A stretch of DNA of 63,672 nucleotides from the NCBI GenBank assembly GCA_003599735.1, contig QZJI01000057.1, positions 1 through 63,672 of the forward strand. The letters are read 5' to 3'. The position numbers and the translations under genes are program-made. This DNA comes from Dehalococcoidia bacterium (GTDB lineage Bacteria; Chloroflexota; Dehalococcoidia; UBA2979). How positions within the stretch are numbered: the stretch's first letter is position 1; each line of letters opens with the position of its first letter. This document shows, piece by piece, positions 1 to 63,672 of the stretch. The notes under the pieces were generated by a model. That model worked only from the letters and a program-made list of their open reading frames with translations, did no database searches and was not told the DNA's origin.

Positions 1-542
1 TTCGCGGCATTTAGGGCGGTGCGCGGCGATTTCGGACGCTCTTAGGGCGCAACGACCTCCCGGTAAGTCGTTGTTGGGGCGTTCCTGTGACGTTCGTTTC
101 GTAGCCTTCGCCCGTACGAAGTGCGTTTCGCCGGCATCGCCAGTTCCCAGGAGTAAGAAAGCCGGTTCGGTGACTCACCGAGACACGAAGACGGATCAAC
201 CCACGGGAAACGAGCTGCGCTCTCCGAACGACGGGTCGAACGAGTCAACAGCAAGCAGGTGAATCACAGCGAGGAGGTGTAACTGACGGGACGAACCAGA
301 TGAGTGACCAGTGTGATCGAAGCATCAGGGAGGACGACGAGAACAACGCAATGAGAAGCGGCGCTCGGCATAGCACGCCGCCACGAGCCGGTATGAGCCG
401 ATCCTTACGAGGTCGTTCCATCCCCTCATGTCGCGTGCGACATCGGATGGACGTGCCCCCGTTTGGCCGGCAAGTCACCAATCGAAACCCCGACGGACAC
501 ACGTCCCCGGGGCTGTTCTGTCTCCGGAAGGAGCAACCCGTC

Positions 543-665
543 ATGTCCTTTGAACGACGACGCCGTCCCTACGGGAACGGCACCGCACGACTCGCGCGGA
601 TCGCTGTCGTCCTCGTCTTCGCCGCTTCGATGGCGGCGGTGGTGATGAAGACGATGCCGGCGTAG
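543..665 (+). CDS. Small hypothetical membrane protein (40 aa)
   Basis: ATG preceded by GGAAGGAG. One hydrophobic helix (IAVVLVFAASMAAVVM). No family recognised. Confidence 0.25.
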   Translation: MSFERRRRPYGNGTARLARIAVVLVFAASMAAVVMKTMPA

Positions 666-706
666 CCCCGCTTCGCATCGGAGTGGGCAGTAGGAAGGAA
701 GGATCG

Positions 707-1318
707 ATGGAGACGCGAAGACGGAAGCGGCGGCCGGGAGCCGTCGCACGGATGGCAGCCGCGGTGATGCGCGGCGCGCAGTGGTGTCGCGCTCGGATGG
801 TGAGCGGCTGGCACATGGTCGTGGGGCGGTGCCGGCCGTGGTCGCCGGAGGTGCTGGTCGACGCGAAGCGTGCTCGCGCACGGCGGCTGCGTCGCGCCAT
901 CAGCCGCGGCACGCGGGCGCAGTTCCACGCGCTTGGAGTCGCACCCCCGGCGCACCTGGTGGTGGTCGTGCAACGGGCGGTGAGCGAGGGACGGCCCCTG
1001 GCCGCGCTCTTGCAGGTGTTCGAGGGGGCCGACGGCTCGCGCCGTCACGTCCTCTTCGTCGCGTTGAGCGTGAACGGCGAGCCGGTGAGCGATGGCGAGA
1101 TCGTCGCCACCATCCGTCAGCAGCTCCACCGCATCGTCGGCGACGCCCTTGGCGCGCTGACGCTCACGGTGCCGGTCGCCCCATCGCGGACCCGGCCGGC
1201 CACCGTCACGCCGATCCGGTCGATGGACGAGCCGCCCTACGAGGACGCGCCGCCCCCGGACGACCCGGACTGGCAACACGTAGATGACGGGGCATACCCC
1301 GTCGCAGCGGAAAGGTAG
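707..1318 (+). CDS. Hypothetical protein
   Basis: Same frame as track ORF 683..1318. The internal ATG at 707 is preceded by GGAAGGAAGGA. No recognisable domain. Confidence 0.4.
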   Translation: METRRRKRRPGAVARMAAAVMRGAQWCRARMVSGWHMVVGRCRPWSPEVLVDAKRARARRLRRAISRGTRAQFHALGVAPPAHLVVVVQRAVSEGRPLAALLQVFEGADGSRRHVLFVALSVNGEPVSDGEIVATIRQQLHRIVGDALGALTLTVPVAPSRTRPATVTPIRSMDEPPYEDAPPPDDPDWQHVDDGAYPVAAER

Positions 1319-1326
1319 GCAGGACG

Positions 1327-2301
1327 ATGACCCAGGGATTAGTGCTCACCAGCCTCGGTGAGCTCGAAGGCTTCCGCGACCGCTTCCCGGTCGACACGTC
1401 GCGGGCACTCGTGCCCGTGGCACCCGAACCGACCTCGAACGAACGCATCGGCTGGCTCGCAGAGGCGGCCGAGCGTGCGCTCGACGAGATCCGGGCGCTC
1501 GACGCCGCCGAGCGCGAACAGCGGCAGACGATCGAAGGCCAGTTGGCGCGCTCGCGGCGACTCCGCGAAGACGCCGAACGGCTCGAGGTAGTGGCCGCGC
1601 AACTCCGCGAGGTCGGCGACCGGGCGGGATCGCTCGCCGGGTCGGTGCTCGACGAACGCGCGCAGGCACGCGCCGAGGCGCTCATCCCGACGTGCGGGCA
1701 GCTCGCCACCGAGGCGGACGTCCGGCGCGGACGGCTGATCGCCGAGGCAGCCCGGATCGAGTCGGAGCCGGCGATCGCACGGCTGCTCGACCAGGAGCGC
1801 AGACAGGAAGAGGAACGGAGGGTGCAGGAAACCCTGCGCCGAGTGGAGGTACTGATGGATCAACATGAATACAAAGAGGCCCGGTCGCTGCTCCACGTCT
1901 TGGCAGAAGAGAGCAGTGCGCCGGACCTCAGCGGAACGCTTGAAACGCTACGACTGCGTGAGCAGGCCGTCAAGACTCGAATGGCAGAGTCCGCTCTGCG
2001 CGAGGCGCGACGCTGCTACCGGCGCGAGCCGGTGCAGGCGATCGACCTGCTCGAAGCGCTCGACCTCGATGGTGTGGTCGAGGAGATCGCCCGGCACGTC
2101 TACGGCTGCTGGCTCCACGCCTGCCGCCGGCTGGGCCTGCTCGCGGCGATTCACTACACGCCCGCGTTTGCGAAGGGTGCGGTGCTGATGCCCGCCGAAG
2201 ACGGCCGCTGGGAGGTCGTCTCCGCGCTCGGTCTCAGCCACTGGGAGCGTGGCCGTCGCTTCGCGCCCCAGGCATTGCGAGGCGCCCGCCCGCTGACCTA
2301 G
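1327..2301 (+). CDS. Hypothetical coiled-coil protein (324 aa)
   Basis: RBS-like GGAAAGG upstream. Long Arg/Glu/Ala/Leu-rich helical stretches. A strong hairpin terminator lies just downstream. Confidence 0.55.
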   Translation: MTQGLVLTSLGELEGFRDRFPVDTSRALVPVAPEPTSNERIGWLAEAAERALDEIRALDAAEREQRQTIEGQLARSRRLREDAERLEVVAAQLREVGDRAGSLAGSVLDERAQARAEALIPTCGQLATEADVRRGRLIAEAARIESEPAIARLLDQERRQEEERRVQETLRRVEVLMDQHEYKEARSLLHVLAEESSAPDLSGTLETLRLREQAVKTRMAESALREARRCYRREPVQAIDLLEALDLDGVVEEIARHVYGCWLHACRRLGLLAAIHYTPAFAKGAVLMPAEDGRWEVVSALGLSHWERGRRFAPQALRGARPLT

Positions 2302-2328
2302 TCCAGCCACCTCGCTCCCTCCTCTATC

Positions 2329-2358
2329 GGGGCCGCCTTCGGGCGGCCCCGATTTCGT
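2329..2358 (+). terminator. Intrinsic terminator hairpin
   Basis: Perfect 9-bp GC stem GGGGCCGCC/GGCGGCCCC with a TTCG loop (2329-2350), followed by GATTTCGTG. Confidence 0.55.
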
Positions 2359-2429
2359 GCTGCCCGATCGCGGGAGGAATGCGTGTGCCCCGGCCAACTG
2401 GCAAGGGACCAATCGAAGGAGGAAGGGCC

Positions 2430-2762
2430 GTGGATATCGAAACGTCAAGGAGACCGATCGTGAACGAAGACAGTCGCTACCACCGCGCCGTCCAGGCGGT
2501 TTGGGAGCGGAGTTATCTGCAATGGGAGCAGTGGAGCCTGGCGAAACGCGAGGCAGTGCAGCCGGCGCTGGTTGCACTGGCCTCGTGGCTCACCAACTCA
2601 AACAGCGAGACCGATCTCGTCACCCGCTACATGGATGTGGGCGACGCCCCCGGCGACGTGCTGCGTCCGCTGCTGCCGCCGGCGTTCCCCGAGGAAGACC
2701 TGCTCATCCTCGAGGAAGCGGCGTTCTGCATGCGCCTGTTCGCGCTGCGGCGCAGGGGCTGA
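2430..2762 (+). CDS. Hypothetical protein (110 aa)
   Basis: Same frame as track ORF 2379..2762. GTG at 2430 is preceded by AAGGAGGAAGG. Its stop lies 1 nt before the primase start. Confidence 0.4.
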   Translation: MDIETSRRPIVNEDSRYHRAVQAVWERSYLQWEQWSLAKREAVQPALVALASWLTNSNSETDLVTRYMDVGDAPGDVLRPLLPPAFPEEDLLILEEAAFCMRLFALRRRG

Positions 2763-2763
2763 C

Positions 2764-3858
2764 GTGTACGACCTCGATGCCATCCGCGCTGCGCATCCGA
2801 TCCTGGAGGCGGCGCGCGATGCAGGCCTAGACCTGCGACGCACCGGCCGGCGGCTTGCCGGTCGGTGCCCGTTCCACGAGGACCGCGCACCGAGCCTCGT
2901 GATCTATCCCGACACGGGCAGCTACTTCTGCTACGGCTGCAACGTCGGCGGCGATGTGATCGACTTCGTCGGTCGCCTGCAACGCCTCGGCTTCAAAGAG
3001 ACCGTCGAGCTGCTGTCAGCCTCGGGTGCTGACGGCGCGAACGCGCGACCGCTGCCCGCGAACGTCACGCGGTTCCGGCCGCGCCGTGGGGCTGCACCCG
3101 ACTTGTCGGGTGATGAACGCACGGTCGTCGAGGCGACGGTCGAGCACTACGCGGGGATGCTGACTCGCTATCCCGACGTGCGCTCCTATCTGCTCAACCG
3201 CGGCGTCGCTCTCGATACCGCGCGCCGGCTGCGGCTCGGCTATGGCGGTGGCGGACTCGCACGCCACCTCGTCGACCGAGGCCTGAGCCTCGACACGGCG
3301 CAACGACTCGGACTGCTGTCCGCTGGCCGTGAAGCATTCGCGGGGCGCGTGATCGTTCCCGACCTCGATGCCGGGGGCCGCGCTCGCTGGCTGACGGGAC
3401 GAGCGCTGGGCGACGGCACCCCGCGGTACCTCAACATCCGTGTGGCATCCCCGCTGCTCGGACTGAGCCAGGCACGGCTGGCCGGTAACCGGGCGGTGAT
3501 CGTCACCGAGGGTCCGTTCGACTGGATCACCGCGCGCGGCTGGAGCATCTCGGCCGTTGCGCTGCTCGGCACCCACGGATCGCGTGACGCGCTGCGCGCA
3601 TTGGCGGGCTTCCGGCGCGTGTACCTCGCGCTCGATACCGACGGCCCCGGCCGAGGTGCCGCCCTCACCCTCGCCTCCGACCTCGGATCGCGAGCGACCG
3701 TCGTGGAACTGCCGCGAGGCATCCACGACCTCAACGAGCTCGGACGCCGGCGCGATGGGCGCGCCGTGTTCGTCCGCTCGCTCCACGAAGCCCGCGCACG
3801 GATGGAGGAATCATGGCAGAGCCCGGTGGTCCGCGACCCACGCGACCGAGCAGCCTGA
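2764..3858 (+). CDS. DNA primase (CHC2 zinc finger plus Toprim), mobile-element type
   Basis: CPFHEDRAPSLVIYPDTGSYFCYGCNVGGDVIDFV is a CHC2 zinc finger. Toprim-like VIVTEGPFD and LALDTDGPG follow. GTG start at 2764; the upstream part of track ORF 2572.. is Arg/Cys-rich junk. Confidence 0.85.
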   Translation: MYDLDAIRAAHPILEAARDAGLDLRRTGRRLAGRCPFHEDRAPSLVIYPDTGSYFCYGCNVGGDVIDFVGRLQRLGFKETVELLSASGADGANARPLPANVTRFRPRRGAAPDLSGDERTVVEATVEHYAGMLTRYPDVRSYLLNRGVALDTARRLRLGYGGGGLARHLVDRGLSLDTAQRLGLLSAGREAFAGRVIVPDLDAGGRARWLTGRALGDGTPRYLNIRVASPLLGLSQARLAGNRAVIVTEGPFDWITARGWSISAVALLGTHGSRDALRALAGFRRVYLALDTDGPGRGAALTLASDLGSRATVVELPRGIHDLNELGRRRDGRAVFVRSLHEARARMEESWQSPVVRDPRDRAA

Positions 3859-4487
3859 ACCGCGACGCAAAGCGGCGGCTGCGCGAACCGCTCGACGACC
3901 TGCTGGTTGCCGAGCGCACCAACGATGCCGGCGAAGTCGTCCGCTACCTCGAAGGCTGGCGGGTGATCGAGCAGGCGAACGCGATCTTCGGCGTGGACCG
4001 CTGGGGCGCGGAGGTGATCGGTGAGGTCGCCTACCGCCCGTTCCCGGGTGGCGGCCGCGGTCGCGCACCGGCGGGCGGGCTCTACACGGCGACGGTGCGA
4101 GTGACGGTCGACGGTTGTCTCCCGCACAGCGATGTCGGAGTCGGTGTCCTCGACGAGCACACCGCCGAGGCGCACGCGACCGCGTACAAGACCGCGGTGA
4201 CGGACGCGCTGAAACGCGCACTCCGTCACCTGGGCGACCAGTTCGGGAACCGCCTGTCTGCCGGGGTCGACGACACCGACGGGAGCGAAGGCGCGGTCGA
4301 CGAGTTGCGGCGGCAGGTGATCGCGATCGCCGCCGACGCGGGGACCGATGAGGCCCAGATCCGCGCATGGGTGACGCAGCGTTACGGCCGTCCGCTCGAA
4401 GAGCTCGACGTGCGGTCGTTGCTGCACGCGGTGCGGGCCTGCTCGCGCGCGCTGGAACGCCGCCACGAGCAGGCCCAGGCCGCGTAG
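3813..4487 (+). CDS. Rad52/Rad22-family single-strand annealing protein
   Basis: RYLEGWRVIEQANAIFG..WG, HSDVGVG and AYKTAVTDALKRALRHLGDQFGN match the Rad52/22 pattern. RBS GGAGGAATC precedes the ATG. Confidence 0.7.
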   Translation: MAEPGGPRPTRPSSLNRDAKRRLREPLDDLLVAERTNDAGEVVRYLEGWRVIEQANAIFGVDRWGAEVIGEVAYRPFPGGGRGRAPAGGLYTATVRVTVDGCLPHSDVGVGVLDEHTAEAHATAYKTAVTDALKRALRHLGDQFGNRLSAGVDDTDGSEGAVDELRRQVIAIAADAGTDEAQIRAWVTQRYGRPLEELDVRSLLHAVRACSRALERRHEQAQAA

Positions 4488-4489
4488 GC

Positions 4490-4708
4490 ATGCACCGCTC
4501 GCCCCTCGGCGCCGGGGTACACGTCGTCGAGACGCGCTCCGGCCGCTACCGCGTCGCCCTGATCCCGCTGCCCGCCAGCGCGATCCCGGGGTTCCGCGCC
4601 TCCGCCGTCCAGGCTGTCCGCTCGGACACGCCCGGCCGTGCGATCCGGCTCACGCTCTTCGAGCGCGAGCTGCCGTTCCCGGCACCGGACGACCTCGATG
4701 CCGCGTAA
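4490..4708 (+). CDS. Hypothetical small protein (72 aa)
   Basis: ATG 3 nt after the Rad52-like stop. Overlaps the ArdC start. No domain recognised. Confidence 0.3.
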   Translation: MHRSPLGAGVHVVETRSGRYRVALIPLPASAIPGFRASAVQAVRSDTPGRAIRLTLFERELPFPAPDDLDAA

Positions 4709-5615
4709 GACCGGCATCCGCCCGGATGCGTACGCGGCCGTCACCGACCGCATCATCGACGCGCTCGATCGCGGCACCGTCCCGTGGCGCCGGCCGTGGC
4801 GGGCACGCGGACTGCGCAACGCGATCACGGGGAGGCCGTATCGCGGCATCAACCTGCTGCTGCTCGGTCTCACCGCGCTCGAACGCGGCTTCGACGATCC
4901 GCGCTGGCTCACGTACCGCCAGGCTGACGTCAACGGCGGACACGTCCGCCGCGGCGAGCAGGGCACGCAGGTCGTGCTCTGGAAATGGATCGAGCGCGCC
5001 GATCCCGAGGCGGACGGAGCGGAGCGGCACTACCCGCTGCTCCGCCTGTTCACCGTGTTCAACGTCGCGCAATGCGACGGACTCGCACTCGCTGCGCGGG
5101 AGGAGACCGCGCCAGCCGATCCGCTGGCCGCAGCGGAGGCGATCGTCGCTGGTTACACGGGCGGCCCGCCCGTGCTGCACGACGCGGACTGCGCCTACTA
5201 CATCCCATCGCGGGACGAAGTGCATCTGCCCCCGCGCCCCGCGTTCCATCCGGCGCACGGCTACTACGCGACGCTTTTCCACGAGCTGTCGCACTCCACG
5301 GGACACGCGCTGCGCCTCAACCGCGAGGGCTACCAGGCCGCCGCGCGTTTCGGTTCGGAGACCTATTCACGCGAGGAGCTCGTCGCGGAGTTCGCGGCGG
5401 CGTTCCTCGGCCACGAGGCGGCCATCGACCCGTCCTCGGTCGACCAGTCCGCGGCGTACATCGCGTCGTGGCTGCGCGCTCTGCGCGACGACCGCCGCCT
5501 CGCCGTCGTCGCGGCGGCGCAGGCCCAGCGTGCGGCCGACCACATCCTCGGGCGCGATCCCGAGTCAACCGACGAGACCACGAAACGAGCAAGCGATGAC
5601 GACGGAACGGCATGA
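4698..5615 (+). CDS. ardC: ArdC-like antirestriction protein (ssDNA-binding N-domain plus zincin metallopeptidase)
   Basis: TVPWRRPW, YRGINLLLL, DPRWLTYRQA and the HELSHSTGH (HExxH) motif. Start taken at MPRKTG. Confidence 0.85.
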   Translation: MPRKTGIRPDAYAAVTDRIIDALDRGTVPWRRPWRARGLRNAITGRPYRGINLLLLGLTALERGFDDPRWLTYRQADVNGGHVRRGEQGTQVVLWKWIERADPEADGAERHYPLLRLFTVFNVAQCDGLALAAREETAPADPLAAAEAIVAGYTGGPPVLHDADCAYYIPSRDEVHLPPRPAFHPAHGYYATLFHELSHSTGHALRLNREGYQAAARFGSETYSREELVAEFAAAFLGHEAAIDPSSVDQSAAYIASWLRALRDDRRLAVVAAAQAQRAADHILGRDPESTDETTKRASDDDGTA

Positions 5616-5949
5616 CCTGCCGGCGATCTGCCAGCGGCTGCTGGCATGGGAACAGACGATGGGCGGCTGGGATGCGCCGGTCTGGCGCGATCTCCGCGCC
5701 GCAATGGAGCGGACGAGCGCCCCGCCGACCGCGCCGGTGGTCGGCGACCGCCTCCTCCGGCTGCACATCGAGGGAACGCTCGACGTCCGCATCCCCGAGG
5801 GGATCGAGGAGGACGGCGACGCCTGGGACGACTGGTTGGACGCGGCGATCCAGTCCGCGCTTCTGGACGGTCGGTGGCAGGACTGCACCGGCGTCGATTA
5901 TTCCGAGGTCGGGATCCTGGACGAGCGTGGCGAGGTGCGGCGTGTATAG
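5596..5949 (+). CDS. Small acidic hypothetical protein (117 aa)
   Basis: Same frame as the C-terminal part of track ORF 4726..5949, starting at MTTERH. I counted about 24 D/E against 12 K/R. Overlaps the ArdC stop. Confidence 0.45.
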   Translation: MTTERHDLPAICQRLLAWEQTMGGWDAPVWRDLRAAMERTSAPPTAPVVGDRLLRLHIEGTLDVRIPEGIEEDGDAWDDWLDAAIQSALLDGRWQDCTGVDYSEVGILDERGEVRRV

Positions 5950-6109
5950 CCCGAAGGTCCCGGAGCGCTTCATTCCGGCGCTGTACCAGTTGGGCCGGGC
6001 CCGCGGCCGGCCGATGACGCACCTGATCGCCGAGGCGGTCGAGCGCTACCTCGTCGAGGAGGGCTGGCTCGAACAGGAGCTACACGACGCGGTACGGCCC
6101 GCCGCGTGA
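5942..6109 (+). CDS. Ribbon-helix-helix-like small protein (55 aa)
   Basis: GTG start overlaps the previous stop. The layout (short strand VPERFIPALY, then helices RPMTHLIAEAVERYLVEEGW) resembles CopG/Arc RHH. Confidence 0.35.
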   Translation: MYSPKVPERFIPALYQLGRARGRPMTHLIAEAVERYLVEEGWLEQELHDAVRPAA

Positions 6110-6684
6110 GCACACGACACATCCGTTGCGCGGGCTTCGGCGCCGCCGTCGATGCGTGCGTGACCGACCGCAACGAGCTCTGGTTCGTGTCCATGCTCGG
6201 GAATCAGCAGTCGCTCCGCGCGCTATGGGCGCGATTGCTGAAAGGCGAGCCCGCGGTGATCAGCGATGACGTCTTCACCGGCGGCCACCTCTACACGCTC
6301 GCGCCCGATGCGCGCGCCGTGCTGCGCTTCCATGCAACGCGGCTCCCGGTCACGGGTGCTATGCACGCGCTGCTCGTGCCAGATGCAGCACTCTACGCGA
6401 CCGAGCGACAGGACTTCCTGCTGCTCGCGCGCTCCGAGGCGGAAGCCCCGGACCTCCATTACCGCTTCCTCAGCCGGCGCATCGACCTCCCGCTCCACGC
6501 CTCGTGGACGCGATGGTTGTGGGAGCGCGGTCTCCACAGCGGCGAGGTGCGGCCGCTCGACGCGCTCGGCATCCACGCCTGGCGCTGCATCCCCGATCTC
6601 GACGCGCTGCAACCGGCGCTCGCCCGCGCGCTCCGCGGGCATCGCATCCCGGTGCCCGCGGAGGCATTGGCACACGCAGCATGA
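6106..6684 (+). CDS. Hypothetical protein (192 aa)
   Basis: Start overlaps the RHH stop (GTGA). No domain recognised. Confidence 0.45.
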   Translation: MSTRHIRCAGFGAAVDACVTDRNELWFVSMLGNQQSLRALWARLLKGEPAVISDDVFTGGHLYTLAPDARAVLRFHATRLPVTGAMHALLVPDAALYATERQDFLLLARSEAEAPDLHYRFLSRRIDLPLHASWTRWLWERGLHSGEVRPLDALGIHAWRCIPDLDALQPALARALRGHRIPVPAEALAHAA

Positions 6685-7761
6685 ATGCCGACCTGCTTGT
6701 TCGCGAGGTGCGCTGTGCCGCGCCTTGAATCACTGGCGGTCGGCGGCTACTTCCCGACGTCGCCCGAGGTCGTGGACCGCATCGCAGCGATGATCCATCC
6801 CACCTCGCACGGGGGCCGGGTCGCGGTGCGGCTGCTCGACCCGTGCGCCGGGACCGGAGCGGCGCTGCAGCAGCTCGCCGCGGCGATCGGCGGCGAGACC
6901 TACGGCGTCGAGCTCGAGGCCGACCGCTACGAGGAGGCCGCGCAGCTCCTCGACCACGCACTCCCGGGCAGCGCGTTCAGCGCCCGCATCGAGGAAGGCG
7001 CGTTCTCGTGCCTCTTCCTCAACCCGCCGTACGACCTCGACATGGAGGCGCGACGGCTGGAGCACACGTTCCTCACCGGCATGACGAAGCTGCTCCGCCC
7101 CGGCGGGCTGCTGATCTACATCGTGCCGCAGCGCAGACTCGCGACGTCGGCCCGCTACCTGGCGAGTCACTACCAGGACCTCGCCTGCTGGCGGTTCCCC
7201 GACGGCCTGTTCGAGACGTTCGAGCAGGTCGTGGTCGTCGGGGCTCGACGCGAGCAGCCGGTCTCGGACGGCGCTACGCGCGCGACGGTCGAGGCTTGGG
7301 CACTCGAGCCGCTGCCGCCGCTCCCCGACACGGGTGAGACGCGCCAGCAGCGCGCGCTGCCGGTGCTCCCGGCCGGTGACGTGCTGTTCACGTCGTTCAC
7401 GTTCGACCCGGACGAGGCGGCGAGCGAAGCGCGTCGCTCCGGTGTGTGGACGCACGCGGCGCTGATCGAGCGGCTCTGGCCGCCCGAGGAGCGGCGGGTG
7501 CGCCCGCTGATGCCGTTGCGACGCGGACACCTCGCGGTGATGGTCGCAGCCGGGTTCCTGGACAGCCTCGTCCTCGAGTCCGGTCAGCGGCGGCTGCTCG
7601 TGAAGGGACGGACGTACAAGGTCTCTGTCCCCGTCTACTCGCCGGACCCCGAGGTCGAGGTGGAGCGCGAGGTGCTGCGCACCTCCGTGACGGTGCTCGA
7701 CCTGCGCACCGGCGACGTTGAGGTGATCGACACGGGCGCCGGGGACGCACACCGCGCGTGA
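6685..7761 (+). CDS. SAM-dependent DNA methyltransferase (N6-adenine/N4-cytosine type, DUF6094-like orphan MTase)
   Basis: Motif I LLDPCAGTGAAL and motif IV FLNPPYD. The N-terminal GGYFPTSPEVV is typical of the plasmid/ICE orphan MTase family. Confidence 0.8.
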   Translation: MPTCLFARCAVPRLESLAVGGYFPTSPEVVDRIAAMIHPTSHGGRVAVRLLDPCAGTGAALQQLAAAIGGETYGVELEADRYEEAAQLLDHALPGSAFSARIEEGAFSCLFLNPPYDLDMEARRLEHTFLTGMTKLLRPGGLLIYIVPQRRLATSARYLASHYQDLACWRFPDGLFETFEQVVVVGARREQPVSDGATRATVEAWALEPLPPLPDTGETRQQRALPVLPAGDVLFTSFTFDPDEAASEARRSGVWTHAALIERLWPPEERRVRPLMPLRRGHLAVMVAAGFLDSLVLESGQRRLLVKGRTYKVSVPVYSPDPEVEVEREVLRTSVTVLDLRTGDVEVIDTGAGDAHRA

Positions 7762-9905
7762 CCACGCTGCCCGAGCTCCTCTCCGAGCACGGAGAGGCGA
7801 TCACGCGCGCGGTGCTGCGCGCGTACCCGCCCGTCTACACGGCGCGCAACCGCGACGGCTGGGGCTTCGACCTGTCGCGGCTCAAGCGCCGTCCGATGGG
7901 TGCGCAGGGCGACGCGATCCGCGCGACCGCCGTCTCGCTGCGTTCTCACCGCGGCACGAACGTGGTCGGGGAGATGGGCACCGGCAAGACGATGATCGCC
8001 GCTTCGGCGGCGTACATCGCGGGCTTCCGGCGCATCCTCGTCCTCTGTCCGCCGCACCTCACGCGGAAATGGAAGCGTGAGGTGGAGGAGACGGTGCCGC
8101 TGGCGGCAGCGGTGATCGTCAGCACGATCACGGATCTGAACCGGCTGCCGCGCGATACGCGGTGGCCGCTCTTCGTGATCCTGTCACGGGAGCGCGCGAA
8201 GCTCTCCTACCGCTGGACGCCCGCCGTGCGCCGGCGTCCGGACAACGCCGCCGGTCACGCCGTCTACGACGAGCGCGGCGAGCTGGTGCGGCGCAACTGC
8301 TGTCCCGGCTGCTGGCAGACGGTCGTCGATGACGAGGGCGTGCCGCTCGACCTCGACGAGCTGAGCCGGCGGCGACGTGTCTGTGATCGCTGCGGCTCGC
8401 CGCTCTGGCAGGCCGACCACACCGGTCCGGCGCGTGTGCCGCTCGCCGATTACATCAACCGGCGGATGCCGGGCGCGTTCGACCTCCTGGTCACCGACGA
8501 GAGTCACGAATACAAGGCCCGCGGCTCGGCGCAGGGGATCGCGGCGGCGACGCTGGCCGAAGCGTGCGTCCGCACGCTGACGCTCACCGGCACGCTGATG
8601 GGCGGCTACGCCTCGACGCTCTTCCACCTGCTGTGGCGGTTCAGCCCGGACGTTCGGGAGGAATTCGCCTACGGCGAGGAAGGCCGCTGGGTCAGCCGCT
8701 ACGGCATCGTCGAGCGGATCACCCGCCGCGGCGGCGACGACGACGTCATCGAAGACGGTCGTGCGAGCCGACGGCGCGGCTACCGCACGCGCACGGTGGA
8801 GAAGCCCGGCGTCTCACCCGCCGTGCTGTTCCACCTGATCGCGAACACCGTGTTCATCCGCCTCGCGGATGTCGCGACGGACCTCCCGCCGTATCGCGAG
8901 GAGGTCAGGTTGATCGGGATGGCCCGCGGCGACGGCGACGAGCCGTCGCAGGCGGGGGCATACCGGCGGCTCTCGGAAGACCTGCACGCGGCGCTGCTCG
9001 CCGCGCTGGCGGCCGGTTCCCGTCGGCTGCTCGGCGCGTACTTGCAGGCACTGCTGGCCTATCCCGACGCATGCACGCACGGCGAAACCGTCGTGGACCG
9101 CTCGAGCGGAGCGGTGATCGGCTCCGCACCCGCGCTGCCGGACGACCGGCTGTATCCGAAGGAGCAGGCGCTCGTGGAGCTCGCCGTCGAGGAGCGACGG
9201 CAGGGACGGCGCGTCCTGGTCTACATCACGCACACGGAGACGCGCGACCTCACGCCCCGGCTCGAGCGCGTGCTCACCGAGGCGGGGTTGCGCGTCGCGG
9301 TGCTGAAGGCGAACACCGTCGATCCCGACCGACGCGAGGAGTGGGTGACGAAGCGCGTCCGCGCAGGCGTCGACGTGCTGCTCGTCCATCCCCGACTGGT
9401 GCAGACCGGCCTCGACCTGATCGACTTCCCGACGATCGTCTGGCACGAGGTCGAATACTCGGTCTACACGATGCGACAGGCGAGCCGGCGTTCGTGGCGC
9501 ATCGGCCAGAAGCGTCCGGTGCGCGTGGTCTACTTCGCATATCGCGCCACGCTGCAAGCACAGGCGCTGTCACTCGTGGCGCGCAAGCTCCAGGCATCGC
9601 TGCTCGTCGAAGGCGAGATTGGTGATGCCGGCCTCGCGGCTTACGGCGCCGACGCGGACGACCTCACGCTGGAACTCGCCCGGTCGCTTGCGGACGGCGG
9701 CGACGTCAACGAGGAGTCGCTCGAAGCGCTCTTCGCACAGGCCCGGCTTGCCGCAGATGGCGCGCAGGAGGCCCTCGACGCTCGAGATTTCGCACTCGAA
9801 GCAACACCGACTGCGACCAGCGCGGCTATCCGCGCCGACGAGGAGCGCGTGCTTGTCCTCGCCGGCGTCGTCGACGATGACGGCACACAGATGCGCCTGC
9901 TCTGA
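7758..9905 (+). CDS. SNF2/DEAD-family helicase with inserted zinc ribbon
   Basis: Walker A GEMGTGKT, DExH LLVTDESHEY and SNF2 motif VI QASRRSWRIGQKRPV. A CPGC..CDRC insertion is present. Start overlaps the MTase stop. Confidence 0.85.
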   Translation: MTTLPELLSEHGEAITRAVLRAYPPVYTARNRDGWGFDLSRLKRRPMGAQGDAIRATAVSLRSHRGTNVVGEMGTGKTMIAASAAYIAGFRRILVLCPPHLTRKWKREVEETVPLAAAVIVSTITDLNRLPRDTRWPLFVILSRERAKLSYRWTPAVRRRPDNAAGHAVYDERGELVRRNCCPGCWQTVVDDEGVPLDLDELSRRRRVCDRCGSPLWQADHTGPARVPLADYINRRMPGAFDLLVTDESHEYKARGSAQGIAAATLAEACVRTLTLTGTLMGGYASTLFHLLWRFSPDVREEFAYGEEGRWVSRYGIVERITRRGGDDDVIEDGRASRRRGYRTRTVEKPGVSPAVLFHLIANTVFIRLADVATDLPPYREEVRLIGMARGDGDEPSQAGAYRRLSEDLHAALLAALAAGSRRLLGAYLQALLAYPDACTHGETVVDRSSGAVIGSAPALPDDRLYPKEQALVELAVEERRQGRRVLVYITHTETRDLTPRLERVLTEAGLRVAVLKANTVDPDRREEWVTKRVRAGVDVLLVHPRLVQTGLDLIDFPTIVWHEVEYSVYTMRQASRRSWRIGQKRPVRVVYFAYRATLQAQALSLVARKLQASLLVEGEIGDAGLAAYGADADDLTLELARSLADGGDVNEESLEALFAQARLAADGAQEALDARDFALEATPTATSAAIRADEERVLVLAGVVDDDGTQMRLL

Positions 9906-9992
9906 GCGCAGCACACGCGGGGCCGGGCGGCTCAAACAAATGGCCGTCCGGCATCCCGCGATCTCAAAGGACAACGAAATCAGGAGAATCAC

Positions 9993-11960
9993 ATGACTAC
10001 CACGACTGAACCGATCGCCGCGAGCGGCATCGAAGTCTGGATCCCACTGAACAAGCTAAAGAAGTCACCGAGCAACGCCCGCCATACGCCGCACGGCGAG
10101 GCGGCGATCGAGGCGCTGGCCGCGAGCATCCACGCGAAGGGGATGCTCCAGAACCTCATCGTGCAGCCGGAATGCGATCGGGCCGGGAAGGAGACCGGCG
10201 CCTACTTCGTGACCGCAGGTGAAGGCCGACGGCTCGCCCAGTTGCTGCGCGCGAAGCGCCGCCAGATCCCGAAGACCGAGCCGATTCGCTGCATTGTCGA
10301 CACGACGAACGATCCGCTGGAGGTGAGCCTCGACGAGAACGTCACGCGCACGGAGATGCACCCGGCCGATCAGTTCGAGGCGTTCCGGCGGTTGAGCGAG
10401 GAGCGCGGTTGGGGCGCCGAGGAGATCGCCTCCCGGTTCGGTGTCACGCCGAACACCGTGCGACAGCGGATGCGCCTCGCAGCGGTCAGTCCGCGATTGA
10501 TGCAGCTCTACCGGGAAGAAGAGCTGACACTCGACCAGTTGATGGCGTTCGCCATCGGCGATGACCACGCGCGGCAGGAACAGATCTACGACAGCCTCGG
10601 GTGGAACGACGAACCGCGGACGATCCGCTACCGGATGATGGAGACGCACGTCCCGCCTCGCGATCCGCGCGCGATCTTCGTCGGAATGGCCGCATACACC
10701 GAGGCGGGTGGCACGGTCGTCCGCGACCTCTTCACGGAGGAGGACGGCGGCTACTTCGAGGATGCGACACTGCTAGATCGCCTCGCCCTGGAGAAGCTCA
10801 ACAGCGTCGTCGCGGAGTTGCGGGGCGAGGGTTGGAAGTGGGCGGAAGTCTCGCTCGAATTCCCGTACGACCACGGTCTCCGGCGCGTGTACCCGCAGGC
10901 GGTGAAGCTTCCCGCGCTAACCCAGAAGCGCCTCGACGGATTCCGAGCCGAGTACGCCCGGCTCGTCGAGGAGTACGAGGGTGACGACGAGATGCCGGAC
11001 GAGATGGTCGGCCGCCTCGAAGAGCTAGAGGCCGAGATCGAGCGGCTGTCCGAGAGCGAACGCGTGTATCTCGCGGGCACGATGGCTGGAGCGGGGGTGT
11101 TCGTGTCACTCGGTCGGGACGGTGCCCCGCGCATCGAGCGCGGGTTCGTACGGCGTGAGGACGAACCGGTCTCGCAAGGCGAGACGTCCTTCGACGCGAA
11201 GATCGAGGACGATGGCGCCGAGGGGGAACGGGCGTCCGCCGACGTCGAACTCGACCGCGACGAAGGGGGCAGCGGGAAGCCGCTGTCGGATGCGCTCGTC
11301 CGCGATCTGACGGCGCACCGGACACTCGGGCTGCGCCTCGCCCTCAGCGAGCGCCCGGAGGTCGCATTGATTGCAGTGACCCACGCACTGGCTGCGCAAG
11401 GGTTCTTCCACTACTACGACGAGGTGACCTGCCTGGAGATACGCTCCAGCAGTTCCTCGCTGGGCGCCTATGCCGGCGGAATCAATGACACGGCGGCTGC
11501 GCAGGCGTTCGTCGAGCGACACGAGGCGTGGGCGAGCCAATTGCCGTCCGAGGAGGCTCAGCTGTGGGACTTCATCTCGGCGCTCGACATCGACCGTCGC
11601 ATGGGGCTGCTCGCACACTGCGCAGCGCTCACAGTATTCGCCGTTCAGCAGCGCTGGGACACGAAGCGGCGAGCGGTCGGAACCGCGAACCGCTTAGCGG
11701 AGGCCCTGGGGCTCGACATGGCCGCGCACTGGGCGCCCACGGTCACGGCTTACCTCGGCCGCGTAACGAAGGCGCAGATCGCGGATGCCGTGCGTGAGGG
11801 CGTCTCTGAGCAGGACGCGGAAGGTATCTCCAGTAAGAAGAAGCAACTGATGGCGGAGGCCGCCGAGCAACTGCTAGCCAACACCGGCTGGCTGCCCTCC
11901 CCGCTCCGCACGCCGAAGGTCAGCAACGCGGACACGGCGTCTCATCCCGACGCCGCTTGA
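9993..11960 (+). CDS. Large ParB-like (ParB/Srx N-terminal domain) protein
   Basis: KKSPSNARHTPH and the GEGRRLA ParB box, with an HTH-like IASRFGVTPNTVRQRMRLA. RBS AGGAG. 655 aa, as in plasmid/ICE ParB-like nucleases. Confidence 0.8.
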   Translation: MTTTTEPIAASGIEVWIPLNKLKKSPSNARHTPHGEAAIEALAASIHAKGMLQNLIVQPECDRAGKETGAYFVTAGEGRRLAQLLRAKRRQIPKTEPIRCIVDTTNDPLEVSLDENVTRTEMHPADQFEAFRRLSEERGWGAEEIASRFGVTPNTVRQRMRLAAVSPRLMQLYREEELTLDQLMAFAIGDDHARQEQIYDSLGWNDEPRTIRYRMMETHVPPRDPRAIFVGMAAYTEAGGTVVRDLFTEEDGGYFEDATLLDRLALEKLNSVVAELRGEGWKWAEVSLEFPYDHGLRRVYPQAVKLPALTQKRLDGFRAEYARLVEEYEGDDEMPDEMVGRLEELEAEIERLSESERVYLAGTMAGAGVFVSLGRDGAPRIERGFVRREDEPVSQGETSFDAKIEDDGAEGERASADVELDRDEGGSGKPLSDALVRDLTAHRTLGLRLALSERPEVALIAVTHALAAQGFFHYYDEVTCLEIRSSSSSLGAYAGGINDTAAAQAFVERHEAWASQLPSEEAQLWDFISALDIDRRMGLLAHCAALTVFAVQQRWDTKRRAVGTANRLAEALGLDMAAHWAPTVTAYLGRVTKAQIADAVREGVSEQDAEGISSKKKQLMAEAAEQLLANTGWLPSPLRTPKVSNADTASHPDAA

Positions 11961-12254
11961 TGACCACGGGAGGCCGGAAGCCGCTGGTCGGCCTCCGGCC
12001 TCTGTGGGCCGCGCGGTACCTCCCTCTCGACACGTCATCGGTGCGCGCGCTGCAGTAGACCGCTGCGTCCTCAACTGCCGCGAGCTGTGCCCCTCCCCCG
12101 TCGAACCGAACGTCCGTGCGGATGCCTGGGGCTCCGGTCGTGGGAGGGCGTCCCGATATCAACAGGCGATATTTCGGCGCTGTGCGCGCCTGCCGCCTCG
12201 TGAACTCCTGAATAGACGCAATCACCAATAGAATCGGCTGGTAATGGGGACAAC

Positions 12255-13361
12255 ATGGATAAGGCACTCAGGCGCCGCCTCGTTCGATCTCTGAACGCTG
12301 CCCGCGGCGATCATTCGTCGAAGGACTCGATCCGACTGGCCCACGGGCCGCAACGACGTCAGCGCCAATTGGCAGAGCGCAATTGGCTTGATGCTCATCG
12401 GGCCAAAGTCCTGCCCGGCTTCGCGGAGGCATGCGAGGTCGATCCGGCCACGATGAAACCCGTCTTAGTTCCGGTCACAGCCGGGACACCGGACGCAGAC
12501 CTGTTCCGCGCCGCGACGCTGCTGTGGTCGGTACCCGTTTCTCGAGGGTACGGCCGACGAATGCGCTATCTGGTCCGCGATGATGCCAACGGCAAGATCA
12601 TTGGACTGTTTGCACTTGGCGATCCTGTCTTCAATCTCCGAGGCCGGGACGAGTGGATCGGCTGGGATGTGGCGGCGCGCCGCGAACGAATCTCTAGCGT
12701 GATGGATCTGTACATCTGTGGGGCGGTTCCGCCATACAACACGCTCCTGGGCAGCAAGCTAGTCGCGTCCCTGGCGACCTCGCAAGAAGTGGTCGACCGA
12801 TTCCGCGAGCGCTACGCGGGCCGTCGGGGGATCATCTCGGGGATCGTCAAACCGGCAGAATTGCTCGTGATCACGACGACCTCCGCGCTCGGCAAGTCGT
12901 CGCTCTACAACCGACTGAAGCTTCCGACCGATCCAGTCACTGAGTTCCACGAGATCGGATACACGCAGGGCTGGGGACATTTTTCCGTCGGCGATCGCCT
13001 CTTCATGGAGCTCCGCGATCATCTGTTGTCGGAAGATCATCGATATGCCAACGGACATCAATTCGGGACGGGGCCGAACTGGCGTCTGCGAACGATCCGA
13101 GCGGCGATGAAGTCGCTCGGCGTCAACGACGCCTTCCTGAATCACGGGATTCAGCGACAGATCTTCGCGACCGAGCTGTCCGATACGTCGCGCAAACAGC
13201 TGCGCGAAGGGATCAAACGCCGGAGAGTTCGGAGACCCTCCGCGGACGAGATTGCCGAGGCCGGCCTCGCCCGCTGGGTGCGGCCGCGGTACGCCCGTCT
13301 CGGCATACCTGCGTGGTCGCGGGCGGATCTCGAACGGTTGTTGGACGGTGACGCGGACTAG
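12255..13361 (+). CDS. DUF4338-like protein (DruA-like)
   Basis: Blocks RGYGRRMRYLVRD..NGKIIGLFALGDPVFNLRGRDEWIGW, YICGAVPPYNTLLGSKLVA, TTTSALGKSSLYNRL and GYTQGWGHFS match my recollection of Pfam DUF4338. Not verifiable without an HMM search. Confidence 0.55.
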   Translation: MDKALRRRLVRSLNAARGDHSSKDSIRLAHGPQRRQRQLAERNWLDAHRAKVLPGFAEACEVDPATMKPVLVPVTAGTPDADLFRAATLLWSVPVSRGYGRRMRYLVRDDANGKIIGLFALGDPVFNLRGRDEWIGWDVAARRERISSVMDLYICGAVPPYNTLLGSKLVASLATSQEVVDRFRERYAGRRGIISGIVKPAELLVITTTSALGKSSLYNRLKLPTDPVTEFHEIGYTQGWGHFSVGDRLFMELRDHLLSEDHRYANGHQFGTGPNWRLRTIRAAMKSLGVNDAFLNHGIQRQIFATELSDTSRKQLREGIKRRRVRRPSADEIAEAGLARWVRPRYARLGIPAWSRADLERLLDGDAD

Positions 13362-13418
13362 CGCTTGCTCGCCGCCGGCTATGTCGCAAGTCGGTGTGCG
13401 GCCGGCGCGCCGTTCAGT

Positions 13419-14672
13419 TTATTGTCGCGCCCCTCCGGAGGGGGCGCGGTTTGTGAGGGGAAACACCTCGGAGTAGTCGGATGTCGCGAGGAATATGAGA
13501 TCGTGTTCCTCGTCGCGCTCAATGCGGACGTTTAGCACTCGCATGAGCTCACCTACGCCGTAGGCCGCGGTTTCTTCGTGCGATCGGATGACCACAGAAC
13601 GTTGTTGCTCTATTCCGAAACCGCGCTGAACGGTTGCTAGCCAGGTACGCGGTCCATTTCGGGCGTCCACCAGCAGTTCCACGTCTATCGCTCGATCAGC
13701 CGAGGCAACCGACCCCGACGCAACTGAGTCCGCCAAATGGTCCCAGTAAGGATTGCAAAGCTGACGCACTTGGCAGTGGCTACAGAACGTGGCCTCCGGT
13801 CGTGCAGTCGGTGGGCGTTCGATCATTGAGCCCAGCGCAGCGGCGCTTCGTGTGCGGAGGTCGTCTTCCAGGCGGTCAAGCTCGTCGCGATCCGGAGCGG
13901 GGAAGACTTCTTCTCGAGTCGGATACGCGACGACGAGCTCCGTTGCGATTCGTCCGGATGGATTGACAGCGGCATCTCGCGCCCAAAGCAGCGCATAGAT
14001 CCGCAGTTGGGCCTCGTGGTCCTCCTGCGGGACACCGGTCTTGTAGTCAGTAATCCGGCAGTTGTCTGCGTCCAGCGATATCAAGTCAGCCTTGCCGATC
14101 CACCCCATCGACGGGACACGCAGTTCGACTTCCGCGTGGGATCCGATCCCTATGGCACGAGTCCTTTCCTCGCTAGAGCGCGGTGTCGCCCCCGACGTTC
14201 CGGCGACGACATCGCTGCGCGCGATCGTCGTTTGAACCCCTCGACGCAGTTCGGGCATCTCGAGTGTGAGCGCGCGGCGGATCGCGTCCATGCGGCGCGC
14301 AACGCGCGGATTTGTGTGGAGCGAGGACAGTACCGCTTCCGAAACAGATCGCAGGACTACCGAGTACCCGCCGAGATCCTTGAGGACAATGACGCGGCAT
14401 GGGCCATCGTGTCCGTCGCAGTGGTGAGTGGCCATCGCGCGGACAATGACTTCAAGCGCTCCATGCAACACCTCGCCCTTGAGGGTCGCGAGGAAGGGAT
14501 TATCTGGGTAGCCTCTTCGGCTCCAGATATCCGGGAAGGTCGCATGTCGAAGCATCCATCGTCGTGGACAATGCTCTACTTCCGCGAGAGTCGAATAGCT
14601 GAGTGCATTTGGCGGGGACGGCCAAGTACCGTTGCTTCGCTCTACGTCGGTCAGGAAGGCGTCGTTCGCCAT
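13419..14672 (-). CDS. Cas4/RecB-like PD-(D/E)xK nuclease with a Cys cluster
   Basis: GKADLISLD..ITDYKTG..QLRIYALL (D / D-Y-K / QxxxY motifs), plus N-terminal CPRRW and C-terminal CSHCQVRQLC (a four-Cys arrangement as in Cas4/AddB). ATG lies 1 nt after the helicase stop. Confidence 0.75.
   Translation of the reverse strand: MANDAFLTDVERSNGTWPSPPNALSYSTLAEVEHCPRRWMLRHATFPDIWSRRGYPDNPFLATLKGEVLHGALEVIVRAMATHHCDGHDGPCRVIVLKDLGGYSVVLRSVSEAVLSSLHTNPRVARRMDAIRRALTLEMPELRRGVQTTIARSDVVAGTSGATPRSSEERTRAIGIGSHAEVELRVPSMGWIGKADLISLDADNCRITDYKTGVPQEDHEAQLRIYALLWARDAAVNPSGRIATELVVAYPTREEVFPAPDRDELDRLEDDLRTRSAAALGSMIERPPTARPEATFCSHCQVRQLCNPYWDHLADSVASGSVASADRAIDVELLVDARNGPRTWLATVQRGFGIEQQRSVVIRSHEETAAYGVGELMRVLNVRIERDEEHDLIFLATSDYSEVFPLTNRAPSGGARQ
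13426..13448. terminator. GC-rich hairpin between convergent genes
   Basis: CGCGCCCCTCC GG AGGGGGCGCG (one bulge), followed by GTTTGTG on the + strand. Overlaps the last codons of the minus-strand nuclease gene. Confidence 0.4.
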
Positions 14673-14673
14673 C

Positions 14674-17600
14674 TCAACTAACGCTTCGCACGACGAAGCG
14701 ACTGGCCTCCGGAAGGTTCCGCTCGATGATCAGTTGGTCAACCAAGACGACAGCGACGGAATCTCCGAATTCCATCGCTTCGACCAAAGCCGGGTCGATA
14801 GGCGTCCCGGGTGTCAGCGGTCCGTGCAATGCGATGATGAAACTGCCGATTGACGAAGTCGCGAGAATCGGAGCAATGAAGGATCCGATCCCAGGAATAT
14901 CTAAAGCCGCGTCACGCTCAAATCGCACACCGTGGTCTTCCTGCCGAACCAGATCAGTGAATAGACGGTCAGCGGCCGCTTCCGCCCGACCGGAATCGAT
15001 CTGCGGCGCCTCGTCGAACAGAACGTAGCGCAGCAGGGTCGAGCCGAGGTGGCGGTCCAGCAAGTCATGCTCGAAGCGGTTCCTGAAGCTCCTCAAACAT
15101 CGATAGCAGGACCGGTCGCAGTTCGAGGGGCAGGTTTCCAACAGTTTCAGCGCTTGCTCGAAGAGCCCTCGACCTAGGTCGCGCGCGCGCCGAGTAAACC
15201 CGGCGCCGCCTGAGAGCGTGTCATACAGGTATATCTCCGCTTCGAGTCCCTCGTGACCAAGCTGAGTCAAGGCCGGCCTGTACTCAGCTTGGAGTTCGCC
15301 GGGCTCGATCTCCAGCATGGTGGTCGCCGCGATGGTCAGCGCCTCGGAGACCGTACGGAGGGAAACATCCGTGGCGAGATATCCGGGACGGAGCGTGAGG
15401 GGCTGCTCGACCTGGATCGAGACGAGTAGGACATCCGAAATGAAGTCCGTTCCGAGAACCAGGCCCTGGGTACTCGCCCCTCCGGGGCATTCTGGCTCAC
15501 GCATATCCGGATATGGCTTCGCGTGCGGAGCCGACGTCCGGCCCGTTGGGATCGCAGTTGGCTCGATGAGCCCGCAGCGGGTGCAGTAGCTGTAGCCGTC
15601 TTGCCTCGGACCAGTGTTGGTCACCAGGAGGTCGGTTCTTACGTAGTGCTCCCTGAGCCTCGCGGTAAGCGGTGACCAACTGGAGTCCTCAGAGGGCTCC
15701 CCTGCGATCAGTTTCGCTCGCGTCGCGTAGCTGCGAGCCGGCGAGTCGTCCGGTGACGTTCCCTCGTCGACGTTGACCGGATGTGCGAATCCGGGCGGCC
15801 TCATCCAGTTGCGAGCCGGGCCGAACGTACCTGCGTTGCCGCACGCCGGGCAAACGCGGACCTCGCCGCGCTCAGCGGTGCTGTACGGTTCGGTCCGCGC
15901 GAAGTGACATATGGAACATTCGAAATACAGGCGACGGTCGTGCCACTCGTCGTAGAGCTCGGATCGCATTGGCGAGTAAAGAGCTCCAGCTGTCCACAAC
16001 TTGCCGTCGACCCAAACTTCCTTACCGGGGGCATATTGGGTTAAGGCGACGGGCAAGCCCTGACTCGGCGAGTATTGAAATACCGGCCGGAAGCGCGTCG
16101 ATTCGTTGCGGTTGAAGACATAGAAGCTGACGACATCCGTCGGGAACGCGTATCGCGGTAGTACGCCCCGATACAGCAAGCGATCAAGCAGGTTGCGGGC
16201 AGCACGACTCGCGTCGGTCTTCTCCTCGCCCGGCTCCGACTGCACCTCCACACTCTCGGCGTCGTCATCCGCGGCGTTCCCGGTGGCTCCATCCGAAGTA
16301 TCGGCGTCGCCGCTATCCCGCGACGCGTCCCCGACGTCAATCGCCTTGTCGATCGCAGCGAGCGTCGCATCGACGATCCCAGCCAACAGCCCGCTCCGAT
16401 CGGTCCCCGCTAACTCGTGTGGCAGCCAATCGTCCGCTTCCGCGGCGAGCATCGATTGATTGGTTCGAAGCCAATCCTCGAAGTCGCGACGGTTGAGTGC
16501 GGATGTGTCACCACGGAAGTCAGGGACTGTGCCCAGCACTTCAAACAACTGGCGCTGGTCCTCGGGGGGGATCTCTGGCAGCCGCTCGTAGTGGTAGCGC
16601 TGGAGGAGGAAGGCCGTCAGGTGACGTCGAGCGATCTCAGGATTGTCGAGCGTGAGGAGTGGATCACTGACCGGCCCCCGCACCATCATCTCCGGCTCAC
16701 TGAAGTAATGCTCGTCGTGGCTGTCTGCACTGCCAAAGGCGATGACCGTGGCCACCGCATTTCCACGCCGGCCAGCGCGCCCTGCACGTTGCTGATAGTT
16801 GGAACGGGCAGGAGGCATGTTTCGCAACGCCACTCCCGACAAGACACCGATATCGATCCCGACCTCCATAGTGGTTGTCGAGGACAACACGTCGATCGCT
16901 GTTCGAGACTGGCCCGGGATTGTTGGACCGAGGTCGACATCCTGGAACAGCAGCTCGTGCTCTTCAGACTTCGAGAAGACTTCGTCAGCCTGGGCAGTGT
17001 TCAGTTGCGCCGTGTGCTCCGCCGCGATGATTGCCATCGGTGATTCGGGAGGCTCGCGGAGAGCGCGAACCGAACTGCCCCGGTAGTATGCCTTTCGGGC
17101 CGCGAAGACCGGATCAGAGTCCGGATCGACAATTTTGACCCGGTCGCGCGCGCAGTTAATGCACCGCTGCACGCCAGGAAATGGCCTCTGAGTTGTACGG
17201 CACGTTTGGCAGTATGCCCATTCACCATCTGTCTCCAGGGTGACGTGTCTGGCGCGCATCCGATACTTCCCACCCGCAACGCCCTCGCAAAATATCTCGA
17301 GTAGGACGGGGAGCCACCCTCGCTCAAATTCGCGCCGCGAGGCAGGTGTTGGCAGCCACCGTCTGATGGCTTCGAACTTACCGGTATGCGAGCGGACTCC
17401 ATCCTTCGCTTGCCACCATCCATCCGGCATGTCTGCGAACCAGATGCCCGGGACGGTCCATTGATTCAACCAAGCGCGCACGAGTGCGAGTTTCTCAGCG
17501 TCGTCTGACGCCACTCCTCCGATTGTCGGAACGCGCTCTAGTACCTGCTTGCGGAGCCCTTCCCGCTCGGCAAGTGAGGCGAGAGCGAGCGATTGAAGGC

Positions 17601-20244
17601 CGTAATAGCGATCGGTGATGGTTCTCACGATCCCACGAAGGAGCGACTGCGGCGGAGCTTCGGTGCGTAGGCCCATTACGAGTTCCAGCAGCACGACCGG
17701 ATCGGACAACTCGCCCTGACGAATGACTCGGTTCACTTCGCGCTGCGCGTCGAGCGATTCTCCGGCGCGCAGCTCAGGTCGGAGACGCACACGCAGCGAC
17801 CGCGCTGCTATTAGGACTCCGAGGAACAGGTCCTCGAGGCTGAGCGAACTCTTCACAGCGTCAACGCGCCGAAGATCCTTCATTCCTGCCAAGATCAGAG
17901 GACGGAGCACATCCTGCATCGAGTAGGTCTGCAGATTCGGCGCCAGCCGTGCCGCCGTTTGTCGCGAGTCGGAGAAGGTCAACACCTTTCGACCACGGAG
18001 AGGCGCGAAGTCCGAGTATGCCTGGCTCGCCGGCTGCACTTGGAGCTGTCGAGCGACTAGCGCCTGGAACGGCTGATCGCCCTTCGTTTGATGATCCTGG
18101 ACCGAAGATCGGCCGTATCCGGCGAACTGCTTGCAAACTCCGCACGGCCTGAATTCACCCCCCGATCCGTCGATCGACGGGCCCCCTTCATCGTCGTCTT
18201 CCGCGGAAGCGGCGTCTCCGCTGCTCCGGTCGCGCTTGAGAAAGACCTGCCGCGTCCGGTCGCCAGGCATCCAGGGATTCAGGCGGCCGGTCACAAGATC
18301 GAGTTGGAATGGCTCTACGAGTTCTGGAATCGGGTCTTCTAGGCAGAGGTCGAGTGGCAGGAGTTCGGTCACGAGTCCGCCAGCAGTGAGAAACCGCTCG
18401 CCCGGCTCTGACCAGAGGTAGTTCGGGTGGGTAAGGTCATCGGTGTACGCGCGGGCGTAGGCTGCGCCGCAACTGCGGCACGTATACAACTCAAAGACCC
18501 GCGCACCGCATGCACATGTGTCCTGAGGTTGGGCGAAAAGCTGCCCCACTGGGCGTGGTGCTCCCGGACGCACTGCAGAGCACGCTGGATCGATGCACGC
18601 CCAGAGACCGGGAAGTCCACGGAAGAAGGAGTGAACACGACAGGGAAGCAGGCTCGGTTCGCTCGCGTCGCGTTTCGCAGCGCTCCCAAGCGAGATCAGC
18701 GCAGTCAACGCGCGATCGGCCACTTCCTTCTCGGCCGTCGGGAAAATTAGCGCTCCCAGGCTGTCGAGGCGCTGCGCCGCCTGCATGGTGAGGTTCACCA
18801 ACAGGCTCATCGGTGGGTACTGCGCGAGTGCTTCGAACAGCGTCTGAGGGAGAGAGGATGTGGTGGACGTCGCCCGGAACCTTAAGAACGGCTCGATCAG
18901 AGCACGTTTGAGCTCATCGTCATCGGCCTCGGCGAACCCATCGAGATCGAGAGCTGCCAGGACACGGGCATCGGCTTCGGAACCATGCCCTTCGCTCGGT
19001 CGGAGAGCGAGATCACCGGTGATGGTCTCAAAATCGTGCTCGCGTTTGCCCGACAACTGAGCTGCGAAGGCATTCGCCAATGTTGGGTCGCCGAAACTCG
19101 CGCTCGTGCAGATCACTTGCAGGCGGTCTGCGGGAATGCCAAGTCGCGCGCGAAGACGACGAAGGAGGAGGCCAACCTCGGCGCCTGCGGCACCTCGGTA
19201 AAGGTGTGCCTCATCGATCACGAGGAGCAGCCGCTCATCGGGATTCTCGGCCAGCCACCGGCGTGTCAGGTCGAAGATTGGACGTTCGAGGGGACGCATG
19301 AGCATGTACTCGAGCATCGAGTAGTTCGTCACCAACACGTCGGGCGGCGCGGCCAGCACTTCGTGTCGAGTTAGAAGTTCTGGGTCCTCTGGAAGCATGA
19401 CGGCACGTACAAAGTCACCGTTCGAGCTCTGCCATCGCGTGCCTGACTTCCCGTACCAACGTTCCAGATCGGGCTTGGCGGGCCATTTGCCCCGCGCCTG
19501 CAGCGTGTCCATCAAAGTTGCTGCGGCATCCCGCGCCTCAGATGGGTCGCCAGACGCCTTCTCGAGTAGTTCGACGTAAAACTGTCCAAGGGGACGGAGC
19601 TTGGCTTGGTCCTTCGTCGAGGTGCGAACACCGGGATAGAGCGTTCGACTCGTGTACCGCGCGAAGCGAGCCGGACGTCCGGACCATCGATTGAAGGCAG
19701 CCCGCACTCCCGAATCTCCGAGCATGAGACGGAGCCGTCCGAGTTGGTCGTTAACGAGCGCGTTCATTGGATACAGGACTATCGCTCGCAACGACGGAAC
19801 GGCGAACGACTTCGGGCGGTCCGCCGCCTCGATGGCGAGCTTCCCCAAGATCGGTAGCAAGAACGACTCGGTCTTCCCGGAGCCGGTGCCGGTTGTGACC
19901 ACAAGACTTCGCTTGTCGTTCAAGCTGACGGTGAGAGCCTTCCCCTGGTGGTCATAGGGAGGGTCGTGAAGAAGCGCCGAACCGTCGTCCCGATGCGCCA
20001 TGCTGTGAAGCAATTCCGCCGCCGGCGTCGGGAGACCGAGATCGCTGAAGGGCGTACCAGACTGATATCTCGGCGTGGACTCGATGTACGGAACTTGGAA
20101 GATGACGCCAGGTTGGTCGAGCAATGCGCCGCGATCGCGAACGACCTCCTCACTTCCAATGTGGTAGGCCGCCTCGATGTAGTCGCGTAGCGCATTGCGG
20201 ATCTCGTCAATCGTCCCCGAGATTGTTGCCGGACGGGTCGTCAT
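14674..20244 (-). CDS. Giant DEAD/DEAH helicase with C-terminal DUF1998/MZB domain (COG1205, DruE-like), 1856 aa
   Basis: Motif I TGTGSGKTESFLLPIL, motif II VIDEAHLYRG, motif [12 protein letters not shown]. Several CxxC zinc ribbons. C-terminal CPSNCDRSCYRCLRSFRNRFEH. Start set at ATG 20244 (MTTRPATISG), 5 nt after the upstream stop. Confidence 0.85.
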   Translation of the reverse strand: MTTRPATISGTIDEIRNALRDYIEAAYHIGSEEVVRDRGALLDQPGVIFQVPYIESTPRYQSGTPFSDLGLPTPAAELLHSMAHRDDGSALLHDPPYDHQGKALTVSLNDKRSLVVTTGTGSGKTESFLLPILGKLAIEAADRPKSFAVPSLRAIVLYPMNALVNDQLGRLRLMLGDSGVRAAFNRWSGRPARFARYTSRTLYPGVRTSTKDQAKLRPLGQFYVELLEKASGDPSEARDAAATLMDTLQARGKWPAKPDLERWYGKSGTRWQSSNGDFVRAVMLPEDPELLTRHEVLAAPPDVLVTNYSMLEYMLMRPLERPIFDLTRRWLAENPDERLLLVIDEAHLYRGAAGAEVGLLLRRLRARLGIPADRLQVICTSASFGDPTLANAFAAQLSGKREHDFETITGDLALRPSEGHGSEADARVLAALDLDGFAEADDDELKRALIEPFLRFRATSTTSSLPQTLFEALAQYPPMSLLVNLTMQAAQRLDSLGALIFPTAEKEVADRALTALISLGSAAKRDASEPSLLPCRVHSFFRGLPGLWACIDPACSAVRPGAPRPVGQLFAQPQDTCACGARVFELYTCRSCGAAYARAYTDDLTHPNYLWSEPGERFLTAGGLVTELLPLDLCLEDPIPELVEPFQLDLVTGRLNPWMPGDRTRQVFLKRDRSSGDAASAEDDDEGGPSIDGSGGEFRPCGVCKQFAGYGRSSVQDHQTKGDQPFQALVARQLQVQPASQAYSDFAPLRGRKVLTFSDSRQTAARLAPNLQTYSMQDVLRPLILAGMKDLRRVDAVKSSLSLEDLFLGVLIAARSLRVRLRPELRAGESLDAQREVNRVIRQGELSDPVVLLELVMGLRTEAPPQSLLRGIVRTITDRYYGLQSLALASLAEREGLRKQVLERVPTIGGVASDDAEKLALVRAWLNQWTVPGIWFADMPDGWWQAKDGVRSHTGKFEAIRRWLPTPASRREFERGWLPVLLEIFCEGVAGGKYRMRARHVTLETDGEWAYCQTCRTTQRPFPGVQRCINCARDRVKIVDPDSDPVFAARKAYYRGSSVRALREPPESPMAIIAAEHTAQLNTAQADEVFSKSEEHELLFQDVDLGPTIPGQSRTAIDVLSSTTTMEVGIDIGVLSGVALRNMPPARSNYQQRAGRAGRRGNAVATVIAFGSADSHDEHYFSEPEMMVRGPVSDPLLTLDNPEIARRHLTAFLLQRYHYERLPEIPPEDQRQLFEVLGTVPDFRGDTSALNRRDFEDWLRTNQSMLAAEADDWLPHELAGTDRSGLLAGIVDATLAAIDKAIDVGDASRDSGDADTSDGATGNAADDDAESVEVQSEPGEEKTDASRAARNLLDRLLYRGVLPRYAFPTDVVSFYVFNRNESTRFRPVFQYSPSQGLPVALTQYAPGKEVWVDGKLWTAGALYSPMRSELYDEWHDRRLYFECSICHFARTEPYSTAERGEVRVCPACGNAGTFGPARNWMRPPGFAHPVNVDEGTSPDDSPARSYATRAKLIAGEPSEDSSWSPLTARLREHYVRTDLLVTNTGPRQDGYSYCTRCGLIEPTAIPTGRTSAPHAKPYPDMREPECPGGASTQGLVLGTDFISDVLLVSIQVEQPLTLRPGYLATDVSLRTVSEALTIAATTMLEIEPGELQAEYRPALTQLGHEGLEAEIYLYDTLSGGAGFTRRARDLGRGLFEQALKLLETCPSNCDRSCYRCLRSFRNRFEHDLLDRHLGSTLLRYVLFDEAPQIDSGRAEAAADRLFTDLVRQEDHGVRFERDAALDIPGIGSFIAPILATSSIGSFIIALHGPLTPGTPIDPALVEAMEFGDSVAVVLVDQLIIERNLPEASRFVVRSVS

Positions 20245-20249
20245 CGTTC

Positions 20250-21338
20250 CTAAACCTCCACGTCGATGTCTAGCCAGAGCATCTTCGTGACGAAGGCGAG
20301 CTCCTCTTCGACCTCTCCCGGCATCAAGGCGTACGACACAAGCGCACCTCGAGCGGCGATTGGTAAACCGCGCCTGTCCCAGCGGCGTTGAAGCCAACTT
20401 GGCGGCGGTGCGAATAGCGAGAGTACATTCACGCTCGCGTCGCGTGTTACTCGAACGCGCTGCGGATGTCCGCGTACCGCGTCGATGGCCGCCTGTAAAT
20501 GCCAAGCTTCATCGGCACCTCTTGCGAGCGATCCATCCAGCGGAAAATCGACGAAGCGTTGTGGTTGCCCCCCTACCACCTCGACATAGCACCAGAGATC
20601 ACTCCCGTAGGCCTGAGTACGCCGAGCGACGTACCTGCCCGTGTCGCGGGCGGAGGGTTCTCGCCAGCGACCCTTGTAATAGTTCGTGGGTGCCGCTGCA
20701 TCGAGTAGCCGGAGTCCGGGGATCTCCCCTGACGGTCCGGCAGCCTCGAGGTGAAGATCCTTCTCTCGCAGTACGTCGATCGCTGGCGCCATCAACGGGC
20801 ACCTGAGCCAGACCTCTTGACTAACCTCGTGTAGCCCGTAGTCGTCGAGAAGCGTCGCAATGTCGGTCCCCGAGGCCGCGTTGATGATGCGGAGGTGGTG
20901 TTCATGCTCGATGAGTACCGCAAGGGATTCGCCCACGAGGGAGGCTCCTTCCGGTCGCACCCCAAGTAGAAGAAATGCCCCTCCTGACCTCCGAACAAAC
21001 GCGGGCGGGCCGAGGTAGAGCATCCGCCGCCGACGCAGCGTCGCGTTGTCAACCTCTGAGACCTCCAGCAGGTCGCCGGACGCAACTAAGGACTCAAGGA
21101 TTCCCGCGAGGGTCTCGCGCAAGGACGGGCCATCGCCGGCGAGCCCCTCCAGCGGTCTCGCGGTCAAGGCCACGAGCCCGGCAGGAGTGATCGGACAACG
21201 GAAGGACGCCGTTCGGCGAAGTGCTGCAGCGAGCGCCTCGTGGGCTGTGAGGTCCATCGCCGTAGCGTCGAGACCAAGCGCGTCGGTGCAAGCAGCCATT
21301 ACCTCGGCGGGGGTCAGAATGTCTACTCCCATGACCAC
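20250..21338 (-). CDS. Hypothetical protein (362 aa), coupled to the DruE-like helicase
   Basis: Long ORF overlapping the upstream gene by 16 nt and ending 5 nt before the helicase ATG. No domain recognised. Confidence 0.6.
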   Translation of the reverse strand: MVMGVDILTPAEVMAACTDALGLDATAMDLTAHEALAAALRRTASFRCPITPAGLVALTARPLEGLAGDGPSLRETLAGILESLVASGDLLEVSEVDNATLRRRRMLYLGPPAFVRRSGGAFLLLGVRPEGASLVGESLAVLIEHEHHLRIINAASGTDIATLLDDYGLHEVSQEVWLRCPLMAPAIDVLREKDLHLEAAGPSGEIPGLRLLDAAAPTNYYKGRWREPSARDTGRYVARRTQAYGSDLWCYVEVVGGQPQRFVDFPLDGSLARGADEAWHLQAAIDAVRGHPQRVRVTRDASVNVLSLFAPPPSWLQRRWDRRGLPIAARGALVSYALMPGEVEEELAFVTKMLWLDIDVEV

Positions 21339-24300
21339 CCCCGATAGGAGAGCAGCGAGTCGGGGGCGGCGCTCGCGTAGTGGGTCGCGAGAACGAGGTA
21401 GCGCGCGGCCCGCAGGATGAAGGGCACTTCCAGGGCAATCGTCAATGCCTGTTCGATGTCATCTGCCCCTGCCCACGTGTCGAGCGTCCCTGGGGAACTC
21501 GCGAGGCGCAGCACGAATTCTGCGAGCCAACGGCGGTCTACCGGTTCGGAATGAAGCACCGCGCGGCTGAGCTCCGCGAACTCGCGCACGCGCTCCGGGG
21601 TCGACAACGTCGGCGAACTGTTCACAAGTTGCTTCAGATCCAATCGGAAGCCACTGTGCTCTCCCGGACGCGCGAGCGCGGCGTCCAGTTGCACGCGCTC
21701 GATGGACTGGTCCTCCTCGACGCGCGCCTCGGCCTGTTCCCACCAACCGCCTCCTATCACCCCCGCGATCGCTTGAGGGAAGGCGCGTACAACACGGTCT
21801 CGTCCGGCCGCTGCGAATGGATTGCCAGGAACCTCTGCCTGAGCCCATGCCGCCGTGGTGCTGATCCAAGCCCGAAGGGCTTCGAGGGTACGACTCCGGG
21901 TCAGGAAACGCGGGGGCACGCTCATCCGCTGTAGGTCGACAAGGCCTCGGATGAGTGGAGGCATGATCGACGTCGCCACGTACCCGGCACTGCGTGCGAC
22001 GTAGAGTCCGCCGGCACCGGCGCGGAAAAGCCCATCTTCGCCGACGTCGACGACGGTAGTCGCGTCGGGCTGGTCGAAATCGAGGTGCTCAACGCGGACC
22101 ACCTGATCACCCACGTTATCGTGGAGTCGCAGGAAGTAGCCGTTGCGATCCTCACCTGAACCCCATCGGAGAGGAACGAATGCGCGCTCACACTGAAGCG
22201 ACACAGCCCCCAACTCGGCGTGCGTGATCTCGATCACACCACGATTCGCGCTGTCGTACCCCTGATAGACGTCCTTTGCCTGGCGAAAGTCGCGATCGAA
22301 GATCTCCCGCCAGACGTGCGCGGCGATCGGAAGCGTGAGGGGGCCCAACTGCTTGTGGGCGATCCGTTCCGATCCCCGCTCGAGCGATACCCCTACCTCC
22401 ACTGCGACACCTGACGGGCCGAGGACATCGATGGTGGCGCGGCCCTCCCACAAGTCTTCAAGAGTCGGGGACGCCGGCCCAGCGAGAATGAGGAGAGCTT
22501 CGCGGTAGGTCCCACTTGCCGCCCGGACTCGTGGCTCTCGAACGACGATTTCGAGGTAACCCTCAACGGGCGGCGCAGTCGCGTCATCGAGCAGCAGGGC
22601 AACGCGCACCATGTGCGAGCCCACATCGAGTCCCGTGAAGCGAACGTAGGCGGATTCGCTCCGCCCGCTCGGCCATCCAACGCGCACCGGCTCCCCGCCG
22701 TCGAGGATGACGCCGCAATGGCGGACTGCGAGCGTCGACGTAATGCCCAGAATGGGCTCGTCACCGACGACCCATTCGCCGCTCCCTTCTCCGTCCCACG
22801 AAGCCGGTTCCAGTCCCGCCGGTCTCACGTCCACACCCGTCGTGACCCCGATGTTTAGGCGGGCAATCTCAAGGACATCTGCCGAAGAGATTTCGGCCGG
22901 CACCGACATCGTGTACGCGTACACCCCCGCGCAGTCGGCTGATGTGGGAGCGATCCAAGCTGGCAGCTGATCGAACTGGCGCTCCGTGATGAGGATGTAT
23001 TCGTGTCCCGGCCGAACCGCCTTCGTTCGAACCTCGGTAGCGTTTGTCGGACCAGCGAGCCTGAAGACCCAACAAGGACCGGCCGTAAATCGGCATTCGT
23101 CGGCCAGAAGTTGGTTTAGGTGGGCCTCACATTTCTCGAGTTGCAACACCGGGACGTCCGCTCCAGGCCACCTATCCAGTTCGACGCGGAGACCGACATA
23201 AAGGAGGTAGCTGGGCGGCAGCGGCGGTCGCCTTGTCATGCCGGCGACCATGCAGCGAGAGGTGGAGAGTGCAACCTCAAGCTCAGGGAAGCGCGCAATG
23301 AGAGGAGCGAAGTCCGGGGGTTCGACGAGAAGCTGCCACCCTACGGCGTTTCGCTGAAGCCCAAACTTCGCTGGAGCAACCGGCCGAGCTTCGCTGCCGC
23401 GCTCGTCGGGCCGACCGACGGATGGCGCGCTCCGGACGGCATGGGTCGCGAGCCCCCGGAGCTGAACCTTCGCCGCCGAAGTCCTCGCGTCCGTGAGCCA
23501 TCGTCGAGCCTCGCGCTCTGCCGATAGGTCGGAAACGATGCGTCGGAGCGTCGAGGCCAGCAAGAGAGGCGTTTCGCCAGCATCGACTAGGAGGGCGGAC
23601 GCGACCTGGCCGAGCAACGCGGTGTTCTGACAGAAGACGCGAAAGCGGGCTGAGGTCCTCACCGCCCGAGCCGCGAGTCTCACGCCGAGCTCGTTGGGGT
23701 TCGCGAGGAGGTTCGCAGTTAGGTGATGGCGGTACTCATACAACAACCGGGCGAGATGAAGTTGGAGATCGGTTGGTAGGACCGCGTGGGTGATAGGCCA
23801 GCAGATGTTGGTGAACTGCCCCGCCCATGCACCCTGCGGCTGAGCTCCTCCGAATGCGGATGCGAACTCTTTGAATCGATCCCGGAGCCAGGTGCGGTCG
23901 CCGTACCGCGTCCAGCCAGGAGTGGTCGCTTCGAAGGTCTGCCAGTATTCCTCGCCCTCATAGTGGTAGCCGACTTCCGCGGCGTAGACGAGGAGCGCCA
24001 GTGCCCATTTCCGTGATGGCGGTCCCTTCTGCAGGGCGGCGCGCACGTTCGAGCGGACTGTCTCGAGTTCGCTGGGATCGAGGCCGTGCTCGAGGATGAA
24101 TACCGGCCCTGTCCCCACCTGAATTGCGCGCACCGCGCGAAGCTCGCCGAAATGCGTGCTGAGCCTGTCGCTCAGGGCTTCGAGGATTCCAGCAGGCCCA
24201 ACGGGGACATGAACAGGCGCGCGAGGGGACTCCCCCAAGGTGCGTTCCGGTTCCTGGGACGCGGAAGGTCCATTCATCGCGACTACCAAACGTGGATCGG

Positions 24301-24376
24301 CACGCGTCAGAGTCGGCTGACGACCGCTGAGCCGCTGTTGGCGCCTCGCGACGCCATCCCCCAGCTCTGAGCCCAT
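21323..24376 (-). CDS. Large hypothetical protein (1017 aa), first gene of the DruE-like operon
   Basis: Uninterrupted 3-kb ORF. A perfect TATAAT lies 40 nt upstream. No catalytic motif recognised. An alternative start is MNGPS, 33 codons in. Confidence 0.6.
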   Translation of the reverse strand: MGSELGDGVARRQQRLSGRQPTLTRADPRLVVAMNGPSASQEPERTLGESPRAPVHVPVGPAGILEALSDRLSTHFGELRAVRAIQVGTGPVFILEHGLDPSELETVRSNVRAALQKGPPSRKWALALLVYAAEVGYHYEGEEYWQTFEATTPGWTRYGDRTWLRDRFKEFASAFGGAQPQGAWAGQFTNICWPITHAVLPTDLQLHLARLLYEYRHHLTANLLANPNELGVRLAARAVRTSARFRVFCQNTALLGQVASALLVDAGETPLLLASTLRRIVSDLSAEREARRWLTDARTSAAKVQLRGLATHAVRSAPSVGRPDERGSEARPVAPAKFGLQRNAVGWQLLVEPPDFAPLIARFPELEVALSTSRCMVAGMTRRPPLPPSYLLYVGLRVELDRWPGADVPVLQLEKCEAHLNQLLADECRFTAGPCWVFRLAGPTNATEVRTKAVRPGHEYILITERQFDQLPAWIAPTSADCAGVYAYTMSVPAEISSADVLEIARLNIGVTTGVDVRPAGLEPASWDGEGSGEWVVGDEPILGITSTLAVRHCGVILDGGEPVRVGWPSGRSESAYVRFTGLDVGSHMVRVALLLDDATAPPVEGYLEIVVREPRVRAASGTYREALLILAGPASPTLEDLWEGRATIDVLGPSGVAVEVGVSLERGSERIAHKQLGPLTLPIAAHVWREIFDRDFRQAKDVYQGYDSANRGVIEITHAELGAVSLQCERAFVPLRWGSGEDRNGYFLRLHDNVGDQVVRVEHLDFDQPDATTVVDVGEDGLFRAGAGGLYVARSAGYVATSIMPPLIRGLVDLQRMSVPPRFLTRSRTLEALRAWISTTAAWAQAEVPGNPFAAAGRDRVVRAFPQAIAGVIGGGWWEQAEARVEEDQSIERVQLDAALARPGEHSGFRLDLKQLVNSSPTLSTPERVREFAELSRAVLHSEPVDRRWLAEFVLRLASSPGTLDTWAGADDIEQALTIALEVPFILRAARYLVLATHYASAAPDSLLSYRGWSWE

Positions 24377-24416
24377 CCCACGTCCGTGTTTTCACGTCAG
24401 GGGGCAACCCGGCCGC

Positions 24417-24422
24417 ATTATA
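24417..24422 (-). promoter_or_regulatory. Candidate -10 box (TATAAT) for the 1017-aa/DruE-like operon
   Basis: + strand ATTATA equals minus-strand TATAAT, about 40 nt upstream of ATG 24376. Rare in this GC-rich context. The -35 is weak. Confidence 0.3.
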
Positions 24423-24796
24423 TGCGTACCTGCTCAGCGTTCGGGAGCGACGTCTGTGTCCGAGACCGAGGCGTCCGCGGTGAGTCTCAATGCAACTTGG
24501 GATGGGCGCGGCGGAGCAGGATTCGGCGGTATCGCCGAGCAGTGGCCCCCTCGAGGCTTTACACCGCGAGCGCGACGCGAAACGGCACACATCCCTTTTC
24601 GCACGACCGCGTAGTCATGCCAATGTTCACGTACAGGAAGCAGTCCCCCCGACGAGCCGGCTAGGGCAGGGGAGGCCAGCCCGAGCGAGTGGGCGTCGCA
24701 TCGAGGCAGTACCTGAGCGTCCGATCGCTCTAGATCGATGCGGGAGTGCGAGCCAGGGCATCGAATTAGCCAAACCTGGAGATCCCTGCGTCGTCG

Positions 24797-25798
24797 TCAC
24801 AGCAGGCGCCGGGACTCCATCCGCTCGACGTTCCCCTTCTCGAACATCAAGTCACTTACCTCTGAGAACGGTAGCGCTCCTCGTCGGAAGCGATCGAGGG
24901 CGTCTTCAACCTGGGCCGGTGTCAGTACGCCATCGGCATACGCTTCGAGGGGAAGACCGAGCACGGCAGCCGCGTCTCCAAGTACTTGCACAAGCGCTTC
25001 CTCCGCTTGTGCCCTCAGTGATGCCCGGAAATGCAGGAACCTGAGCTCTCGCTCGAAGTGCGCGTAATCGTTCAGCACCCGGCGGTCGCCCATGAAGATC
25101 TCACGGGCGGTCCAGCCGATCGTATGTGTTGCCTGCAGAGCCAAAAGGTCGCGGAGACGAATGTGCTCCTGCACATCGAACGTCGGCGCATCCGCATCCA
25201 TCCCCATCCACTTCGCATCCACCCAATCAGGTGTCAGCTTCTCGGGGATCGCGCCCAACTCACGGAACATCTCGTCAAGCTCGTCACCCGAGTAACGTGA
25301 TGGAAGTTCGACATGTATGAGCCGCGCGGCGGAGAGGTCAACGTCCGTCACACCGCCATAGTCAATGGAGTAGTGAGGCGGAATGTCCTCCGCTCTGGGC
25401 AATACCTGTCGCTTCCTGCCAGATACGGGATCCTCCGCGAGCCCGTGCACGATGGCGACCTCGAACAATCGCTCACGTGTCATGCCTCCGCGTCGTGGCT
25501 CAGGTGCCCGTCCCGCGTCAACCGCGAGCTCAATCCAAACTTCGTGGTCAACGAACAGTCGGCGTGCCACATCTCGGACGAAGTCGTCTGCTCCGCTGTC
25601 TTGGTAGGAGAGACTCAGCGACTCCTCAAGCGCCCATTGTTGTTCGGCTGGCTCTACCACCAGCCGATATGCATCGTTTCTGCTCGTCCGATACGGAACA
25701 ACCCCGTTCGAGACATCTTGAAAGAGCATTTGCGCGTTCAGGCTCTGGGGATAATGTCGCCCACCGGTCGGGACCCACCGAGAGATGCGTTCAGGCAT
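24797..25798 (-). CDS. Hypothetical protein (333 aa)
   Basis: Track ORF 24797..25984 trimmed to ATG 25798 (MPERISRW), which overlaps the upstream gene stop (25791-25793) by 8 nt. No domain recognised. Confidence 0.5.
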   Translation of the reverse strand: MPERISRWVPTGGRHYPQSLNAQMLFQDVSNGVVPYRTSRNDAYRLVVEPAEQQWALEESLSLSYQDSGADDFVRDVARRLFVDHEVWIELAVDAGRAPEPRRGGMTRERLFEVAIVHGLAEDPVSGRKRQVLPRAEDIPPHYSIDYGGVTDVDLSAARLIHVELPSRYSGDELDEMFRELGAIPEKLTPDWVDAKWMGMDADAPTFDVQEHIRLRDLLALQATHTIGWTAREIFMGDRRVLNDYAHFERELRFLHFRASLRAQAEEALVQVLGDAAAVLGLPLEAYADGVLTPAQVEDALDRFRRGALPFSEVSDLMFEKGNVERMESRRLL

Positions 25799-28385
25799 CG
25801 CCGATGTCCTCATCATCCGGTTCGTACTCAGGGTCTGCTTCGTTGCCTGCTCGGCTACGCAGGAAATCCAACTGCTCGTAGTAGCGACGAAGTTCAGGCC
25901 GCTTCCGGAGTTCAGCGTCCGACTCCCCTGAGAGCGGCGCCAGTACACGCGCGGCAAAGAAGACCCGCGGCTCAATCGAGACACTGGGGTAGTCCTCGTT
26001 GATGCCCAACAGCTTGGCTATCTCCGGTGCCTCCCATTGCTCATGCTCGGAGAATGGCGAGTACCGCGGACGCGCGAATCCTCTCGCGACCATGTCATTC
26101 GATAGCCGCATCTCCCAGGTCGTCCGGGTGACGCTGCGAGGAGAAATTCCAACCCCTAAACCCCATCGCGAGATATCGAGGAGGTTGAGGTACGTGCGCG
26201 GGAGCTCCTGCTTGTCGGTTTGGTTCGTCAGGAGGCGGTCCCAGGTTTCGACGATTGGGCGCGCACTTTCGTCCTGCCTGACTTCTCCATAGATCAGCGC
26301 CAGCCCGGAGACCTCGAACAGATCCATGAGAGGATCAAGTACCGCTGAATTCACCTGATACGTCGGAGCCGTGTAGGTGGTCCGGACGTAGCTATCGAGG
26401 CGTAACGAAGCCGACATGACGGCTGGAAACAAGCTGCGCACGCTCTCCGCGTCACCTACGGCGACGGCGTCCGCCAGCTCATGCAAGCAGCGGTAGTGGG
26501 CGTCACCGAACCAATCAGGCTCGGATCGATCCCTTGATGGCGTCAGTTGCGGCAGCTGCTGCGCAAGTTGCCCGAAGACGCGCTTGCGGATCGCGGCAAC
26601 CTCGCTCCGCGCGGTATCGATCTCAGGTGTTTCGACTGGAGGGTTGCCGCCTCGGAACGCCTCAAATGAGGGCAACACTGAGGCCATGCGTGTCAACGTC
26701 AGCTGTGCCTTCTCAAGCAACTGGATGCTTTGAGTACACAGCGCAACTACATTCGTCGCCGGTTGGTTCGGCGGTCCGCTCAGCGAACTGTGTTCCCGCA
26801 CTGCTCTAGGAAGGTCGCGGCAGTACTCCCGAATGGCGAAGATGGCTGAGTCAGCTAAGGCCATCCTGATGAACCAGGCTGGGCTGATGCGCTTTCCCTC
26901 GATCACGATCTCCGCTTCGAGTTGGGTTCGGAGGTCGCCGACCGCTCGGAGCACCCGACGTGGCCCGCGCACCACTCCCACTGTCGCGTCGGTCGCGATC
27001 TCCGGTGCGCTGTCTTCGATCTCCTGCGGCCACTGCTCGATCCCTTGACCCCATCCGAGCAATCTGCTCATCAGTAGGGTCGGTGGCTCCCCTTGCACCG
27101 CCCGCCCGGCGTCGTTGTCGATCTGCATGTCCCAACACATGCGCGTGACGGCTCGACAGTACACATCCGCTGCGTCCGGGTAGCGGAGCGCAGCTACTTG
27201 CGCCGCGCTGCTCGCGGTCAGAGACGACACCGTTAGCGCGGCATCCCGATCCGCGGCCGCGACAGTCGCGGCCAATACCTCGGCCATGAGCCCGCCAAGC
27301 GCTGCCTCCAGCCAGAAGAGATCGGGCTCCTCCTTCCCCTGCAGCGGAATACCGGTTCGGATCGCAAGGTCCGTGGTGGAGTTGTCCGATTCGACCCACC
27401 GCGGATAATTCGCCGCTGGCAGATGCCAACCACTGTCCGCTGGTATCCGGCGGCGCTCTTGGGAGTAGATGACGAGAGCATTGGCCACGTTCCGGGCGAG
27501 ACCAGTCAGTCTCGATGTGCTGATTGCGGCGCGCTTCTGTGATAGCCGCACAATCTGCGACAGCAGGTGCAACTGATGCTGAATGCGTCGGGCCTCACGG
27601 CGGCGCAGCGCGTCGTGCGATCCCGCCAGCCGGTCGAGGCGATTCAGACTCCTTGCTAGCTGTGATAGGGGCTCTGAAACCAGCGCCAAGGGGTCGAGGA
27701 GATTCAGGGATCCAAAGGCAAGTTGACCGAACGCGAGCGCGGCGAACGCGAGTAGTAGTGCGTAGGCACCCAGCGAGATCATCCCGAATGGGACCGAGAG
27801 GGATTCGAGGAGGACCAGGAACAACCCCACCCCGAGCGCGGCGCCCGTTAGGCGAAGCCGGCGCAGCGTGCCTGAGCCGCCCAGAACCAGGCTGCGGATG
27901 TCCGCCGACACGTCCTGGTACACCGTCCCGACCACGATGCTTACCGTCGCCAGGTAGAGCCCCAGCAGGCTCGCCGTTACCTCTGCAGCCAGCTTCGGAA
28001 ACTCCGCCATCGGAGGCCGCGTCTCACCCAGCGGAACGATCCCGGGCCAGCGCTGGGACACTAACCACTCCGCACCTAGCAGCGCCCCACCCACCGTGAT
28101 GCCAAGCGCGAGCCCACCAAGAACTCCGCCGACGGCGCGTCTCGAGGAATCTACCAGCCGCGCGACCGAATCGATCGCGTCTCGCAGACGTACCGTCTGG
28201 CTCAGGCGGCGGAGTTGTCGTGCTTCCTCACGCTCGCGCTGCTTCCAGTAGTCCCTTGTCAGCTGATTCTGAACTTGCCTCGTAAGAGGGGTGGCGCGGT
28301 CGCGGCCAGCTCTCCAGCCCATTCCCGGCAGTGTTTTGAATCGAGAAAGCCAGCCCCACATATCGGAAGCGTAAACCAATTGCAC
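25791..28385 (-). CDS. Multi-pass membrane protein with a large soluble C-terminal region (864 aa)
   Basis: Four to five hydrophobic helices within about residues 84-228 (for example VGGVLGGLALGITVGGALLGA, LLGLYLATVSIVVGTVY, GAALGVGLFLVLLESL, LGAYALLLAFAALAFGQLAF), then about 630 aa with no motif. GTG start is uncertain; the alternative is ATG 28361. Confidence 0.6.
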   Translation of the reverse strand: MQLVYASDMWGWLSRFKTLPGMGWRAGRDRATPLTRQVQNQLTRDYWKQREREEARQLRRLSQTVRLRDAIDSVARLVDSSRRAVGGVLGGLALGITVGGALLGAEWLVSQRWPGIVPLGETRPPMAEFPKLAAEVTASLLGLYLATVSIVVGTVYQDVSADIRSLVLGGSGTLRRLRLTGAALGVGLFLVLLESLSVPFGMISLGAYALLLAFAALAFGQLAFGSLNLLDPLALVSEPLSQLARSLNRLDRLAGSHDALRRREARRIQHQLHLLSQIVRLSQKRAAISTSRLTGLARNVANALVIYSQERRRIPADSGWHLPAANYPRWVESDNSTTDLAIRTGIPLQGKEEPDLFWLEAALGGLMAEVLAATVAAADRDAALTVSSLTASSAAQVAALRYPDAADVYCRAVTRMCWDMQIDNDAGRAVQGEPPTLLMSRLLGWGQGIEQWPQEIEDSAPEIATDATVGVVRGPRRVLRAVGDLRTQLEAEIVIEGKRISPAWFIRMALADSAIFAIREYCRDLPRAVREHSSLSGPPNQPATNVVALCTQSIQLLEKAQLTLTRMASVLPSFEAFRGGNPPVETPEIDTARSEVAAIRKRVFGQLAQQLPQLTPSRDRSEPDWFGDAHYRCLHELADAVAVGDAESVRSLFPAVMSASLRLDSYVRTTYTAPTYQVNSAVLDPLMDLFEVSGLALIYGEVRQDESARPIVETWDRLLTNQTDKQELPRTYLNLLDISRWGLGVGISPRSVTRTTWEMRLSNDMVARGFARPRYSPFSEHEQWEAPEIAKLLGINEDYPSVSIEPRVFFAARVLAPLSGESDAELRKRPELRRYYEQLDFLRSRAGNEADPEYEPDDEDIGDA

Positions 28386-28539
28386 GCGCCGATGCGGGCA
28401 TGTACAGAGCTACCTCCGAGCGAGAGCGCCGGGGAGCATCTGTCGCTCATGATGGAGGCAGTCCACTAAAGAGCGGGGCGAGAGAAGAGGGCTTGTGAGC
28501 GAGAGTGTCTGTGACCATGGGATGTCTCGTGCCCCGCTC

Positions 28540-29664
28540 CTAGTCAGATCCAGGCCAATCAGCAGGCAGCTCAAACGTCTCGAGTGGAGTCGCGACAGGT
28601 TCCGCGGTCTCGCTCTGCCCCTCGGTGCCCCATGTGACTTCGCGAGCGAACGGTATGAGCTCCGACTCCAGCGGGTGCCGGGCCCTTGGGTGGTGGACCA
28701 ACTGCCAAGATGCGTTCGGTCCGAGCCAGACGTGTAGCCGCGGTGCGTAAAGGACGGCGGAGGCCCTCTCGCCCCGCAGGCCTTTGCGGTCCCGCCACGC
28801 GCCGTTCGGTCGCCAGGTTTTCGTCACCGTGGCGTCAGCGTGCAGAACCCATTCCTCGTCTCCGATGAGCGCCGTGAGTAGGTGCTCGTCGCGGGCGAAC
28901 TCCACGCCTGGCACCACGACCAAGAGAAGCGGCTCACCAATGTCGTCACCATACGCGCTGGTCTTCTTCTCCACGGCGCCGCGAATTCGGATCGGTGCGT
29001 CCACCGTCACCACTTCGCTCCCGTAGCCTCCGCGCGCGCCTTCAGGCTCAAGGCCGGGCTTCAGCCGGTACGCCACGATCTCAGCCTCCCAGCCTTCTCC
29101 ACTCCACTCCATTGATGGGTTGGAGTCGGTGTCTGGCAGCGTCTCGACCCAGCCAGTGACATCGCGAAGAAACGTTCCCCGACGGATCGGACGCTCGCCA
29201 GCCGCCCGGGAGTGATACATCAACGTCCATTTGTCGCTCACGACCTCGTTAAGGAGATCAACCGCCTGCATGCGCAGATCCTCAGTGCGAGCGTCGTCCT
29301 CGCGGGGGTTTGCCGTCGTGCACTCCACGAGAAACGAGAGGTCCCCTCGGCGCGCACGGAAGTCGGGACGCTTCGTCGTGCCGGGGATCTTCGGATGCAC
29401 CTCGACCTCGAAGCGCAGGCGGTGCAGGATCGCCATCGTCACAAGCTCGACTAAGGCGCCAAGGTGTACGGCGTGGTCGCGGCTGATGAAGCGCTGGCGC
29501 ACGTCGTGCTGAGCATCGTCCGGAAAGAGCTCAAACGCTTCTTCCAGGAAGGCGCGGACATGCACCGCTGGGACGCGTCCAGTGCGATTGAGGTAGGCGA
29601 ACGGTGCCTCGCGGAAGTCGGCCTCATCCACCGAGGTGCGTTGGCGGTCGCTGAACAGCTTCAT
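28540..29664 (-). CDS. Hypothetical protein (374 aa), possible restriction-endonuclease-like fold
   Basis: Start set at MKLFSD (GGAGAA lies 8 nt upstream). KRPDFRARRGDLSFLVECTT is loosely PD..ExK-like but lacks the Lys. Confidence 0.5.
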   Translation of the reverse strand: MKLFSDRQRTSVDEADFREAPFAYLNRTGRVPAVHVRAFLEEAFELFPDDAQHDVRQRFISRDHAVHLGALVELVTMAILHRLRFEVEVHPKIPGTTKRPDFRARRGDLSFLVECTTANPREDDARTEDLRMQAVDLLNEVVSDKWTLMYHSRAAGERPIRRGTFLRDVTGWVETLPDTDSNPSMEWSGEGWEAEIVAYRLKPGLEPEGARGGYGSEVVTVDAPIRIRGAVEKKTSAYGDDIGEPLLLVVVPGVEFARDEHLLTALIGDEEWVLHADATVTKTWRPNGAWRDRKGLRGERASAVLYAPRLHVWLGPNASWQLVHHPRARHPLESELIPFAREVTWGTEGQSETAEPVATPLETFELPADWPGSD

Positions 29665-30160
29665 GCAACGTTTCTCCGCTCGGTGCATCGTACCGAGGGA
29701 AGCATGGGCGCAACCTTAACGGGCGCCGCGCCCTGCGCGGAACGATGGGTCGAGGCTCTGCCGACGATCCGAGTCCGCCAGTTGGTGCTCGTACAAGTGC
29801 GCAGCGCCCCTTTGACCCCGGCAGCACGAGCCGGGCCAGACAGGGACAAGGTGGGACGAGACGGTATCGGGCGGCATGAGCGGCGCCGCGACCTTCCTGC
29901 CCTCACGCCGACTGCCTTCCACCTGGGAGTGGAACGACGCGCCTAAGCCGTTGCTGTAGCGATTTGCCACACGGACAGGCCTGCGAGCACCGCGGCTGCT
30001 CCCTGTGGGAGCCCGCGCGGGGCCGGGGCGCTTCCCGCCCGCCGACCACATCGCCCGTCGCTCTCAGCCGTACTCGAACGGGGAGCCCGCTGACACGAAA
30101 CGTTCGCCCCGCTCAAGTGTGCTGGTGGGTACATGGGCGAGACGCTCTGAGGTGCCCGAG

Positions 30161-30194
30161 CACCCGACAAAACGCCCGACAAACGCCCGACAAC
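30161..30194 (+). repeat. Three tandem direct repeats, consensus CGCCCGACAAA
   Basis: CACCCGACAAAA CGCCCGACAAA CGCCCGACAAC read directly. Lies about 110 nt left of the tRNA fragment. Confidence 0.8.
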
Positions 30195-30305
30195 AGCGCG
30201 TGAAATCGGGGGGCTTGGCGTGGTTCCGAGTGAAATTCGAGATCAACAATCCCTTGTAATTACTGGGGTTTGTGGCGATCAGTGGCCACGGGTGCGCTCG
30301 GACGG

Positions 30306-30355
30306 ACGGACTTCTAATCCGCTGGTCGGAAGTTCGAATCTTCCCGAGGGCGCCA
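30306..30355 (+). pseudogene. Truncated tRNA-Arg(UCU) 3' half (anticodon arm to CCA), att-like junction
   Basis: ACGGA-CTTCTAA-TCCGC anticodon arm (TCT at 30313-30315), variable TGGTC, T-arm GGAAG-TTCGAAT-CTTCC, acceptor 3' strand CGAGGGC, discriminator G, then CCA. No D-arm or matching 5' acceptor strand lies upstream. Confidence 0.65.
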
Positions 30356-30574
30356 CTGATTCCGGCATCGCAGCCACGAGCCAGGCAGGAGCGGTCTACG
30401 CCGCTCGATGAGTGGACCCAGCGATCCGCGAGCGTCGTACATTGAAGGCGCCAGCAAGCGTGCGCGCGAACCCCCGTGGGTCGAATCTGCACCTCGACGA
30501 ATGACGCCGGAATTTTCCCAGAGGTGCCGTCGAAATCTGAACCTCATGACCCAGATCGTGGAAAGGAGAATCCG

Positions 30575-30937
30575 ATGAACGACACGGGGCGCACAGTCCT
30601 AATGGTGATCCTTGTGGTGATCGCGCTGCCGCTCCTGTGGGGCGGAATGATGATGGGTGGTGGCGTGGGCTCGGGGATGATGGGCGGTTGGGGGGTATCG
30701 AGCGGTTGGGATCGCTGGGATCCATGGCGTGTAGCACTGAGCATGGTGTCTACGGTGCTTGTTGTTGGAGGTGTTGGTGCGGTCATACTGTGGGCTTCCG
30801 GAGCATTCAGCCAACCACCGCGGCAGGCGCCACCGTCCAGCCCGTCCGATGCACGCGATCTCCTCGATGCACGCTACGCGCGAGGTGAAATCACACGCGA
30901 GCAGTACCAGCAAATGCGGGAGGATATCGAGTCGTGA
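30575..30937 (+). CDS. SHOCT-domain membrane protein
   Basis: RBS AAAGGAGAA. Two hydrophobic helices with Gly/Met-rich linkers. C-terminal LLDARYARGEITREQYQQMREDI is the SHOCT motif. Confidence 0.7.
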   Translation: MNDTGRTVLMVILVVIALPLLWGGMMMGGGVGSGMMGGWGVSSGWDRWDPWRVALSMVSTVLVVGGVGAVILWASGAFSQPPRQAPPSSPSDARDLLDARYARGEITREQYQQMREDIES

Positions 30938-31440
30938 AGGCCGGGGGTGTGAGAGGCGAGTTCCGCACTTTTGGCGCCCTCGTTGGAGGGCTGGTGATGA
31001 TCATGATGGGCATCGCGCTGGCCGTCTTCAGCGGTGGGGGTGCCGGTCGCTTTGAAACGAACGGCGAGCGTATCTACTACACCGGCAGTAACCAGGATGG
31101 CAAGCGCATCGTTTATCGAGGTGGGGCAGCGTCAGGGATGATGATGGCGCGAGGTCTTGCTTGCGCCTCCTGCCACGGCAGCAACGCTCAAGGGGGCCAG
31201 CATCAAATGTACATGTTAGTTATGGACGCTCCGGATATCCGTTGGTCGACGCTTGCAGCAGAGGGCGAGGACGAGCATGCGGGTACGGGCGGCACATATG
31301 ACCTCGTGGCGTTCCGTCGGGCGGTGATCGACGGCAGACATGCGGGTGGCGAGCCGCTCAACGACCTGATGCCACGCTGGAGTTTGAGCGACACAGATCT
31401 AGCCGACCTTGCCACGTTTCTCCAGTCACTTGGTCAGTGA
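30934..31440 (+). CDS. Membrane-anchored c-type cytochrome
   Basis: N-terminal TM helix and a single CASCH (CxxCH) haem-binding motif. GTG start overlaps the SHOCT stop. Confidence 0.65.
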   Translation: MKAGGVRGEFRTFGALVGGLVMIMMGIALAVFSGGGAGRFETNGERIYYTGSNQDGKRIVYRGGAASGMMMARGLACASCHGSNAQGGQHQMYMLVMDAPDIRWSTLAAEGEDEHAGTGGTYDLVAFRRAVIDGRHAGGEPLNDLMPRWSLSDTDLADLATFLQSLGQ

Positions 31441-31688
31441 ACGCCAGTTACCTGGTGGGAGCTTGGCAAATCTGGAGCGGTGAGGGTTTCGGGAGGCGGT
31501 AGGGACGAGATCCCCACCCGCACGTTGTCCCGCCGAGCGGTCGGATCGACCCGCGCCCATCGCCATGAAAATTGTGAGGGCCGGGCTGAGGACATGACAC
31601 TTCGCCCGAACGTTCATTTCCTATTGGGACGAGATCCAGACCGACGCAGATCAATTTGCTCAATGGTTTTCGCCGAGGCGGCTCATGT

Positions 31689-32507
31689 TTAGCTAAGTGG
31701 CCCCGCGGTTCGAGCGTTGGTGTGTGAGAAGTAGGCATCGAAGCGCGCGGAGCGGCCGCGAAACTCGAGCGGTGGGACGCGGACGAACGAGGTCGCCAGA
31801 TGGGGCGCGTGCAACGGGCGCTTGACGACCACGCGGTGGCAGCCAGAACGCAGGGCGGCATCGAGCAGCCGTCCGGCATCTTCCTCTCTGCCGAGCAGCC
31901 GCGATAGCAGGCGCATCTCCTTCTTCGCGAGCGCGGACTGTGTGCGTTCCGGGAACATGGGGTCGAGGTAGATCACATCTGGCAGCGCGACCCCGGCCAA
32001 CTCGTCGAGATAGTCACAGGCGTCGGCACGGATGAGCGTCAGTCGTTCGGTGAGGGTGCTGGTTGTATCCGCTTCGCGAGCCCGACGCAGGCCATCCTCC
32101 AGTAGCGCGAAGACCACGGGGTGGCGTTCGATGGCCGCTACGTGGCAGCCGAGCAGGGCCAGAACGGCGGCGTCGCGGCCGAGGCCCGCGGTCATGTCGA
32201 TGATGTTCAGCGCCTTGCCTTTGAACCCGACCGCGCGCGCGAGCAGTTCGCGTCGGAGGGGCTGTGATCGTCGGTAGCCGAACGCGCCGCCTGTGAGGTC
32301 GCAGTACGCCGGGCCTTCGGTGCTGCCGGGCTGCAGCAGTTCCAGCCGTTCGTCGGTCACGACGAGTAGTAGGGGGTACGGCCCGTTGACATCGCCCGCG
32401 AACGGCAGGCCGAGGGTGCGCGCGAGGGCGGCCGCATATGCCGCACGCTCGGGGTGACTGGACTTGCAGCGCACCGCGACCTTTGGTGCTTCGTCCTGGT
32501 CCGCCAC
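31689..32507 (-). CDS. rsmJ: 16S rRNA (guanine1516-N2)-methyltransferase RsmJ
   Basis: TAGLGRDAAVLALLGCHVAAIERHPVVFALLEDGLRRA and VIYLDPMFPER..SALAKKEMRLL closely parallel E. coli RsmJ/YhiQ. Confidence 0.85.
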   Translation of the reverse strand: MADQDEAPKVAVRCKSSHPERAAYAAALARTLGLPFAGDVNGPYPLLLVVTDERLELLQPGSTEGPAYCDLTGGAFGYRRSQPLRRELLARAVGFKGKALNIIDMTAGLGRDAAVLALLGCHVAAIERHPVVFALLEDGLRRAREADTTSTLTERLTLIRADACDYLDELAGVALPDVIYLDPMFPERTQSALAKKEMRLLSRLLGREEDAGRLLDAALRSGCHRVVVKRPLHAPHLATSFVRVPPLEFRGRSARFDAYFSHTNARTAGPLS

Positions 32508-32622
32508 GATACCTGCTGTCCTCTACGCTTCCGGGCCTTCGGTTCAAGCCTATCAGGCAGTTTCCGCTGGTCAGCCGCCAACGTTTCCGGACGCTTCGGT
32601 TATCCTCAGGCGCGGAGGATCG

Positions 32623-32886
32623 ATGCTCGAACCGCAGGCCGCTCCAACGATTGCCGTCCGGCTGACGCTGTTTGCCGACCTCAGGCGGTTCGAACCGAAA
32701 GGATCGAGCGGCCCGCGTGTCTTTGTCCTCGAGTCGGGGGCAACGGTCGCTGACCTCGTGGCCGAGGCGGGCATCCCCGCCACCGAGGACGTCACGGTTG
32801 GCCTCAATGGCGAACGAGGGTCGCTCGATGTGCCGCTCCACGACGGTGATGACGTCGTTCTGTTCAGCCAGATGGAGGGCGGTTAG
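32623..32886 (+). CDS. MoaD/ThiS-family ubiquitin-like sulfur-carrier protein
   Basis: 87 aa ending in GG. RBS GGAGG. Start set at MLEPQ within track ORF 32464..32886. Confidence 0.6.
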   Translation: MLEPQAAPTIAVRLTLFADLRRFEPKGSSGPRVFVLESGATVADLVAEAGIPATEDVTVGLNGERGSLDVPLHDGDDVVLFSQMEGG

Positions 32887-32929
32887 CCCTCGTTGTCCCG
32901 CTCCCTCGTGCGATGAAAGAAGAAGCCGC

Positions 32930-34732
32930 ATGGAACGCTTCGGCTACTGGAACAAGATCCTCCATGTCGACCTGACCGCTGGCACGACGAGCATCGAGGA
33001 ACCAGGCGACGATTTCTTCCGCCTCTACGGTGGTGGTCGAGGGCTCATCGGCCACTATCTGCTAAAGCACGTCCCGGCCGGGGCCGATCCGCTGGGGCCG
33101 GACAACGTGTTGATCTTCGCGCCGGGCGTCCTCACCGGCGCGCCGGTGCCCGGCGCCGGTCGGCACAGCGTGGGGGCGAAGTCCCCGCTGTCGGGCGGCT
33201 TTGGCGAATCGGAGGCGGGCGGCTTCTGGGGGGCGGAGCTGAAGCGTGCTGGCTGGGATGCCATCGTCGTCCACGGTGTGTCGGCGAAGCCCGTCTATCT
33301 CTGGATCAACGACGGTGACGTGGAGATCCGTGACGCGGCGCACCTGTGGGGCAAGATCACGGGTGATGTCGAAGAGATATTGAAGGAAGAGGTCAGTGAC
33401 CCGCGCATTCGTGTGGCGCAGATCGGTCCGGCGGGCGAGAACCTCGTCCGTTTCGGCAACATCACGAACGACCTCAACGAGTTCGCGGGCCGCACAGGCA
33501 TGGGCGCCGTCATGGGTTCCAAGCGCCTGAAGGCGGTCGTGGTGCGCGGGCGTACGCCTGTGAAGGTCGCCGACCAACCGGGACTTCTCGCGATCTCGAA
33601 GTGGGTGAGCAGCACCGTCGACGAGGTCCACCGCGGCTTCCATGAGTACGGCACCGGCGGCGCGATGCAAGGGAAGAACCTCGACGGCGGCATGCCCACA
33701 CTGAACTACCGCATGGGCGCCTTCGACGAGATCGCGAAGGTGGATGCGATCGCGATCAAGGAGGAAGTGCGTGTCGACATGGGCGCGTGCTTCGCCTGCT
33801 CCGTGCGCTGCAAGAAGGTCGTGCAGATCGAGCAGCGTGCGGAGGACGCGGGTGTGACCCGAAAGGGCGTGCAGATCGCCGTCGACCCAAAAGGCCGCTA
33901 CCGCGTGGACCCAAAATACGGCGGGCCGGAGTACGAATCTCTTGCCTCGCTTGGTCCCAACCTCGGCGTAGACGACATCGTCGCCGTCTGCAAGTCCAAC
34001 GAAATCTGCAACTACCTCGGTATGGACACGATCACCGCGGGTGCCACGATTGCCTGGGCGATGGAGTGCTACGAGAAGGGCATCTTGACGGTGGAGGACA
34101 CCGACGGTGTGAAATTGCAGTTCAGCGACGGTGACGCTGTCGTGCAGATGCTGGAACGGATCGCCTACCGGCAGGGGTTCGGCGACCTGCTGGCCGAGGG
34201 TTCGCAGCGGGCAGCGACAAAGGTGGCGCGTGGGTCTGAAGCTTTTCTCACGACCGTCAAAGGCATGGAGATGGCGATGCACGACCCGCGCCACATGCCG
34301 CCCATGCGCGCGAGCTATCTTCTGGCCCCCACCGGCGGGGACCACATGCGCCAGACTGGCGACAAGAATAGCCTGCGCAACCAGGTTGGGATGTGCCATT
34401 TCCTCGCCTACGACGATGCGCAGACGGAGCAGATCCTGAATGCCGTCACCGGCTGGGGCATCGATCAGCAGGAGATGATCGCGACGGCGCATCGTGGCCT
34501 GACGCTCGCGCGCCTCTTCAACATGCGTGAAGGGTTCACCCGCGCGGACGACCGCCTGCCGAAGCGATTCTACGAGGATCTGCCGAAGCACCAGGGCCTG
34601 ACGGATGAGCTACTGGCCCAGATCGTCACCGACTACTACATCGAGCAGGGCTGGGACCCGCAGACCGGCAAGCCGACGGCAGAGACGGTGCGCGAGCTCG
34701 GCCTCCAGGCAGACGCCGCCGGGCTGGTGTGA
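32930..34732 (+). CDS. Aldehyde:ferredoxin oxidoreductase (tungstopterin AOR family)
   Basis: N-terminus MERFGYWNKILHVDLT..YGGGRGL, Cys-rich ACFACSVRCKK cluster region, about 600 aa. The upstream part of the track ORF overlaps the MoaD-like gene. Confidence 0.85.
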   Translation: MERFGYWNKILHVDLTAGTTSIEEPGDDFFRLYGGGRGLIGHYLLKHVPAGADPLGPDNVLIFAPGVLTGAPVPGAGRHSVGAKSPLSGGFGESEAGGFWGAELKRAGWDAIVVHGVSAKPVYLWINDGDVEIRDAAHLWGKITGDVEEILKEEVSDPRIRVAQIGPAGENLVRFGNITNDLNEFAGRTGMGAVMGSKRLKAVVVRGRTPVKVADQPGLLAISKWVSSTVDEVHRGFHEYGTGGAMQGKNLDGGMPTLNYRMGAFDEIAKVDAIAIKEEVRVDMGACFACSVRCKKVVQIEQRAEDAGVTRKGVQIAVDPKGRYRVDPKYGGPEYESLASLGPNLGVDDIVAVCKSNEICNYLGMDTITAGATIAWAMECYEKGILTVEDTDGVKLQFSDGDAVVQMLERIAYRQGFGDLLAEGSQRAATKVARGSEAFLTTVKGMEMAMHDPRHMPPMRASYLLAPTGGDHMRQTGDKNSLRNQVGMCHFLAYDDAQTEQILNAVTGWGIDQQEMIATAHRGLTLARLFNMREGFTRADDRLPKRFYEDLPKHQGLTDELLAQIVTDYYIEQGWDPQTGKPTAETVRELGLQADAAGLV

Positions 34733-34914
34733 CTCCGTCCATCGGGACGGAATGAGAGACATAAACTTTTTCCAGATTCAGACACGCCTTTGCGATTCGT
34801 CCGAAGATTACCGACTCTCAACTCTTCGCAACCTTCCAGCCTGCTGTTCCCGACGAGGCGCTTTCGTACAGTGGCTTTCGTCAGGTGGAACTGAGCTCAT
34901 GGCGGGAGCATTCG

Positions 34915-35421
34915 ATGAAACTCAGGAAGATTGTTTCGGCGGTCGCGATGGCCGGCATGGCGTTCGGACTGGCGGCGACCTCGCTCGCGCAGGCGGGTGG
35001 CGCGACTACGTACAAGATGTCGCAAACGGTCACTTGGACGGAAACGGTGTGTGGTGTCACCTACACGGGCTGGATCCACGAGATCCAGCAGTACACGTTG
35101 ACCCCCACCGGTCAGTTGAATTTTCACTACATCGCCAACGGCGAAGCTCGTGACGCGGACGGGAACCACCTGAAGCTCAACAACAAGGAACTGGATCACA
35201 TCCTCCAGACAAGCGTCCCAAATCTCGCCCCATATGGCGGTAGCCTCCAGGGCTGGGTCGAAGACAACATGGACGTGATCGTCGAGATCAACGCCCAGTA
35301 CAACCAGCGGATCGTCAAGCCCGGCAACGGCGGCAAGACCCTCCAGAACCACTGGGTCTTCCAGGTCAACCACAACGGCACCACCGTCGACTCTGTGAAG
35401 TTCACGGGCTCCTGTAACTAG
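34915..35421 (+). CDS. Secreted hypothetical protein
   Basis: Signal peptide MKLRKIVSAVAMAGMAFGLAATSLAQA. No domain recognised. Confidence 0.55.
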   Translation: MKLRKIVSAVAMAGMAFGLAATSLAQAGGATTYKMSQTVTWTETVCGVTYTGWIHEIQQYTLTPTGQLNFHYIANGEARDADGNHLKLNNKELDHILQTSVPNLAPYGGSLQGWVEDNMDVIVEINAQYNQRIVKPGNGGKTLQNHWVFQVNHNGTTVDSVKFTGSCN

Positions 35422-35444
35422 ACCTCGAAGTCTTGCTGGCGGAC

Positions 35445-35481
35445 GAGAAGCCTGGGCCAACGCCCGGGCTTCTCTGTTTCG
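35445..35481 (+). terminator. Intrinsic terminator hairpin
   Basis: 12-bp stem GAGAAGCCTGGG/CCCGGGCTTCTC (one G-U pair), loop CCAACG, then TGTTTCG. Confidence 0.6.
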
Positions 35482-35502
35482 TCCACAGGGGTGGGGGCGC
35501 GG

Positions 35503-37221
35503 TTAGCGTGGGTTTGGTGGGGGAATGCCGTCCTTGCCTTCCGCGAGGTCCTTGCTGGTGTACACGCGGTAGAGGCGCGAGTTGGAGTACGCGGGGAACT
35601 CCTCCAGATACTCCGCCCACGGGGCACCTCGGGAGTGCAGCGTGGAAAATCGCTCCACCAGCGGCGTCTGCGCCACCGCACCCGAGGGCTGTCGGCCAGG
35701 GATCAGGATGAAGCGCACGCGGTCCACAGGCTGGTCGGTCAGTACGCTGAAGTCGCGGTCGGCGTCGAAGGCCACTTTCCCGGTATGCCGCGTGAAGAGC
35801 AGCACACCCCCGTGGACGAGGCCGTCCACCAGCGCCAGTGCCTCGGGTTCCTCGTCCATGTATTCATCGAGGACTTCGGTTGCTTCCTTGATCGCAGCGT
35901 ACTCCGTGCCGTACTGCGTCCGGAGGTCTGCCGAGCGCACCGCGCGGGCGAAGGTGTTTTCGTCTGGCGCGGAGCGGATGGTGTCACCCATGATGTGCAG
36001 GGTCGACACGCCGGAGAGCACGAAGACCGCGGTCGCAGCGGCATACGCGAGGTTGCGTCGTTTTGGCCGCCAGTCGCGCACGACCGCTGTGAGCAAGATT
36101 GCCGAAAACGGAATCGCGTAGATCCAGAATCTTGACCAGGACAGCAACTGCCCTCGGTAGACCTGGAGCGCGAGGAACGCCGGGCCTACGCCGGCGAAAA
36201 CCACGAGGATGAACAGCCCCCGGTCGCGCTTCGCGAGCGAGATCGCGAGCGCGATGGCCACTAGCGGCACGAACGGCGGGAATTCACGCACGAGGTAGAT
36301 AAGGACCCAGCGGGCCGTCGCGACAGGGTCGCCATACAGCGGGCTCAGTACCGGGTTTTGACCGAGCCGGATGCTCTCCGTGAAGTAGAGGTTTGAGCCC
36401 GCGCCGGTCAGGAAGGCGAACGGGTTGCCGAGGAAGAGCCATGTCCAGACGATCCACAGGATCACCATGTATGAGACGGGTGCGACGAACGCAATGATCA
36501 CCGCGCCCACTCGCTCTCGCCAGCGAGGCGTACGCCACTGCATCACGACGACCGACAGCACGCCCGCCGCGGCGAACGCGACGGCCTCGTACCGCACAAA
36601 GAAGGAAGCGCCCAGCAGCAGCCCCGCGACGAGCAGCCCTCTCGACTCCCTTGGGTCCCAGGAAGACAGGGCGCCGGCAGCGGCAACGGCAAAGAAGAGG
36701 AAGATGACCTCGGTCATGCCGTTGATCGAGGAGTAAAACACCAGCGGGTTCAGCATGACCACGAGCGTGAGCACGATCGCCCACTTCGTCGGGACCGCGC
36801 TGCGCTTCATCTGGCCCCACAGTGCGGCCGCGAGGGCACCCGCGAAGAGTGCGGAGACGATCTGCCCGGCGAAGATCGGGGCGGTGAACTTCTGTAGCGC
36901 CAGGACGAACGGTACTTCAGCGATCGAGGGCAGGGGTGGCCACACAAACCCCACCGCTGCAAGGTGCGGGTCGCGCGAGAGCACGACCGACTTCGCCTGC
37001 ACGACGCGAGCCATCGCGTCGCCGACGAATATCTGGGCGACGTAGACCAGCCACCACCCGCCCGCCATCGCGAGTGCGGCGATCAAAGCGAACCAGGCGA
37101 AGCCAGGGAGCAGGCTCGCCCGTGGTTTCCGTGCCACACGCTCCGCGGAGGGCACCCGCAATCGGGCGAGGTCGCCCGAGCCGAACATCCCGCTGGCCGG
37201 TCGTGGTTCGTCGAGCGCCAT
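35503..37221 (-). CDS. GT-C fold membrane glycosyltransferase (ArnT/PMT, GT39-like)
   Basis: 572 aa with more than 10 hydrophobic helices and a soluble C-terminal domain. The family call is by architecture only. Confidence 0.5.
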   Translation of the reverse strand: MALDEPRPASGMFGSGDLARLRVPSAERVARKPRASLLPGFAWFALIAALAMAGGWWLVYVAQIFVGDAMARVVQAKSVVLSRDPHLAAVGFVWPPLPSIAEVPFVLALQKFTAPIFAGQIVSALFAGALAAALWGQMKRSAVPTKWAIVLTLVVMLNPLVFYSSINGMTEVIFLFFAVAAAGALSSWDPRESRGLLVAGLLLGASFFVRYEAVAFAAAGVLSVVVMQWRTPRWRERVGAVIIAFVAPVSYMVILWIVWTWLFLGNPFAFLTGAGSNLYFTESIRLGQNPVLSPLYGDPVATARWVLIYLVREFPPFVPLVAIALAISLAKRDRGLFILVVFAGVGPAFLALQVYRGQLLSWSRFWIYAIPFSAILLTAVVRDWRPKRRNLAYAAATAVFVLSGVSTLHIMGDTIRSAPDENTFARAVRSADLRTQYGTEYAAIKEATEVLDEYMDEEPEALALVDGLVHGGVLLFTRHTGKVAFDADRDFSVLTDQPVDRVRFILIPGRQPSGAVAQTPLVERFSTLHSRGAPWAEYLEEFPAYSNSRLYRVYTSKDLAEGKDGIPPPNPR

Positions 37222-37242
37222 CAGGCCTCCTGTGGCGCGAGT

Positions 37243-37698
37243 CTAGAGCGTGAAGCGCATCACGCGGTGGTCGATGCCGGCTTCAAGGTAGATCGCGCCT
37301 TCGGCCACGTACCCGAGACGCTCGTAAAATGGAATGGCCGTGACTTGCGCCGAGATTTCGATGCTGCGGTACCCGCGTGCTCGCGCCTCCTCATGGAGGC
37401 GTTCCATGAGGGCGTTCCCTACCTGATGGCGTCGCCATTCCGGAAGAACGGCGACACGGCCGAGGTGTATCGGTCCGCTCGTGGGGGCATCGAGAAGGAG
37501 CCGTGCGGTCCCCACCGCTGCGCCATTCACACGCGCCAGCAGATGCAGGGCGTGGCTATTCGTAGGGGTGGCGTCGTACTGATCGATCTCCTCGTCCGCG
37601 GGGATGCGCTGCTCGTCGACGAACACACGGAAGCGGATGGCGAACGCCTCACGCAACTCCTCGATCGAGGTGACCCGCTGGACTTCGATCTCCGCCAT
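37243..37698 (-). CDS. GNAT-family N-acetyltransferase
   Basis: RVAVLPEWRRHQVGNALMERL..ARARGYRSIEISAQVTAIPFYERLGY is the acetyl-CoA binding core. Confidence 0.8.
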   Translation of the reverse strand: MAEIEVQRVTSIEELREAFAIRFRVFVDEQRIPADEEIDQYDATPTNSHALHLLARVNGAAVGTARLLLDAPTSGPIHLGRVAVLPEWRRHQVGNALMERLHEEARARGYRSIEISAQVTAIPFYERLGYVAEGAIYLEAGIDHRVMRFTL

Positions 37699-37748
37699 GC
37701 GGCCTCCATGGCGATCGTAGCGGGAGTGCCGAGGGCTATGCTCTGCCG

Positions 37749-39080
37749 ATGAGTATCGACTGGCCGGCCGTCCACTCCGAAGCGCTCGACGTGCTTCGCC
37801 AGTACCTCAAGATCGACACCTCCAACCCGCCCGGCAACGAGGCCGCCGCCGCGCGTTACCTCGGCGGCCTGCTGGCCGTCGAGGGCATCGAGTGCGAATT
37901 CATCCAGACAGCGCCGGGGCGCGAAGCGATCGTGGGCCGACTGCGGGGGGACGGCTCACGCGGCGGGGCGCTCATGCTGGCGAACCACCTGGACACCGTG
38001 CCCGCTGACCCCACCGGATGGACATCGCCTCCGTTTGAGGCGGAGGTGCGCGCTGGCCGGGTCTACGGGCGGGGCGCCGTGGACATGAAGGGCACTGGTG
38101 TCATGCATCTCTTCGCGGTGCTCCTCGCGAAGCGTCATGGCCTGCGCCTCGCGCGCGACCTTATCTTCCTCGCCGCGCCGGACGAGGAGCTCGGGTCCGG
38201 CTGGGGCATCGAATGGCTGATCCGAGAGCGCCCCGACCTCTTCGACGGTGTCGCGTTCACCCTCAACGAGGGTGCGAGCGGCGTGCCGGAGTTCGCGGGC
38301 CGCTCCGCCCACCTCTTCGAAGTCGCGATCTCTGAGAAGGAACTGGCGCCTCTCCGGATCGTGGCAACAGGCGTCGCCGGGCACGGCAGCAAGCCCGCGC
38401 GCGACAGCGCCACCGTGCGGCTATTGGACGCCCTTAACCGCCTGCGTCGCTGGCAGCGTGGGATCACCTATACGCCGGAAACGCGTGCCTACCTTGACCG
38501 GCTGCAAGCAGCTGGGCTGCTCGACGATCTCAGCGACCGCGCCGGTGTAGAGGCGGCTATTAGCGCCAGTCCAGACACGGTGGCGGCGTTCACCAACACA
38601 CTGAACGTGACCGTGCTCCGAGCGGGCAGTCAGTCGAACGTCATCCCCGGCCGTGCGGAGGCCCTCGTGGACTGCCGCCTGCTTCCTGGCCAGTCCCGCG
38701 ACGCCTGGGTTGCCGAAGTCGCGGCGGTCATCGGCGACCCGCTGGTGCAGGTCTCGCTCGAGTATCCCTCCTCCGCGCCGGTGGTCGTCTCCCCGTGGGA
38801 CACCGAGGTCTCCCGTGTCATTACCCAGGTCCTTACGGAGACGTTCGAGGACGCGGTAGTTCTGCCGTCATCCTCGATCGTAGGAACGGACAATCGCTTC
38901 ATACGTCCGCTGGGCATACCTGCCTATGGGTTCATCCCCTGCCTGCTCTCGCAAGAGGAGCGCGACGGGTTCCACGCGCACGATGAATTCCTCACGGTTG
39001 AGAACCTTAACCTCGGCGTGGAGGTGATGTATGAGGTCGTCCGACGTCTCTGCGAGGTTCAGTCAAGCGTCGCGCGGTAA
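37749..39080 (+). CDS. M20-family metallopeptidase/deacylase
   Basis: ANHLDTVPAD, GRGAVDMKG, PDEELGS and about 440 aa. Confidence 0.8.
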   Translation: MSIDWPAVHSEALDVLRQYLKIDTSNPPGNEAAAARYLGGLLAVEGIECEFIQTAPGREAIVGRLRGDGSRGGALMLANHLDTVPADPTGWTSPPFEAEVRAGRVYGRGAVDMKGTGVMHLFAVLLAKRHGLRLARDLIFLAAPDEELGSGWGIEWLIRERPDLFDGVAFTLNEGASGVPEFAGRSAHLFEVAISEKELAPLRIVATGVAGHGSKPARDSATVRLLDALNRLRRWQRGITYTPETRAYLDRLQAAGLLDDLSDRAGVEAAISASPDTVAAFTNTLNVTVLRAGSQSNVIPGRAEALVDCRLLPGQSRDAWVAEVAAVIGDPLVQVSLEYPSSAPVVVSPWDTEVSRVITQVLTETFEDAVVLPSSSIVGTDNRFIRPLGIPAYGFIPCLLSQEERDGFHAHDEFLTVENLNLGVEVMYEVVRRLCEVQSSVAR

Positions 39081-39097
39081 GCAAGGGGCGCGGTTGC

Positions 39098-39925
39098 CTA
39101 CGCTCTCCCGAGGGCCTCGATGTTCACGTAGAAGAAGAACGCCTGTGGCTCGCGCGTCCAGCGTCGCCATCCCTGGGCGATTGCTTCGAGATCGGCGGAC
39201 GTGGCCAGCCCGTACTCGACAGCCTGGGTGGCGAGCGCCGAGTGCGTGACGCGCTCAGCCCAGGAGAGCCCCCAATTTTCCACTGCGGCGTGCTCATGGA
39301 AAAGGACGGTCGTTGCGCTGACGGTCACATCGTGGAACCCGGCATCCTGTAGCCAGCCCGGCAGCTGCCGCCCGGCATCCGCCTCCGCCTCGTTTCGTGC
39401 CGCTACCTCGTGGTAGAGCGCGAGCCAACGCTCGATCTCCGGGGTGCGCGGGAATGCGGTCATCGTCGCGTAGTCGGCGTCGCGTACGGCGACGACCCCG
39501 CCAGGCTTCAGCACGCGGCGCATCTCTCGCGCGGCGTCGACCGGCCTTGTGAGGTGCTGGAGTACCTGGTGGGCGTAGCACACGTCGAAGGCGGCGTCCG
39601 GGTAGCCGAGCGCGTAGACGCTGCCCTCCTCGAACCGCACGTTCGGGATGCCAGCGTTCGCCTCGCGCGCCTGGTCGAGGACCGCCGGCACAATGTCGAT
39701 CCCCACGACTTCGCCCGGCGCGACGGCGCGCGCAAGGCCGGTCGTGATCGTCCCGGGCCCGCAGCCGACATCGAGCAGGCGCATGCCGGGGCGGAGGTGT
39801 GGGAGCAGGAACGCCGCGTCCACCTCGGCGGTGCGTCGAGCGTGCTGCTCGACGACAGAGGTGTGATGGCCATGTGTGTAGCGGTCGGAGTTGGTGGTCA
39901 TGGCAACGGACGATAGCAGCATCAA
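39098..39925 (-). CDS. Class I SAM-dependent methyltransferase
   Basis: Motif I LLDVGCGPGTIT. UbiE/COQ5-like length. Start may be M9 (39901). Confidence 0.75.
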   Translation of the reverse strand: MMLLSSVAMTTNSDRYTHGHHTSVVEQHARRTAEVDAAFLLPHLRPGMRLLDVGCGPGTITTGLARAVAPGEVVGIDIVPAVLDQAREANAGIPNVRFEEGSVYALGYPDAAFDVCYAHQVLQHLTRPVDAAREMRRVLKPGGVVAVRDADYATMTAFPRTPEIERWLALYHEVAARNEAEADAGRQLPGWLQDAGFHDVTVSATTVLFHEHAAVENWGLSWAERVTHSALATQAVEYGLATSADLEAIAQGWRRWTREPQAFFFYVNIEALGRA

Positions 39926-39958
39926 GGCGCATCCCGGAGGTCACTCCCCGCAGAGTCT

Positions 39959-40963
39959 CTACAGCATCTCCAACCGTTCCATCGCCGTCTGCACCAGCAT
40001 CGTATGTAGCTCGGCCCGTCGGCCTTCGTCCTGGCCGTACTGCCCCATCTCGATAAGGACGGGCGTACAGCCTTCTACCCAGCGCGCGAACCCGAGCGAG
40101 GTCGTGCCGCCCGCGAGTTGAGGTGTCACAGAATCGGGGAGCGCCGTGGAGGATGGTGTCGCTGTCGGGCGTGGCGTCGACCCGGCGGCGGGTGTGCCGC
40201 TTGGCTGGCCGCCGATGTTGGTGCGAAGGGTGAACTGCTCGCGTTGGGAGACACGACTATTTACGCTCTTGACCGTCTGCTGCAGCAGCGGCAGTGTCAT
40301 CGTCGTGCCCCCGCTCGAGAGTGTCTGGCCAATGAACGCCGTGCCGCCGCTGGTGCCGCGCTCGTTGTAGAACATCCATGACTCGTGCAGATCGAATAGC
40401 CACTTAGGCCGGTAGTGCTGTGCGACGTTCACTACCGCGGCCGCCATCCGCTGCATCGGTAGGACGCTGTTGGGATTTCCTGGGTAGCTGCGGTTGAGGT
40501 CGCCAAAGCCGTCGACGGTCCGCACCATCGCCTGGGTCGACAGCCGGTTCAGTCTGGGCATGACGATCAGGCTCCCGTTCCGGGGTTGCCAGCGAGCGAT
40601 CTCCTCAGCGGCGAGCCATCCGCCCGGCTCGTTCCCGTGGACGCCACCGAAGATCATCACGCGCGACCCAGGAAGGCCAGTGTGGATCGCCACGCCGGGC
40701 GTTTCCCACTGCGTACCCGGCATCAGCGCGAACGATTCCACGCCAGCAGCAAACACCGGCTCAGGGGTGGGCACTGGTGGTGGTGGGGCTGGAGTGGCAT
40801 CGATCGTTACGGCACTGGCAGGCGGTTCCAGAGCGTGACTGCATGCGGCCACGAAGGCTGTGAGGGCGGCGGTGCCGCCGGATAGCGCAAGGAAGCGCCG
40901 ACGGCTGATCCGGCCCACTCGGCGAGGTTCCGCCATCCAGTCATTCGCTGAGGGTCGATCCAT
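39959..40963 (-). CDS. Tat-exported M14/AstE-AspA-like zinc carboxypeptidase-fold protein
   Basis: Twin-arginine signal SRRRFLALSGGTAALTAFVAAC, and IFGGVHGNEPGG. Confidence 0.6.
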   Translation of the reverse strand: MDRPSANDWMAEPRRVGRISRRRFLALSGGTAALTAFVAACSHALEPPASAVTIDATPAPPPPVPTPEPVFAAGVESFALMPGTQWETPGVAIHTGLPGSRVMIFGGVHGNEPGGWLAAEEIARWQPRNGSLIVMPRLNRLSTQAMVRTVDGFGDLNRSYPGNPNSVLPMQRMAAAVVNVAQHYRPKWLFDLHESWMFYNERGTSGGTAFIGQTLSSGGTTMTLPLLQQTVKSVNSRVSQREQFTLRTNIGGQPSGTPAAGSTPRPTATPSSTALPDSVTPQLAGGTTSLGFARWVEGCTPVLIEMGQYGQDEGRRAELHTMLVQTAMERLEML

Positions 40964-41065
40964 GGGGGGAGCATACGATCCGTGCGCTACGGATGTGTTG
41001 TGCGTCCCGCGCGACTCCGCCGGCGCCCAATCGGTGACATAACAGCCTAGTCGCAGGTGTCGACG

Positions 41066-41731
41066 TTAGTACGACGAGACATCCATCTGGGGCAGCATCC
41101 CCGTCGCCGCATAGACCGTGCGTTCAGCGATGTTCGTCGCGCGGTCGCCGATGCGTTCGAGGTTGTGCGCGCACCAGAGGAGATGTGTGGCGGGCTCGAT
41201 TGTGCTGGGGTCGCTGGCCATGATCTGCAGGAGATCTGCGTAAATCTGTTCGTACAATTGGTCGACGACATCGTCCATCCGCCCGACGCCATATGCCGCT
41301 TCCGCGTTGCGGTCGACAAATGACTGGACGGCCAGTCGCAGCATTTCACGCGCCTTCGTGGCCATGATCGGCAGGTCGATCAAGGGCTTGACGAGCGGCT
41401 CGTCCTGCATCATCAGCACGATCTTGGCGATGCCCTCGGCGTGGTCGCCCATCCGCTCCAGATTGTCCAGCACAGAGGTGACAGAGACGATCACGCGGAG
41501 ATCGCCGGCCATTGGCGCTTGCAGGGACAAGAGCGAAATGGACGCGTTCTGCAGATGGAAATTCAGCTGGTTGATGTCGACGTCGTGCTCAACCACCTCG
41601 CGGGCCATTGCGGCGTCACGTTCGACGAGCGCGGTCATGGCACGTTCGGTCGCGCGGTCGACCATCGACCCCATCTCGATCACGCCATCGAGGAGCTGGG
41701 TGATCTGCCGGTGGAATTGATCGCGGGCCAT
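41066..41731 (-). CDS. phoU: Phosphate signalling complex protein PhoU
   Basis: Two PhoU repeats (ERMGDHAEGIAK and LERIGDRATNIAE). Start at MARDQF with GGGAGG upstream. Confidence 0.9.
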   Translation of the reverse strand: MARDQFHRQITQLLDGVIEMGSMVDRATERAMTALVERDAAMAREVVEHDVDINQLNFHLQNASISLLSLQAPMAGDLRVIVSVTSVLDNLERMGDHAEGIAKIVLMMQDEPLVKPLIDLPIMATKAREMLRLAVQSFVDRNAEAAYGVGRMDDVVDQLYEQIYADLLQIMASDPSTIEPATHLLWCAHNLERIGDRATNIAERTVYAATGMLPQMDVSSY

Positions 41732-41892
41732 AGCGACCTCCCTGCGCGGCACTGGGTCGCCGCCTGAGAAGTCTACGCCGTCAAAGGGGGGTGCTGATCA
41801 CGCGGCGTTAACGAGGACAGTGGAATCTCAGGTCAGTCGAAGAGAAGAGCAACCCGCCCACAGGGCGGGCCAACCAGAGGAGACTGAGAAGG

Positions 41893-43068
41893 ATGAAGAT
41901 GGGAACGGGAACGCGCTGGAAGCGTCGGCTGGCTTTCGCGTTGGTCGCCACCTCGGTGGTTACGCTGGCCGCATGTGGAGACAGTAAAAATGAGGCGCCA
42001 GCGACCGCTACGGCGAGCGGTACAGCCACTGCGCCAAGCAAGGGTACAGCCACTACGCCCGGCACGATTGCGGCCGACATCGGTAAGGCGGACAAAGCCG
42101 ACCTGACCGGCGCGGGCGCAACCTTCCCGGCGCCGGTCTACCAGGCCTGGTTTGCTGACTACGCCAAGGTCGCGAAGGGCGTGAAGGTCAACTACCAAGG
42201 AGTCGGCTCAGGTGGCGGCATTCAGCAGTTCACGGAAAAGACCGTCGACTTCGGTGCAACGGATCTCGCGATGACCGACGCGGAGATGGCAAAGGCGCCG
42301 GACGCACAGCACATTCCGACGGTTCTCGGCTCGGTCGTCATCACGTACAACCTGAGCGGTGTCACGTCCGCCCTCAAATTCGACGGTGGCACGATCGCGA
42401 AAATTTGGCTGGGTAAAATCACAAAGTGGAACGACCCGGCGATTGCCGCGCTGAACCCGGGTGTGAAGCTCCCCGACGCAAAAATCGAAGTGGTGAGCCG
42501 TTCTGACTCATCCGGGACATCCGGTGTATTCACGGACTACCTCTCCTCCATCTCGCCGGACTGGAAGAGTGCCATCGGTGTCCAGAAGGCCCCGAAATGG
42601 CCGGTCGGTCAGGCGGGTAAGGGCAACGACGGCGTGACCAACGCCGTGAAGCAGACGGTCAACTCGATCGGTTACGTCGAGTTGAACTATGCAAAAGCGA
42701 ACAAGCTGCCGTTCGCGGACGTCAAGAACAAGGCTGGCAAGTTCGTCACGCCAACTATTGAGTCCACCTCGGCCGCGGCTGCGGGTGTCACGCTCCCAGA
42801 CGACTACCGTGGCTCGATCGTGAACGCGGACGGCGACACCGCCTACCCAATCGCTTCGTTCACTTACCTTTTGGTTCGTAAAGACGCCTCTTCGTGTGCG
42901 AAGGCGGCCCCGCTGGTCCGGATGCTGTGGTGGATTTCGCACGACACGGCTGCGGCTGCGACGGCGAAGTCGCTCGACTACGCGCCGCTGCCGGAGAAAG
43001 TCCTGCCGAAGCTGGAGACGACGCTGAAGTCCCTCAAGTGCGAAGGCAAGGCGATTCTGCCTCAGTAG
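41893..43068 (+). CDS. pstS: Phosphate ABC transporter substrate-binding lipoprotein PstS
   Basis: Lipobox LAAC, GAGATFP, GVGSGGGIQQF. Confidence 0.9.
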   Translation: MKMGTGTRWKRRLAFALVATSVVTLAACGDSKNEAPATATASGTATAPSKGTATTPGTIAADIGKADKADLTGAGATFPAPVYQAWFADYAKVAKGVKVNYQGVGSGGGIQQFTEKTVDFGATDLAMTDAEMAKAPDAQHIPTVLGSVVITYNLSGVTSALKFDGGTIAKIWLGKITKWNDPAIAALNPGVKLPDAKIEVVSRSDSSGTSGVFTDYLSSISPDWKSAIGVQKAPKWPVGQAGKGNDGVTNAVKQTVNSIGYVELNYAKANKLPFADVKNKAGKFVTPTIESTSAAAAGVTLPDDYRGSIVNADGDTAYPIASFTYLLVRKDASSCAKAAPLVRMLWWISHDTAAAATAKSLDYAPLPEKVLPKLETTLKSLKCEGKAILPQ

Positions 43069-43190
43069 CGAGCTACTGATGATGCGGTGCCGGGAGTGAT
43101 GCACGCCACTCCCGGTGCCGCGATAGTCTAGTCCGGCCGGCAGGAACCCCTGCCGGCCGGACGTCTGTCCGGTGCCGAGAGGGTTACACA

Positions 43191-44171
43191 GTGGCGAGTA
43201 CGACCGACCTTGGTCACAGGCCCAGCCGTTCCGTGCTAGTAGGGGGACTGCACCTCGCCGATCGACTGTTCAAGGGCGTGACCGGGTTCGCCGCCGTATT
43301 CGTCGTCCTCATCGTGGGGGGGCTGTTCTACCAACTGATCTGGAGGGCCTGGCCGGCGATTACGGCGAACGGCTTCTCGTTTATTTGGAGTACTGACTGG
43401 AACCCCTCGCAGGGGATATTCGGAGCCGGCGCGTTCCTCGTAGGGACCGCATTGACGTCCGTGGCCGCGTTGATTCTCGCGACCGCGGTAGCCGTCTTGG
43501 TGGCGCTCTACTTGGTGGAGGTGGCACCGAGCCGGGTGTCGCGGCCGGTTTCGTACATGGTGGAATTGCTCGCCGCAATCCCCAGCGTGGTGTACGGCCT
43601 GTGGGGTATCTACGTCCTTGGCGGATTCATCCAAAGCACACTTGGCCCAATGCTGACGCATACGCTGGGCCTGTTTATCCCGTTCTTCGACGGCACCCCG
43701 CGCGTTACCGGACTGCTCTCAGCGATCGTGGTGCTGACGATCATGATCATCCCGACGGTGATGGCCGTCTCCCGTGACGTCATCGCTGCGGTACCGGGGA
43801 GTCAGCGCGAAGCCATCCTGGCCTTGGGTGCGACGCGATGGGAGACGATCCGGATCGCGGTCCTGCCATACGCCCGGTCGGGCATCCTCGGCGGCGCCAT
43901 CCTCGGGTTGGCGCGTGCCGTCGGCGAGACGCTTGCCGTAACCCTGGTGATTGGAAACCGGGTGAGCATCCCGCACACAATCTTCGACCCGACCTACACG
44001 ATGGCAAGCGTGATCGCCAATCAATTCCAGGAGGCCGAAGGGGCTACACACCGCGCCGCCTTGATGGAAGTGGCGCTGCTACTGCTCTGTGTAACCTTCC
44101 TGATTAACGTGGTCGCGCGCCTTCTGGTGTGGCGCGTGACGAAGGGGCAACGGTCGGTGGTGATCGAATGA
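43191..44171 (+). CDS. pstC: Phosphate ABC transporter permease PstC
   Basis: Six-TM permease with EAILALGATRWETI (EAA loop). Lies between pstS and pstA. Confidence 0.85.
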   Translation: MASTTDLGHRPSRSVLVGGLHLADRLFKGVTGFAAVFVVLIVGGLFYQLIWRAWPAITANGFSFIWSTDWNPSQGIFGAGAFLVGTALTSVAALILATAVAVLVALYLVEVAPSRVSRPVSYMVELLAAIPSVVYGLWGIYVLGGFIQSTLGPMLTHTLGLFIPFFDGTPRVTGLLSAIVVLTIMIIPTVMAVSRDVIAAVPGSQREAILALGATRWETIRIAVLPYARSGILGGAILGLARAVGETLAVTLVIGNRVSIPHTIFDPTYTMASVIANQFQEAEGATHRAALMEVALLLLCVTFLINVVARLLVWRVTKGQRSVVIE

Positions 44172-45031
44172 CGACGGCAGGCCTCGTAGCGCTTCACCGC
44201 CGTCGGCGGTTGACCGACCGCGTGATGACGGTGGTCATGGTCATAGCGGCCGTGGCCGCGGTGACCCCGCTGGTCCTGATCATGTTCCATGTCCTCACCC
44301 ATGGTATGGGGGCACTCTCGCTGTCTCTGTTGACCGAAGACCCGAATCCGCCGGGTCGTCCCGGTGGCGGCGTGCGGAATGCGATCGCTGGCAGCATGCT
44401 GATGGTGGGAATGGCAATGGCGATCGGTACGCCCATCGCTATCGGTTGTGGCATCTTCCTGTCGGAGTTCGGCCAGAACCGAGCGGGCATGGTGCTCCGG
44501 TTCCTCGTGGATGTCTTGGCCGGTTTGCCGTCGATCACGATCGGGCTGTTCATCTACAGCCTGGTTGTACTGCCGAATAAGCGGTTTACCGCGATCGCCG
44601 GTGCGCTGGCGCTGGCTGTCATCTTGATCCCGGTCGTCGCTCGGATCACAGAGGAGATGTTGTTGTTGGTGCCGCGCTCGTTGCGGGAAGCCGCCTTTGC
44701 GTTAGGCGCACCTCGCTGGCGTACCGTACTGACGGTGGTGGTGCCGACGGCGCTTCCGGGGATCGTGACCGGACTGATGCTGGCTCTCTCCCGGATCGCC
44801 GGGGAGGCCGCACCGCTGCTATTCACATCGCTGGGGAACCAGTTTTTCAGTACGGATCCCCTGCAAGCGATCGACTCCTTGCCGACCCGCATCTACACCT
44901 ACGCTTCTGGGCCGTTTGACTACTGGCACGAGCAGGCATGGGCAATGAGCCTGTTGCTCGTGGTGTTCATCCTGATGGTGAGTGTGATCGTCCGTGCGTT
45001 GGTCGGCACGAAGGTGACTGTTCGCCAGTAA
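44168..45031 (+). CDS. pstA: Phosphate ABC transporter permease PstA
   Basis: ATGA overlap with the pstC stop. [17 protein letters not shown] loop. Confidence 0.85.
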
Positions 45032-45062
45032 GCGCGCCTGTAAGCGCGTGAAGGAGTTTCCG

Positions 45063-45941
45063 ATGACTGAATCCGCCTCTCCTGCAGCCGTCGACGAGCG
45101 CTCGTCCTTCGACTTTAGCCCGACACGGACGGTCGCCTCGCCGGTGGGTGTGAACAATGCGGAGGCCAAGCGTGTGGCGCTCCGCGCGGAACATATTTCC
45201 GCTTGGTACGGCCAGAAGCTCGCGGTTTCTGACGTCACGCTGGACATCGACGCCCACTCGGTAACGGCGCTAATCGGGCCGTCCGGCTGCGGAAAGTCGA
45301 CGTTGTTGCGATGCCTTAACCGGATGCACGAAGTCACACCCAAAGGGCGGGTACAGGGGCGCGTCATCCTAGAGGGTGAAGATATTTACGGGCCAGGCTC
45401 AGATCCCACCCGAGTACGACAGCGTATCGGGATGGTGTTCCAGAAACCGAATCCCTTTCCGACGATGTCGATCGAAGAAAATGTTGCCGCTGGTTTGCGG
45501 TTCATGAACATGAGGTCAAAGTCCGAGATCGCCGACCGCGTGGAGGCTTCGCTGAAGGCCGCCGCACTCTGGGACGAAGTCAAGAACGACCTCAAGAAGC
45601 CGGGGATGGCACTCTCGGGCGGTCAGCAGCAGCGCCTCTGCATCGCGCGGGCGATCGCTGTTGAGCCGGAGGTCGTCCTGATGGATGAGCCCTGTTCGGC
45701 ACTCGATCCCCTGGCGACCCTGAAGGTGGAAGACCTGATGCGGACGCTCGCCGTGAAATACACGATCGTCATCGTGACGCACAACATGCAGCAGGCGGCG
45801 CGCGTGTCGGACCGGACAGCCTTCATGTTGGCGGGTGAGGGAGGCTACGGAGAATTGATCGAGTACCTCCCGACCGATGAACTCTTCACCAACCCCCAGG
45901 ACCAGCGCACCGAGGATTACATCACCGGTCGCTTCGGCTAG
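45063..45941 (+). CDS. pstB: Phosphate ABC transporter ATPase PstB
   Basis: AAGGAG RBS 6 nt before ATG 45063. Walker [10 protein letters not shown], signature LSGGQQQRL, Walker B VVLMDEP. Confidence 0.9.
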
Positions 45942-45943
45942 GG

Positions 45944-47146
45944 CTAAGGTGCGGCCTCAGGCGGTGTGGCGGGGACGGTGAAGCAAATCATCGTCCCGCG
46001 CGGTTCGTCCGCGACCCAGATCGTGCCCCCGTGGCGTGTCACGATCTGACGGGCGATCGATAGTCCGAGGCCCGTCCCGGTCGCCTGTCCGGCGGTGCGG
46101 GCGCGGTCGGACGTGTAGAACCGTTCGAAGACGCGCAACCGTTCGTTCGGCATGATGCCCGGACCCTCATCCCGCACCCAGAACCGGACGAAGCCGTCTG
46201 CTGGCTCCGCACCGACGGTGACCGTATCGCCCGACGAGGAGAACTTGATCGCGTTATCCAACAGGTTCGTCAGCACCTCCAGGATACGTTCACGGTCGGC
46301 AAACACGAGTAAGGCAGTGGCTTCCATCGAGGCGCGTCCGGAGAGCATCACGCCAGCACGTTCGGCAAGTGGGTTTACGCGTTCAATGGCCTCGCGTACG
46401 AGGCTTCCGGCGACGACCGGGGCGAATTCGAAGGTCTCGCCACCCTGTTCGATGCGTGAGAGCCGGATCAGACGCTCGACAATCCCCTGCATCCGGTCGA
46501 TCTCGTCGGCGAGCTGACGGTGGAAGCGAGCGCGCTGCTCCTCATCTGGTACCCCATCCTCCAGCGTTTCCGCGAGCGCCCGGGCGGCGGTGATCGGTGT
46601 GCGCAGTTCATGTGAGATGTTCGCGACCAGGTCCTGGCGTGCCCGCTCGGCACGACGCTGCGCGGTGCGGTCCAGTACCGTGATCACAGTCCGCCCATCT
46701 GGTACCGCGAGTGCGGTGACACGCAACACCAGCCCGGCGTCCAGCGTGAGTTCGTGTGCCACGCCGTCCGCCTCGCGGGCGACGCGGGCCAGCTCCGCCT
46801 CCCGAGTCGCACGGATCAGCGAGATGTCCTGCATCGCCTCCCGCGGCCGGTCGAAGAGGGCGGCTGCGGCGGTATTCGCGAACCGCACGGTCTGGTCGGC
46901 GTCCAACAACAGGACACCCTCCACCAGCCGGTCAAGGACGGGAGCGACGTTGGGGTCGCCAGGAGCCACGGCCACCAGTTCGGCTCTGTCCGCGGGGCGC
47001 GAGGCCCGCGCGACCAGCGACAAAGCCGCAAGGGTCACCAAGGTAGTGACGAGCACGTCCCAGGGAACTGGCAGCGCCACAACGCTGACCGCGAGCAGGG
47101 CGATGAGGGTGGCGGTGGCGAGGGCCCCTCGGCCGCTCAGCATCAC
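45944..47146 (-). CDS. Sensor histidine kinase (PhoR/SenX3-like)
   Basis: Two N-terminal TM helices, H-box NISHELRTPITA, G-box GTGLGLSIARQIV. Overlaps the response-regulator stop. Confidence 0.8.
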   Translation of the reverse strand: MMLSGRGALATATLIALLAVSVVALPVPWDVLVTTLVTLAALSLVARASRPADRAELVAVAPGDPNVAPVLDRLVEGVLLLDADQTVRFANTAAAALFDRPREAMQDISLIRATREAELARVAREADGVAHELTLDAGLVLRVTALAVPDGRTVITVLDRTAQRRAERARQDLVANISHELRTPITAARALAETLEDGVPDEEQRARFHRQLADEIDRMQGIVERLIRLSRIEQGGETFEFAPVVAGSLVREAIERVNPLAERAGVMLSGRASMEATALLVFADRERILEVLTNLLDNAIKFSSSGDTVTVGAEPADGFVRFWVRDEGPGIMPNERLRVFERFYTSDRARTAGQATGTGLGLSIARQIVTRHGGTIWVADEPRGTMICFTVPATPPEAAP

Positions 47147-47841
47147 GGGACGAACTTGTAGCCGATACTGCGTACCGTTTGGATGTGCACCGGGCGCGCG
47201 GGTTCATCTTCGATCTTCTCGCGCAGCCAGCGGATATGGACGTCCACCGTTCGGGTTTCACCCCGATAGGTGATCCCCCAGACTGACTCGAGAATCTGGT
47301 CACGCGTCAAAACCTGCTCCGGGTGGCGCATGAGGTACTCGAGCAGCGCGAACTCGCGCGGGCGCAGCGCCACCGGTGCGCCGTCCCGGCGCAACTCATG
47401 CCTCGTTGGATCCAGCGTCAGCCGGCCGGCCGTCACCGCCTGTGCGCCTTCCTCTTCCTTTGGCCCCGCGTGCCGGGAGAGGTCGTCTCGGCGGAGCATG
47501 GAACCCACGCGCGCGCGTAACTCTCGCATAGAGAACGGCTTCGTTACGTAATCGTCGGCGCCCAGCTCGAGCCCTTGGACGCGGTCCGGTTCAGCGTCGC
47601 GAGCTGTGAGCAGCAGGATGGGGACGGGCGTCTCGGCCCGGAGAATGCGGCAGACATCAAGGCCGGACATGCGCGGTAGCATGACGTCCAGGATCACCGC
47701 ATCCGGGTGCCTGCTGCGGGCGAGCTCGAGCCCGGCAGCGCCGTCTGCCGCCGTCAGGACGTCGTGCCCGTCCAGTCCGAGGTTGTACGCGACGGCGTCT
47801 CGGATCCCAGCATCGTCCTCGACCACGAGGACTGTGGACAT
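47143..47841 (-). CDS. OmpR/PhoB-family response regulator
   Basis: Receiver VLVVEDD..DAVILDVMLPRMSG. Winged helix RTVDVHIRWLREKIE. GGAGG precedes ATG 47841. Confidence 0.85.
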   Translation of the reverse strand: MSTVLVVEDDAGIRDAVAYNLGLDGHDVLTAADGAAGLELARSRHPDAVILDVMLPRMSGLDVCRILRAETPVPILLLTARDAEPDRVQGLELGADDYVTKPFSMRELRARVGSMLRRDDLSRHAGPKEEEGAQAVTAGRLTLDPTRHELRRDGAPVALRPREFALLEYLMRHPEQVLTRDQILESVWGITYRGETRTVDVHIRWLREKIEDEPARPVHIQTVRSIGYKFVP

Positions 47842-47978
47842 CTGACCTCCAGCGGTATTTCCCATGCCCTCACGGTACGAGGACAGGCTGCCAGAAACTG
47901 CAACACAATGTTAACGTCGATGACGCAACCGCGTCCTGACAAGCGCGCGCAGGCGCCGTTGGGTATCCTCCGCAGCGG

Positions 47979-48539
47979 GTGAGTGGCTTTACCCTCTTGC
48001 GACGACGGTGTGAGATGAATCTGACCCCCTTGCGTGCGGTCTTCGGACGCGATTCGCTTCGTGCGGGTCAGGTTGCGTCGTGGTTACAGATCGGGCCCGC
48101 GCTGGATGGCCCCGGCTACCGGAGGTTGCGTTTCCAGGGGGTGACTCACGTCGTTGACCTCCGGGATGAATGCTGCGACGACCCGGACGACATGGATGCC
48201 CTCGGCATCCGCTGGCGACGTCTCCCGATCGTCGAACATGATGCCCCTACCCTCCGCCAGCTGAACGATCTCATGACATGGTTGGAAGCCGAGGCGGACG
48301 AGGTGTCGGACGCCCTCCTCTATCTCCACGGCGCCGCGGGGCGCGGGCGCACGACGACCGTCGCGATCGCGCTCCTGATGTACCAGGAGATGACCTTTGA
48401 ACAGGCGCAGCGTCAGGTCCTGCGGGCGTGGCCTGTGGTAGCGCCCAGCACCGCTCAACGCGCCTTCCTCGATGATGTCGCGATGCGCCTTGGATGTGTG
48501 TCCGAGACCCCTGACCTGAGAGCTTCGGGCGACAGTTAG
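47979..48539 (+). CDS. Dual-specificity phosphatase-like protein with Cys-to-Gly at the catalytic position
   Basis: IVEHDAPT (general-acid loop) and LYLHGAAGRGRTTT in place of the HCxxGxxR(S/T) P-loop. Start may be ATG 48015. Confidence 0.55.
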   Translation: MSGFTLLRRRCEMNLTPLRAVFGRDSLRAGQVASWLQIGPALDGPGYRRLRFQGVTHVVDLRDECCDDPDDMDALGIRWRRLPIVEHDAPTLRQLNDLMTWLEAEADEVSDALLYLHGAAGRGRTTTVAIALLMYQEMTFEQAQRQVLRAWPVVAPSTAQRAFLDDVAMRLGCVSETPDLRASGDS

Positions 48540-48567
48540 TCCCGCTCCTCGCCCGTACACTCAACCC

Positions 48568-49281
48568 ATGTGCGGACGCTTCACTCTGACCGAAAAGAAC
48601 GCTGGCTTCGTCGCCGGACAGCTCGGCCTCGATCCTGACGAACTGTCTGATGTGTCCTACACGCCTCGCTGGAACATCGCACCGATGCAGCCGTTCTGGG
48701 TCGTCACGGCGGACCAGGAAGCGCGGCGCGTGCAACCCGCGACGTGGGGCCTCGTGAACCGGTTCGAAGCGAGCCGGCGCGAAGGCTCGAAGCACATCAA
48801 CGCCCGTGCCGAGTCGCTGGCCTCGCGGCGGGCATACCGGGAGGCGTTCGCCTCCACGCGTTGCGTCATCCCGACGGACGGCTTCTTCGAGTGGATGGTC
48901 AAAGGCAAACAGCGGCTCCCGACGTGGTTCCATCGCCCTGACCGGCGCGTCTTTGGGTTCGCTGGCCTGTACACCTCCGCGCGATTACCGGGCGAGGCGG
49001 AGCCAACTACTACGTTCACGATCGTCACCACACTGCCGAACGCCACCGTGGCTACGGTCCATGACCGGATGCCAGCGATCCTGGCCGACGATTCGGCGAT
49101 CGATGAGTGGCTGTATCCGAAGCAGACGCCCCAGGCGCTACAGCGGCTGCTCGTCCCTGCTCCAGAAGGGTACCTTCAGGCGATGGCGGTGAGTACGCGC
49201 GTGAACTCCGTCGCGAACGATGACCCGGCATGCCTTGACCCTGCCCCGCCGAGACCGGGACAGGGTGCGTTGTTGCTCTAA
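48568..49281 (+). CDS. SOS-response-associated peptidase (SRAP/YedK)
   Basis: N-terminal MCGRF with catalytic Cys2. NIAP and FEW motifs. Confidence 0.85.
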   Translation: MCGRFTLTEKNAGFVAGQLGLDPDELSDVSYTPRWNIAPMQPFWVVTADQEARRVQPATWGLVNRFEASRREGSKHINARAESLASRRAYREAFASTRCVIPTDGFFEWMVKGKQRLPTWFHRPDRRVFGFAGLYTSARLPGEAEPTTTFTIVTTLPNATVATVHDRMPAILADDSAIDEWLYPKQTPQALQRLLVPAPEGYLQAMAVSTRVNSVANDDPACLDPAPPRPGQGALLL

Positions 49282-49295
49282 ACGTATCCGGGCCC

Positions 49296-49808
49296 TCAGA
49301 CGGCGTGCCGCGTAAGCACCTTCCGCATGCCGGGGAAGAGCGTGCGGATTCCCACCAACTCGAAGCCATGCAGGTCAGCCCGCGTCGTCAGACGGGTCTG
49401 GACGAGGCGGCCCAGCGGTTGGGCGAGCACCACGCCGAGCATGGCGGCGGTGAACGCATTGCCGAAGCGGTCACGAATGCCGTCCCTCGGACCTCGTGCC
49501 AGAGCTGCCATCGTCGCTGCCGCTGTGACCGCGCCCGTCACAGCGATGTTCGTCCCGCAGTGAGGAGAGACGGCCAGGCTGGCCTCGCCGCGCTGCATAC
49601 GTGCCAAGGCTTCCTCCGCGCAGGAACGCAGCGTCACGTCATCCACGCGACCGATGATGTAGAAGCCATCTGAGGTGGCACGGCCCGCCAGCCGCTGTGG
49701 CCCGTGTCGGGCGAAAAGCACGGCAACCGTCGCGTGTTCCAGCCCGTGGTTCCGTCGAATGTCATCGATGCGGCGTCGGAGCCATCCGGTGACGAGAATA
49801 TAGGCCAC
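49296..49808 (-). CDS. Conserved hypothetical protein
   Basis: 170-aa ORF (NHGLEHATVAVL..SPHCGTN). Family not recognised. Confidence 0.5.
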   Translation of the reverse strand: MAYILVTGWLRRRIDDIRRNHGLEHATVAVLFARHGPQRLAGRATSDGFYIIGRVDDVTLRSCAEEALARMQRGEASLAVSPHCGTNIAVTGAVTAAATMAALARGPRDGIRDRFGNAFTAAMLGVVLAQPLGRLVQTRLTTRADLHGFELVGIRTLFPGMRKVLTRHAV

Positions 49809-49866
49809 ATGGGACTCCTCGCAGGGCGCCGTTTAAGTGCCGTTTGAGTATCGCCGAAGACGCCCG

Positions 49867-51207
49867 TCAGGGCGCGCGGCTCGTCCCGGGCGCGCCGATC
49901 TCGAACTCCGCGGAAACCTCGACGCGGATCGTCGCCGATCCGCCGGTCGGGGAGGTCAGCGTAACGGTGCCGCTGGCGCGCGCGGCCGGAAGCAGTGTCG
50001 GATTCACGGTGATCGTCAGCTCGGCGCTGCACGCCCCCGTGGCGCACGGCATGCTCGACCCCGCCGCCGCCCCCGCGGGCGGATCCACGATGAGGAAATT
50101 GTCGCTGGCGGTCGCCTGCCAAGTCAGGATGCCGGTCCCGGAGTTTCGTATGGGCACTTTCACGCTTTGGACGGTCCGGCGGTCTTCCAGGTTGATTGTC
50201 ACCGACCGCGATGTGGCCTCAAAGACAGGCGAGCCGATGAGCCGCGCCTGTATGTCCCCCGCGATCACAGGACGCTGGACCAGGTGCGCCGGTTGGGGTG
50301 TTGGGATGTCCATCGCTGAATACGGGAAGACGAAATTCACCGGGCTGAGCGCCTGGAAAATGGCCGGCTGTGAGAGGTTCGGGAGGGACGCTTGCAGCGG
50401 TTCCCACAGTGGCCGGCCGCCCCGGCTTTCTGGGCGCGCCATGCAGCCCCAGACGATTTCTTGGTACGGAAACCGGTTACGTGCCTGCGTCCCATCGCAT
50501 CGCCACGCCGGGTGTGGTGCCGCGCCAAATTGCGGGTCGGCCGGGTGGTTGCTGATCGTGGCGCCCGGTCCGGTGAATCCGTTGTATGCCCATACCGCGA
50601 AGTACCAGTTCTCCACGACCTGTGGGTCGGACTGCGTGTCCGTGCCTGCGATCGGGCGGAACTCCGGCGCCCCGTTCCATTTCTCCGCCAGAATTTGTGC
50701 ACCACGCGCGATGTTGTAGGCAAAATGCGTGGCGATGCTCGCCTGCCGCGCGCTCGCCTTGTTGTCCGCGCCCAGCGGCACAGTCATCCCCGTGGTCACC
50801 TGCATGATCCCGTGGCCGCAGTCAAATGAGACCAGGCCATCTCCGACGCTCTCAAAGCGCACACTGGGCTGAGCCATCGTCAGGTTGGATTCCACCCAGG
50901 CGATCGCCTTCAGCAGTGTCGCCGGGATGAACGGTGCGCCGTCCACACGAGCGTTCCGTGCGCCGCGCTCGATCGGTGGCAGTGCGAAGAACTGGTCGCC
51001 CGGTACCAGTGCGTTCACCGAGGCTGCGTCGATCCCCTGGAGGTAGAGCGTGCGCAGCTGGTCGCCCTCGTACGCGTATGGACGACGCGGGTCGAACGCG
51101 CACGCCTCGGCCCGGTGGACGCCCTGCCACGCGAGGATGCCTGCCAGTCCCGTCACCGCAACCAATACGGCGAGGGCGAAGAGCGCGATCTGTCGCTGGC
51201 TCATCAC
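49867..51207 (-). CDS. Membrane-anchored lytic transglycosylase (SLT domain) protein
   Basis: N-terminal TM helix. AIAWVESN (catalytic Glu) and GHGIMQVT. Confidence 0.65.
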   Translation of the reverse strand: MMSQRQIALFALAVLVAVTGLAGILAWQGVHRAEACAFDPRRPYAYEGDQLRTLYLQGIDAASVNALVPGDQFFALPPIERGARNARVDGAPFIPATLLKAIAWVESNLTMAQPSVRFESVGDGLVSFDCGHGIMQVTTGMTVPLGADNKASARQASIATHFAYNIARGAQILAEKWNGAPEFRPIAGTDTQSDPQVVENWYFAVWAYNGFTGPGATISNHPADPQFGAAPHPAWRCDGTQARNRFPYQEIVWGCMARPESRGGRPLWEPLQASLPNLSQPAIFQALSPVNFVFPYSAMDIPTPQPAHLVQRPVIAGDIQARLIGSPVFEATSRSVTINLEDRRTVQSVKVPIRNSGTGILTWQATASDNFLIVDPPAGAAAGSSMPCATGACSAELTITVNPTLLPAARASGTVTLTSPTGGSATIRVEVSAEFEIGAPGTSRAP

Positions 51208-52313
51208 GGGGCCACCCAGCCGATAAAGATCACCTCGCCCGTCGAGGTGATCTCGTAGCGTTTCCCGTCCGGGCCGATCACCGCGGTGGTTTCATTGCCG
51301 GGGCTCGTTGCATTGTCGCCATCGAACGAGCGCACAGCTAAATATGCGGCCCCATCGCTCCATGACAGCGGCGCATCGAAGCCTTGCGCGGGTGCGGCCA
51401 ACGCCCGCGTGCGGTTGCCTTCTAGCACGGTCACCGCTGACGCCCCGCCGCGCGCGTCCTGCCCGATAGCGAGGGCATCCCCGGCCGGTGTCCAGAGTGG
51501 GCTGAACTGGTCGGCTTCGGCGGGTGTCTCTGGCAGAGTGCGCACCTTCCCGTCCGGTAGTGAGACCACATGGGCGCGGTAGACCACACGGTCGCTGCGC
51601 ACCTCGGGCGCGAGGTAGGCGACCGACTTTCCGTCTGGCGCGATCTGCCAGCCTCGCGCGACGTGGTCGGACGCATGGACGATGACCTGAGCGACCCCTC
51701 CGCGAATGCGCAGCAGGTCGGTGCCCCCGGTGGACAGGCGGGCCACGATGAAATTGCCGTCGGCATCTTCGCCAATCGGGAAGACTCCGAACGTGGTCTC
51801 CTCCGTGTACACGGTGTTTCGGGAGGCGTTGCTGACATCGGCACGGACAACCTCCTGGCGCTGGCCGTTGCTTCGCCGGTAGAGGATGGTGCCGTCCCGG
51901 TTCATCACCGGCTGGATGAGCAGGTCGGCGTCCGCCGCAATCCGCGTGCGCTGACCGGTCGCCAGGTCTAGCGTCCAAATTTCGGCGGGCGTGTCTCGGC
52001 CACCACCGGCCGAGGGTGCTAGGAGGAATACCGCGCGACCGCTATGTGTGGTGGCTGCCGGATTGATCCCCCAACCGGGCGCATGCTCGGCGGTGGCGAG
52101 GAGCGTCCGCTTGGTGGGGTCGTCCGCTGGCGCGCTGTAAATCTTGTCGGCCAGCTCGCCAAACTCGGCGAAGACCACGAGAGGCACCCCCCCCGGCGTC
52201 TGGTCGCCGCGGACGAGCGGGAGCAGCCTCACGATGCCGAGGGTGAGCAAGAGAAGCGCGACGATGGTCGCGCCGACGAGGACGGGTCGTGGGAGATGGC
52301 GGGGTCTCAACAT
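51204..52313 (-). CDS. Membrane-anchored beta-propeller (TolB/PD40-like) protein
   Basis: TM helix followed by repeated strand-rich segments. Start set at MLRPRH. Stop overlaps the SLT gene start. Confidence 0.45.
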   Translation of the reverse strand: MLRPRHLPRPVLVGATIVALLLLTLGIVRLLPLVRGDQTPGGVPLVVFAEFGELADKIYSAPADDPTKRTLLATAEHAPGWGINPAATTHSGRAVFLLAPSAGGGRDTPAEIWTLDLATGQRTRIAADADLLIQPVMNRDGTILYRRSNGQRQEVVRADVSNASRNTVYTEETTFGVFPIGEDADGNFIVARLSTGGTDLLRIRGGVAQVIVHASDHVARGWQIAPDGKSVAYLAPEVRSDRVVYRAHVVSLPDGKVRTLPETPAEADQFSPLWTPAGDALAIGQDARGGASAVTVLEGNRTRALAAPAQGFDAPLSWSDGAAYLAVRSFDGDNATSPGNETTAVIGPDGKRYEITSTGEVIFIGWVAP

Positions 52314-52542
52314 ACATCGCGGGCCGCGGCCCCGAAGGGCGACGCCACCCGGCCCCCGCCAGGTTCCGGCGACGCGCGGCTGGATCAGCCTTTCCGTCGT
52401 GCGTCTCCGCGCGATGCTTCGCGCCCACCGCACAACATGAATCACGATACGGACGCCTGTTCGGGGGTGTCAACGAAATGCGGAATTTGTGCGGATTTCG
52501 TCACGCGAGGCGTGAGCCGCGTCCGCACACTATCCTCGTTCC

Positions 52543-53262
52543 GTGATCCTCCAATTCTTGCCGCTCCTCTTCGATGCGCCGCTGGCGTTCACGATCATTT
52601 GCTCAGCCTTCGTGATCTCGATGTTGTCGGGTCTCATCTTCCACGAGTTCTGCCACGCACTGGTGGCCGATCGCCTGGGCGACCGTCTGCCCCGGCGTAT
52701 GGGCCGCCTGACGCTAGACCCGCGTGCCCACTACGATCCGATTGGGACGACGCTGATCTTCTTCGTGGGGTTTGGATGGGCGAAGCCGGTGCCGGTCAAC
52801 CCTCGGAACGCCTCGCAGATGGCGATCATCGCGCTTGCCGGCCCGCTTTCGAACTTCGTGATCGCGGGTCTAGCGGCGTTGCCGATGAAGATCGGTCTGA
52901 TCCCGTTCTGGCATCCCTTCGTCGGTGGTGGAGCCGTCCGCCTGTTTGCGACGCAGTGGGCAGGTAGCCCAGAAGATCTGATCGGCCTTTTCCTGGGAAC
53001 TGTCGTCCTTCTCAATGTCCTCCTGGGTACCTTCAACCTGATCCCGATCCCGCCGCTCGACGGGTCGAGGCTGCTTGACCTGGTCCTGTCGCCGAAACTT
53101 GCGCACGAGTGGCAGCGCTGGGGGCCGGGAATGCTCATGCTCCTTATCCTGGCGCCGTACATCACCGGAGGTGCCTTCAGCATGCTCACGGTGACCGGGC
53201 CGTTCGTGGATCTGTTGTTGCGCGTCTTCCTGGGTGACGCCACAACGATCCGCTTCTCCTGA
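52543..53262 (+). CDS. Site-2 protease family (M50) zinc metalloprotease
   Basis: HEFCHALVA (HExxH) and NLIPIPPLDGSRL motifs, multi-TM. Confidence 0.85.
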   Translation: MILQFLPLLFDAPLAFTIICSAFVISMLSGLIFHEFCHALVADRLGDRLPRRMGRLTLDPRAHYDPIGTTLIFFVGFGWAKPVPVNPRNASQMAIIALAGPLSNFVIAGLAALPMKIGLIPFWHPFVGGGAVRLFATQWAGSPEDLIGLFLGTVVLLNVLLGTFNLIPIPPLDGSRLLDLVLSPKLAHEWQRWGPGMLMLLILAPYITGGAFSMLTVTGPFVDLLLRVFLGDATTIRFS

Positions 53263-53266
53263 CGCG

Positions 53267-53791
53267 ATGGCTGCTGCCTCTGTTCGGCACACCCTCTCCC
53301 GCGTCCGTTATCGGGTGCAGCAGTACACGAAAGGCCTTGCCGCGCGCGTACTGCCCGAGGAGGCCGCCACCGTCCGCGCGATGCTCTCTCCAACGGAACT
53401 TGCGCTGTTCCTCAGCATGCAGCGGCGCGACCAGCGTCACTCCCTGGATCTGTTCCGTGCGCTGTCTGCCGAGGGCGCCTCGCGTGACTCGCTGGTCGCC
53501 GCCCTGCTGCACGATGTGGGGAAGGACGAACTGCGCGACTGGCAGCGGGTCGCCTTCGTCCTCCTGGAGGCCGTGCGCCCCGACCTCGGGCGGCGGCTGG
53601 AGGCGGAGTCTGGCCCACCGTGGCGCACCGGGCTTTGGCGGCTTCGTCACCACGCGCGGCTGGGGGCGGAGCGGCTCGCCGCTGCCGGGTGCGCGCCGCG
53701 CGTCGTCGAAATCGTGGCCGCACACACTGGCCCACCCCCCGTGGACGACGCCGAGGTCGCACGGTTCATCGAATGGGACAGCCGCACCTAA
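53267..53791 (+). CDS. HD-domain protein
   Basis: HSLD and LLHDVGK motifs. Start taken after the M50 stop. Confidence 0.65.
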   Translation: MAAASVRHTLSRVRYRVQQYTKGLAARVLPEEAATVRAMLSPTELALFLSMQRRDQRHSLDLFRALSAEGASRDSLVAALLHDVGKDELRDWQRVAFVLLEAVRPDLGRRLEAESGPPWRTGLWRLRHHARLGAERLAAAGCAPRVVEIVAAHTGPPPVDDAEVARFIEWDSRT

Positions 53792-53852
53792 GCACCGCTG
53801 GCGTCTGTCGCTGGTGTTACGATGCCTCTGATCACCCACGAGCGGAGACTGC

Positions 53853-54884
53853 ATGACGCGTATTGCCATCCTCGGCACTGGCCTGATCGGTACCTCGATC
53901 GCGCTCGCCCTGCGGGAGCACGGTAAAGCCGACGCCCAGATCGTCGGACACGACAAGTACATCGATGTCGCGCGGAAGGCGAAACAGCGCGGCGCGCTGC
54001 ACGAAGTCGCGGACATGGCGCATGAGGCGGTGCGCGGCGCTGACCTCGTCATTCTTGCCGCGCCGCTTCTCGCCATCCAGAAACTGATGGAGGAGATCGC
54101 GCCCGCCCTCGGCCCGGACACCGTCGTCACCGACACCGGATCGACGAAGGCGGAAGTCATGCGGTGGGCTGCCGAGCTCCTGCCGCACCCCGAGAATTTC
54201 GTCGGCAGTCACCCGATGGCCGGAAAGACCGACTTTGGGCCGGACGCGGCAGAGTCCGCGCTTTTCGATGGCACGCGCTGGATCATCGTGCCGGCCGTGA
54301 ACTCCACGGAGCGCGCGGTGAACACCATCCTGAGCCTGGCCGATACCGTCGGTGCGAAGCCGATGTTCATGGATGCCGCGGAGCACGACGCCTATGCCGC
54401 CGCTGTCTCCCATATGCCGATGATGGCCGCCGTCGCTCTGTTTTCCCTGGGGCGCGCGTCTGAGGCATGGCCGGAGCTCTCCGTCATGGCTGCCGGCGGC
54501 TTCCGCGACATGACGCGCCTCTCTGGCACTGACCCGGCAATGGCGTTTGACATCGCGGTCACCAACCGCGAGAACATCTCCCACTGGCTCGAGCGATTCG
54601 CCTCTACGCTGCTTGACCTGCGCGACCGCATCAACGATGTCGACAACGAGGGTGACCTCTACAAGATCCTTGCCGCCACCGAGTTTGAGCATGCCGGTTT
54701 CCGTAACGGCCTGATCGGCCGGGAAGAGAAAGTGGGTGCGGACGTGAGCGCGGTAGGCGCGTTCTCCTTCTCGGATTTCCTCGCGGGCGGTTGGGTCAGC
54801 GAGAAGCTGCGCGAAGTGATGAAAGACTCGGACGACCGTCTGAAGAAGCTGGAAGCGCGCGACCGTACGCAGCGACGTGTCTAG
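53853..54884 (+). CDS. tyrA: Prephenate/arogenate dehydrogenase
   Basis: Rossmann IAILGTGLIGTSIALAL and GSHPMAG. Confidence 0.8.
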   Translation: MTRIAILGTGLIGTSIALALREHGKADAQIVGHDKYIDVARKAKQRGALHEVADMAHEAVRGADLVILAAPLLAIQKLMEEIAPALGPDTVVTDTGSTKAEVMRWAAELLPHPENFVGSHPMAGKTDFGPDAAESALFDGTRWIIVPAVNSTERAVNTILSLADTVGAKPMFMDAAEHDAYAAAVSHMPMMAAVALFSLGRASEAWPELSVMAAGGFRDMTRLSGTDPAMAFDIAVTNRENISHWLERFASTLLDLRDRINDVDNEGDLYKILAATEFEHAGFRNGLIGREEKVGADVSAVGAFSFSDFLAGGWVSEKLREVMKDSDDRLKKLEARDRTQRRV

Positions 54885-54968
54885 GCGCGCTGGCACGGGA
54901 GAGGGCGCGATGTTCGAGGCGATGCGCGATAGTGGCTGCGATGTCGGCGCGGCGCACCGGCACTGTGG

Positions 54969-55244
54969 ATGACTGAACTCCTCGCCGTTGGCCACGAGAA
55001 CTACCTTGCCTTGGACCGCGTGATCGCCGTCGCGCCTCCAGGGGCTGCGCCGCTCAAGCGCGCGGTCCAGAGTGCCAGGGAGCACGACCGCGTGATCGAC
55101 CTCACGAGCGGCCGCCGGATGAAGGCGGTCGTCATCCTCGAGGACGGCTGGGTCGCCCTCGTCGCCATCACACCGGAAACCATCGCCTCCCGTATGCATG
55201 CGTTGCGGACTCCTCGTGTCGCATCGACGGCCTCCACACCATGA
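54969..55244 (+). CDS. remA: RemA/DUF370 family regulator
   Basis: LALDRVIAVAPPGAAPLKRAVQSAREHDRVIDLTSGRRMKAVVIL parallels B. subtilis RemA. Lies immediately upstream of gmk, the conserved synteny. Confidence 0.8.
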   Translation: MTELLAVGHENYLALDRVIAVAPPGAAPLKRAVQSAREHDRVIDLTSGRRMKAVVILEDGWVALVAITPETIASRMHALRTPRVASTASTP

Positions 55245-55843
55245 CCGAGAAGAGTCTCCCGCTCGTGGTCGTGCTGACCGGGCCATCAGGTGTCGGTAAG
55301 GACTCCGTCTTCGACCAGATGGTCGCTCGCGGCGTGCCGATGGCGCGTCCTGCGACGATGACGACACGCGCGCCCCGGCCGGGGGAACGCGAGGGCGTCA
55401 ACCATTATTTCGTGACGCCAGAGGAATTCGAGCGTGCATTCGCCGCGGGCGAGCTCCTCGAACGTTCCGGGGAGTACGGCAAGCAGTACGGGGTGCCGCG
55501 GCGTTCCGTGCGGGAGGCGCTCGCGACCGGGAACGATGTGGTGATCCGTGTCGACATCCGGGGGGCCGAGTCGCTGCGCCAGCTCCTCCCTGCTGCGCTC
55601 TTCATCTGCCTGATCCCGGAGTGGTTGGGCGACCTCGCCTCCCGCCTCGATGGGCGCGGCACCGAGACGGCCGAGGATCGCGCGAAGCGTCTGGCGATGG
55701 CGCCCGACGAAATTGAGCGCGCGAGCCGCTTCTGCGCGATGGTCGTGAACCCGCAGGGCCGGCTCGACGACACCGTGGACGAAATCCTGCGCCTGATCGA
55801 GGCCGAGCGGGCTCGGCCGGGGCGGAAGTCGATCGCCGTCTGA
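55241..55843 (+). CDS. gmk: Guanylate kinase
   Basis: P-loop GPSGVGKDS and YFVTPEEF. ATGA overlap with remA. Confidence 0.9.
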   Translation: MTEKSLPLVVVLTGPSGVGKDSVFDQMVARGVPMARPATMTTRAPRPGEREGVNHYFVTPEEFERAFAAGELLERSGEYGKQYGVPRRSVREALATGNDVVIRVDIRGAESLRQLLPAALFICLIPEWLGDLASRLDGRGTETAEDRAKRLAMAPDEIERASRFCAMVVNPQGRLDDTVDEILRLIEAERARPGRKSIAV

Positions 55844-55853
55844 CTGTGTTGCG

Positions 55854-55882
55854 TTGACACCCTTCAGCGCCCGACATAACCT
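55854..55882 (+). promoter_or_regulatory. Sigma-70-like promoter of the trp operon leader
   Basis: TTGACA (55854-55859), a 17-nt spacer, then TAACCT (55877-55882). Lies about 20 nt upstream of the T-box. Confidence 0.5.
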
Positions 55883-55900
55883 CCAATCCTGTCCTTTCGC

Positions 55901-56200
55901 GTTGAGATGACGTCGAACGGGAGTAGTACACCGCACAGCGGAGCCCAGAGAGCCGGGGCAGGTGGAAGCCGGCGCTCGCAGCCGCGGTGGAATGGACCCG
56001 GGAGTCCCGGCCCGACGCCCCGAGGAGACTCGGTGGAGGTAGGCGCCGGCGGTGTGGGCGCCGTTACCTGTGCCCAGGGCATCGCCCGCTGCGCCTTCAA
56101 GGTGCGCGTGGGCCGTGCCTGGACGAGCCTCTTGCCTCCGGGCGGGGGGAGATGTGGGTGGCACCGCGAGGACCATCGCCCCACGGCGATGGTCCTTTTT
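55901..56200 (+). promoter_or_regulatory. T-box riboswitch leader, Trp (UGG) specifier, with terminator
   Basis: GATGA K-turn (55906), AGTAGTA, CAGAGAG, GGTGGAAGCC distal motif, GAA-TGG-A specifier (TGG at 55993-55995), T-box GGGTGGCACCGCG (56156-56168), overlapping terminator. Confidence 0.8.
56170..56200 (+). terminator. T-box attenuator terminator
   Basis: Perfect 11-bp stem GGACCATCGCC/GGCGATGGTCC, loop CCAC, then TTTTT. Confidence 0.85.
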
Positions 56201-56375
56201 GTATCCGCGGATGAGCCCAGGGCGGGCGCAGGAGGTTGAGTGGACGAGGTGCGGGCAGCGGCTGGGCGAATCACCCTCGGCGGCGCCGGGGCGTGGCGAC
56301 GCTCGCCCTCCTGGCGGGCGCCGCGCGGCGCGCGCCACACCTCCCACTCCTGACCAGCGGCCCCGGAGGCCATCG

Positions 56376-57845
56376 ATGACCTACACACCCTCTCTGCCAG
56401 ACGTCCGGCGCATGACCGGACAGGGCACCATCGTCCCGATCTACCGCGAGGTGCGCGCCGACCTCGAGACCCCTGTCTCCGCTTACCTGAAGGTCGCGCG
56501 CGGCGGTTTCTCGTTTCTCCTCGAGTCTGCCGAGGGCGGTGAGCGGATGGGCCGCTACTCCTTCATCGGCACCGAGCCATACCGCGTCTTCGCCGGCGAG
56601 CACGCCGACGGAGACCCGCTCGAGGTCGTCCAGAAGGAGCTGGAGCGGTCAAAGGCCGTTGCCGTGGCGGGGCTCCCGCGCTTCCATGGCGGCGCCGTCG
56701 GCTACCTGGCGTACGAAGCGGTTGCCCATTTCGAGCCACGGGTCCCCGTCCCTCCGGTGGATACCCTAGGCGTTCCCGAGTCGTGGCTGATGTTCATCGA
56801 CTCACTGCTCGTGTTCGACCATCTGAAGCACACGATCAAGGTCGTGGCGCATGTCCGGTTGGATGGAGACATCGACTCCTCGTACCGCGCGGCAGAACGT
56901 CGGATCGACGAACTGGTGGAACGCCTCGGGCGGCCGCTGGGCGCGTTGCCGTACGTCCCTCACAGCGGCCCCTCCGGGCGCGAGGTGAGCAGCAACTGGA
57001 AGAAGCAGGATTTCCTGGACGCCGTCGTGCGCTGCAAGGAGTACATCCGCGCAGGCGACATCATCCAGGTCGTCCTCTCGCAACGCTTCACCCGGGAAAC
57101 GGGTGCCCATCCATTCGAGGTCTACCGCAGCCTGCGTACGATCAATCCATCGCCGTACCTCTTTTACCTGCAGTTTGGAGATACCTCTCTCGTCGGCTCG
57201 TCACCGGAGCTACTGGTGAACATCGAGGACGGGCTGGTCGAGGTGCACCCCATCGCCGGGACGCGTCCGCGCGGCGCGAACGCCCTGGAAGACGAGCGGT
57301 TGGGGGAAGAGCTCAGCCACGACCCAAAGGAGATCGCGGAGCATGTGATGCTCCTCGACCTCGGACGAAACGATGTGGGGCGGGTGTCGAAGCCGGGCAC
57401 CGTGAAGGTCACGCAGCAGCTCGACCTTGAGTATTACTCGCACGTCATGCACCTGGTCAGCCACGTCACCGGACAGCTCGACCCATCGATGACCGCCTAC
57501 GACGCCCTCCGCGCGGCGTACCCCGCAGGTACCGTCTCCGGCGCACCGAAAATCCGCGCGATGGAGATCATCGCGGACATGGAGCCCGACCGCCGCGGGC
57601 CGTATGCCGGTGGTGTCGGTTTCTTCGACCTGTCGGGAAACATCGAGACGTGCATCACGATCCGCACGCTGGTGATGAAGGATGGTAAGGCGCATGTCCA
57701 AGCGGGCGCCGGCATCGTGCATGACTCCGATCCGGTGAAAGAGTTTGAAGAGTGCGGCCACAAGGCGCGGGCCCTCCTTGCGGCCATCGACGATGCTGAG
57801 CATGGTGAGGGCGGCGACCCCGCCGGAAGCCTGGGGTACGAATAA
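56376..57845 (+). CDS. trpE: Anthranilate synthase component I
   Basis: Start at MTYTPS (GGAGG RBS). LLESAEGG, chorismate-binding C-terminus GAGIVHDSDP. Confidence 0.9.
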   Translation: MTYTPSLPDVRRMTGQGTIVPIYREVRADLETPVSAYLKVARGGFSFLLESAEGGERMGRYSFIGTEPYRVFAGEHADGDPLEVVQKELERSKAVAVAGLPRFHGGAVGYLAYEAVAHFEPRVPVPPVDTLGVPESWLMFIDSLLVFDHLKHTIKVVAHVRLDGDIDSSYRAAERRIDELVERLGRPLGALPYVPHSGPSGREVSSNWKKQDFLDAVVRCKEYIRAGDIIQVVLSQRFTRETGAHPFEVYRSLRTINPSPYLFYLQFGDTSLVGSSPELLVNIEDGLVEVHPIAGTRPRGANALEDERLGEELSHDPKEIAEHVMLLDLGRNDVGRVSKPGTVKVTQQLDLEYYSHVMHLVSHVTGQLDPSMTAYDALRAAYPAGTVSGAPKIRAMEIIADMEPDRRGPYAGGVGFFDLSGNIETCITIRTLVMKDGKAHVQAGAGIVHDSDPVKEFEECGHKARALLAAIDDAEHGEGGDPAGSLGYE

Positions 57846-58762
57846 TGCCGCCTGTTGGCCCGCGTCTCCTCACCGGCGCCGTAATGGTGCGCGAAGACGG
57901 CCTCATACTGCTCGTCCAGCACCCCGCGGCCAGTCCCTTCGCCGGCAAATGGTCGATGCCCCTGACCGGTGTCCCTGACCACGAGACGGCCGAAGATGCC
58001 CTCGAACGGATGTTGCGCGACTCGCTCCATGTGGAACCGGGCGAATATGATTTCCTCGACACGATCTACGCGAACGCCGTCACCAATGGTGAGCGGTTTA
58101 TTGTCAACGCGTTCACCTGTATCGGCTGGACAGGTGAACCGCGCTTCGGGCCCGAGGCGTACGCGGACGCCGTCTGGGTATCCCCCAGCGCTCCGGGCGC
58201 CATCGACCTCCTACCAGAGGTGCGCGATTGGCTGAAGACGGCCTTCGAAGAGGAGACGGGTGCGATCGTGCTGCGTGAGTACGATCGGGAGATGCTGATC
58301 GCCGACCTTGCCAGCGCCCGCGCCGGCCTCGTCGCCGCATTCGACGCTGTCCCACCGCACCTACGGTCGACACCGGACGCCTCGGGCTGGTCGCCGCTCG
58401 ATGTATTCGCCCACGTCTCGGATGTGGAAGCGTACTACCGCAACGAAACCCGGCGCTGCGCCAGCGGCTTCGGGCGGCGGTGGCGTCCGTTCAACGAGGC
58501 CCAGTGGGAGGATGCGTTTCGTCTCCGACCTGCCGAAGACGAGCGCACGCTGCGCGACCGGCTCGCCGCCATGTCGAGCGAGACGCGCGCATACCTCGGA
58601 GAGATCACGCCGGAGCTGCTGGCGCTCTACCTCGACCACCCCGAGCAAGGTGTCGTCCAGGTAGGCGACCGCTTCGAGAAGATCGCCGTCCACTACCGCA
58701 ACCACGCCGGACAGATCCGCGGGATGGCGCAGGCCCTGGTAGCCCGCGCGTCCGGCGCCTAG
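57845..58762 (+). CDS. Nudix-like (degenerate Nudix box) / DinB-like fusion protein
   Basis: N-terminal Nudix fold with GVPDHETAEDALERMLRDSL, so REUxEE is replaced by RMLRDS. C-terminal DinB-like His-containing helices. ATG overlaps the trpE TAA. Confidence 0.55.
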   Translation: MPPVGPRLLTGAVMVREDGLILLVQHPAASPFAGKWSMPLTGVPDHETAEDALERMLRDSLHVEPGEYDFLDTIYANAVTNGERFIVNAFTCIGWTGEPRFGPEAYADAVWVSPSAPGAIDLLPEVRDWLKTAFEEETGAIVLREYDREMLIADLASARAGLVAAFDAVPPHLRSTPDASGWSPLDVFAHVSDVEAYYRNETRRCASGFGRRWRPFNEAQWEDAFRLRPAEDERTLRDRLAAMSSETRAYLGEITPELLALYLDHPEQGVVQVGDRFEKIAVHYRNHAGQIRGMAQALVARASGA

Positions 58763-58771
58763 GAGGCCACC

Positions 58772-59368
58772 GTGCTGCTGCTCATCGATAACTACGATTC
58801 GTTCACCTACAACCTCTACCAGTACCTCGCCGAGCTGGGCGAACAAGTCGAGGTCCACCGCAACGACCAGATCTCGGTCGAAGACTGCCTGCAGATGAAG
58901 CCGGACCACGTGGTGATCTCACCCGGCCCCTGTTCGCCAACAGAGGCAGGCATCTCGGTCGACCTCATCCATGCGTTTGCGGGCAAAGTTCCATTGCTCG
59001 GGGTGTGTCTCGGGCACCAGTGCATCGGCGAAGCGTTCGGAGGTGTCGTGACCTCCGCGGGCGAGATCATGCACGGCAAGACGAGCATGGTCACGCATGA
59101 CGGCAAGGGCGTCTTCGCCGGCCTGCCCAACCCGTTCGAGGCGATTCGGTATCATTCGCTCGCGATCGCGCCCGACAGCGTCCCCGCTGTCCTCGAGGTC
59201 AGCGCGACGTCCGAGAGCGGCGTGATCATGGGTGTCCGGCATCGCACGTTCGCCATCGAGGGCGTGCAGTTCCACCCGGAGTCGATCATGACCCAGCACG
59301 GCCATGCGCTGTTGCGGAACTTCCTGGCGATGAGACAGGGCGCGGTCGCACAGGAGGTGCGTGCGTGA
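58772..59368 (+). CDS. trpG: Anthranilate synthase component II (glutamine amidotransferase)
   Basis: [20 protein letters not shown] (catalytic Cys), FHPES. Confidence 0.9.
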
Positions 59369-60414
59369 TCAAGCAGGCCCTCGCCGCCCTGGTCGATGAG
59401 CGCCGCAACCTCACGGAGGATGAGGCGCGCGACGCCATGCGCGAGATCATGCGTGCCGGCCAGCCGGATGCCGAGGGCGAGCGTGCCACCGAGGCGCAGT
59501 TCGGTGCATTTGTGACGGCGCTCCGTCTCAAGGGCGAGACCGTCGATGAGATCACCGGGATGGCGAGGGCGATGCGTGAGGCGTCGCTGCACGTCTCGGT
59601 CGACGTGAGGCCGCTGCTCGACACTTGCGGGACGGGCGGCTCCAACCGGAAGATTTTCAACGCCTCGACGGCCGCCGCCTTCGTCGCCGCCGCTGCTGGC
59701 GCCAAGGTAGCGAAGCATGGCAACCGCGCCATGACCTCGCAGTCCGGGTCCGCCGACCTGCTGGAGGCGCTGGGGGCCATCGTGACCCTGGGGCCGGAGC
59801 AGGTGGCAGAGTGCATCCGCCGCACGGGCGTTGGCTTCATGTTCGCCCAGACCTTTCATCCGGCGATGAAGTTCGCGGGACCGCTGCGGCCTCAACTCGG
59901 GTTCCGTACCGTCTTCAACATCCTGGGGCCGCTCACGAATCCCGCCGGTGCCACCTGTCACGTCCTCGGCGCGCCGAACGTGGCGCTGGCTGAGAAGCTG
60001 GCGCACGTCCTGCTCCGCCTCGGCATGCGTCACGCGCTGGTCGTCACCGGCGAGGACGGGCTGGACGACATCACCGTCACTGGCGCGAGCACGGTCTTCG
60101 AGGTGCGCGGGGACGCCGTGACGCAACGCACCGTCACCCCGTTCGACCTCGGCCTGACGCTCCACAAACCCGAGGCGATCGAGGGCGGCAACCCTCAGGA
60201 GAACGCTGAACTGCTGCGTAACGTCTTCGCGGGCGAGGGCCCGCTGGCGCTGCGCGACCTCGTCTGCGCTCAGGCGGGCGCTGGGCTCTACGTGGCGGGC
60301 CTCGCCGCTTCGCTCCAGCAGGGCGTCGAGCAGGCCATCAAGGCCATCGAAGAGGGCGACGCCGCCGCACGGGTCGGCGCGTTCGTCGAGGCGACGCGCC
60401 GCCTCGCGAAGTAG
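59365..60414 (+). CDS. trpD: Anthranilate phosphoribosyltransferase
   Basis: [24 protein letters not shown]. Confidence 0.9.
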
Positions 60415-60425
60415 CGAGGCGCCTG

Positions 60426-61286
60426 ATGGATGCACGGATCACCGGCACCATTCTCGACCGGATCGTGGCGGATCGCCGGATCCGTCTGGCTGAGGACCGT
60501 GTGCGCCGTCCTGAGGCGGCGCTTCACGGTCTCGTCAGGCAGGCCTCCCCCGCCATCGACTTCGCCATGCGACTGCGGAACGGTCGTCGCGCCACACCGC
60601 CCGGCGCGCGCCTCCGTCTGATCGGCGAGGTGAAGCGTGCGAGCCCGAGCAAGGGCGTCTTCGACGCCAACCTCGACGCCGTCGCGCAAGCACGTGCCTA
60701 CGCGGACGCGGGCGCAGCGGCGATTTCCGTGCTGACCGAGCCAGACCACTTCAAGGGGAGCATCGCTGACCTCAAAGGGGTGCGTCGGGCATTCGGGGAT
60801 GATTCCGACCGTCCCGCACTCCTTCGCAAGGACTTCATCTTCGACTCGTACCAGGTGCTTGAAGCGCGGGCTGCTGGCGCAGATGCGCTGCTGCTCATCG
60901 TGATGATGCTGGAGCCGGAGGCGCTCGTCTCGCTGCTGGCGCAGACGCGAGCCCTGGGCATGCAGGCCCTTGTCGAGGTGCATGACGAAGCCGAGATGCG
61001 CGTGGCGCTCGACGCCGGCGCCACCGTCCTTGGCGTGAACAACCGCGACCTGCGCACCTTCACCGAGGACCTCGGCACGACCGAGCGTGTCGCGGCGGCG
61101 GTGCCGGAAGGCATCACGCTGGTCGCTGAGAGCGCCATCCGACACGCGGCTGACGCGCGACGGATGGCCGCGTGCGGCGCGCACGCGCTACTCGTCGGTG
61201 AGGCGCTCGTCACGACTGGCGACATCGCCGGGAAAGCGCGTGAGCTCATGCTGGTCGGCGATGTCCTGGACGAGGTGCGCGCGTGA
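60426..61286 (+). CDS. trpC: Indole-3-glycerol phosphate synthase
   Basis: IGEVKRASPSKG, LRKDFI, GVNNRDL. Confidence 0.9.
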   Translation: MDARITGTILDRIVADRRIRLAEDRVRRPEAALHGLVRQASPAIDFAMRLRNGRRATPPGARLRLIGEVKRASPSKGVFDANLDAVAQARAYADAGAAAISVLTEPDHFKGSIADLKGVRRAFGDDSDRPALLRKDFIFDSYQVLEARAAGADALLLIVMMLEPEALVSLLAQTRALGMQALVEVHDEAEMRVALDAGATVLGVNNRDLRTFTEDLGTTERVAAAVPEGITLVAESAIRHAADARRMAACGAHALLVGEALVTTGDIAGKARELMLVGDVLDEVRA

Positions 61287-62038
61287 CGTACATCAAGATC
61301 TGTGGCAACCGCACACCGGACGATGTCCTTGTCGCCGCCGAGGCGGGGGCGGATTTCGTCGGCATGATCTTCGCGGACTCGCGTCGGCGCGTGGACGTGG
61401 AGGAGGCGCAGGCGATGGTGCGCGCCCTCGGCGGGCCGCTCGCGCAGCAGGAGATGTTCGCGCCACCGCCGTCACTTGCCCACGGACGCGAGGAACTGGA
61501 GCCGTGGTTCCGCCACGGCGCACAGGTGTTGACGGCGTACCTTGGTATGAAGCGGCCGCTGACCGTCGGCGTGTTTGCCGACCAGCCGGTCGAAGAGGTG
61601 AACGAACTCGCCGAGGAGGCGGGTGTCGACCTCGTCCAATTGTCCGGTGACGAGACGTGGGAGGACTGCTTGCTGGTGGCGAAACAGGTCATCCAGGTGC
61701 TCCACGTGGGCCCCGTGGACACTCCGGCCGACCCGCTCGCTGATGTCCGCCCGGGCTTCGCCATCGCGCTCATGCTCGACTCCGCGCACGGCCCCTATCG
61801 AGGCGGGAGCGGCCAGGTGTTCGACTGGGATGTGGCCGCGCGCATGGCCGGGCGGCTCCCGATCTTCCTCGCGGGCGGCCTCACCCCACTGAACGTGACG
61901 GAGGCGGTTGCCCGGGTGCGCCCGTGGGCGGTCGACGTGTCGAGCGGCACCGAGACGGACGGCCGCAAGGATCACGCGAAGGTGCGCGCGTTCGTGCAGG
62001 CCGTGCGGGCCGCCGATGTGGCGGGAGGTACTCGATGA
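61283..62038 (+). CDS. trpF: Phosphoribosylanthranilate isomerase
   Basis: IKICG N-terminus, [16 protein letters not shown]. About 40 aa longer than typical. Confidence 0.85.
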
Positions 62039-63237
62039 CGACCCAGACGTCGCAGCCCTCGGTGCCGGACGAGCACGGCCATTTCGGTGAGTTCGGTGGC
62101 CAATACGTCCCAGAAACGCTGATGCCGGCGCTTGCCGAGTTAGAAGTCGCTTACCACGAGGCGATCCGCGATCCAGCATTCCGGAAAGAACTCGACGACC
62201 TGCTCCGCGACTACGTCGGGCGTCCCTCGCCGCTCACGCACACCGCGCGCCTCTCCGCCGAAGTGGGGGCGAAGGTCTACCTGAAGCGGGAAGACCTCAA
62301 CCACACGGGCGCGCACAAGATCAACGCGGTCATCGCCCAGGGGCTGCTGGCACGCCGGATGGGGAAGCGCCGGATCATCGCGGAGACCGGCGCCGGGCAG
62401 CACGGCGTCGCCACCGCTACCGTCTGCGCGCTCTTCGGCCTGGACTGTATTGTCTACATGGGCGAAGAGGACATTCGTCGCCAGTCGCTCAACGTCTTCA
62501 AGATGAAGATTCTCGGCGCGGAGGTGCGTCCGGTCTCCTCCGGTTCGCGCACCCTGAAGGACGCTACGAACGAGGCGATCCGTGACTGGGTCACCAACGT
62601 CCGCGACACGTACTACATCATCGGCTCAGTCGTCGGACCGCACCCATACCCGGCGATGGTTCGCGACTTCCAGTCCGTGATCGGCAGCGAGGCACGGGAG
62701 CAGATTCTCGCGAAGGAAGGCCGCCTCCCCACCATCGCGGTCGCCTGCGTTGGCGGCGGTTCCAACGCGATGGGGCTGTTCCACGCCTTCCGCGACGACC
62801 CCGTCCGCCTGATCGGCGTCGAGGCGGCGGGTGAGGGGCTCGACAAGCGGCACGCCGCGACGCTCGGGAAGGGGCGCCCCGGCGTCCTCCACGGGGCGCG
62901 CTCGTTCCTGCTGCAGGATGAGCACGGCCAGGTGCAGGAGGCTCACTCGATCTCGGCGGGCCTCGACTATCCCGGAGTCGGCCCGGAGCACGCCTACCTC
63001 AAGATCAGCGAGCGCGCCGAGTACCGCTCCGTCACGGACGACGAAGCGCTCGCGGCGCTTCAGACGCTCTCCCGCCTGGAGGGGATCATCCCCGCGCTGG
63101 AGAGCAGCCACGCGGTGGCGCAGGTGATCAAGATGAAGGGGACGTTCCGTCCGGACGACCTGGTGATCATCAACCTGTCCGGCCGCGGTGATAAGGACAT
63201 GAACACCGTCGCTGAGGCGCTCGGAGTAACTGTCTAG
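62035..63237 (+). CDS. trpB: Tryptophan synthase beta chain
   Basis: Start at MTTQTS (ATGA overlap with trpF). [23 protein letters not shown] (PLP Lys), GGGSNA. Confidence 0.9.
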
Positions 63238-63672
63238 CGCACGAACCCCGGCAGCCCCCACAGGTGTGGGTCAAACTCGCCGAGGTGCGCGAGGACCTGG
63301 TGCGCTCCGCCGACGAGACCTTCGTGGCCGGCCTCGGGCAGCGCAACCACGGCCATCCCGCCCGCCAGCGCCGCTTCTACACCCAGCGGCGCGTCCTCGA
63401 ACACCAGGCACGCCTCTGGTGGTGCGCCGATACGTCGCGCCGCTTCCAGGAAGATGTCCGGCGCCGGCTTCCCGTGGAGGACATCCTCCGATGTCACGAT
63501 CGCGTCGAACGTTGCGAACCACCCTGGGTGGGCCACCCGCTTCGCCTCCAGCGAGTGCCGCATCGAAGACGTCGCGACCGCCTGCGGCACGCCCCGCGCA
63601 GCGAAGTGGCCCGTGAGTTCCAGCGCCCCTCGCGTGGGTTGCGCCGTCCGAAAGAGCGAGACGAGGCGGGCG
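63234..63672 (-). CDS. HAD-superfamily hydrolase (partial; N-terminus beyond the window end)
   Basis: [36 protein letters not shown] (HAD motifs III/IV). The ORF is open to the window edge. Confidence 0.7.

Follow-up and report, generated by a model that had tools for sequence, protein, structure and literature searches.

The window, by which we mean the whole 63,672-nt stretch analysed here (Dehalococcoidia bacterium, GCA_003599735.1 QZJI01000057.1:1-63672), contains five open reading frames (ORFs) at 12255-24376. Reading the sequence confirms that all five lie where an initial annotation, made from the DNA alone, had put them (Table 1). For ORFs of 1-5.6 kb, matches to curated HMMs at E values between 1e-70 and 0 lie far outside what chance would produce.

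Table 1. Genes and other features of the locus, numbered from the first nucleotide of the window.
Feature	Position	Strand	Description
X960	21323..24376	-	1017-aa ORF, likely 984 aa from M34 at 24277; occupies the DruB/DruC place
druD	20250..21338	-	362-aa ORF, likely 360 aa from the ATG at 21332; overlaps the X960 stop
druE	14674..20244	-	1856 aa; type I clade YprA/MrfA-like SF2 helicase with MZB (DUF1998)
Cas4/AddB-like PD-(D/E)xK nuclease with Fe-S cysteine set	13419..14672	-	417 aa
druA (DUF4338, short form)	12255..13361	+	368 aa; convergent with the four-gene operon
GC-rich hairpin with T-rich tail	13392..13412	+	possible terminator; consensus scan

The four minus-strand genes had been described as translationally coupled, and two of the three junctions stand as described: the druE stop (TGA, 14674-14676) is separated by 1 nt from the nuclease ATG (14672), and the druD stop (TAG, 20250-20252) by 5 nt from the druE ATG (20244), with a GGAGG just upstream. 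The third, given as a 16-nt overlap, has to be shortened. While the X960 stop (TAG, 21323-21325) does overlap the druD ORF, druD homologues begin at the ATG at 21332 (MGVDILTP…), so that DruD most likely has 360 residues and the overlap 10 nt. Homologues of X960 align only from about residue 65, the closest of them being 984 aa long, and M34 is the likely start of this protein. The longest helicase ORF starts at a TTG at 20505, and the ATG at 20244 is backed by the full-length match to the DruE1 model. The hairpin lies within the 57-nt gap separating the convergent druA and nuclease genes; the total of terminator-like sites in the region is not above that of shuffled sequences, and for this hairpin it is only the position that is suggestive. 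A promoter scan found no sigma-70-like site, a result of little weight for a high-GC organism.

The GC content of the locus is 62.7%, versus 69.6% at 1-12 kb and 65.8% beyond 32 kb, and genes of mobile-element type (plasmid/ICE-type) lie beside it at 1-12 kb. These observations support the low-GC, mobile-element setting that had been proposed. No tRNA, no integrase and no element boundary were found in the window.

Type I Druantia, as Doron et al. reportedly described it in 2018, is DruA-DruB-DruC-DruD-DruE. With PADLOC (v2) models and Pfam searched as HMMs, three of the five genes are assigned to this type. The 368-aa protein is the DUF4338 protein DruA, as had been surmised (Pfam PF14236, E = 4.5e-70; PADLOC DruA1 PDLC00002, E = 2.5e-133), and is 47-50% identical to the DruA proteins of canonical loci and of the relatives of this locus, hereafter variant loci (47-49% for the canonical ones). 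DUF4338 is GNAT-like (PMC10853773), an assignment that for DruA we take solely from the literature, since a profile search of PDB sequences gave nothing meaningful. The 362-aa protein, which the initial annotation could place in no family, is DruD, matched over its full length by PADLOC DruD1 PDLC00010 (E = 2.5e-113); variant DruD proteins match this sub-model and canonical DruD a different one, PDLC00009. Its AF2 model (pLDDT 91.6) retrieved nothing below E = 0.05 in a fold search of the PDB, only the N-terminal ~110 residues resembling winged-helix domains, and a DruD profile search of PDB sequences likewise gave nothing meaningful.

The helicase matches PADLOC DruE1 PDLC00013 across residues 5-1853 (E = 0) with 1941 bits, versus at most 569 bits for the DruE3 models; canonical Ralstonia DruE reaches 2300 bits on PDLC00013. 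Pfam finds DEAD, Helicase_C and MZB domains, in keeping with the earlier reading of a DruE-type helicase with DUF1998/MZB, and the four helicase motifs then quoted were located in the 1856-aa protein, at residues 118, 342, 1152 and 1705. The Pfam scan of DruE revealed neither a PLD domain nor any other nuclease domain. The solved structures nearest to this helicase are type III DruE (9tu7, 9wae) and YprA/MrfA (6znp). Variant DruE is ~34% identical to canonical DruE, versus 52% within the variant. We note that, in sequence comparison, variant DruD and DruE form a subfamily separate from that of canonical type I.

The gene following druE encodes a nuclease that scores 71.8 bits on Pfam PDDEXK_1 (1.1e-19), above the curated cut-off of 22. 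Residues D196, D209-x-K211 and Q222…Y226, as well as cysteines C35 and C297-x2-C300-x5-C306, are shared by 37-39 of 39 homologues; judged by these positions, the D…DxK/QxxxY site of the protein is intact and its four Fe-S cysteines are retained. It therefore carries both motifs and the four-cysteine cluster of a PD-(D/E)xK Fe-S nuclease. It is not a Cas4 by score or by context: Cas_Cas4 gives 20.2 bits and TIGR00372 31.8 bits, below their respective cut-offs of 22.7 and 65, and the window ORFs that were scanned include no cas genes. DruK models match it weakly (~1e-10) and in the nuclease core only.

Relatives of the locus reveal which of these genes belong together. Contiguity of the core was counted over 80 genome loci, and DruA and the nuclease were counted over the 61 loci that could be fully assessed. 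X960, druD and druE are contiguous and co-oriented in 80/80, with X960 directly upstream of druD, and contexts anchored on X960 show the same arrangement (5/5). DruB and DruC are absent from all 80 loci and from the window (tblastn, with two DruB proteins and with DruC). At least 198 species-level genomes carry the variant, its loci being distributed over Actinomycetota, Chloroflexota, Acidobacteriota, Myxococcota, Pseudomonadota, Omnitrophota and other phyla, and the linkage persists between phyla whose proteins are 34-50% identical. All ORFs reach the full length of their homologues. The arrangement is a conserved one, not an accident. DruA is present in all 61 assessable loci, upstream and co-oriented in 26, downstream and convergent in 30, and downstream and co-oriented in 4. 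The inverted druA, which the initial annotation had named among the features foreign to types I and III, does not define the system. Across the loci compared, X960-DruD-DruE forms the constant core, to which DruA is invariably linked, with X960 standing in for DruB and DruC. The nuclease is found directly downstream of druE in 35 of the 61 loci and is thus a frequent accessory and not a universal part; missing in the other 26, it cannot be the only effector.

Canonical loci, of which Ralstonia solanacearum pUW163a and Pseudomonas putida pKF715A are examples, carry DruA-B-C-D-E, with DruB and DruC models matching at E ≤ 1e-200 and with A-B-C-D co-oriented in 18/18 of the loci examined. Of these type I hallmarks, DruE, DruA and DruD were found in the window; DruB, DruC and the co-oriented A-B-C-D-E order were not.

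The genes found beside variant loci are typical of defence islands and mobile elements. A Nitrosococcus plasmid has the order DruA-X960-DruD-DruE, next to a dGTPase, toxin-antitoxin genes and a restriction enzyme; the locus of the closest relative adjoins CBASS; and other relatives have TIR and HNH genes, an integrase and a PLD-helicase, or a T4SS coupling protein nearby. In many relatives DruA is of a long form, and a GHKL ATPase precedes it. In Streptomyces loci, PDC-M02A/B is inserted between druE and druA; this pair of a DUF4365 protein and a 389-aa protein was considered as a substitute nuclease and rejected, as PADLOC models it as a separate candidate system.

X960 itself has no Pfam, PADLOC or NCBIfam match even at E = 10 and no PDB sequence match, and in this the initial failure to place the 1017-aa protein in any family holds. 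We note that the Pfam version used does not include PF27205 and PF27201, the families of DruH, and leaves DruH itself unmatched, so that the Pfam scan of X960 is uninformative with regard to DruH. The family comprises at least 275 homologues of ~960 aa and 1596 clusters at 50% identity. The AF2 model (pLDDT 84.4) predicts a helical N-domain, an array of Ig-like beta-sandwiches and a helical C-domain; half of it is beta-sandwich, and it has no long coiled coil. Fold searches with Foldseek against the PDB and BFVD returned only generic Ig/FN3 arrays with TM scores of ~0.1. In published preprints (bioRxiv 10.64898/2026.05.12.722862, 10.64898/2026.05.13.724758, 10.64898/2026.05.13.724313), DruH is described as an ssDNA binder made of an N-domain, six Ig domains and a C-domain, and DruE as a 3'->5' helicase that is activated by ssDNA or forks. 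The predicted layout of X960 matches that of type III DruH, with no evidence of homology found.

This layout raises the possibility that X960 is a true, very diverged homologue of DruH and the locus a type I/III hybrid of DruA, DruD, a DruH-like protein and DruE, a reading that we regard as doubtful but worth keeping in mind. The gross architecture is that of DruH in cryo-EM (globular N-domain, tandem Ig-like domains, C-domain), the length is comparable (~960 versus ~1100 aa), the gene lies upstream of druE as druH does, and DruH is itself very diverse, with 13 PADLOC models. However, the searches gave no sequence signal: there was no PADLOC DruH match at E = 10, profile-profile comparison by hhalign with a 107-sequence DruH profile (DruH taken from a Marinobacter plasmid) returned a homology probability of 0.2%, and the X960 profile did not retrieve DruH (9tud_A) from PDB sequences. 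In addition, X960 homologues lack PF27205 and PF27201, both of which are precomputed on DruH homologues, and tandem Ig arrays are often convergent. The initial annotation had allowed that the 1017-aa protein might simply be DruH of a described type; by sequence it is not, while its predicted layout does resemble DruH.

It is considerably less probable that this is an ordinary type I Druantia in which X960 is a fused, highly diverged DruB-DruC and nothing has been replaced. In favour of such a fusion, X960 on the Nitrosococcus plasmid, for example, sits between druA and druD, where DruB and DruC would be; its ~960 aa are in the range of the combined length of DruB and DruC (~550 + 625 aa); and DruA, DruD and DruE are common to type I. 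Yet X960 shows no BLASTP similarity to DruB or to DruC, neither PADLOC family matches at E = 10, and hhalign (78- and 18-sequence alignments) gave homology probabilities of 0.1% for DruB and 0.3% for DruC. Canonical DruC matches the coiled-coil-type models JetC, LmuB and PbeC, whereas X960 has no long coiled coil, and the assignment of variant DruD and DruE to a subfamily of their own (PDLC00010, not PDLC00009; DruE ~34% versus 52%) also argues against an ordinary type I locus. Bell et al. 2025 read Druantia I/II as type IV CoCoNuT, with an inactivated McrB-like CnuB and an extended coiled coil; in X960 and DruD, neither Pfam nor PADLOC gave an AAA/McrB-type or coiled-coil match, and neither AF2 model has a long coiled coil.

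Finally, that the genes are unrelated neighbours (a degraded Druantia remnant, an independent nuclease and an orphan DUF4338) or a repair or mobile-element maintenance module would suit the opposite strand of druA, the adjoining plasmid/ICE-type genes and the role of YprA/MrfA helicases in DNA repair as well, but is very improbable given the linkage kept across phyla at such divergence, the full-length ORFs, the tight junctions, the match of DruE to the defence-clade DruE1 rather than to stand-alone YprA, and the defence-island neighbours of relatives.

In sum, we put at roughly 75% the probability that this is an intact locus of a conserved, apparently uncatalogued type I-related Druantia lineage acting by the mechanism proposed below. 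The initial annotation had wavered between a new Druantia subtype and a new system built around a DruE-type motor; the evidence favours the subtype, and one closer to type I than was thought. The literature searched contains no description of the X960-DruD-DruE layout, and the same is true of the text and supplements of Bell et al. 2025. That the system serves in defence we infer from its homology and its genomic surroundings. In one phage panel, the broadest protection came from type I Druantia (10.1101/2024.04.14.589459).

For this lineage we propose that (I) DruE, as a 3'->5' helicase of the YprA/MrfA family, would load on exposed single-stranded or forked invader DNA, (II) the translationally coupled Cas4/AddB-like Fe-S nuclease, where present, would cut DNA in trans and degrade the strand unwound by DruE, (III) X960 would serve as a sensor or DNA-holding partner, (IV) DruD, with its winged-helix-like N-terminus, may be an adaptor between X960 and DruE, and (V) the separately transcribed DruA, with its GNAT-like acetyltransferase fold, may be a regulator or a self/non-self marker. 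The system would ride as cargo beside a mobile-element backbone. Cutting in trans is assigned to the nuclease because all that type I DruE reportedly has is an inactivated Vsr-like domain at its C-terminus (PMC12458937), and the sensor role is assigned to X960 because it has a layout like that of DruH, the ssDNA-binding protein that primes type III DruE.

A more tentative suggestion is that X960 corresponds to DruH in structure and function, as an unrecognisably diverged homologue or a convergent analogue, and that the lineage links types I and III; we would not expect this to hold, and if it did, the shared engine would consist of a DruH-like ssDNA sensor and DruE, the DNA-cutting module would be interchangeable (a fused PLD in type III; a Cas4-like nuclease in trans, or none, here), and DruA with DruD would form a type I-specific add-on layer. 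The predicted DruH-like layout of X960 may in any case offer a way to carry the structural work on type III over to type I. The variant suggests that DruB and DruC can be replaced and that DruA, DruD and DruE cannot, and a separate nuclease in only some loci provides a testable answer to how a nuclease-inactive DruE could destroy DNA. The PADLOC rule for type I Druantia comprises five genes. X960 is modelled nowhere in PADLOC v2, Pfam or NCBIfam. Variant loci would be called incomplete under the five-gene rule, and prevalence may be undercounted.

As the initial annotation had held, the locus lies outside canonical Druantia architecture and fits none of types I-IV. With type I it shares DruA, a DruD-family protein, a DruE of the type I clade without a PLD nuclease, and carriage on mobile elements. 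Unlike type I, it has one unrelated ~960-aa protein in place of DruB and DruC, often a Cas4-like nuclease after druE, and a druA of variable position and orientation, convergent in the window. As in type III, a gene upstream of druE codes for a large accessory protein, the helicase comes from the same family, and the predicted N-domain, tandem Ig-like domains and C-domain of X960 parallel the DruH structure; unlike type III, X960 has no detectable DruH sequence homology, DruE lacks the two C-terminal PLD domains, and there are also a DruA, a DruD and a separately encoded nuclease. PADLOC models of type II (DruM, DruF, DruG) and of type IV (DruF, DruL; defined in PMC8565338) matched none of the five proteins or flanking ORFs. 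The nuclease resembles Fe-S nucleases of the Cas4/AddB/RecB family in its D…DxK and QxxxY motifs and its one N-terminal and three C-terminal cysteines, and differs from Cas4 in its length of 417 aa with extra N- and C-terminal regions, in scoring below the Cas4 cut-offs and in being coupled to a DruE helicase. In pairing a large SF2 helicase with a separately encoded PD-(D/E)xK nuclease, the locus recalls Hachiman HamAB and the Druantia-associated DruK; unlike in HamAB, the helicase belongs to the DruE/YprA family and not to that of HamB.

The five open reading frames (ORFs) that the initial annotation had grouped as a Druantia-like locus were all recovered in place (table), and the four helicase motifs it had quoted are all present. 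Reading of the sequence also bears out two of its tight junctions: the helicase stop (TGA, 14674-14676) is followed one base on by the nuclease ATG (14672), and the 362-aa ORF ends (TAG, 20250-20252) 5 nt from the helicase ATG at 20244, which is preceded by GGAGG. The stop codon of the 1017-aa ORF, whose product we call X960, does lie inside the next ORF (21323-21325), but the overlap, previously put at 16 nt, is probably 10 nt and the 362-aa protein probably 360 aa, because its homologues begin at ATG 21332. Alignments with X960 homologues start no earlier than about residue 65 and the nearest homologue has 984 aa, making M34 at 24277 the likely start. Judging from these alignments, two start codons (druD and X960) probably need correction. 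The 362-aa protein, formerly placed in no family, is DruD by a full-length PADLOC match, and X960 has no match in Pfam, NCBIfam or the PDB sequence set, nor in PADLOC when the threshold is relaxed to E = 10.

Coordinates of the locus, its surroundings and features of related loci (L-numbers)
Feature	Coordinates	Strand	Matches or remarks
X960 ORF, 1017 aa	21323-24376	minus	none in Pfam, PADLOC, NCBIfam, PDB sequences
druD ORF, 362 aa	20250-21338	minus	PADLOC DruD1 PDLC00010, 2.5e-113, full length
druE helicase, 1856 aa from ATG	14674-20244	minus	PADLOC DruE1, E = 0, 1941 bits, full length; Pfam DEAD, Helicase_C, MZB
Nuclease, 417 aa	13419-14672	minus	Pfam PDDEXK_1, 1.1e-19; Cas4 models below cut-offs only
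druA, 368 aa, convergent	12255-13361	plus	PF14236, 4.5e-70; PADLOC DruA1, 2.5e-133
Primase to ParB-like genes	2572-11960	plus	co-oriented; ~70% GC
ORFs of 395, 864 and 382 aa	24797-29688	minus	just upstream of the operon
GHKL ATPase	L012 3308-4657; L037 18850-20235		upstream of long DruA
DUF4365 + 389-aa pair	L054 16968-18700		equivalents in L067-L069, L073, L075, L080, L081, L085, L087, L088
Lengthened druE match	L031 11110-18132; L088 11089-17703		~6.6-7.0 kb
Disrupted variant copy	L005 9574-17446		IS21 + IS3
Closest relative beside CBASS	L110 4185-8353; L111 1477-5645		downstream of type II CBASS

One genome per GTDB species was scanned with a DruD alignment; of the 198 relatives detected, the 80 top-ranking loci were retrieved and mapped by tblastn. 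In these best 80 of 198, X960, DruD and DruE are contiguous and co-oriented without exception (80/80), and DruB and DruC were found in none. DruA occurs in all 61 of the 80 loci with sufficient flanking DNA (convergent downstream in 30, co-oriented upstream in 26, co-oriented downstream in 4, divergent upstream in 1), and a Cas4-like nuclease lies directly 3' of druE in 35 of the 61. The linkage that the initial annotation had left to a synteny comparison is thus conserved. The commonest class, at 17/61 loci, has exactly the window's layout, convergent druA with nuclease, although druA is long in those 17 and short in the window. The same linkage was seen in five contexts anchored on X960 itself, and a Nitrosococcus watsonii plasmid carries DruA-X960-DruD-DruE without the nuclease. 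Hosts of the variant include Actinomycetota (among them Streptomyces and Nonomuraea), Chloroflexota, Acidobacteriota, Myxococcota, Gammaproteobacteria and Omnitrophota, among others, and an exhaustive HMM search places the X960 family in 1,596 clusters at 50% identity.

Individual copies depart from this plan. The druE match in L031 and L088 exceeds the usual ~5.5 kb, which suggests an insertion inside the helicase gene, possibly a mobile element or intein. On the conjugative plasmid pMl2 of Sinorhizobium medicae (L005), IS21 and IS3 insertions have disrupted a variant copy, with druD truncated and druE in two pieces (a DEAD/DEAH and a DUF1998 fragment), which shows the system decaying. Six X960 homologues of 1063-1100 aa (P0028, P0044, P0048, P0050, P0068, P0085) have an extra TPR-repeat region in precomputed Pfam annotation.

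Accessory genes add further layouts. A GHKL/HATPase_c_3 ATPase of ~500-620 aa lies directly upstream of, and co-oriented with, long DruA (560-680 aa) in L001, L002, L113, L114, L108 and 35 of the 80 fetched loci (L009-L088), and seems to be an optional sixth component that goes with long DruA; the window, with its short DruA, is without it. The Leisingera copy matches the PADLOC MzaB model (5e-20), and in L114 the ATPase gene is present twice, along with one for a sigma-70 factor. The Cas4-like nuclease is missing from Streptomyces and Kitasatospora loci, where genes for a DUF4365 protein and one of 389 aa stand between druE and convergent druA; the two products match the PADLOC candidate system PDC-M02A/B (1e-80 and 1e-176), and one candidate defence system is therefore nested in another. 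Two plasmids pair DruA with a DruE1-clade helicase without X960: Leisingera (L108) has HATPase and long DruA, then DruE (2094 aa) and a NERD/UvrD-like protein, and in the haloarchaeon Halalkaliarchaeum (L109) a divergent long DruA is followed by proteins of 413 and 608 aa, the latter weakly DruD-like over part of its length, and by DruE. Layouts within the type I clade are more diverse than the published A-B-C-D-E scheme.

The alternative that X960 is simply DruH of type III draws on its predicted architecture. An AlphaFold2 model from the X960 alignment (pLDDT 84.4, pTM 0.62) comprises a helical N-domain (~28-273), then, past a disordered linker, a beta-rich part made up of several sandwich domains (~300-775), and a helical C-domain (~780-970). 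DruH has been described in a May 2026 bioRxiv preprint as an ssDNA binder with a globular N-domain, six Ig-like subdomains and a C-domain, and in a second as priming DruE; helicases of the DruE family unwind DNA in the 3'->5' direction, starting at ssDNA or forks (jointly, bioRxiv 10.64898/2026.05.12.722862, 10.64898/2026.05.13.724758, 10.64898/2026.05.13.724313). The gross layout modelled for X960 matches that of DruH. However, no sign of homology emerged: hhalign against a 107-sequence DruH profile gave 0.2%, the X960 profile did not retrieve DruH 9tud_A from the PDB sequence set searched, and Pfam families precomputed on DruH homologues are absent from X960 homologues. Foldseek hits for X960 in PDB and BFVD were confined to generic tandem Ig/FN3/macroglobulin arrays (TM ~0.1). 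The DruD model (pLDDT 91.6) had nothing significant in the PDB, its N-terminal ~110 residues alone resembling winged-helix domains.

When the nuclease and 38 homologues are aligned, D196, D209-x-K211, Q222…Y226, C35 and C297-x2-C300-x5-C306 are kept in 37-39 of 39 sequences, forming a Cas4/AddB/RecB-type active site with a four-cysteine Fe-S signature. Because the gene is absent from 26/61 loci, its product must act as an enhancer, or as one effector among several possible ones, and not as the core. Gene identities, conserved linkage, intact nuclease motifs and tight coupling form the firm part of a mechanism in which invader DNA would be unwound by DruE and the released strand degraded by the coupled nuclease. 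X960 may serve as a DruH-like sensor or ssDNA holder, DruD as an adaptor, and the separately transcribed DruA as a regulator of the system or marker of self DNA. In type I, DruE has an inactivated Vsr-like domain in place of an active nuclease (PMC12458937), DUF4338 is a GNAT-like domain (PMC10853773), and a DNA-modification signal has been linked to type I Druantia (10.1101/2024.04.14.589459).

At 62.7% GC, the locus is poorer than its left (1-12 kb, 69.6%) and right (beyond 32 kb, 65.8%) sides, in agreement with its proposed status as low-GC cargo. Its placement at the end of a mobile element holds in part: 1-12 kb resembles plasmid or integrative conjugative element (ICE) backbone, but no integrase, tRNA or element boundary was found in the window, and housekeeping genes lie beyond 32 kb. 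The left side encodes a DnaG-like primase, a DUF6094 methyltransferase, an SF2 helicase (weak DpdE/ZorD/DrmD-like matches) and a 655-aa ParB-like protein. The three large ORFs upstream of the operon could be further cargo genes; none matches Pfam, and the 395- and 864-aa products, those scanned, have no PADLOC match. One of these two may be spurious because they overlap by ~190 nt. The neighbours of related loci are of defence or mobile-element type. The closest relative (X960 70% identical) comes immediately after a type II CBASS operon (SMODS, ThiF/E1-like, JAB, SAVED), other loci adjoin, respectively, TIR and HNH genes, an integrase and PLD-helicase, or a T4SS coupling protein, and the Nitrosococcus plasmid has dGTPase, toxin-antitoxin and restriction genes nearby.

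Druantia types I-IV have been described (type IV: PMC8565338), and none of them has the gene set of this locus. A full-text literature search found no paper describing the X960 layout; Bell et al. 2025 (PMC12458937), on types I and II, mention 'unappreciated diversity' only. Novelty would thus mean that PADLOC v2, Pfam and NCBIfam hold no X960 model and that the layout is undescribed in the searchable literature; others may have seen it. The variant's main value lies in annotation and in dissecting how type I works.

For comparison with canonical type I, we used the plasmids Ralstonia pUW163a and P. putida pKF715A plus 16 metagenomic loci, all of which have co-oriented DruA-DruB-DruC-DruD. Their DruB (~550 aa) and DruC (~625 aa) match their own PADLOC models at E 1e-200 or lower. 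X960 has no BLASTP match to either, and hhalign of a 78-sequence X960 alignment against 18-sequence DruB and DruC alignments gave probabilities of 0.1-0.3%. Canonical DruD matches PADLOC PDLC00009, whereas the window's matches PDLC00010. The window's DruA is 47-50% identical to DruA of both canonical and variant groups, and its DruE is ~34% identical to canonical type I DruE versus ~52% to that of a variant locus.

Follow-up and report, generated by a model that had tools for sequence, protein, structure and literature searches.

Results and discussion

A Druantia type I-like operon ending in a nuclease gene

The window, that is the whole 63,672-nt stretch of contig QZJI01000057.1 from a Dehalococcoidia bacterium that was analysed here, carries an operon of Druantia genes on the minus strand, which is met from the opposite side by a convergent DruA gene:

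12255–13361, plus strand: DruA (DUF4338), convergent with the operon (Pfam DruA, E 4.5e-70; PADLOC DruA1, E 2.5e-133, 443 bits)
13392–13412, plus strand: GC-rich, terminator-like hairpin in the 57-nt gap between DruA and the nuclease gene (consensus scan only)
13419–14672, minus strand: nuclease gene, 417 aa, last gene of the Druantia operon (ORF and translation)
14673–14676, minus strand: junction, consisting of the DruE stop codon TGA (14674–14676) and one spacer base (sequence)
14674–20244, minus strand: DruE (type I), 1856 aa, a YprA-family SF2 helicase with MZB/DUF1998 (PADLOC DruE1, 1941 bits; Pfam)
20250–21338, minus strand: DruD (PADLOC DruD1, E 2.5e-113, 377 bits)
21323–24376, minus strand: conserved protein of ~950–1017 aa in the DruB/DruC position (homology to relatives)

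Thus, the Druantia type I genes DruA, DruD and DruE1 were all matched by PADLOC in the window. No match to DruB or DruC was obtained in the window even at E ≤ 10; a single protein of ~1000 aa is encoded there instead, as on Nitrosococcus pNWAT01. This protein has no match in PADLOC, Pfam or NCBIfam; it is 32% identical (E 8e-125) to the 955-aa protein encoded between DruA and DruD on pNWAT01 and was detected in all related loci reaching far enough upstream. Judging from these alignments, its true start probably lies downstream of position 24376, because homology begins near residue 65. DruE comprises the Pfam domains DEAD, Helicase_C and MZB, and its ATG at 20244 is located 5 nt past the DruD stop with GGAGG upstream; the mechanically derived ORF reaches further, to a TTG at 20505.

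The surrounding region resembles a mobile element or a defence island. The window ORFs at 24797–29688 and the genes on the left flank were considered as additional parts of the system and rejected, as they have no counterparts in related loci. The window contains no CRISPR-like array, and no Cas protein family was matched above threshold among the ORFs scanned. A CRISPR context for the nuclease was rejected in view of the missing array and of its Druantia neighbours.

The nuclease gene and its junction with DruE

The nuclease gene begins with an ATG at 14672–14670, which is separated from the TGA stop codon of DruE by a single G (14673). The original prediction, which had placed this ATG 1 nt past the helicase stop, is exact to the base. 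Of the span 13419–14676 that it had assigned to the gene, the first coordinate stands, whereas the second takes in the stop codon of the helicase and has to be corrected to 14672, where the ORF ends.

The ORF represents a real gene rather than a chance ORF, because residues 24–307 match Pfam PDDEXK_1 (PF12705) with an E-value of 1.1e-19 and 71.8 bits as compared to a cut-off of 22, covering model positions 2–247 of 247, and because homologs are numerous: 101 were found at E ≤ 1e-3 among 90%-identity clusters, every listed match being 2e-32 or better, and the family comprises 741 representative clusters at E ≤ 1e-30 when clustered at 50% identity. The long N-terminus is supported since homologs align from residue ~1–10 onwards, Cys35 is invariant and, in relatives, the stop codon of DruE and the start codon of the nuclease overlap. 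P0001, the publicly available gene call of 378 aa with its start at M40, is probably too short and would lose Cys35.

The distance between DruE stop and nuclease start ranges from −13 to +14 nt in 48 related loci, 31 of which share a 4-nt overlap of the form xTGA. Conservation of this tight spacing argues for translational coupling of nuclease and helicase, as had been proposed from the window sequence.

A PD-(D/E)xK nuclease domain with four invariant cysteines

The following elements were assigned within the nuclease gene:

13752–14603, minus strand: nuclease domain, residues 24–307 (extent of PDDEXK_1, alignment A3, Foldseek)
14568–14570, minus strand: Cys35
14085–14087, minus strand: D196
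14040–14048, minus strand: D209-x-K211
13755–13784, minus strand: C297-x2-C300-x5-C306
13455–13691, minus strand: predicted OB-fold domain, residues ~328–406, six beta strands (secondary structure of the full and domain-only models)

All core and cysteine motifs quoted in the original prediction are present in the translation, namely CPRRW at residues 35–39, GKADLISLD at 193–201, ITDYKTG at 207–213, QLRIYALL at 222–229 and CSHCQVRQLC at 297–306. Invariant positions in an alignment of 72 homologs with 30–66% identity (A3) include H70, E181, D196, D209, K211 and Y226 as well as C35, C297, C300 and C306; Q222 is retained by at least 90% of the sequences. Hence, the RecB-like motif set D...(D/E)xK plus QxxxY is present and conserved, including the residues of the D/E/K triad, whose conservation had been in question. 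Together with the PDDEXK_1 match and the structure comparison described below, this confirms assignment to the RecB/AddB/Cas4 class of PD-(D/E)xK nucleases. The cysteines follow the pattern C...CxxCx5C, which equals the spacing in Cas4 and AddB, and the iron-sulfur-type cysteine arrangement recognised earlier is thus conserved throughout the 72 homologs. These residues probably hold a [4Fe-4S] cluster that would stabilise the nuclease fold.

The designation 'Cas4-like' requires a qualification. Searches against the Cas4 and PD-(D/E)xK families yielded PDDEXK_1, whereas both curated Cas4 models stayed below their cut-offs (PF01930 Cas_Cas4, 20.2 vs 22.7; TIGR00372, 31.8 vs 65). A sequence search of the PDB returned marginal matches only (best E 0.03), and structures therefore had to be compared. 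The AlphaFold (AF2) model of the nuclease (pLDDT 92.9, pTM 0.90) found its best Foldseek match in the AdnA/AdnB nuclease domain (7sjr_A, E 1.7e-6), followed by Dna2 (5ean, 7e-6), ACE1, Cas4, MGME1 and RecE; a large helical insert spans residues ~61–152. Its CPRR motif aligns with the N-terminal CPRR of Cas4 SSO0001 (4ic1), as does GRAD...K. Because the Cas4 thresholds were missed and the best structural match is AdnAB, 'Cas4-like' denotes a resemblance in fold and cysteine pattern and not family membership.

The C-terminal domain is a predicted OB fold

The C-terminal domain of about 110 aa, which had been noted as unassigned, is indeed real and conserved; it can now be given a fold, as the models predict an OB fold. 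Modelled alone, the domain reached a pLDDT of 83.5 with a core above 90, and nearly all listed Foldseek matches of this domain-only model were OB folds (TM 0.45–0.63, probability 1.0), among them HIN, Pot1, CST, Teb1, RPA and SSB. Across the 72 homologs, R378 is invariant and D330, G340, W344, R363 and G374 are conserved in at least 90%. According to this predicted structure, the domain probably grips single-stranded DNA.

The nuclease is an integral component in related loci

For the genome scan, the profile was derived from the narrower alignment A2, as the family-wide alignment A1 was too diverse. It returned 49 loci, 27 of which (L023–L049) were set aside because they encode AddB/AdnAB-like proteins of ~1000 aa that match the nuclease core only and have no DruE nearby. 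In the remaining 22 genome loci and likewise in four divergent homologs, that is in 26 of 26 nuclease-anchored contexts, the nuclease gene follows DruE immediately and in the same orientation, and the gene order is ~1000-aa protein, DruD, DruE, nuclease. The co-occurrence proposed initially thus extends to every context anchored on the nuclease, and these contexts span several actinobacterial classes and metagenomic lineages. When metagenome loci were anchored on DruD, the nuclease was present in 30 of 37 informative loci. DruA occurs in two layouts, either first and co-directional or last and convergent, and the genes flanking the nuclease in all related loci are DruE and DruA. No nuclease homologs were detected in the plasmid and phage collections searched.

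Because both its position behind DruE and the spacing are conserved across loci, the nuclease is an integral, co-translated part of a Druantia variant of the type I-like kind in which neither DruB nor DruC can be recognised. It is not universally required, since one clade of this system, the Nitrosococcus-like one (L050, L108, L128), is devoid of the nuclease and decayed copies are found elsewhere (L019–L022, L102, L119/L120). Two nuclease-less loci carry other PD-(D/E)xK genes, YhcG and DUF4365, behind DruE. A compensation by the nuclease for a domain lost from DruE found no support, as the C-termini of DruE proteins from loci with and without nuclease revealed no obvious group-specific difference. 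Pfam detected neither Vsr nor any other domain in the last 159 aa of DruE from the window or in Nitrosococcus DruE.

Earlier descriptions of helicase–nuclease links

The statement that Druantia is without a described nuclease partner is overstated, and so is the claim of novelty derived from it. PADLOC-DB contains accessory models under the Druantia name, designated DruK (PDLC00058-60, 'PD-(D/E)XK nuclease superfamily'), that represent the same nuclease class. DruK is the best PADLOC match of the nuclease and of all 72 family members, and its trait 'encoded beside DruE' holds for the nuclease and its relatives. The matches of the nuclease itself are weak and partial in coverage (39.7 and 38.5 bits, as compared to 35 bits for the Cas4 models), the best E-value within the 72-member family being 4.9e-18. 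Because this match barely exceeds that of the Cas4 models, the nuclease family was not part of the seed from which DruK was built. With 326–388 positions versus 417 aa, the models are also shorter; yet the PDLC00059 alignment extends to residue 397 and thus enters the OB domain, which suggests that DruK and the nuclease may have the same two-domain architecture. No description of 'DruK' was found in the literature searched, including the PADLOC paper and its supplements.

Furthermore, a paragraph in Hudaiberdiev et al. 2017 (PMC5704561) links Cas4-like pfam12705 genes to YprA-like COG1205/DUF1998 helicases, which is the same Pfam family beside the same helicase family as here, and predicts a joint role of both in an uncharacterised defence pathway. 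That one paragraph is older than the name Druantia and does not include the OB fold, the coupling statistics or the link to DruA and DruD. In type III Druantia, which has recently been dissected biochemically, DruE and DruH have been reported as nucleases, and DruE is a 3'->5' DNA helicase that needs ssDNA to unwind (10.64898/2026.05.13.724758). In YprA-family systems, a nuclease is often fused to the helicase or encoded downstream, and the Vsr domain of type I DruE is predicted to be inactivated (Bell et al. 2025, PMC12458937).

Proposed role of the nuclease and alternative explanations

The nuclease is likely the DNA-cutting partner of DruE in Druantia, an activity that we infer from conserved residues and the predicted structure. 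On balance, we consider it rather probable that it is a subunit of a five-gene type I-like system, composed of DruA, the ~1000-aa protein replacing DruB/DruC, DruD, DruE and the nuclease, and that it degrades the DNA unwound by DruE. That is, the nuclease would be made by coupled translation after DruE and most likely act in complex with it. DruE would load where foreign DNA exposes ssDNA and unwind it in 3'->5' direction, whereupon the nuclease would capture the unwound strand and degrade it, like the nuclease domains of AddB and AdnAB; the displaced strand with the 5' tail is the most plausible substrate. The locus would thereby gain an effector that destroys DNA, an activity predicted to be missing from type I DruE.

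The nuclease could also act before DruE, either by resecting the 5' strand at phage ends or nicks or by sensing ends through its putative Fe-S/OB module, which we regard as unlikely but worth keeping in mind. Here, 5'->3' resection would leave 3' ssDNA for DruE loading, and other nucleases would finish the destruction. Such an order would agree with Cas4-family enzymes being 5'->3' ssDNA exonucleases, as stated in PMC5704561. It would also fit the ssDNA requirement and 3'->5' polarity of type III DruE, the occurrence of nuclease-less relatives, as expected if host enzymes supply ssDNA, and an OB fold suited to ssDNA hand-over. However, in AdnAB and AddAB, which are the closest structural relatives, the motor runs ahead and the nuclease behind it cuts the strand that has been unwound. 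We see a smaller chance still that the protein is non-catalytic and regulatory, binding DNA or DruE and gating the helicase, e.g. in a check for damage or modification. Fe-S domains in AddB/Dna2-type proteins indeed have structural and DNA-handling roles besides. In addition, a preprint by Ojima et al. (2024) reports a link between type I Druantia and the m6A marks of host DNA, so that a discrimination step exists. Against a merely regulatory function, D196, D209, K211, Q222, Y226, E181 and H70 are invariant or nearly so over the 72 sequences; an inactivated nuclease is not expected to conserve the full catalytic set at 30–66% identity.

It is very improbable that the nuclease is an unrelated neighbour, be it a repair nuclease acting on its own, a Cas4 of the CRISPR type or another defence gene that is independent of Druantia. 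The mobile element or defence-island appearance of the region, the presence of YhcG and DUF4365 behind DruE in two loci and the description of solo Cas4-like genes as common in PMC5704561 would speak for it. This view is already largely refuted by the invariable position in 26 of 26 contexts across several actinobacterial classes and metagenomic lineages, by the conserved overlap of DruE stop and nuclease start, and by the missed Cas4 thresholds along with the negative searches for arrays and Cas families in the window. Moreover, the housekeeping AddB/AdnAB-like proteins from the same scan form a different family of ~1000 aa.

Returning to the subunit model, the nuclease, which roughly four out of five sampled relatives of this locus encode, represents a candidate, open to direct testing, for the DNA-degrading activity that is missing from type I Druantia, for which no effector mechanism was found in the literature searched. 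Clades and loci without nuclease or with decayed copies provide natural controls. More speculatively, and in our view rather doubtfully, the locus could exemplify a distinct and widespread Druantia subtype in which a Dna2-like module (Fe-S nuclease plus OB fold) acting in trans is the true DNA-degrading type I effector and the 'nuclease slot' behind DruE is exchangeable, being filled by YhcG or DUF4365 in some loci. If true, type I Druantia would for the first time have a concrete effector mechanism, and type I systems without a nuclease of their own, the E. coli prototype among them, would depend on one borrowed from the host. The locus also exposes an annotation gap: PADLOC, Pfam and NCBIfam give a confident name neither to the ~1000-aa partner nor to the nuclease family, and the public nuclease gene call drops one of the cluster cysteines.

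Comparison with known systems

The closest structural match is provided by the nuclease domains of AddB and AdnA-AdnB, which have the same PD-(D/E)xK core; AddB also carries the same four-cysteine Fe-S cluster pattern. In AddAB and AdnAB, the nuclease cooperates with a DNA motor and cuts the unwound strands. However, there it forms one protein with an SF1 helicase-like body of ~1000 aa, which is absent from the nuclease described here: only the nuclease domain matches, the protein is free-standing with 417 aa and an OB fold, and its partner is an SF2 helicase of the YprA type. CRISPR Cas4 (PF01930/TIGR00372) and ACE1 have the fold and the cysteine pattern in common with it, and ACE1, an Argonaute-associated Cas4-family nuclease, sets a precedent for a Cas4-like accessory of non-CRISPR defence. 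As compared to these enzymes, the nuclease is about twice as large, has a helical insert and an OB fold, and is without cas or Argonaute context.

The combination of a YprA helicase with a nuclease follows the same logic as MrfA-MrfB, DrmAB-DrmC of DISARM and the PLD domain of type III DruE. The nuclease classes in these cases are DnaQ-like exonuclease, PLD and Vsr, whereas for Druantia the list does not include any Fe-S nuclease of the Cas4/AddB type (Bell et al. 2025). Finally, Dna2 acts on ssDNA and unites in one polypeptide a helicase, an OB fold and an Fe-S nuclease of the PD-(D/E)xK class; its motor belongs to SF1B and moves 5'->3'. In the present system, by contrast, an SF2 helicase is encoded as a protein of its own, and the OB fold follows the nuclease domain on its C-terminal side.

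The nuclease gene and its neighbourhood

The open reading frame behind the DruE helicase gene encodes a 417-aa protein, whose translation contains all motifs on which the original prediction of a Cas4-like Fe-S nuclease was based, i.e. CPRRW (residues 35–39), GKADLISLD (193–201), ITDYKTG (207–213), QLRIYALL (222–229) and CSHCQVRQLC (297–306). The predicted junction was likewise found: the sequence reads TGA at 14676–14674, a single base G at 14673 and ATG at 14672, placing the nuclease start 1 nt past the helicase stop. A chance ORF of GC-rich DNA can be ruled out, because residues 24–307 match Pfam PDDEXK_1 (E 1.1e-19) and homologs of ~400 aa exist, of which a 90%-identity cluster database holds 101. 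With a profile built from 72 of these homologs, 3332 representative proteins were retrieved at E<=1e-3, of which 741 remain at E<=1e-30. In public annotation the gene is called as P0001 (378 aa), which begins at Met40 and leaves out positions 14556–14672 (-). The omitted stretch encodes the N-terminus, which is conserved and contains Cys35, a predicted Fe-S ligand. The 417-aa form is probably correct and P0001 too short, since alignments with homologs begin within the first ~10 residues, Cys35 is invariant and the nuclease start codon overlaps the helicase stop in relatives.

Features of the Druantia block in the window
12255–13361 (+): DruA (Pfam, E 4.5e-70), convergent with the nuclease gene
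13392–13412 (+): GC-rich hairpin in the 57-nt gap between the ends of DruA and the nuclease gene
13419–14672 (-): nuclease, 417 aa, ATG start
14674–20244 (-): DruE1 (PADLOC, 1941 bits)
20250–21338 (-): DruD1 (PADLOC)
21323–24376 (-): ~1000-aa protein (~950–1017 aa), upstream of DruD in the DruB/DruC position

A mechanically called DruE ORF starting from TTG 20505 overlaps DruD by 255 nt (20244–20505, -). The DruE start is almost certainly ATG 20244, because this codon follows the DruD stop by 5 nt and is preceded by GGAGG. Neither DruB nor DruC was detectable at the window locus, and the ~1000-aa protein in their position matched no model of Pfam or NCBIfam, nor any of PADLOC with the cut-off relaxed to E<=10. 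This protein is conserved across all related loci, and on plasmid pNWAT01 of Nitrosococcus watsonii a 955-aa protein encoded between DruA and DruD is 32% identical to it (E 8e-125). Its start codon probably lies downstream of 24376, as homology begins near residue 65.

The left flank (2572–11960, +) has the appearance of a mobile element. Its genes encode a primase of the DnaG type, a ResIII/Helicase_C protein, a ParB-like protein and a DUF6094 methyltransferase, and its GC content of 69.6% exceeds the 62.7% of the Druantia block. In the related locus L132, too, a DUF6094 methyltransferase (19179–20225) is encoded near the Druantia system. On the other side, three ORFs of 395, 864 and 382 aa (24797–29688, -) lack family assignments apart from a weak PD-T7-1 match of the ORF at 28540–29688. 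Both these ORFs and the left-flank genes were rejected as parts of the system, having no counterparts in any related locus. No CRISPR-like array was detected within the window.

Conserved residues and predicted structure of the nuclease

In an alignment of 72 homologs that are 30–60% identical to the window nuclease, the invariant columns include C35, H70, E181, D196, D209, K211, Y226, C297, C300, C306 and R378, while Q222 is kept in at least 90% of the sequences. Thus, the catalytic residues (D196, D209, K211, Y226) are conserved as the original prediction demanded, and so is the Cas4/AddB-type arrangement of cysteines (C35, C297, C300, C306). The conserved set corresponds to the RecB-type motifs D...(D/E)xK...QxxxY plus one-plus-three cysteines, C...C-x2-C-x5-C, a pattern that ligates an Fe-S cluster in Cas4 and AddB. 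The designation 'Cas4-like' holds for the cysteine and catalytic motifs and for the fold, but the protein stays below both curated Cas4 cut-offs, scoring 20.2 bits against 22.7 for Cas_Cas4 (PF01930) and 31.8 against 65 for TIGR00372. A sequence profile search of the PDB gave marginal matches only, the best being Cas4 SSO0001 (4ic1) with aligned CPRR and GRAD...K motifs; AdnB was also among them.

An AlphaFold2 model computed from the 72-sequence alignment reached a pLDDT of 92.9 and a pTM of 0.90. The top Foldseek match in the PDB was the AdnA/AdnB nuclease domain (7sjr_A, 1.7e-6), followed by Dna2, the Argonaute-associated Cas4-family protein ACE1, Cas4 in Cas4-Cas1-Cas2 complexes, MGME1 and RecE; further down the same list, OB folds aligned to the C-terminal beta domain. 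When residues 312–417 were modelled separately (pLDDT 83.5, core >90), nearly all Foldseek matches listed were OB folds (TM 0.45–0.63, probability 1.0), comprising HIN, Pot1, CST, Teb1, RPA, SSB and archaeal OB domains. The C-terminal domain of ~110 aa, originally noted as unassigned, does exist and is now predicted to be an OB fold, because both the full and the separate model match such structures. Conserved basic or aromatic positions in this domain are W344, R363 and R378.

Association with DruE across related loci

Scanning one genome per GTDB species with the nuclease as anchor yielded 22 loci with homologs that cover the protein wholly or for the most part; in four (L019–L022) the copy is truncated or decayed. 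All 22 loci derive from Actinomycetota (Acidimicrobiaceae, Solirubrobacterales, Micromonospora, Nonomuraea, Microbispora, Arthrobacter, Kribbella, Nocardioides, Dermatophilaceae, Pseudonocardiaceae). Loci L009–L018 include those of three cultured isolates, Arthrobacter echini P9, Nocardioides sp. R1-1 and Micromonospora sp. CPCC 205547. In every one, the ~1000-aa protein, DruD, DruE and the nuclease follow each other on a single strand, with a DruA-like gene just past them. Four individually examined divergent homologs (30–39% identity) show the same order, with DruA placed either at the head in the same direction or at the end in convergent orientation. These two DruA layouts recur among the relatives; in many convergent ones the DruA-like genes are far more divergent (about 55–100 bits).

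An independent scan of metagenome contigs was anchored on DruD, and its sample leans to relatives of the window locus since the best 80 of 235 matches were taken. Among the 37 informative loci, i.e. those with a complete DruE and enough sequence beyond, 30 carry a full nuclease gene directly behind DruE, two a small remnant and five none. The tight coupling noted in the window holds in relatives as well: across 48 loci, the distance from DruE stop to nuclease start ranges from -13 to +14 nt, with a 4-nt stop/start overlap (xTGA) in 31 of them. A peptide-pattern scan also returned ~1000-aa AddB/AdnAB-like proteins, mostly from Terriglobia and with no DruE nearby (L023–L049). Outside the family, it is the C-terminal nuclease core of these proteins that comes closest in sequence.

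The loci without the nuclease fall into two groups, a Nitrosococcus-like clade (L050, L108, L128, and L051, which is disrupted by IS elements) and L064, L110 and L111, which lie inside the nuclease-bearing group. In L051 (Sinorhizobium medicae plasmid pMl2), the type I-like Druantia locus is interrupted by IS21 and IS3, and DruE is split into a DEAD-box and a DUF1998 fragment. Behind DruE, L064 encodes a YhcG/DUF1016 PD-(D/E)xK nuclease (17069–18304) and L110 a DUF4365 protein (6947–7531). These two cases give no more than a hint that the position is an exchangeable slot, or they may be a defence-island coincidence. Truncated, split or remnant nuclease genes after a seemingly intact DruE (L019–L022, L102, L119, L120) point to repeated decay or loss, or else to frameshifts in the assemblies. 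The C-terminus of DruE showed no difference that went with presence or absence of the nuclease.

Relation to described nucleases

The original view that Druantia lacks a described nuclease partner was too strong, because PADLOC-DB holds three DruK models ('PD-(D/E)XK nuclease superfamily') and one paragraph of Hudaiberdiev et al. 2017 (PMC5704561) reports that, in defence islands, Cas4-like pfam12705 genes are linked with helicases of the YprA-like COG1205/DUF1998 kind. DruK models give the top PADLOC match both for the window nuclease (E 9e-11), where they score scarcely above Cas4 models, and for each of the 72 family members, with 4.9e-18 as the best E value. The alignment to one of these models extends into the OB region. 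Judged by these scores, the family seems to be related to DruK but divergent, and not part of its seed. Literature searches turned up no paper on DruK. What appears to be new is the extent of the nuclease association within a type I-like Druantia variant, the conserved overlap of DruE stop and nuclease start, the predicted OB fold, the single ~1000-aa protein replacing DruB/DruC, and the natural pattern of nuclease gain, loss and decay.

A proposed model for joint action of DruE and the nuclease

In systems of the YprA family, the helicase is usually joined by a nuclease, either as a fusion or as the product of a downstream gene, and DruE of types I and II carries no more than a Vsr domain that is predicted to be inactivated (Bell et al. 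2025, PMC12458937). A Pfam search of the last ~160 aa of the window DruE did not find this domain. Type III DruE unwinds 3'->5' from exposed ssDNA (10.64898/2026.05.13.724758), and for type I Druantia of E. coli a connection with m6A marks on host DNA has been reported (Ojima et al. 2024 preprint).

Alignments and models show that the nuclease combines a conserved catalytic set and a confidently predicted AddB/AdnAB/Cas4-like fold plus OB fold with strict, conserved coupling to DruE. That it is an accidental neighbour of Druantia is essentially excluded because of the conserved synteny. A non-catalytic role is improbable, since the active site is invariant. The main rival, in which the nuclease would resect ends and make the 3' ssDNA for DruE loading, we regard as rather unlikely. 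We favour a model in which the nuclease would travel with DruE and break down the strand that the helicase unwinds, with the OB fold gripping ssDNA. The nuclease offers a testable effector candidate for type I Druantia. Such joint action would be analogous to that of AddAB/AdnAB and would also resemble Dna2, but with the parts supplied in trans.

Follow-up and report, generated by a model that had tools for sequence, protein, structure and literature searches.

A candidate variant of Druantia type I with a large protein of predicted DruH-like build at the DruB–DruC position

Here we describe a locus from a Dehalococcoidia bacterium, contained in a stretch of DNA of 63,672 nucleotides (the window), that we are inclined to read as a previously undescribed Druantia type I variant. 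It comprises a minus-strand operon and a convergent druA, and at the place of DruB and DruC it encodes a large protein, here termed X, which is predicted to be non-catalytic and to have a DruH-like build. Druantia type I reportedly consists of druABCDE, as described by Doron et al. in 2018. In E. coli screens, the system is reported to be among the strongest defences of broad range, and m6A marks of unexplained origin have been associated with it (10.1101/2024.04.14.589459). The accessory proteins of type I carry no annotated domains, and a large share of the DruA/DruE1 loci of environmental bacteria carries a different middle cassette.

The operon is compact. A first-pass annotation of the window had reported two long, coupled open reading frames (ORFs); both are present on the minus strand, at 24376..21323 and 21338..20250, and all other ORFs overlapping the two genes are at most 210 aa long, as its remark on short shadow ORFs implied. 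Gene X (21323..24376, minus strand) has a longest ORF of 1017 codons with an ATG start. Its coding sequence probably begins at ATG 24277 (21323..24277, 984 aa) or TTG 24238 (21323..24238, 971 aa) rather than at 24376, and members of the X family start about ten residues ahead of a conserved 'L..L..RL..HF' helix. In the public annotation the gene is called from the GTG at codon 87, giving 931 aa, which loses a conserved, confidently modelled helix. The druD gene (20250..21332, minus strand, 360 aa) most likely starts at ATG 21332, with GGGGGTGG just before it, within an ORF of 362 codons that opens at GTG 21338 (20250..21338); its start overlaps the stop of X by 10 nt from the ATG and by 16 nt from the GTG. 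For druE (14674..20244, minus strand, 1856 aa), the ORF as listed runs from TTG 20505 and overlaps the 362-aa druD gene; the likely start is ATG 20244, 5 nt past the druD stop and with GGAGG upstream. The fourth gene, encoding a Cas4-like PD-(D/E)XK nuclease (13419..14672, minus strand, 417 aa), begins 1 nt past the druE stop. With junctions of −10 (X/druD), +5 (druD/druE) and +1 nt (druE/nuclease), and Shine–Dalgarno-like sequences at the junctions, the arrangement is best explained as a translationally coupled operon of four genes, X and druD being the first two. The druA gene (12255..13361, plus strand, 368 aa) converges on this operon. Three ORFs upstream of X (395, 864 and 382 aa) were considered as parts of the system and rejected because relatives carry different genes there, namely CBASS, DruA or a PLD-helicase (loci L095, L097 and L001, respectively).

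The genes surrounding X are readily assigned. DruE, a YprA/MrfA-family DEAH helicase, matches the PADLOC DruE1 model PDLC00013 over its full length (1941 bits), contains the Pfam domains DEAD, Helicase_C and MZB, and carries GSGKT, DEAH and several CxxC motifs. The region is the middle of a Druantia operon, as had been proposed. The nuclease matches Pfam PDDEXK_1 (E = 1e-19) with its catalytic D-Y-K, QxxIY and four-Cys motifs intact. DruA (DUF4338, GNAT-like) matches Pfam PF14236 (E = 4.5e-70) and PADLOC DruA1 PDLC00002 (E = 2.5e-133). The 362-aa gene had been placed in the DruD slot directly upstream of druE, and its product matches the PADLOC DruD1 model PDLC00010 along its whole length (E = 2.5e-113, residues 3–357), with a second match to PDLC00012 (E = 6.5e-84); judged by these profile matches, the protein is DruD. 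The first-pass annotation had described both proteins as having no recognisable domains and had set a clear HMM match to DruD against that finding, so that its DruD half is already explained; for the 362-aa protein, the description does not hold. Its companion remark that neither protein has a Walker, nuclease, methylase or transmembrane motif agrees with the zero matches of either protein in Pfam and NCBIfam.

At the level of sequence profiles, this DruD is no more than a distant homolog of its canonical counterpart. Against the DruD of canonical five-gene loci it gives an hhalign probability of 92–94% (E ~1e-7), and we refer to it as the D' type; in N. watsonii, the D' genes match PDLC00010 as well (E = 1e-147). 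Its AlphaFold (AF2) model is confident (pLDDT 95.4, pTM 0.88) and found no significant fold match in the PDB with Foldseek (best E = 0.12), giving weak winged-helix-type matches only, over about 60 N-terminal residues. A PDB sequence search with DruD alone returned nothing meaningful.

X and DruD are real proteins under purifying selection (dN/dS ~0.1). Against a 70%-identical relative, dN/dS is 0.09 for X and 0.08 for DruD, and closer pairs give 0.10–0.35. Clustered at 90% identity, homologs form at least 275 clusters for X and 104 for DruD, nearly all of them full length, and at E ≤ 1e-30 the X family comprises 873 representative clusters. X is thus a member of a widespread unannotated family of ~950–990 aa. 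It has zero matches in Pfam, NCBIfam and PADLOC, permissive thresholds included, and PDB sequence searches with X alone and with an X profile returned nothing meaningful. The suggestion that the 1017-aa protein might be something new is borne out in so far as its family is named in no library searched.

The order X, D'-type DruD, DruE recurs in every complete locus read (L001–L004, L095–L097 and 64 classified loci of a genome scan), and the linkage is invariable across many phyla. Synteny and selection together refute the reading in which the X and DruD ORFs merely accompany the helicase, as passengers unrelated to it or as genes in decay, and to which we give next to no credence. Nothing was found in its favour, and the linkage, the overlapping or nearly abutting junctions, the low dN/dS and the hundreds of full-length relatives all stand against it. 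Most X-type loci are colinear, in the order DruA-X-DruD-DruE; in the window, druA lies on the opposite strand, unlike in L004, in L097 and in the majority of genome loci. The same Cas4-like nuclease gene is found 3' of druE in L001–L003 and L097. The canonical order DruA-B-C-D-E was found in 31 loci (Ralstonia solanacearum UW163 plasmid pUW163a and 30 others), and the position of X in the 64 classified loci is that of DruB plus DruC in these 31. The ratio of X-type to DruB/DruC-type loci is not to be taken at face value because the scan ranked hits by their similarity to X-type DruA. Sinorhizobium plasmid loci, broken by IS21 and IS3 elements, were left out, as were DruA hits in Meiothermus and Hymenobacter, where the loci are rearranged or different. 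A search of the literature found no experiment on any X-type locus.

The X-type form shares with canonical type I a close DruA, a DruE1 recognized by the same PADLOC model, a DruD homolog directly upstream of druE, a tightly packed operon and an occurrence in defence islands and on plasmids. It differs in encoding neither DruB nor DruC, with one unrelated-looking protein of ~960 aa in their place, in its remote DruD (PADLOC PDLC00010 and PDLC00012 here, PDLC00009 in canonical loci) and, for the clade of the window, in having druA on the other strand and the Cas4-like nuclease 3' of druE. Between the X-type and canonical forms, DruA is ~63% and up to 84% identical, whereas DruE is 34% identical between forms and 67–73% within a form. 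By these comparisons, DruD and DruE are deeply diverged from their canonical counterparts and DruA is nearly unchanged.

This divergence bears on whether X is simply the ortholog of DruB plus DruC, as a fusion or as an unsplit ancestor, that has diverged past recognition, performs the functions of that pair and has no special relation to DruH. X holds the same place between DruA and DruD, the total lengths are similar (~955 aa versus ~555 + 625 aa), and its neighbours DruE and DruD are very diverged between the two forms, the latter being related by profile only, so that a lost signal in X is plausible. The searches speak against it: no ORF of the locus matches the DruB or the DruC models, X matches neither in PADLOC at E ≤ 10, BLASTP returns nothing for either, and hhalign of 172 X sequences against 28–30 DruB or DruC sequences gives 1.4% for DruB and 0.3% for DruC, whereas DruD keeps 92–94% under the same conditions. 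DruC moreover has a coiled-coil-like segment (weak SMC matches, residues 164–286), whereas in the X model no long helical stretch lies between the helical domains at the two ends. We therefore regard orthology as rather unlikely, and the earlier idea of a DruB/C analogue finds nothing in these searches to sustain it. Orthology would leave room for a DruH-like build of DruB or DruC as well.

AF2 models X (pLDDT 87.9) with a helical domain at either end, the N-domain and the C-domain, and about five Ig/Fn3-like domains between them. The N-domain (23462..24196, minus strand; residues ~61–305 of the 1017-codon ORF) is all-helical and conserved, with pLDDT ~80–97. The beta-rich middle (21962..23368, minus strand), assigned by DSSP of the model as about five Ig/Fn3-like beta-sandwich domains, is acidic (pI 4.4–5.3), and the predicted helical C-terminal domain spans 21374..21943 (minus strand). 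The pTM of the model is 0.53, so that the arrangement of the domains is uncertain. With the whole model, Foldseek against the PDB and BFVD returned only generic tandem Fn3/Ig arrays (such as cytokine receptors and fibronectin; TM < 0.15), and among the matches listed there was no structural counterpart of the helical N- or C-domain. X was also considered as a degenerate PglX-like methyltransferase, an idea that came from the pairing of SNF2 with PglX in ARMADA, and this was rejected, a Rossmann-like alpha/beta core being absent from the model.

DruH, the DruE partner in Druantia type III, belongs to the YjiT / STY4851-ECs_5259 family (NCBIfam NF038336), and its published structure comprises a globular N-domain, Ig/Fn3-like domains and a C-terminal domain; at its Ig5/C-domain pocket, ATP reportedly competes with bound ssDNA. 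Like DruH (~1000–1100 aa), X is large, is predicted to have no catalytic domain and is encoded upstream of a DruE helicase; its model has a layout that resembles the one given for DruH in published descriptions, and its neighbours in fold searches are of the same kind, namely cytokine-receptor Fn3 arrays. X differs from DruH in having no HMM or profile–profile similarity to it, in that druD stands between X and druE, in having about five predicted beta domains, against published counts for DruH of six Ig-like subdomains or ten domains, and in that the residues of the ssDNA/ATP pocket could not be mapped onto X. It matches neither the NCBIfam YjiT family (NF038336, YjiT_fam; E ≤ 1) nor PADLOC DruH (E ≤ 10), and an hhalign comparison with six DruH sequences gave an alignment that is colinear, N terminus to N terminus, at noise level (E = 0.09, 0.6%); X scores the same against DruB. 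The DruH structure was absent from the PDB matches that Foldseek listed for X. The proposal in the first-pass annotation that X might be a DruH analogue finds its support in the predicted architecture and has no HMM or profile match behind it. Since tandem Ig arrays are common, a shared architecture by itself is weak evidence, and an analogy to DruH by predicted architecture only is the best-supported reading of X. A Tolypothrix plasmid checked for DruH encodes another DruE type and no DruH.

Conservation in X is concentrated in the N-domain. There, 91 of 245 columns are at least 90% conserved, compared with 7–15 in each of the other domains, and the invariant residues include R83, E96-H97 (EHGL), E134, G136, Y137, Y139, G141 and W145, as well as W184, I191, P194, P201, R244 and R279. 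The distinctive local blocks that had been singled out near the N terminus of X (EVGYHYEGEEYWQTF and ICWPITHAVLPTDLQ) are where conservation across the family is highest, and the majority of its invariant residues fall within them. The polar residues among them (E96, H97, E134, Y137, Y139, R244 and R279) could form an active site, in which case X would be more than a scaffold. X might accordingly be an enzyme or a ligand sensor whose helical N-domain is the active part, for instance in modifying DNA or nucleotides or in binding nucleotides, with the Ig array only positioning it. Besides the degree of conservation, this would fit the finding that X-like proteins at ~28% identity still carry the invariant set of polar positions (R, E-H, E, Y, Y, R, R), and type I has no known methylase that would explain its m6A signature. 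Yet X matches no catalytic family in Pfam, NCBIfam, PDB sequences or the listed Foldseek matches, the all-helical N-domain has no Rossmann-like or nuclease-like pattern, and its conservation could equally mean a docking surface for DruD, DruE or DruA. We consider an enzymatic or ligand-sensing X quite improbable.

Returning to a type I variant with a non-catalytic, DruH-like X, we can outline a mechanism, each biochemical step of which is drawn by analogy with published Druantia type III. DruE would unwind phage DNA after loading where this is exposed and single-stranded or carries a 3' tail. X would act as a DruH-like sensor or scaffold that gates the helicase by binding either the strand set free or a factor of phage or host; DruD, with its predicted winged-helix-like N terminus and novel alpha/beta domain, may bridge X and DruE. 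In this clade only, the Cas4-like nuclease would then degrade the unwound DNA. The type III model gives no explanation for the link between type I and m6A.

Distant relatives extend the family beyond Druantia type I. These X-like proteins (988–1259 aa), named in no library searched, are clear homologs of X (hhalign 100%, E = 7e-43, ~755 columns) and retain all invariant N-domain residues at ~28% identity. Unlike X, they have no DruD, have an SNF2 helicase as partner and lie in a different gene order. Their genes are embedded in loci with YprA/DrmA-family helicases. In Rhizobium, Azospirillum and metagenomes, the pair of X-like and SNF2 genes neighbours UvrD-DrmA-DrmB-NERD clusters; in Leisingera, it neighbours a DruA-like gene, DruE and NERD. 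A further search with an N-domain alignment that included distant members, limited by its word filter, found only 17 proteins, mostly truncated, and three extra gene contexts.

The occurrence of X-like proteins in DISARM-like/SNF2 loci points to a module common to helicase-based defences. A more far-reaching and doubtful reading would unite X, the X-like proteins and DruH in one ancient superfamily of Ig-array 'readers' with which defence helicases of the YprA/DrmA type would generally work, be it in Druantia I, in Druantia III or in DISARM-like/SNF2 loci. The DruB/DruC pair of textbook type I would then be a derived exception, and the N-domain would have, in its invariant motifs E-H, E-G-Y-x-Y-G and W-P-I-x-H-A, a new site for ligand binding or catalysis at which self is told from non-self. 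If so, the orphan m6A signature reported for type I might also be accounted for by this site.

X is invisible to PADLOC, Pfam and NCBIfam, and X-type systems are therefore probably scored as incomplete or 'other', an annotation gap that an HMM for X would close. Its predicted DruH-like build offers a concrete bridge from type I to the structurally studied type III. A simpler system in which to dissect type I is provided by N. watsonii pNWAT01, a small plasmid that carries a four-gene druA-X-druD-druE locus.

The window carries on its minus strand a run of four genes that encode, in order, the large protein of a 1017-codon ORF (24376..21323; hereafter X), DruD (362 codons; 21338..20250), the helicase DruE (1,856 aa; likely start ATG 20244, end 14674) and a nuclease (417 aa; 14672..13419). 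The genes are tightly coupled. The likely druD ATG at 21332, preceded by GGGGGTGG, gives a 10-nt overlap with the X stop, the helicase ATG lies 5 nt beyond the druD stop with GGAGG upstream, and the nuclease gene starts 1 nt past the helicase stop. Neither a sigma-70-like promoter nor a convincing terminator was found within the run. The helicase, which has DEAD, Helicase_C and MZB domains, matches the PADLOC model DruE1 (PDLC00013, 1941 bits), and the nuclease is of the PD-(D/E)XK type (PF12705, E 1e-19); its D-Y-K and QxxIY motifs are intact, and it has four cysteines in a Cas4-like pattern. DruA (12255..13361, plus strand; PF14236, E 4.5e-70; PDLC00002, E 2.5e-133) is encoded convergently with the operon. 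The locus is very probably a variant of Druantia type I in which X is an integral component.

The first-pass annotation had described both proteins upstream of the helicase as lacking recognisable domains. This does not hold for the 362-aa protein, which is already catalogued: the PADLOC models for DruD1 match it from end to end (PDLC00010, E 2.5e-113; PDLC00012, E 6.5e-84), and its tentative placement in the DruD slot was correct. DruD had escaped recognition because Pfam and NCBIfam hold nothing for it, and our search of both returned no match. X, by contrast, is indeed unannotated: neither the single sequence nor a 111-sequence profile found a match in Pfam, NCBIfam, PDB sequences or, even at E ≤ 10, PADLOC. 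It nevertheless belongs to a large, conserved and unnamed family. An exhaustive profile search over 1.84 billion representative proteins returned 1,616 matches at E ≤ 1e-3 (873 at E ≤ 1e-30), and the homologues form at least 275 clusters at 90% identity, nearly all 945–990 aa long and about 40% identical, a few with an extra N-terminal TPR. Both proteins are under purifying selection: in comparison with a 70%-identical relative, dN/dS is 0.09 (X) and 0.08 (DruD), and closer pairs give 0.10–0.35. X homologues start about 10 residues ahead of a conserved helix (L..L..RL..HF), so the public 931-aa call for X is too short; the probable start, TTG 24238 (971 aa) or ATG 24277 (984 aa), fits the homologues better than ATG 24376.

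In every complete locus read that has an X homologue, X is followed by the same DruD type (DruD') and then by DruE. The order is DruA–X–DruD–DruE in the operon of Nitrosococcus watsonii plasmid pNWAT01 and DruA–X–DruD–DruE–PD-(D/E)XK in a further homologous locus (L097); in the window and three related loci (L001–L003), druA follows the nuclease gene on the opposite strand. These X-type loci are spread over Alpha- and Gammaproteobacteria, Acidobacteriota, Desulfobacterota, Chloroflexota, Armatimonadota, Spirochaetia, Latescibacterota and others, and loci of the canonical DruB–DruC–DruD–DruE type (B/C-type) were found in Pseudomonas, Chromobacterium and Rheinheimera in the genome scan and in Ralstonia from a plasmid search. 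In the clade nearest the window (L001–L003 and L093), DruA is long (563–661 aa) and is preceded by a HATPase_c_3 protein of about 520–620 aa, on the strand opposite X–DruD–DruE; in the window, by contrast, DruA is short and the protein encoded ahead of it is ParB-like.

We compared the two forms using loci from a genome scan at species level that took DruA as its seed (80 loci) and from a metagenome scan that took DruC (20 loci). The reference for the canonical form was the PADLOC-confirmed druABCDE of Ralstonia solanacearum pUW163a (DruB, PDLC00005; DruC, PDLC00006; DruD, PDLC00009). By phmmer, 64 loci were classed as X–DruD'–DruE and 31 as DruB–DruC–DruD–DruE, a ratio biased by the seeds. 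DruA is conserved between the forms (mean identity 63%, maximum 84%), and in a neighbour-joining tree B/C-type DruA forms one clade nested among X-type DruA. DruE, by contrast, is 34% identical between forms versus 67–73% within a form and falls into two separate clades; DruD' and canonical DruD are remote homologues (hhalign 92–94%, E ~1e-7, ~300 columns). X resembles neither DruB (1.4%) nor DruC (0.3%) in hhalign comparisons of deepened profiles, and BLASTP gave no match. Judged from these sequence comparisons, the X–DruD–DruE block is therefore a deeply diverged alternative to B–C–D–E, joined to a conserved DruA. That X itself is a diverged equivalent of DruB or DruC would suit its place in that block, but given these scores we consider it doubtful. 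PADLOC has models for DruD' and none for X. As a separate observation, residues 164–286 of one canonical DruC (locus L008, 15943–17814) give weak SMC-type (coiled-coil) matches in NCBIfam, which suggests a coiled-coil segment. The N. watsonii locus (NC_014316.1, 10750–21499) is compact and colinear; its plasmid, of 39 kb, comes from a cultured strain. In the neighbour-joining tree its DruA lies inside the B/C-type clade, a placement that hints at druA exchange between the two forms.

The AlphaFold2 model of X (111-sequence alignment, 984-aa numbering; mean pLDDT 87.9, pTM 0.53) comprises a helical domain (residues 28–272), a disordered basic linker (273–303), about five beta-sandwich domains (304–772) and a second helical domain (779–968). 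Foldseek searches of PDB and BFVD matched only tandem Fn3/Ig arrays (fibronectin, gp130/IL-11R, IL-23R and phage Fn3 proteins); the helical domains had no match among the matches listed. The N-terminal domain is a conservation hot spot (91 of 245 columns at least 90% conserved), and the sequence blocks singled out in the first-pass annotation sit inside it. A catalytic function for this domain is nonetheless improbable in our estimate. The predicted layout resembles that published for DruH, the YjiT/ECs_5259-family partner of DruE in Druantia type III, which has a globular N-domain, six Ig-like subdomains and a C-terminal domain touching the N-domain, with ssDNA bound at the Ig5/C-domain interface and ATP competing (10.64898/2026.05.12.722862). 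The NCBIfam model YjiT_fam matches DruH sequences, not X. Against six DruH proteins (E. coli Sakai ECs_5259 and five diverse plasmid proteins), hhalign placed the N-termini in register (X 28–209, DruH 26–204) at E 0.09 and a probability of 0.6%, a score no better than that of X against DruB, and homology to DruH is therefore not established; as modelled, the likeness to the published description of DruH is one of architecture alone. By this analogy X may be a DruH-like, non-catalytic sensor or scaffold, a reading that we favour tentatively and that partly overlaps with the DruB/C-equivalent and catalytic readings. The DruD model (pLDDT 95.4, pTM 0.88) had no significant Foldseek match in PDB (best E 0.12); its N-terminal ~60–100 residues gave weak winged-helix-like matches only, and the remainder seems to have a fold with no relative among solved structures.

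The analogy with type III suggests a scheme in which DruE would unwind exposed phage ssDNA or 3'-tailed DNA, with X acting as sensor or scaffold in a DruH-like role and DruD connecting the two. In the window's clade the Cas4-like nuclease could provide cleavage, a plausible addition because only an inactivated Vsr-like nuclease domain has been reported for type I DruE (PMC12458937). DruA has been described as a GNAT-like domain (PMC10853773).

The N-terminal domain of X, with all invariant residues, also occurs in proteins of 988–1,259 aa from Rhizobium, Azospirillum and Leisingera plasmids and from metagenomes, with similarity across ~755 columns (hhalign E 7e-43). Wherever the record reaches far enough, the next gene encodes an SNF2 helicase, and the X-like genes are divergent from UvrD–DrmA–DrmB–NERD clusters; the Leisingera gene adjoins genes for NERD, a DruE 37% identical to that of the window, and DUF4338. 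Proteins of the X type thus recur as partners of the YprA/DrmA helicase lineage. The Leisingera sp. S132 plasmid (NZ_CP083555.1) combines DUF4338 (DruA-like), a ~2,095-aa DruE, NERD, an SNF2 helicase and the X-like protein in one locus, apparently a third type of Druantia-like architecture that has so far gone undescribed. A DruE–DUF4338 pair of similar kind occurs in Paracoccus versutus.

The literature searched describes neither a type I variant without DruB and DruC nor the X family. We therefore class the X-type locus as a previously undescribed variant of an established system, one of whose core components is unannotated, rather than as a system of a new kind. It is distinct from Druantia type IV, PADLOC's new type, which consists of DruE, DruF and DruL.

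Directly 5' of druA and likewise on the plus strand (6685–11960) lie genes for a DUF6094 methyltransferase (358 aa; PADLOC mad2, E 5e-14), an SNF2/ResIII helicase (715 aa; weak DpdE/ZorD/DrmD matches) whose gene overlaps that of the methyltransferase by 4 nt, and a ParB-like protein (655 aa; HTH_ParB, weak ParB_N). The distant X-like proteins are always paired with an SNF2 helicase, and m6A marks have been linked to type I although it has no known methylase (10.1101/2024.04.14.589459); this trio might therefore work with the Druantia genes, or it might form a system of its own. A defence-associated reverse transcriptase (2572–3858, plus strand; RTasDnaG-like, E 1e-28; RT_UG29, E 7e-23; both PADLOC) extends the defence island toward the left end of the window. 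Upstream of X, three long minus-strand ORFs (395, 864 and 382 aa; 24797–29688) gave no family assignment in Pfam, NCBIfam or PADLOC beyond a weak PD-T7-1 match for the 382-aa ORF. They are not conserved neighbours, a CBASS operon replacing them in the 70%-identical relative, and may be other island cargo. The window contains no tRNA genes, and the subset of its ORFs scanned had no match to integrase families. G+C content is 62–65% across ~12–46 kb as against about 67–72%, and from ~31 kb the genes are again of housekeeping type (RsmJ-like methyltransferase, cytochrome c, aldehyde:ferredoxin oxidoreductase, Pst-type ABC transporter and PAS/HisKA sensor histidine kinase).

Follow-up and report, generated by a model that had tools for sequence, protein, structure and literature searches.

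Organization of the locus

The window, by which we mean the whole analysed stretch of 63,672 nt from a Dehalococcoidia bacterium (contig QZJI01000057.1), contains two overlapping genes, A and B, which lie directly upstream of a group of Druantia genes and on the same strand. The original prediction of a two-gene pair with an 8-nt overlap is confirmed by the open reading frames and the sequence. Gene A is listed as an ORF of 864 aa at 25791-28385 (minus), starting from GTG 28385. This length is correct for the ORF; the protein probably comprises 856 aa. Because conservation with relatives begins at the methionine encoded at 28361, and the nearest relative (locus L001) is homologous at the DNA level from 28374 onwards, the true start of A is most likely ATG 28361. 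The conserved N-terminus beginning at this methionine is found in P0002, L001 and others. Gene B (24797-25798, minus) encodes 333 aa from ATG 25798, within an ORF spanning 24797-25984. The products recorded by the gene caller, 739 aa for A and 287 aa for B, are too short, because homologs extend over all 856 aa of A and all 333 aa of B.

The stop of A and the start of B share 8 nt on the minus strand (25791-25798, ATGCCTGA), an arrangement of translational coupling. In GATGCCTGA, the A stop (25793-25791) has its last base 8 nt beyond the B start (25798-25796), and a Shine-Dalgarno-like GAGGA motif is located ahead of B at 25811-25807 (minus). Downstream of B, the expected gap of about 420 nt with a TATAAT ahead of the next operon was found as well: it measures 420 nt (24377-24796) and holds the TATAAT at 24422-24417. 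No terminator was predicted in this gap, and the pair may be co-transcribed with the downstream Druantia genes here.

The GC content of the whole window has its minimum, 0.605, at the A/B cassette. Against orthologs of 73-75% identity, A has a dN/dS of about 0.17 and B one of about 0.11; both genes are real and under purifying selection. In a search of positions 24000-30500 against Rfam, a tRNA-like match at 30294-30352 was the only one. Matching sequencing runs consist of metagenome DNA only, in small shares.

Protein A is a predicted membrane anchor

Protein A is predicted to consist of a basic N-terminus, four transmembrane (TM) helices and a cytoplasmic all-alpha domain of about 635 aa. 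Charge count and alignments suggest that residues 1-75 (28137-28361, minus) form a basic cytoplasmic N-terminal helix, with 18 K+R versus 8 D+E. It carries a conserved T-x-x-Y-W-x-x-R motif; T35, Y38, W39 and R42 are invariant in alignment A1, and W39 is nearly invariant among 52 sequences. The four TM helices are assigned to residues 76-221 (27699-28136, minus) from a hydropathy scan, positive-inside charge counts and the helices of the AlphaFold2 model. Four hydrophobic segments appear in the Kyte-Doolittle scan, at 84-106, 132-156, 177-~200 and ~205-230 in the numbering of the 864-aa form; thus, of the four to five helices claimed originally, four stand and the fifth is dropped. The predicted topology is N-in/C-in.

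The remainder, residues 222-856 (25794-27698, minus), is modelled as an all-alpha, solenoid or toroid-like cytoplasmic domain, with blocks at pLDDT 80-96. Residues W312, W350, E352, E484, W496, D616, G619 and W707 are invariant in the family (alignments of 52 and 64 sequences). Foldseek returned weak matches to generic helical-repeat and designed toroid proteins only, with TM scores of at most 0.17. Neither A nor B has a match among the profiles of Pfam, NCBIfam, PADLOC (even at E<=10) and PHROGs, and the sequence-profile search of PDB with either protein gave noise only. DUF2254, which had been suggested as a lead, is the sole Pfam family that recurs in the A family. Its matches occur in 6 of 52 relatives (best E 5.5e-4), all of them below the Pfam gathering threshold, and A of the window has no match. 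The lead is weak, and since the function of DUF2254 is not known, the link explains nothing.

Protein B has a predicted portal-like fold

Protein B is acidic (pI 5.0) and the Kyte-Doolittle scan finds no TM helix in it, in agreement with its first description as a soluble partner. Its main feature, the predicted portal fold, was invisible at that stage. An AlphaFold2 model built from 15 sequences reached pLDDT 84 and pTM 0.85. When this model was compared by Foldseek with PDB, all of the 50 matches listed were portal proteins, and in BFVD portals made up nearly all of the named matches. With the predicted model as a query, the matches to portals have probabilities up to 1.0, E values of 6e-4 to 1e-3 and TMq of 0.40-0.48. 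B is predicted to have a fold like that of the tailed-phage portal, which consists of wing, stem, clip and crown.

In this model-based comparison the similarity to portals is structural only. B-family members (15 or 30) matched no portal family among Pfam and PHROG portal models at E<=1, and the PDB sequence search with B found no portal link. The most conserved part of B, residues 227-280 (24959-25120, minus), consists of an I-G-W-T-A-R loop followed by a 40-residue helix, as seen in alignment A6 and in the secondary structure of the model. The conserved residues are G228, W229 and R232 in the loop and R250, L252, F254 and the invariant R262 in the helix. Judged by position, and by the order in which portal elements are known to follow one another, the loop and the helix may correspond to the portal tunnel loop and the long wing helix.

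The predicted fold of B resembles that of portals of tailed phages, archaeal tailed viruses and gene transfer agents (GTAs), such as lambda gpB (8k39/8k38), T4 gp20 (6uzc) and those of phage 812 (8qem) and HFTV1 (8qsy). B is also acidic, with a conserved loop ahead of the 40-residue helix. It differs from portals in its smaller size (333 aa) and in lacking detectable sequence similarity. Further, in the approximately 30 neighbourhoods B never adjoins terminase or capsid genes; its gene is always coupled to that of a membrane protein or fused with it.

Pairing of A and B

At all loci whose sequence continues beyond A, the next gene on the same strand is B (hmmsearch, 39 loci). Homologs of A occurring without the partner, which would speak against a functional pair, were looked for, and B stands next to A wherever downstream sequence exists. 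Overlaps of 4-23 nt between the two genes recur at most loci, which supports the idea of co-translation through the overlap. One natural A-B fusion is known (L015/P0104), a single protein of 1,145 aa. By hhalign, even distant B proteins are genuinely homologous (probability 98-99%). A and B diverge together: their distance matrices correlate with a Mantel r of 0.96, a value reached in none of 2,000 permutations. Because of the N-in/C-in topology and the A-B fusion, A and B would share the same compartment. A three-gene module was considered and rejected: the gene next to the pair in L001 bears no relation to the 382-aa gene upstream in the window, which the other loci lack.

Distribution and genomic context

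A word-index search gave only three relatives of A, a false rarity; the exhaustive profile search raised the A family to 1,286 representatives, that is, clusters at 50% identity. Named records of the family come from Chloroflexota, Bacillota and Pseudomonadota, and where the sources name the protein at all, it is only as "hypothetical protein". DNA homology between the window and L001 covers 28374-24795 only, hence it ends at the edges of the cassette. DruA, DruD, DruE, the 1017-aa protein, the Cas4-like protein and the upstream 382-aa gene of the window have no homolog in the 39 other loci (blastp, all ORFs). Because no Druantia gene is found at other loci and DNA homology stops at the cassette edges, the pair is an autonomous, horizontally mobile cargo cassette and not a part of Druantia. 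The earlier view of the pair as a unit independent of the downstream operon gains by this, and membership of the pair in Druantia was rejected.

The surroundings were examined at about 30 loci, from Chloroflexota, Bacillota and Pseudomonadota. They agree with the assumption that the pair resides among defence and mobile-element genes; restriction-modification (R-M) systems, integrases, relaxases, IS elements, AbiEi and VapBC all lie nearby. One copy has a type III R-M system as its neighbour; another has an integrase, a KAP NTPase and a HIRAN protein, and at yet another locus there is an integrase. DUF3800 also stands beside the pair, an SfiI-like R-M system near one copy, and a T4 coupling protein (TraG/VirD4-like), a relaxase and serine recombinases near one copy. 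Type ISP R-M, AbiEi and Replic_Relax (three times) also occur, as do Schlafen-like and HEPN proteins; DISARM-like genes are likewise among the frequent neighbours. A DUF1156 methylase, SNF2 and AAA_13 adjoin one copy, and a copy on a Burkholderia conjugative plasmid is bracketed by IS66 and lies beside VapBC. The element in the window itself also carries genes for a primase, a DUF6094 methylase, an SNF2 helicase and ParB.

The picture is not uniform. Several loci have housekeeping or metabolic neighbours, the PADLOC tally over 87 neighbours is modest, and many copies are accompanied by an integrase only or by no mobility genes. Homologs located mainly outside defence islands or mobile elements would have weakened the defence reading, and the neighbourhoods do not refute it. 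In L005, an IS21 element splits gene A, which suggests that A is dispensable. The search of plasmids with the window protein gave no match; when distant members served as queries, three plasmids came up. No copy of the pair was found in IMG/VR or in 50,697 phage records, and none of the approximately 30 neighbourhoods showed a gene for capsid, terminase, protease or tail. A viral origin of the locus was rejected, there being no IMG/VR or phage-record match.

Comparison with known systems

The original prediction pointed to a resemblance to abortive-infection or membrane-effector systems such as Kiwa and noted that the sizes fit no known system. The pair indeed matches no catalogued system: Pfam, NCBIfam and PADLOC contain no match, and literature searches on portal-like defence proteins and DUF2254, as well as the DefensePredictor paper with its supplements, did not turn the pair up. 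The likeness to Kiwa is partial. In Kiwa, KwaA has four TM helices and a beta-barrel and KwaB has a Rossmann-like part and DUF4868; besides binding phage DNA on entry, the soluble partner counters conjugation (bioRxiv 10.1101/2023.02.26.530102). Both systems are two-gene operons encoding a 4-TM protein and a soluble partner (about 320 aa in Kiwa) at the inner membrane, and both occur in defence islands. However, the 856-aa protein A with its 635-aa alpha-helical domain contrasts with KwaA, which has a small beta-barrel and about 200 aa in all, and KwaB, Rossmann-like with DUF4868, is dimeric, whereas B is predicted to be portal-like. Protein A matched none of the PADLOC KwaA models at E<=10, B matched neither DUF4868 nor KwaB (Pfam, PADLOC), and no KwaB structure was among the 50 PDB matches listed. 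Kiwa was thus rejected as an assignment; what remains is the common plan of a membrane anchor with a soluble partner.

In phage T4, the portal gp20 assembles on the membrane, aided by the membrane protein gp40. The arrangement proposed for our pair resembles this, with a membrane protein tethering a portal-like protein to the cytoplasmic side of the inner membrane. The viral intermediate proceeds to a capsid, whereas A and B are cellular or borne by mobile elements, with no capsid genes. A precedent for immunity that acts from the membrane, where the genome enters, is SNIPE, a nuclease bound to the membrane that cuts phage DNA while it is being injected (bioRxiv 10.1101/2025.11.03.685801). SNIPE consists of one protein, which has a nuclease domain, whereas a search for nuclease motifs in A and B gave none.

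Possible role of the A/B module

We propose, with a probability of roughly one half, that A and B constitute an autonomous, mobile, membrane-tethered module with a portal fold that acts against phage or mobile DNA. The complex, its oligomeric state, its defence function, its target and its mechanism are what we infer in the following scheme. The pair would sit beside the Druantia operon by chance, on an integrative element. A would be anchored in the inner membrane, with both its basic N-terminus and its alpha-helical domain of about 635 aa in the cytoplasm. B, a cytoplasmic protein made in fixed proportion to A through translational coupling, would bind the cytoplasmic domain of A. On the cytoplasmic side of the membrane, A would hold B as an oligomer, probably ring-shaped, and in this position B might engage whatever normally meets or crosses a portal. 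One candidate is the end of entering linear DNA, captured at the entry site as in Kiwa; other candidates are the packaging and head-assembly proteins of the phage (terminase-DNA, scaffold, capsid). Either engagement would block infection. The TM bundle of A may serve as an anchor only, or it may take part in signalling or leakage as well. Neither protein yielded an enzymatic domain or a known effector domain.

Several other explanations deserve consideration. The pair may serve its mobile element, in entry or surface exclusion, in membrane handling of transferred DNA during monoderm conjugation, or in maintenance. A membrane ring with a DNA channel would suit DNA transfer, some copies stand directly beside Replic_Relax relaxases and a TraG/VirD4-like coupling protein, one is on a conjugative plasmid, and the set of primase, methylase, helicase and ParB genes in the window would fit as well. 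However, the cassette is bounded by the two ORFs, no other mating-pair-formation genes travel with it, and many copies have an integrase alone or no mobility genes, so we consider such a role unlikely. A membrane or stress function of the host that has nothing to do with foreign DNA, with the portal resemblance being convergent or an artefact of the model, seems quite improbable to us. The patchy spread over phyla in unrelated contexts, the GC content atypical for the surrounding DNA, the copies on plasmids and between IS elements, and the IS21 insertion in A of L005 all argue against it, as do the portals that form all listed PDB matches and nearly all named BFVD matches; the loci with metabolic neighbours only, the modest fold match (TMq 0.4-0.48) and the sub-threshold likeness to DUF2254, a generic predicted membrane family, are the points it can draw on.

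If B were a true portal, the pair could be a remnant or a working part of an as yet unrecognised virus-like particle, satellite or GTA-type packaging system. This reading is inspired by the fold of B and by the membrane assembly of T4 gp20/gp40, but virion genes are missing from the approximately 30 neighbourhoods, IMG/VR and the phage records gave no match, B matches no portal HMM and is always tied to a 4-TM protein instead of a terminase; we find it highly improbable. Least credible, to the point of being nearly negligible, is that the pair is an accessory of this type I variant of Druantia, which would take over the roles of DruB and DruC or act as a membrane sensor. Canonical DruB and DruC are indeed missing at this locus, and the pair precedes the Druantia genes directly on their strand with no predicted terminator between. 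Against this stand the gap with its TATAAT and the 39 other pair loci, at which no Druantia gene occurs. The Druantia variant at this locus is to be analysed without these two genes.

Our proposal of a membrane-tethered antiphage or anti-mobile-DNA module can be carried one step further, to a version that we consider unlikely: B might be a large cellular, non-viral family descended from a phage portal, and the ring, tethered through the 4-TM/alpha-solenoid partner, might clamp the end of incoming phage or plasmid DNA or act as a decoy portal vertex that traps the packaging motor or head-assembly proteins. If true, this would be a new, enzyme-free class of immunity arisen from a captured part of the virion.

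Taken together, the A family counts no fewer than 1,286 clusters and has no entry in Pfam, NCBIfam or PADLOC; the pair can be tested as a two-gene construct. If the pair is a defence module, it would represent a widespread system that operates without an enzymatic domain, and a rare case of a core virion fold recruited by cells.

A two-gene cassette that moves as a unit

Both open reading frames of the original prediction are present in the ORF list on the minus strand: gene A at 25791-28385 (864 aa from a GTG start) and gene B from an ATG at 25798 to a stop at 24797 (333 aa). In GATGCCTGA, B starts 8 nt ahead of the final base of the stop codon of A, which agrees with the predicted 8-nt overlap, and a GAGGA motif is located 8 nt upstream of the B ATG. 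Because relatives of A start at a methionine matching the ATG at 28361, and because DNA homology with L001, the nearest related locus, starts at 28374, this ATG is most likely the true start and would give a protein of 856 aa. The products on record for A (739 aa) and B (287 aa) begin at internal starts; homologs span the full lengths of A and B, so these products are too short. The annotated 739-aa product lacks the N-terminal helix and the first transmembrane (TM) segment, which is an annotation pitfall for the A-B family. Measured against orthologs 73-75% identical at the protein level, dN/dS comes to about 0.17 (A) and 0.11 (B), with dS near saturation. Purifying selection acts on both genes.

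The DNA of the window and that of L001 show 75% similarity over 3.6 kb, from 28374 to 24795. This is exactly the extent of A and B, with unrelated DNA on either side; judged from such comparison, what moves is the A-B cassette. The same strand carries, downstream, the genes of a Druantia type I variant: a 1017-aa protein that matches no family (start at 24376), DruD (PADLOC E 2.5e-113), DruE (1,941 bits) and a Cas4/DruK-like PD-(D/E)XK nuclease, with DruA (12255-13361) in divergent orientation. The spacer predicted to separate the pair from this operon, of about 420 nt with a TATAAT, is indeed 420 nt long (24377-24796, TATAAT at 24422-24417). It has neither an Rfam match nor a predicted terminator, and lacks a complete sigma-70-like promoter; since no terminator was detected, A-B may be co-transcribed with Druantia in this genome. 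DruA, DruD, DruE, the 1017-aa protein, the Cas4-like nuclease and the 382-aa gene upstream have no homolog in any of 39 other A-B loci, and the 382-aa gene is unrelated to the gene following the pair in L001. The pair was presumed to be an independent unit, and the absence of Druantia genes from those loci, together with DNA homology confined to A and B, supports this.

A and B occur and diverge together

A word-index search recovered only 3 relatives of A and falsely suggested rarity, whereas an exhaustive profile search yielded 1,286 representatives with E<=1e-3, of which 673 reach E<=1e-30; most are 780-900 aa long and aligned over their full length. None of 10 sampled clusters is named anything but "hypothetical protein". 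Named carriers are three Dehalococcoidia MAGs, two Paenibacillus plasmids and one conjugative Burkholderia glumae plasmid. We retrieved 41 related loci (about 30 unique), of which 39 were searched with profiles and two were read from gene tables. In the 39, a B homolog directly follows A on the same strand wherever downstream sequence suffices, so that no A homolog with room downstream stands without its partner; the two further loci have the same arrangement. Distant B proteins are true homologs (hhalign probability 98-99%), and in most loci the end of A and the beginning of B share 4-23 nt.

In L015, a JGI metagenome contig, A and B constitute a single 1,145-aa protein (P0104; 7863-11435) that matches both profiles. 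The same locus carries an SNF2 helicase, a transglutaminase-core protein and an HNH_2 protein. In locus L005 (3995-10966), an IS21 (IstA/IstB) lies inside A and divides it into N- and C-terminal pieces, while B is intact; locus L006 has the B sequence of L005, preceded by an IS-free A with apparent frameshifts. Pairwise distances of A and B correlate with r = 0.96 across 22 loci, a value reached by none of 2,000 permutations. From the fusion, the coupling, the shared compartment and the co-divergence, we infer that A and B very likely form a physical complex.

A membrane protein and a partner with a predicted portal-like fold

By hydropathy scan, A has four TM segments and B lacks any, so that A is a membrane protein as predicted, with the suggested 4-5 helices narrowed to four. 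There are 18 K+R within the N-terminal 75 residues of A and 11 within the 60 residues past TM4, and both outward loops are short with few charges; from this distribution an N-in/C-in topology is predicted, which puts the large C-terminal domain in the cytoplasm. AF2 models A as all-alpha (pLDDT 75, pTM 0.69, 7-sequence alignment), with a high-confidence soluble domain. Foldseek returns generic helical-repeat proteins only, the best being a designed circular tandem-repeat protein (TM at most 0.17). Among 52-64 aligned family members, W312, W350, E352, E484, W496, D616, G619 and W707 are invariant, and no catalytic motif was recognised among them. The proposed comparison with DUF2254 gives a weak lead: this is the sole recurring Pfam signal in the A family, appears in 6 of 52 members and stays below threshold throughout.

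B is acidic (pI 5.0) and its AF2 model is confident (pLDDT 84, pTM 0.85, 15 sequences). All 50 PDB matches listed are portals of tailed phages or of an archaeal tailed virus, including lambda, T4, Chi, phage 812, HFTV1, P23-45, BB1 and T1 (probability up to 1.0, E from 1.4e-3, TMq 0.40-0.46). In BFVD, the named top matches are nearly all portals (E from 5.9e-4, TMq up to 0.48). The best-conserved motif, I-G-W-x-A-R (G228, W229, R232), is situated in a loop just ahead of a 40-residue helix that bears R250, L252, F254 and the invariant R262. By position in the model, loop and helix would correspond to the portal tunnel loop and long wing helix. We consider the modeled portal-type fold probably genuine.

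No link of B to portals was found at the sequence level in PHROGs, Pfam (30 members, E<=1) or PDB profile searches. Neither protein family has a copy in IMG/VR, and a search of 50,697 phage records with A found none. On these grounds, membership of A-B in a portal sequence family or a viral module was rejected.

Genomic setting

Within its initial 12 kb the window carries genes for a primase, DUF6094 methylase, SNF2-type helicase and ParB-like protein, and chromosomal-looking genes begin at about 30.4 kb. Across 12-30 kb, GC content is 0.60-0.65, down from about 0.70, with the minimum (0.605) over A. Given this drop and the surrounding gene content, the pair is cargo lying at one end of an integrative element, adjoining the Druantia variant. 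A tRNA-like Rfam match at 30294-30352 (+; 34.4 bits, E 2e-4), in a window where ARAGORN calls no tRNA, would agree with a truncated tRNA copy that marks where the element ends. The 382-aa gene directly upstream (28540-29688, minus strand) has no Pfam family and a weak PADLOC match to PD-T7-1 (E 2e-5), and could represent a single-gene defence candidate in its own right.

Elsewhere, integrases lie near the pair, in one locus with KAP NTPase and HIRAN. Further neighbours include type III, SfiI-like and type ISP R-M (the last with AbiEi), DUF3800 in two neighbourhoods (in one of them with an AAA_21/AAA_15 ATPase), Fic, Uma2, HTH-Smr, HEPN, MTase-HNH and a Schlafen-like protein. L042 (1-8990) has genes for a DUF1156 methylase, SNF2 helicase, AAA_13 ATPase and 441-aa protein immediately upstream of the pair, which suggest a DISARM-like or other defence cluster. 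On the conjugative B. glumae plasmid NZ_CP021077.1 (L038, 141130-145551), the pair and a CopG/VapC toxin-antitoxin (VapBC) lie between identical IS66 copies, in what looks like a composite transposon. R-M, toxin-antitoxin and integrase neighbours agree with the predicted defence or mobile setting, but ordinary metabolic genes adjoin the pair in several loci and the PADLOC tally over 87 neighbours is modest. The neighbours therefore suggest, but do not establish, an association with defence islands.

Possible function

The pair was expected to fit no known system, and it is indeed absent from PADLOC 2.0, Pfam and NCBIfam, which match neither protein, while our literature search found no description of it. 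Its resemblance to Kiwa does not extend to membership, since the defining Kiwa domains were tested and are absent from A and B. We suggest, at even odds or slightly better, that A-B works autonomously as an anti-phage or anti-mobile-DNA module. In such a module, A would tether an oligomer of portal-fold B at the cytoplasmic face of the membrane. B might capture the end of entering linear DNA, as KwaB captures entering DNA in Kiwa (bioRxiv 10.1101/2023.02.26.530102). It might instead be a bait for portal-docking proteins (terminase-DNA, scaffold, capsid), by which head assembly or packaging would be poisoned, or it might sense such a protein and cause the TM bundle of A to depolarise the cell. 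The three variants carry roughly equal weight, and our results do not discriminate among them. To the bold decoy reading we assign a low probability.

Replic_Relax-type relaxases occur near the pair in three loci, and a TraG/VirD4-like coupling protein with two serine recombinases near one copy; nevertheless, we regard it as unlikely that the pair serves conjugative transfer or exclusion. Some unrelated membrane function of the A-B pair is slightly less likely still. That the pair is a remnant of virus-like packaging, of which the fold of B is reminiscent, is quite improbable, and an accessory role to Druantia, its neighbour in the window, is the least credible of these readings.

With respect to the autonomous module that we favor, the present analysis adds a Chloroflexota branch of the family, exact boundaries of the cassette, a figure for the co-divergence of A and B, and their explicit separation from Druantia.
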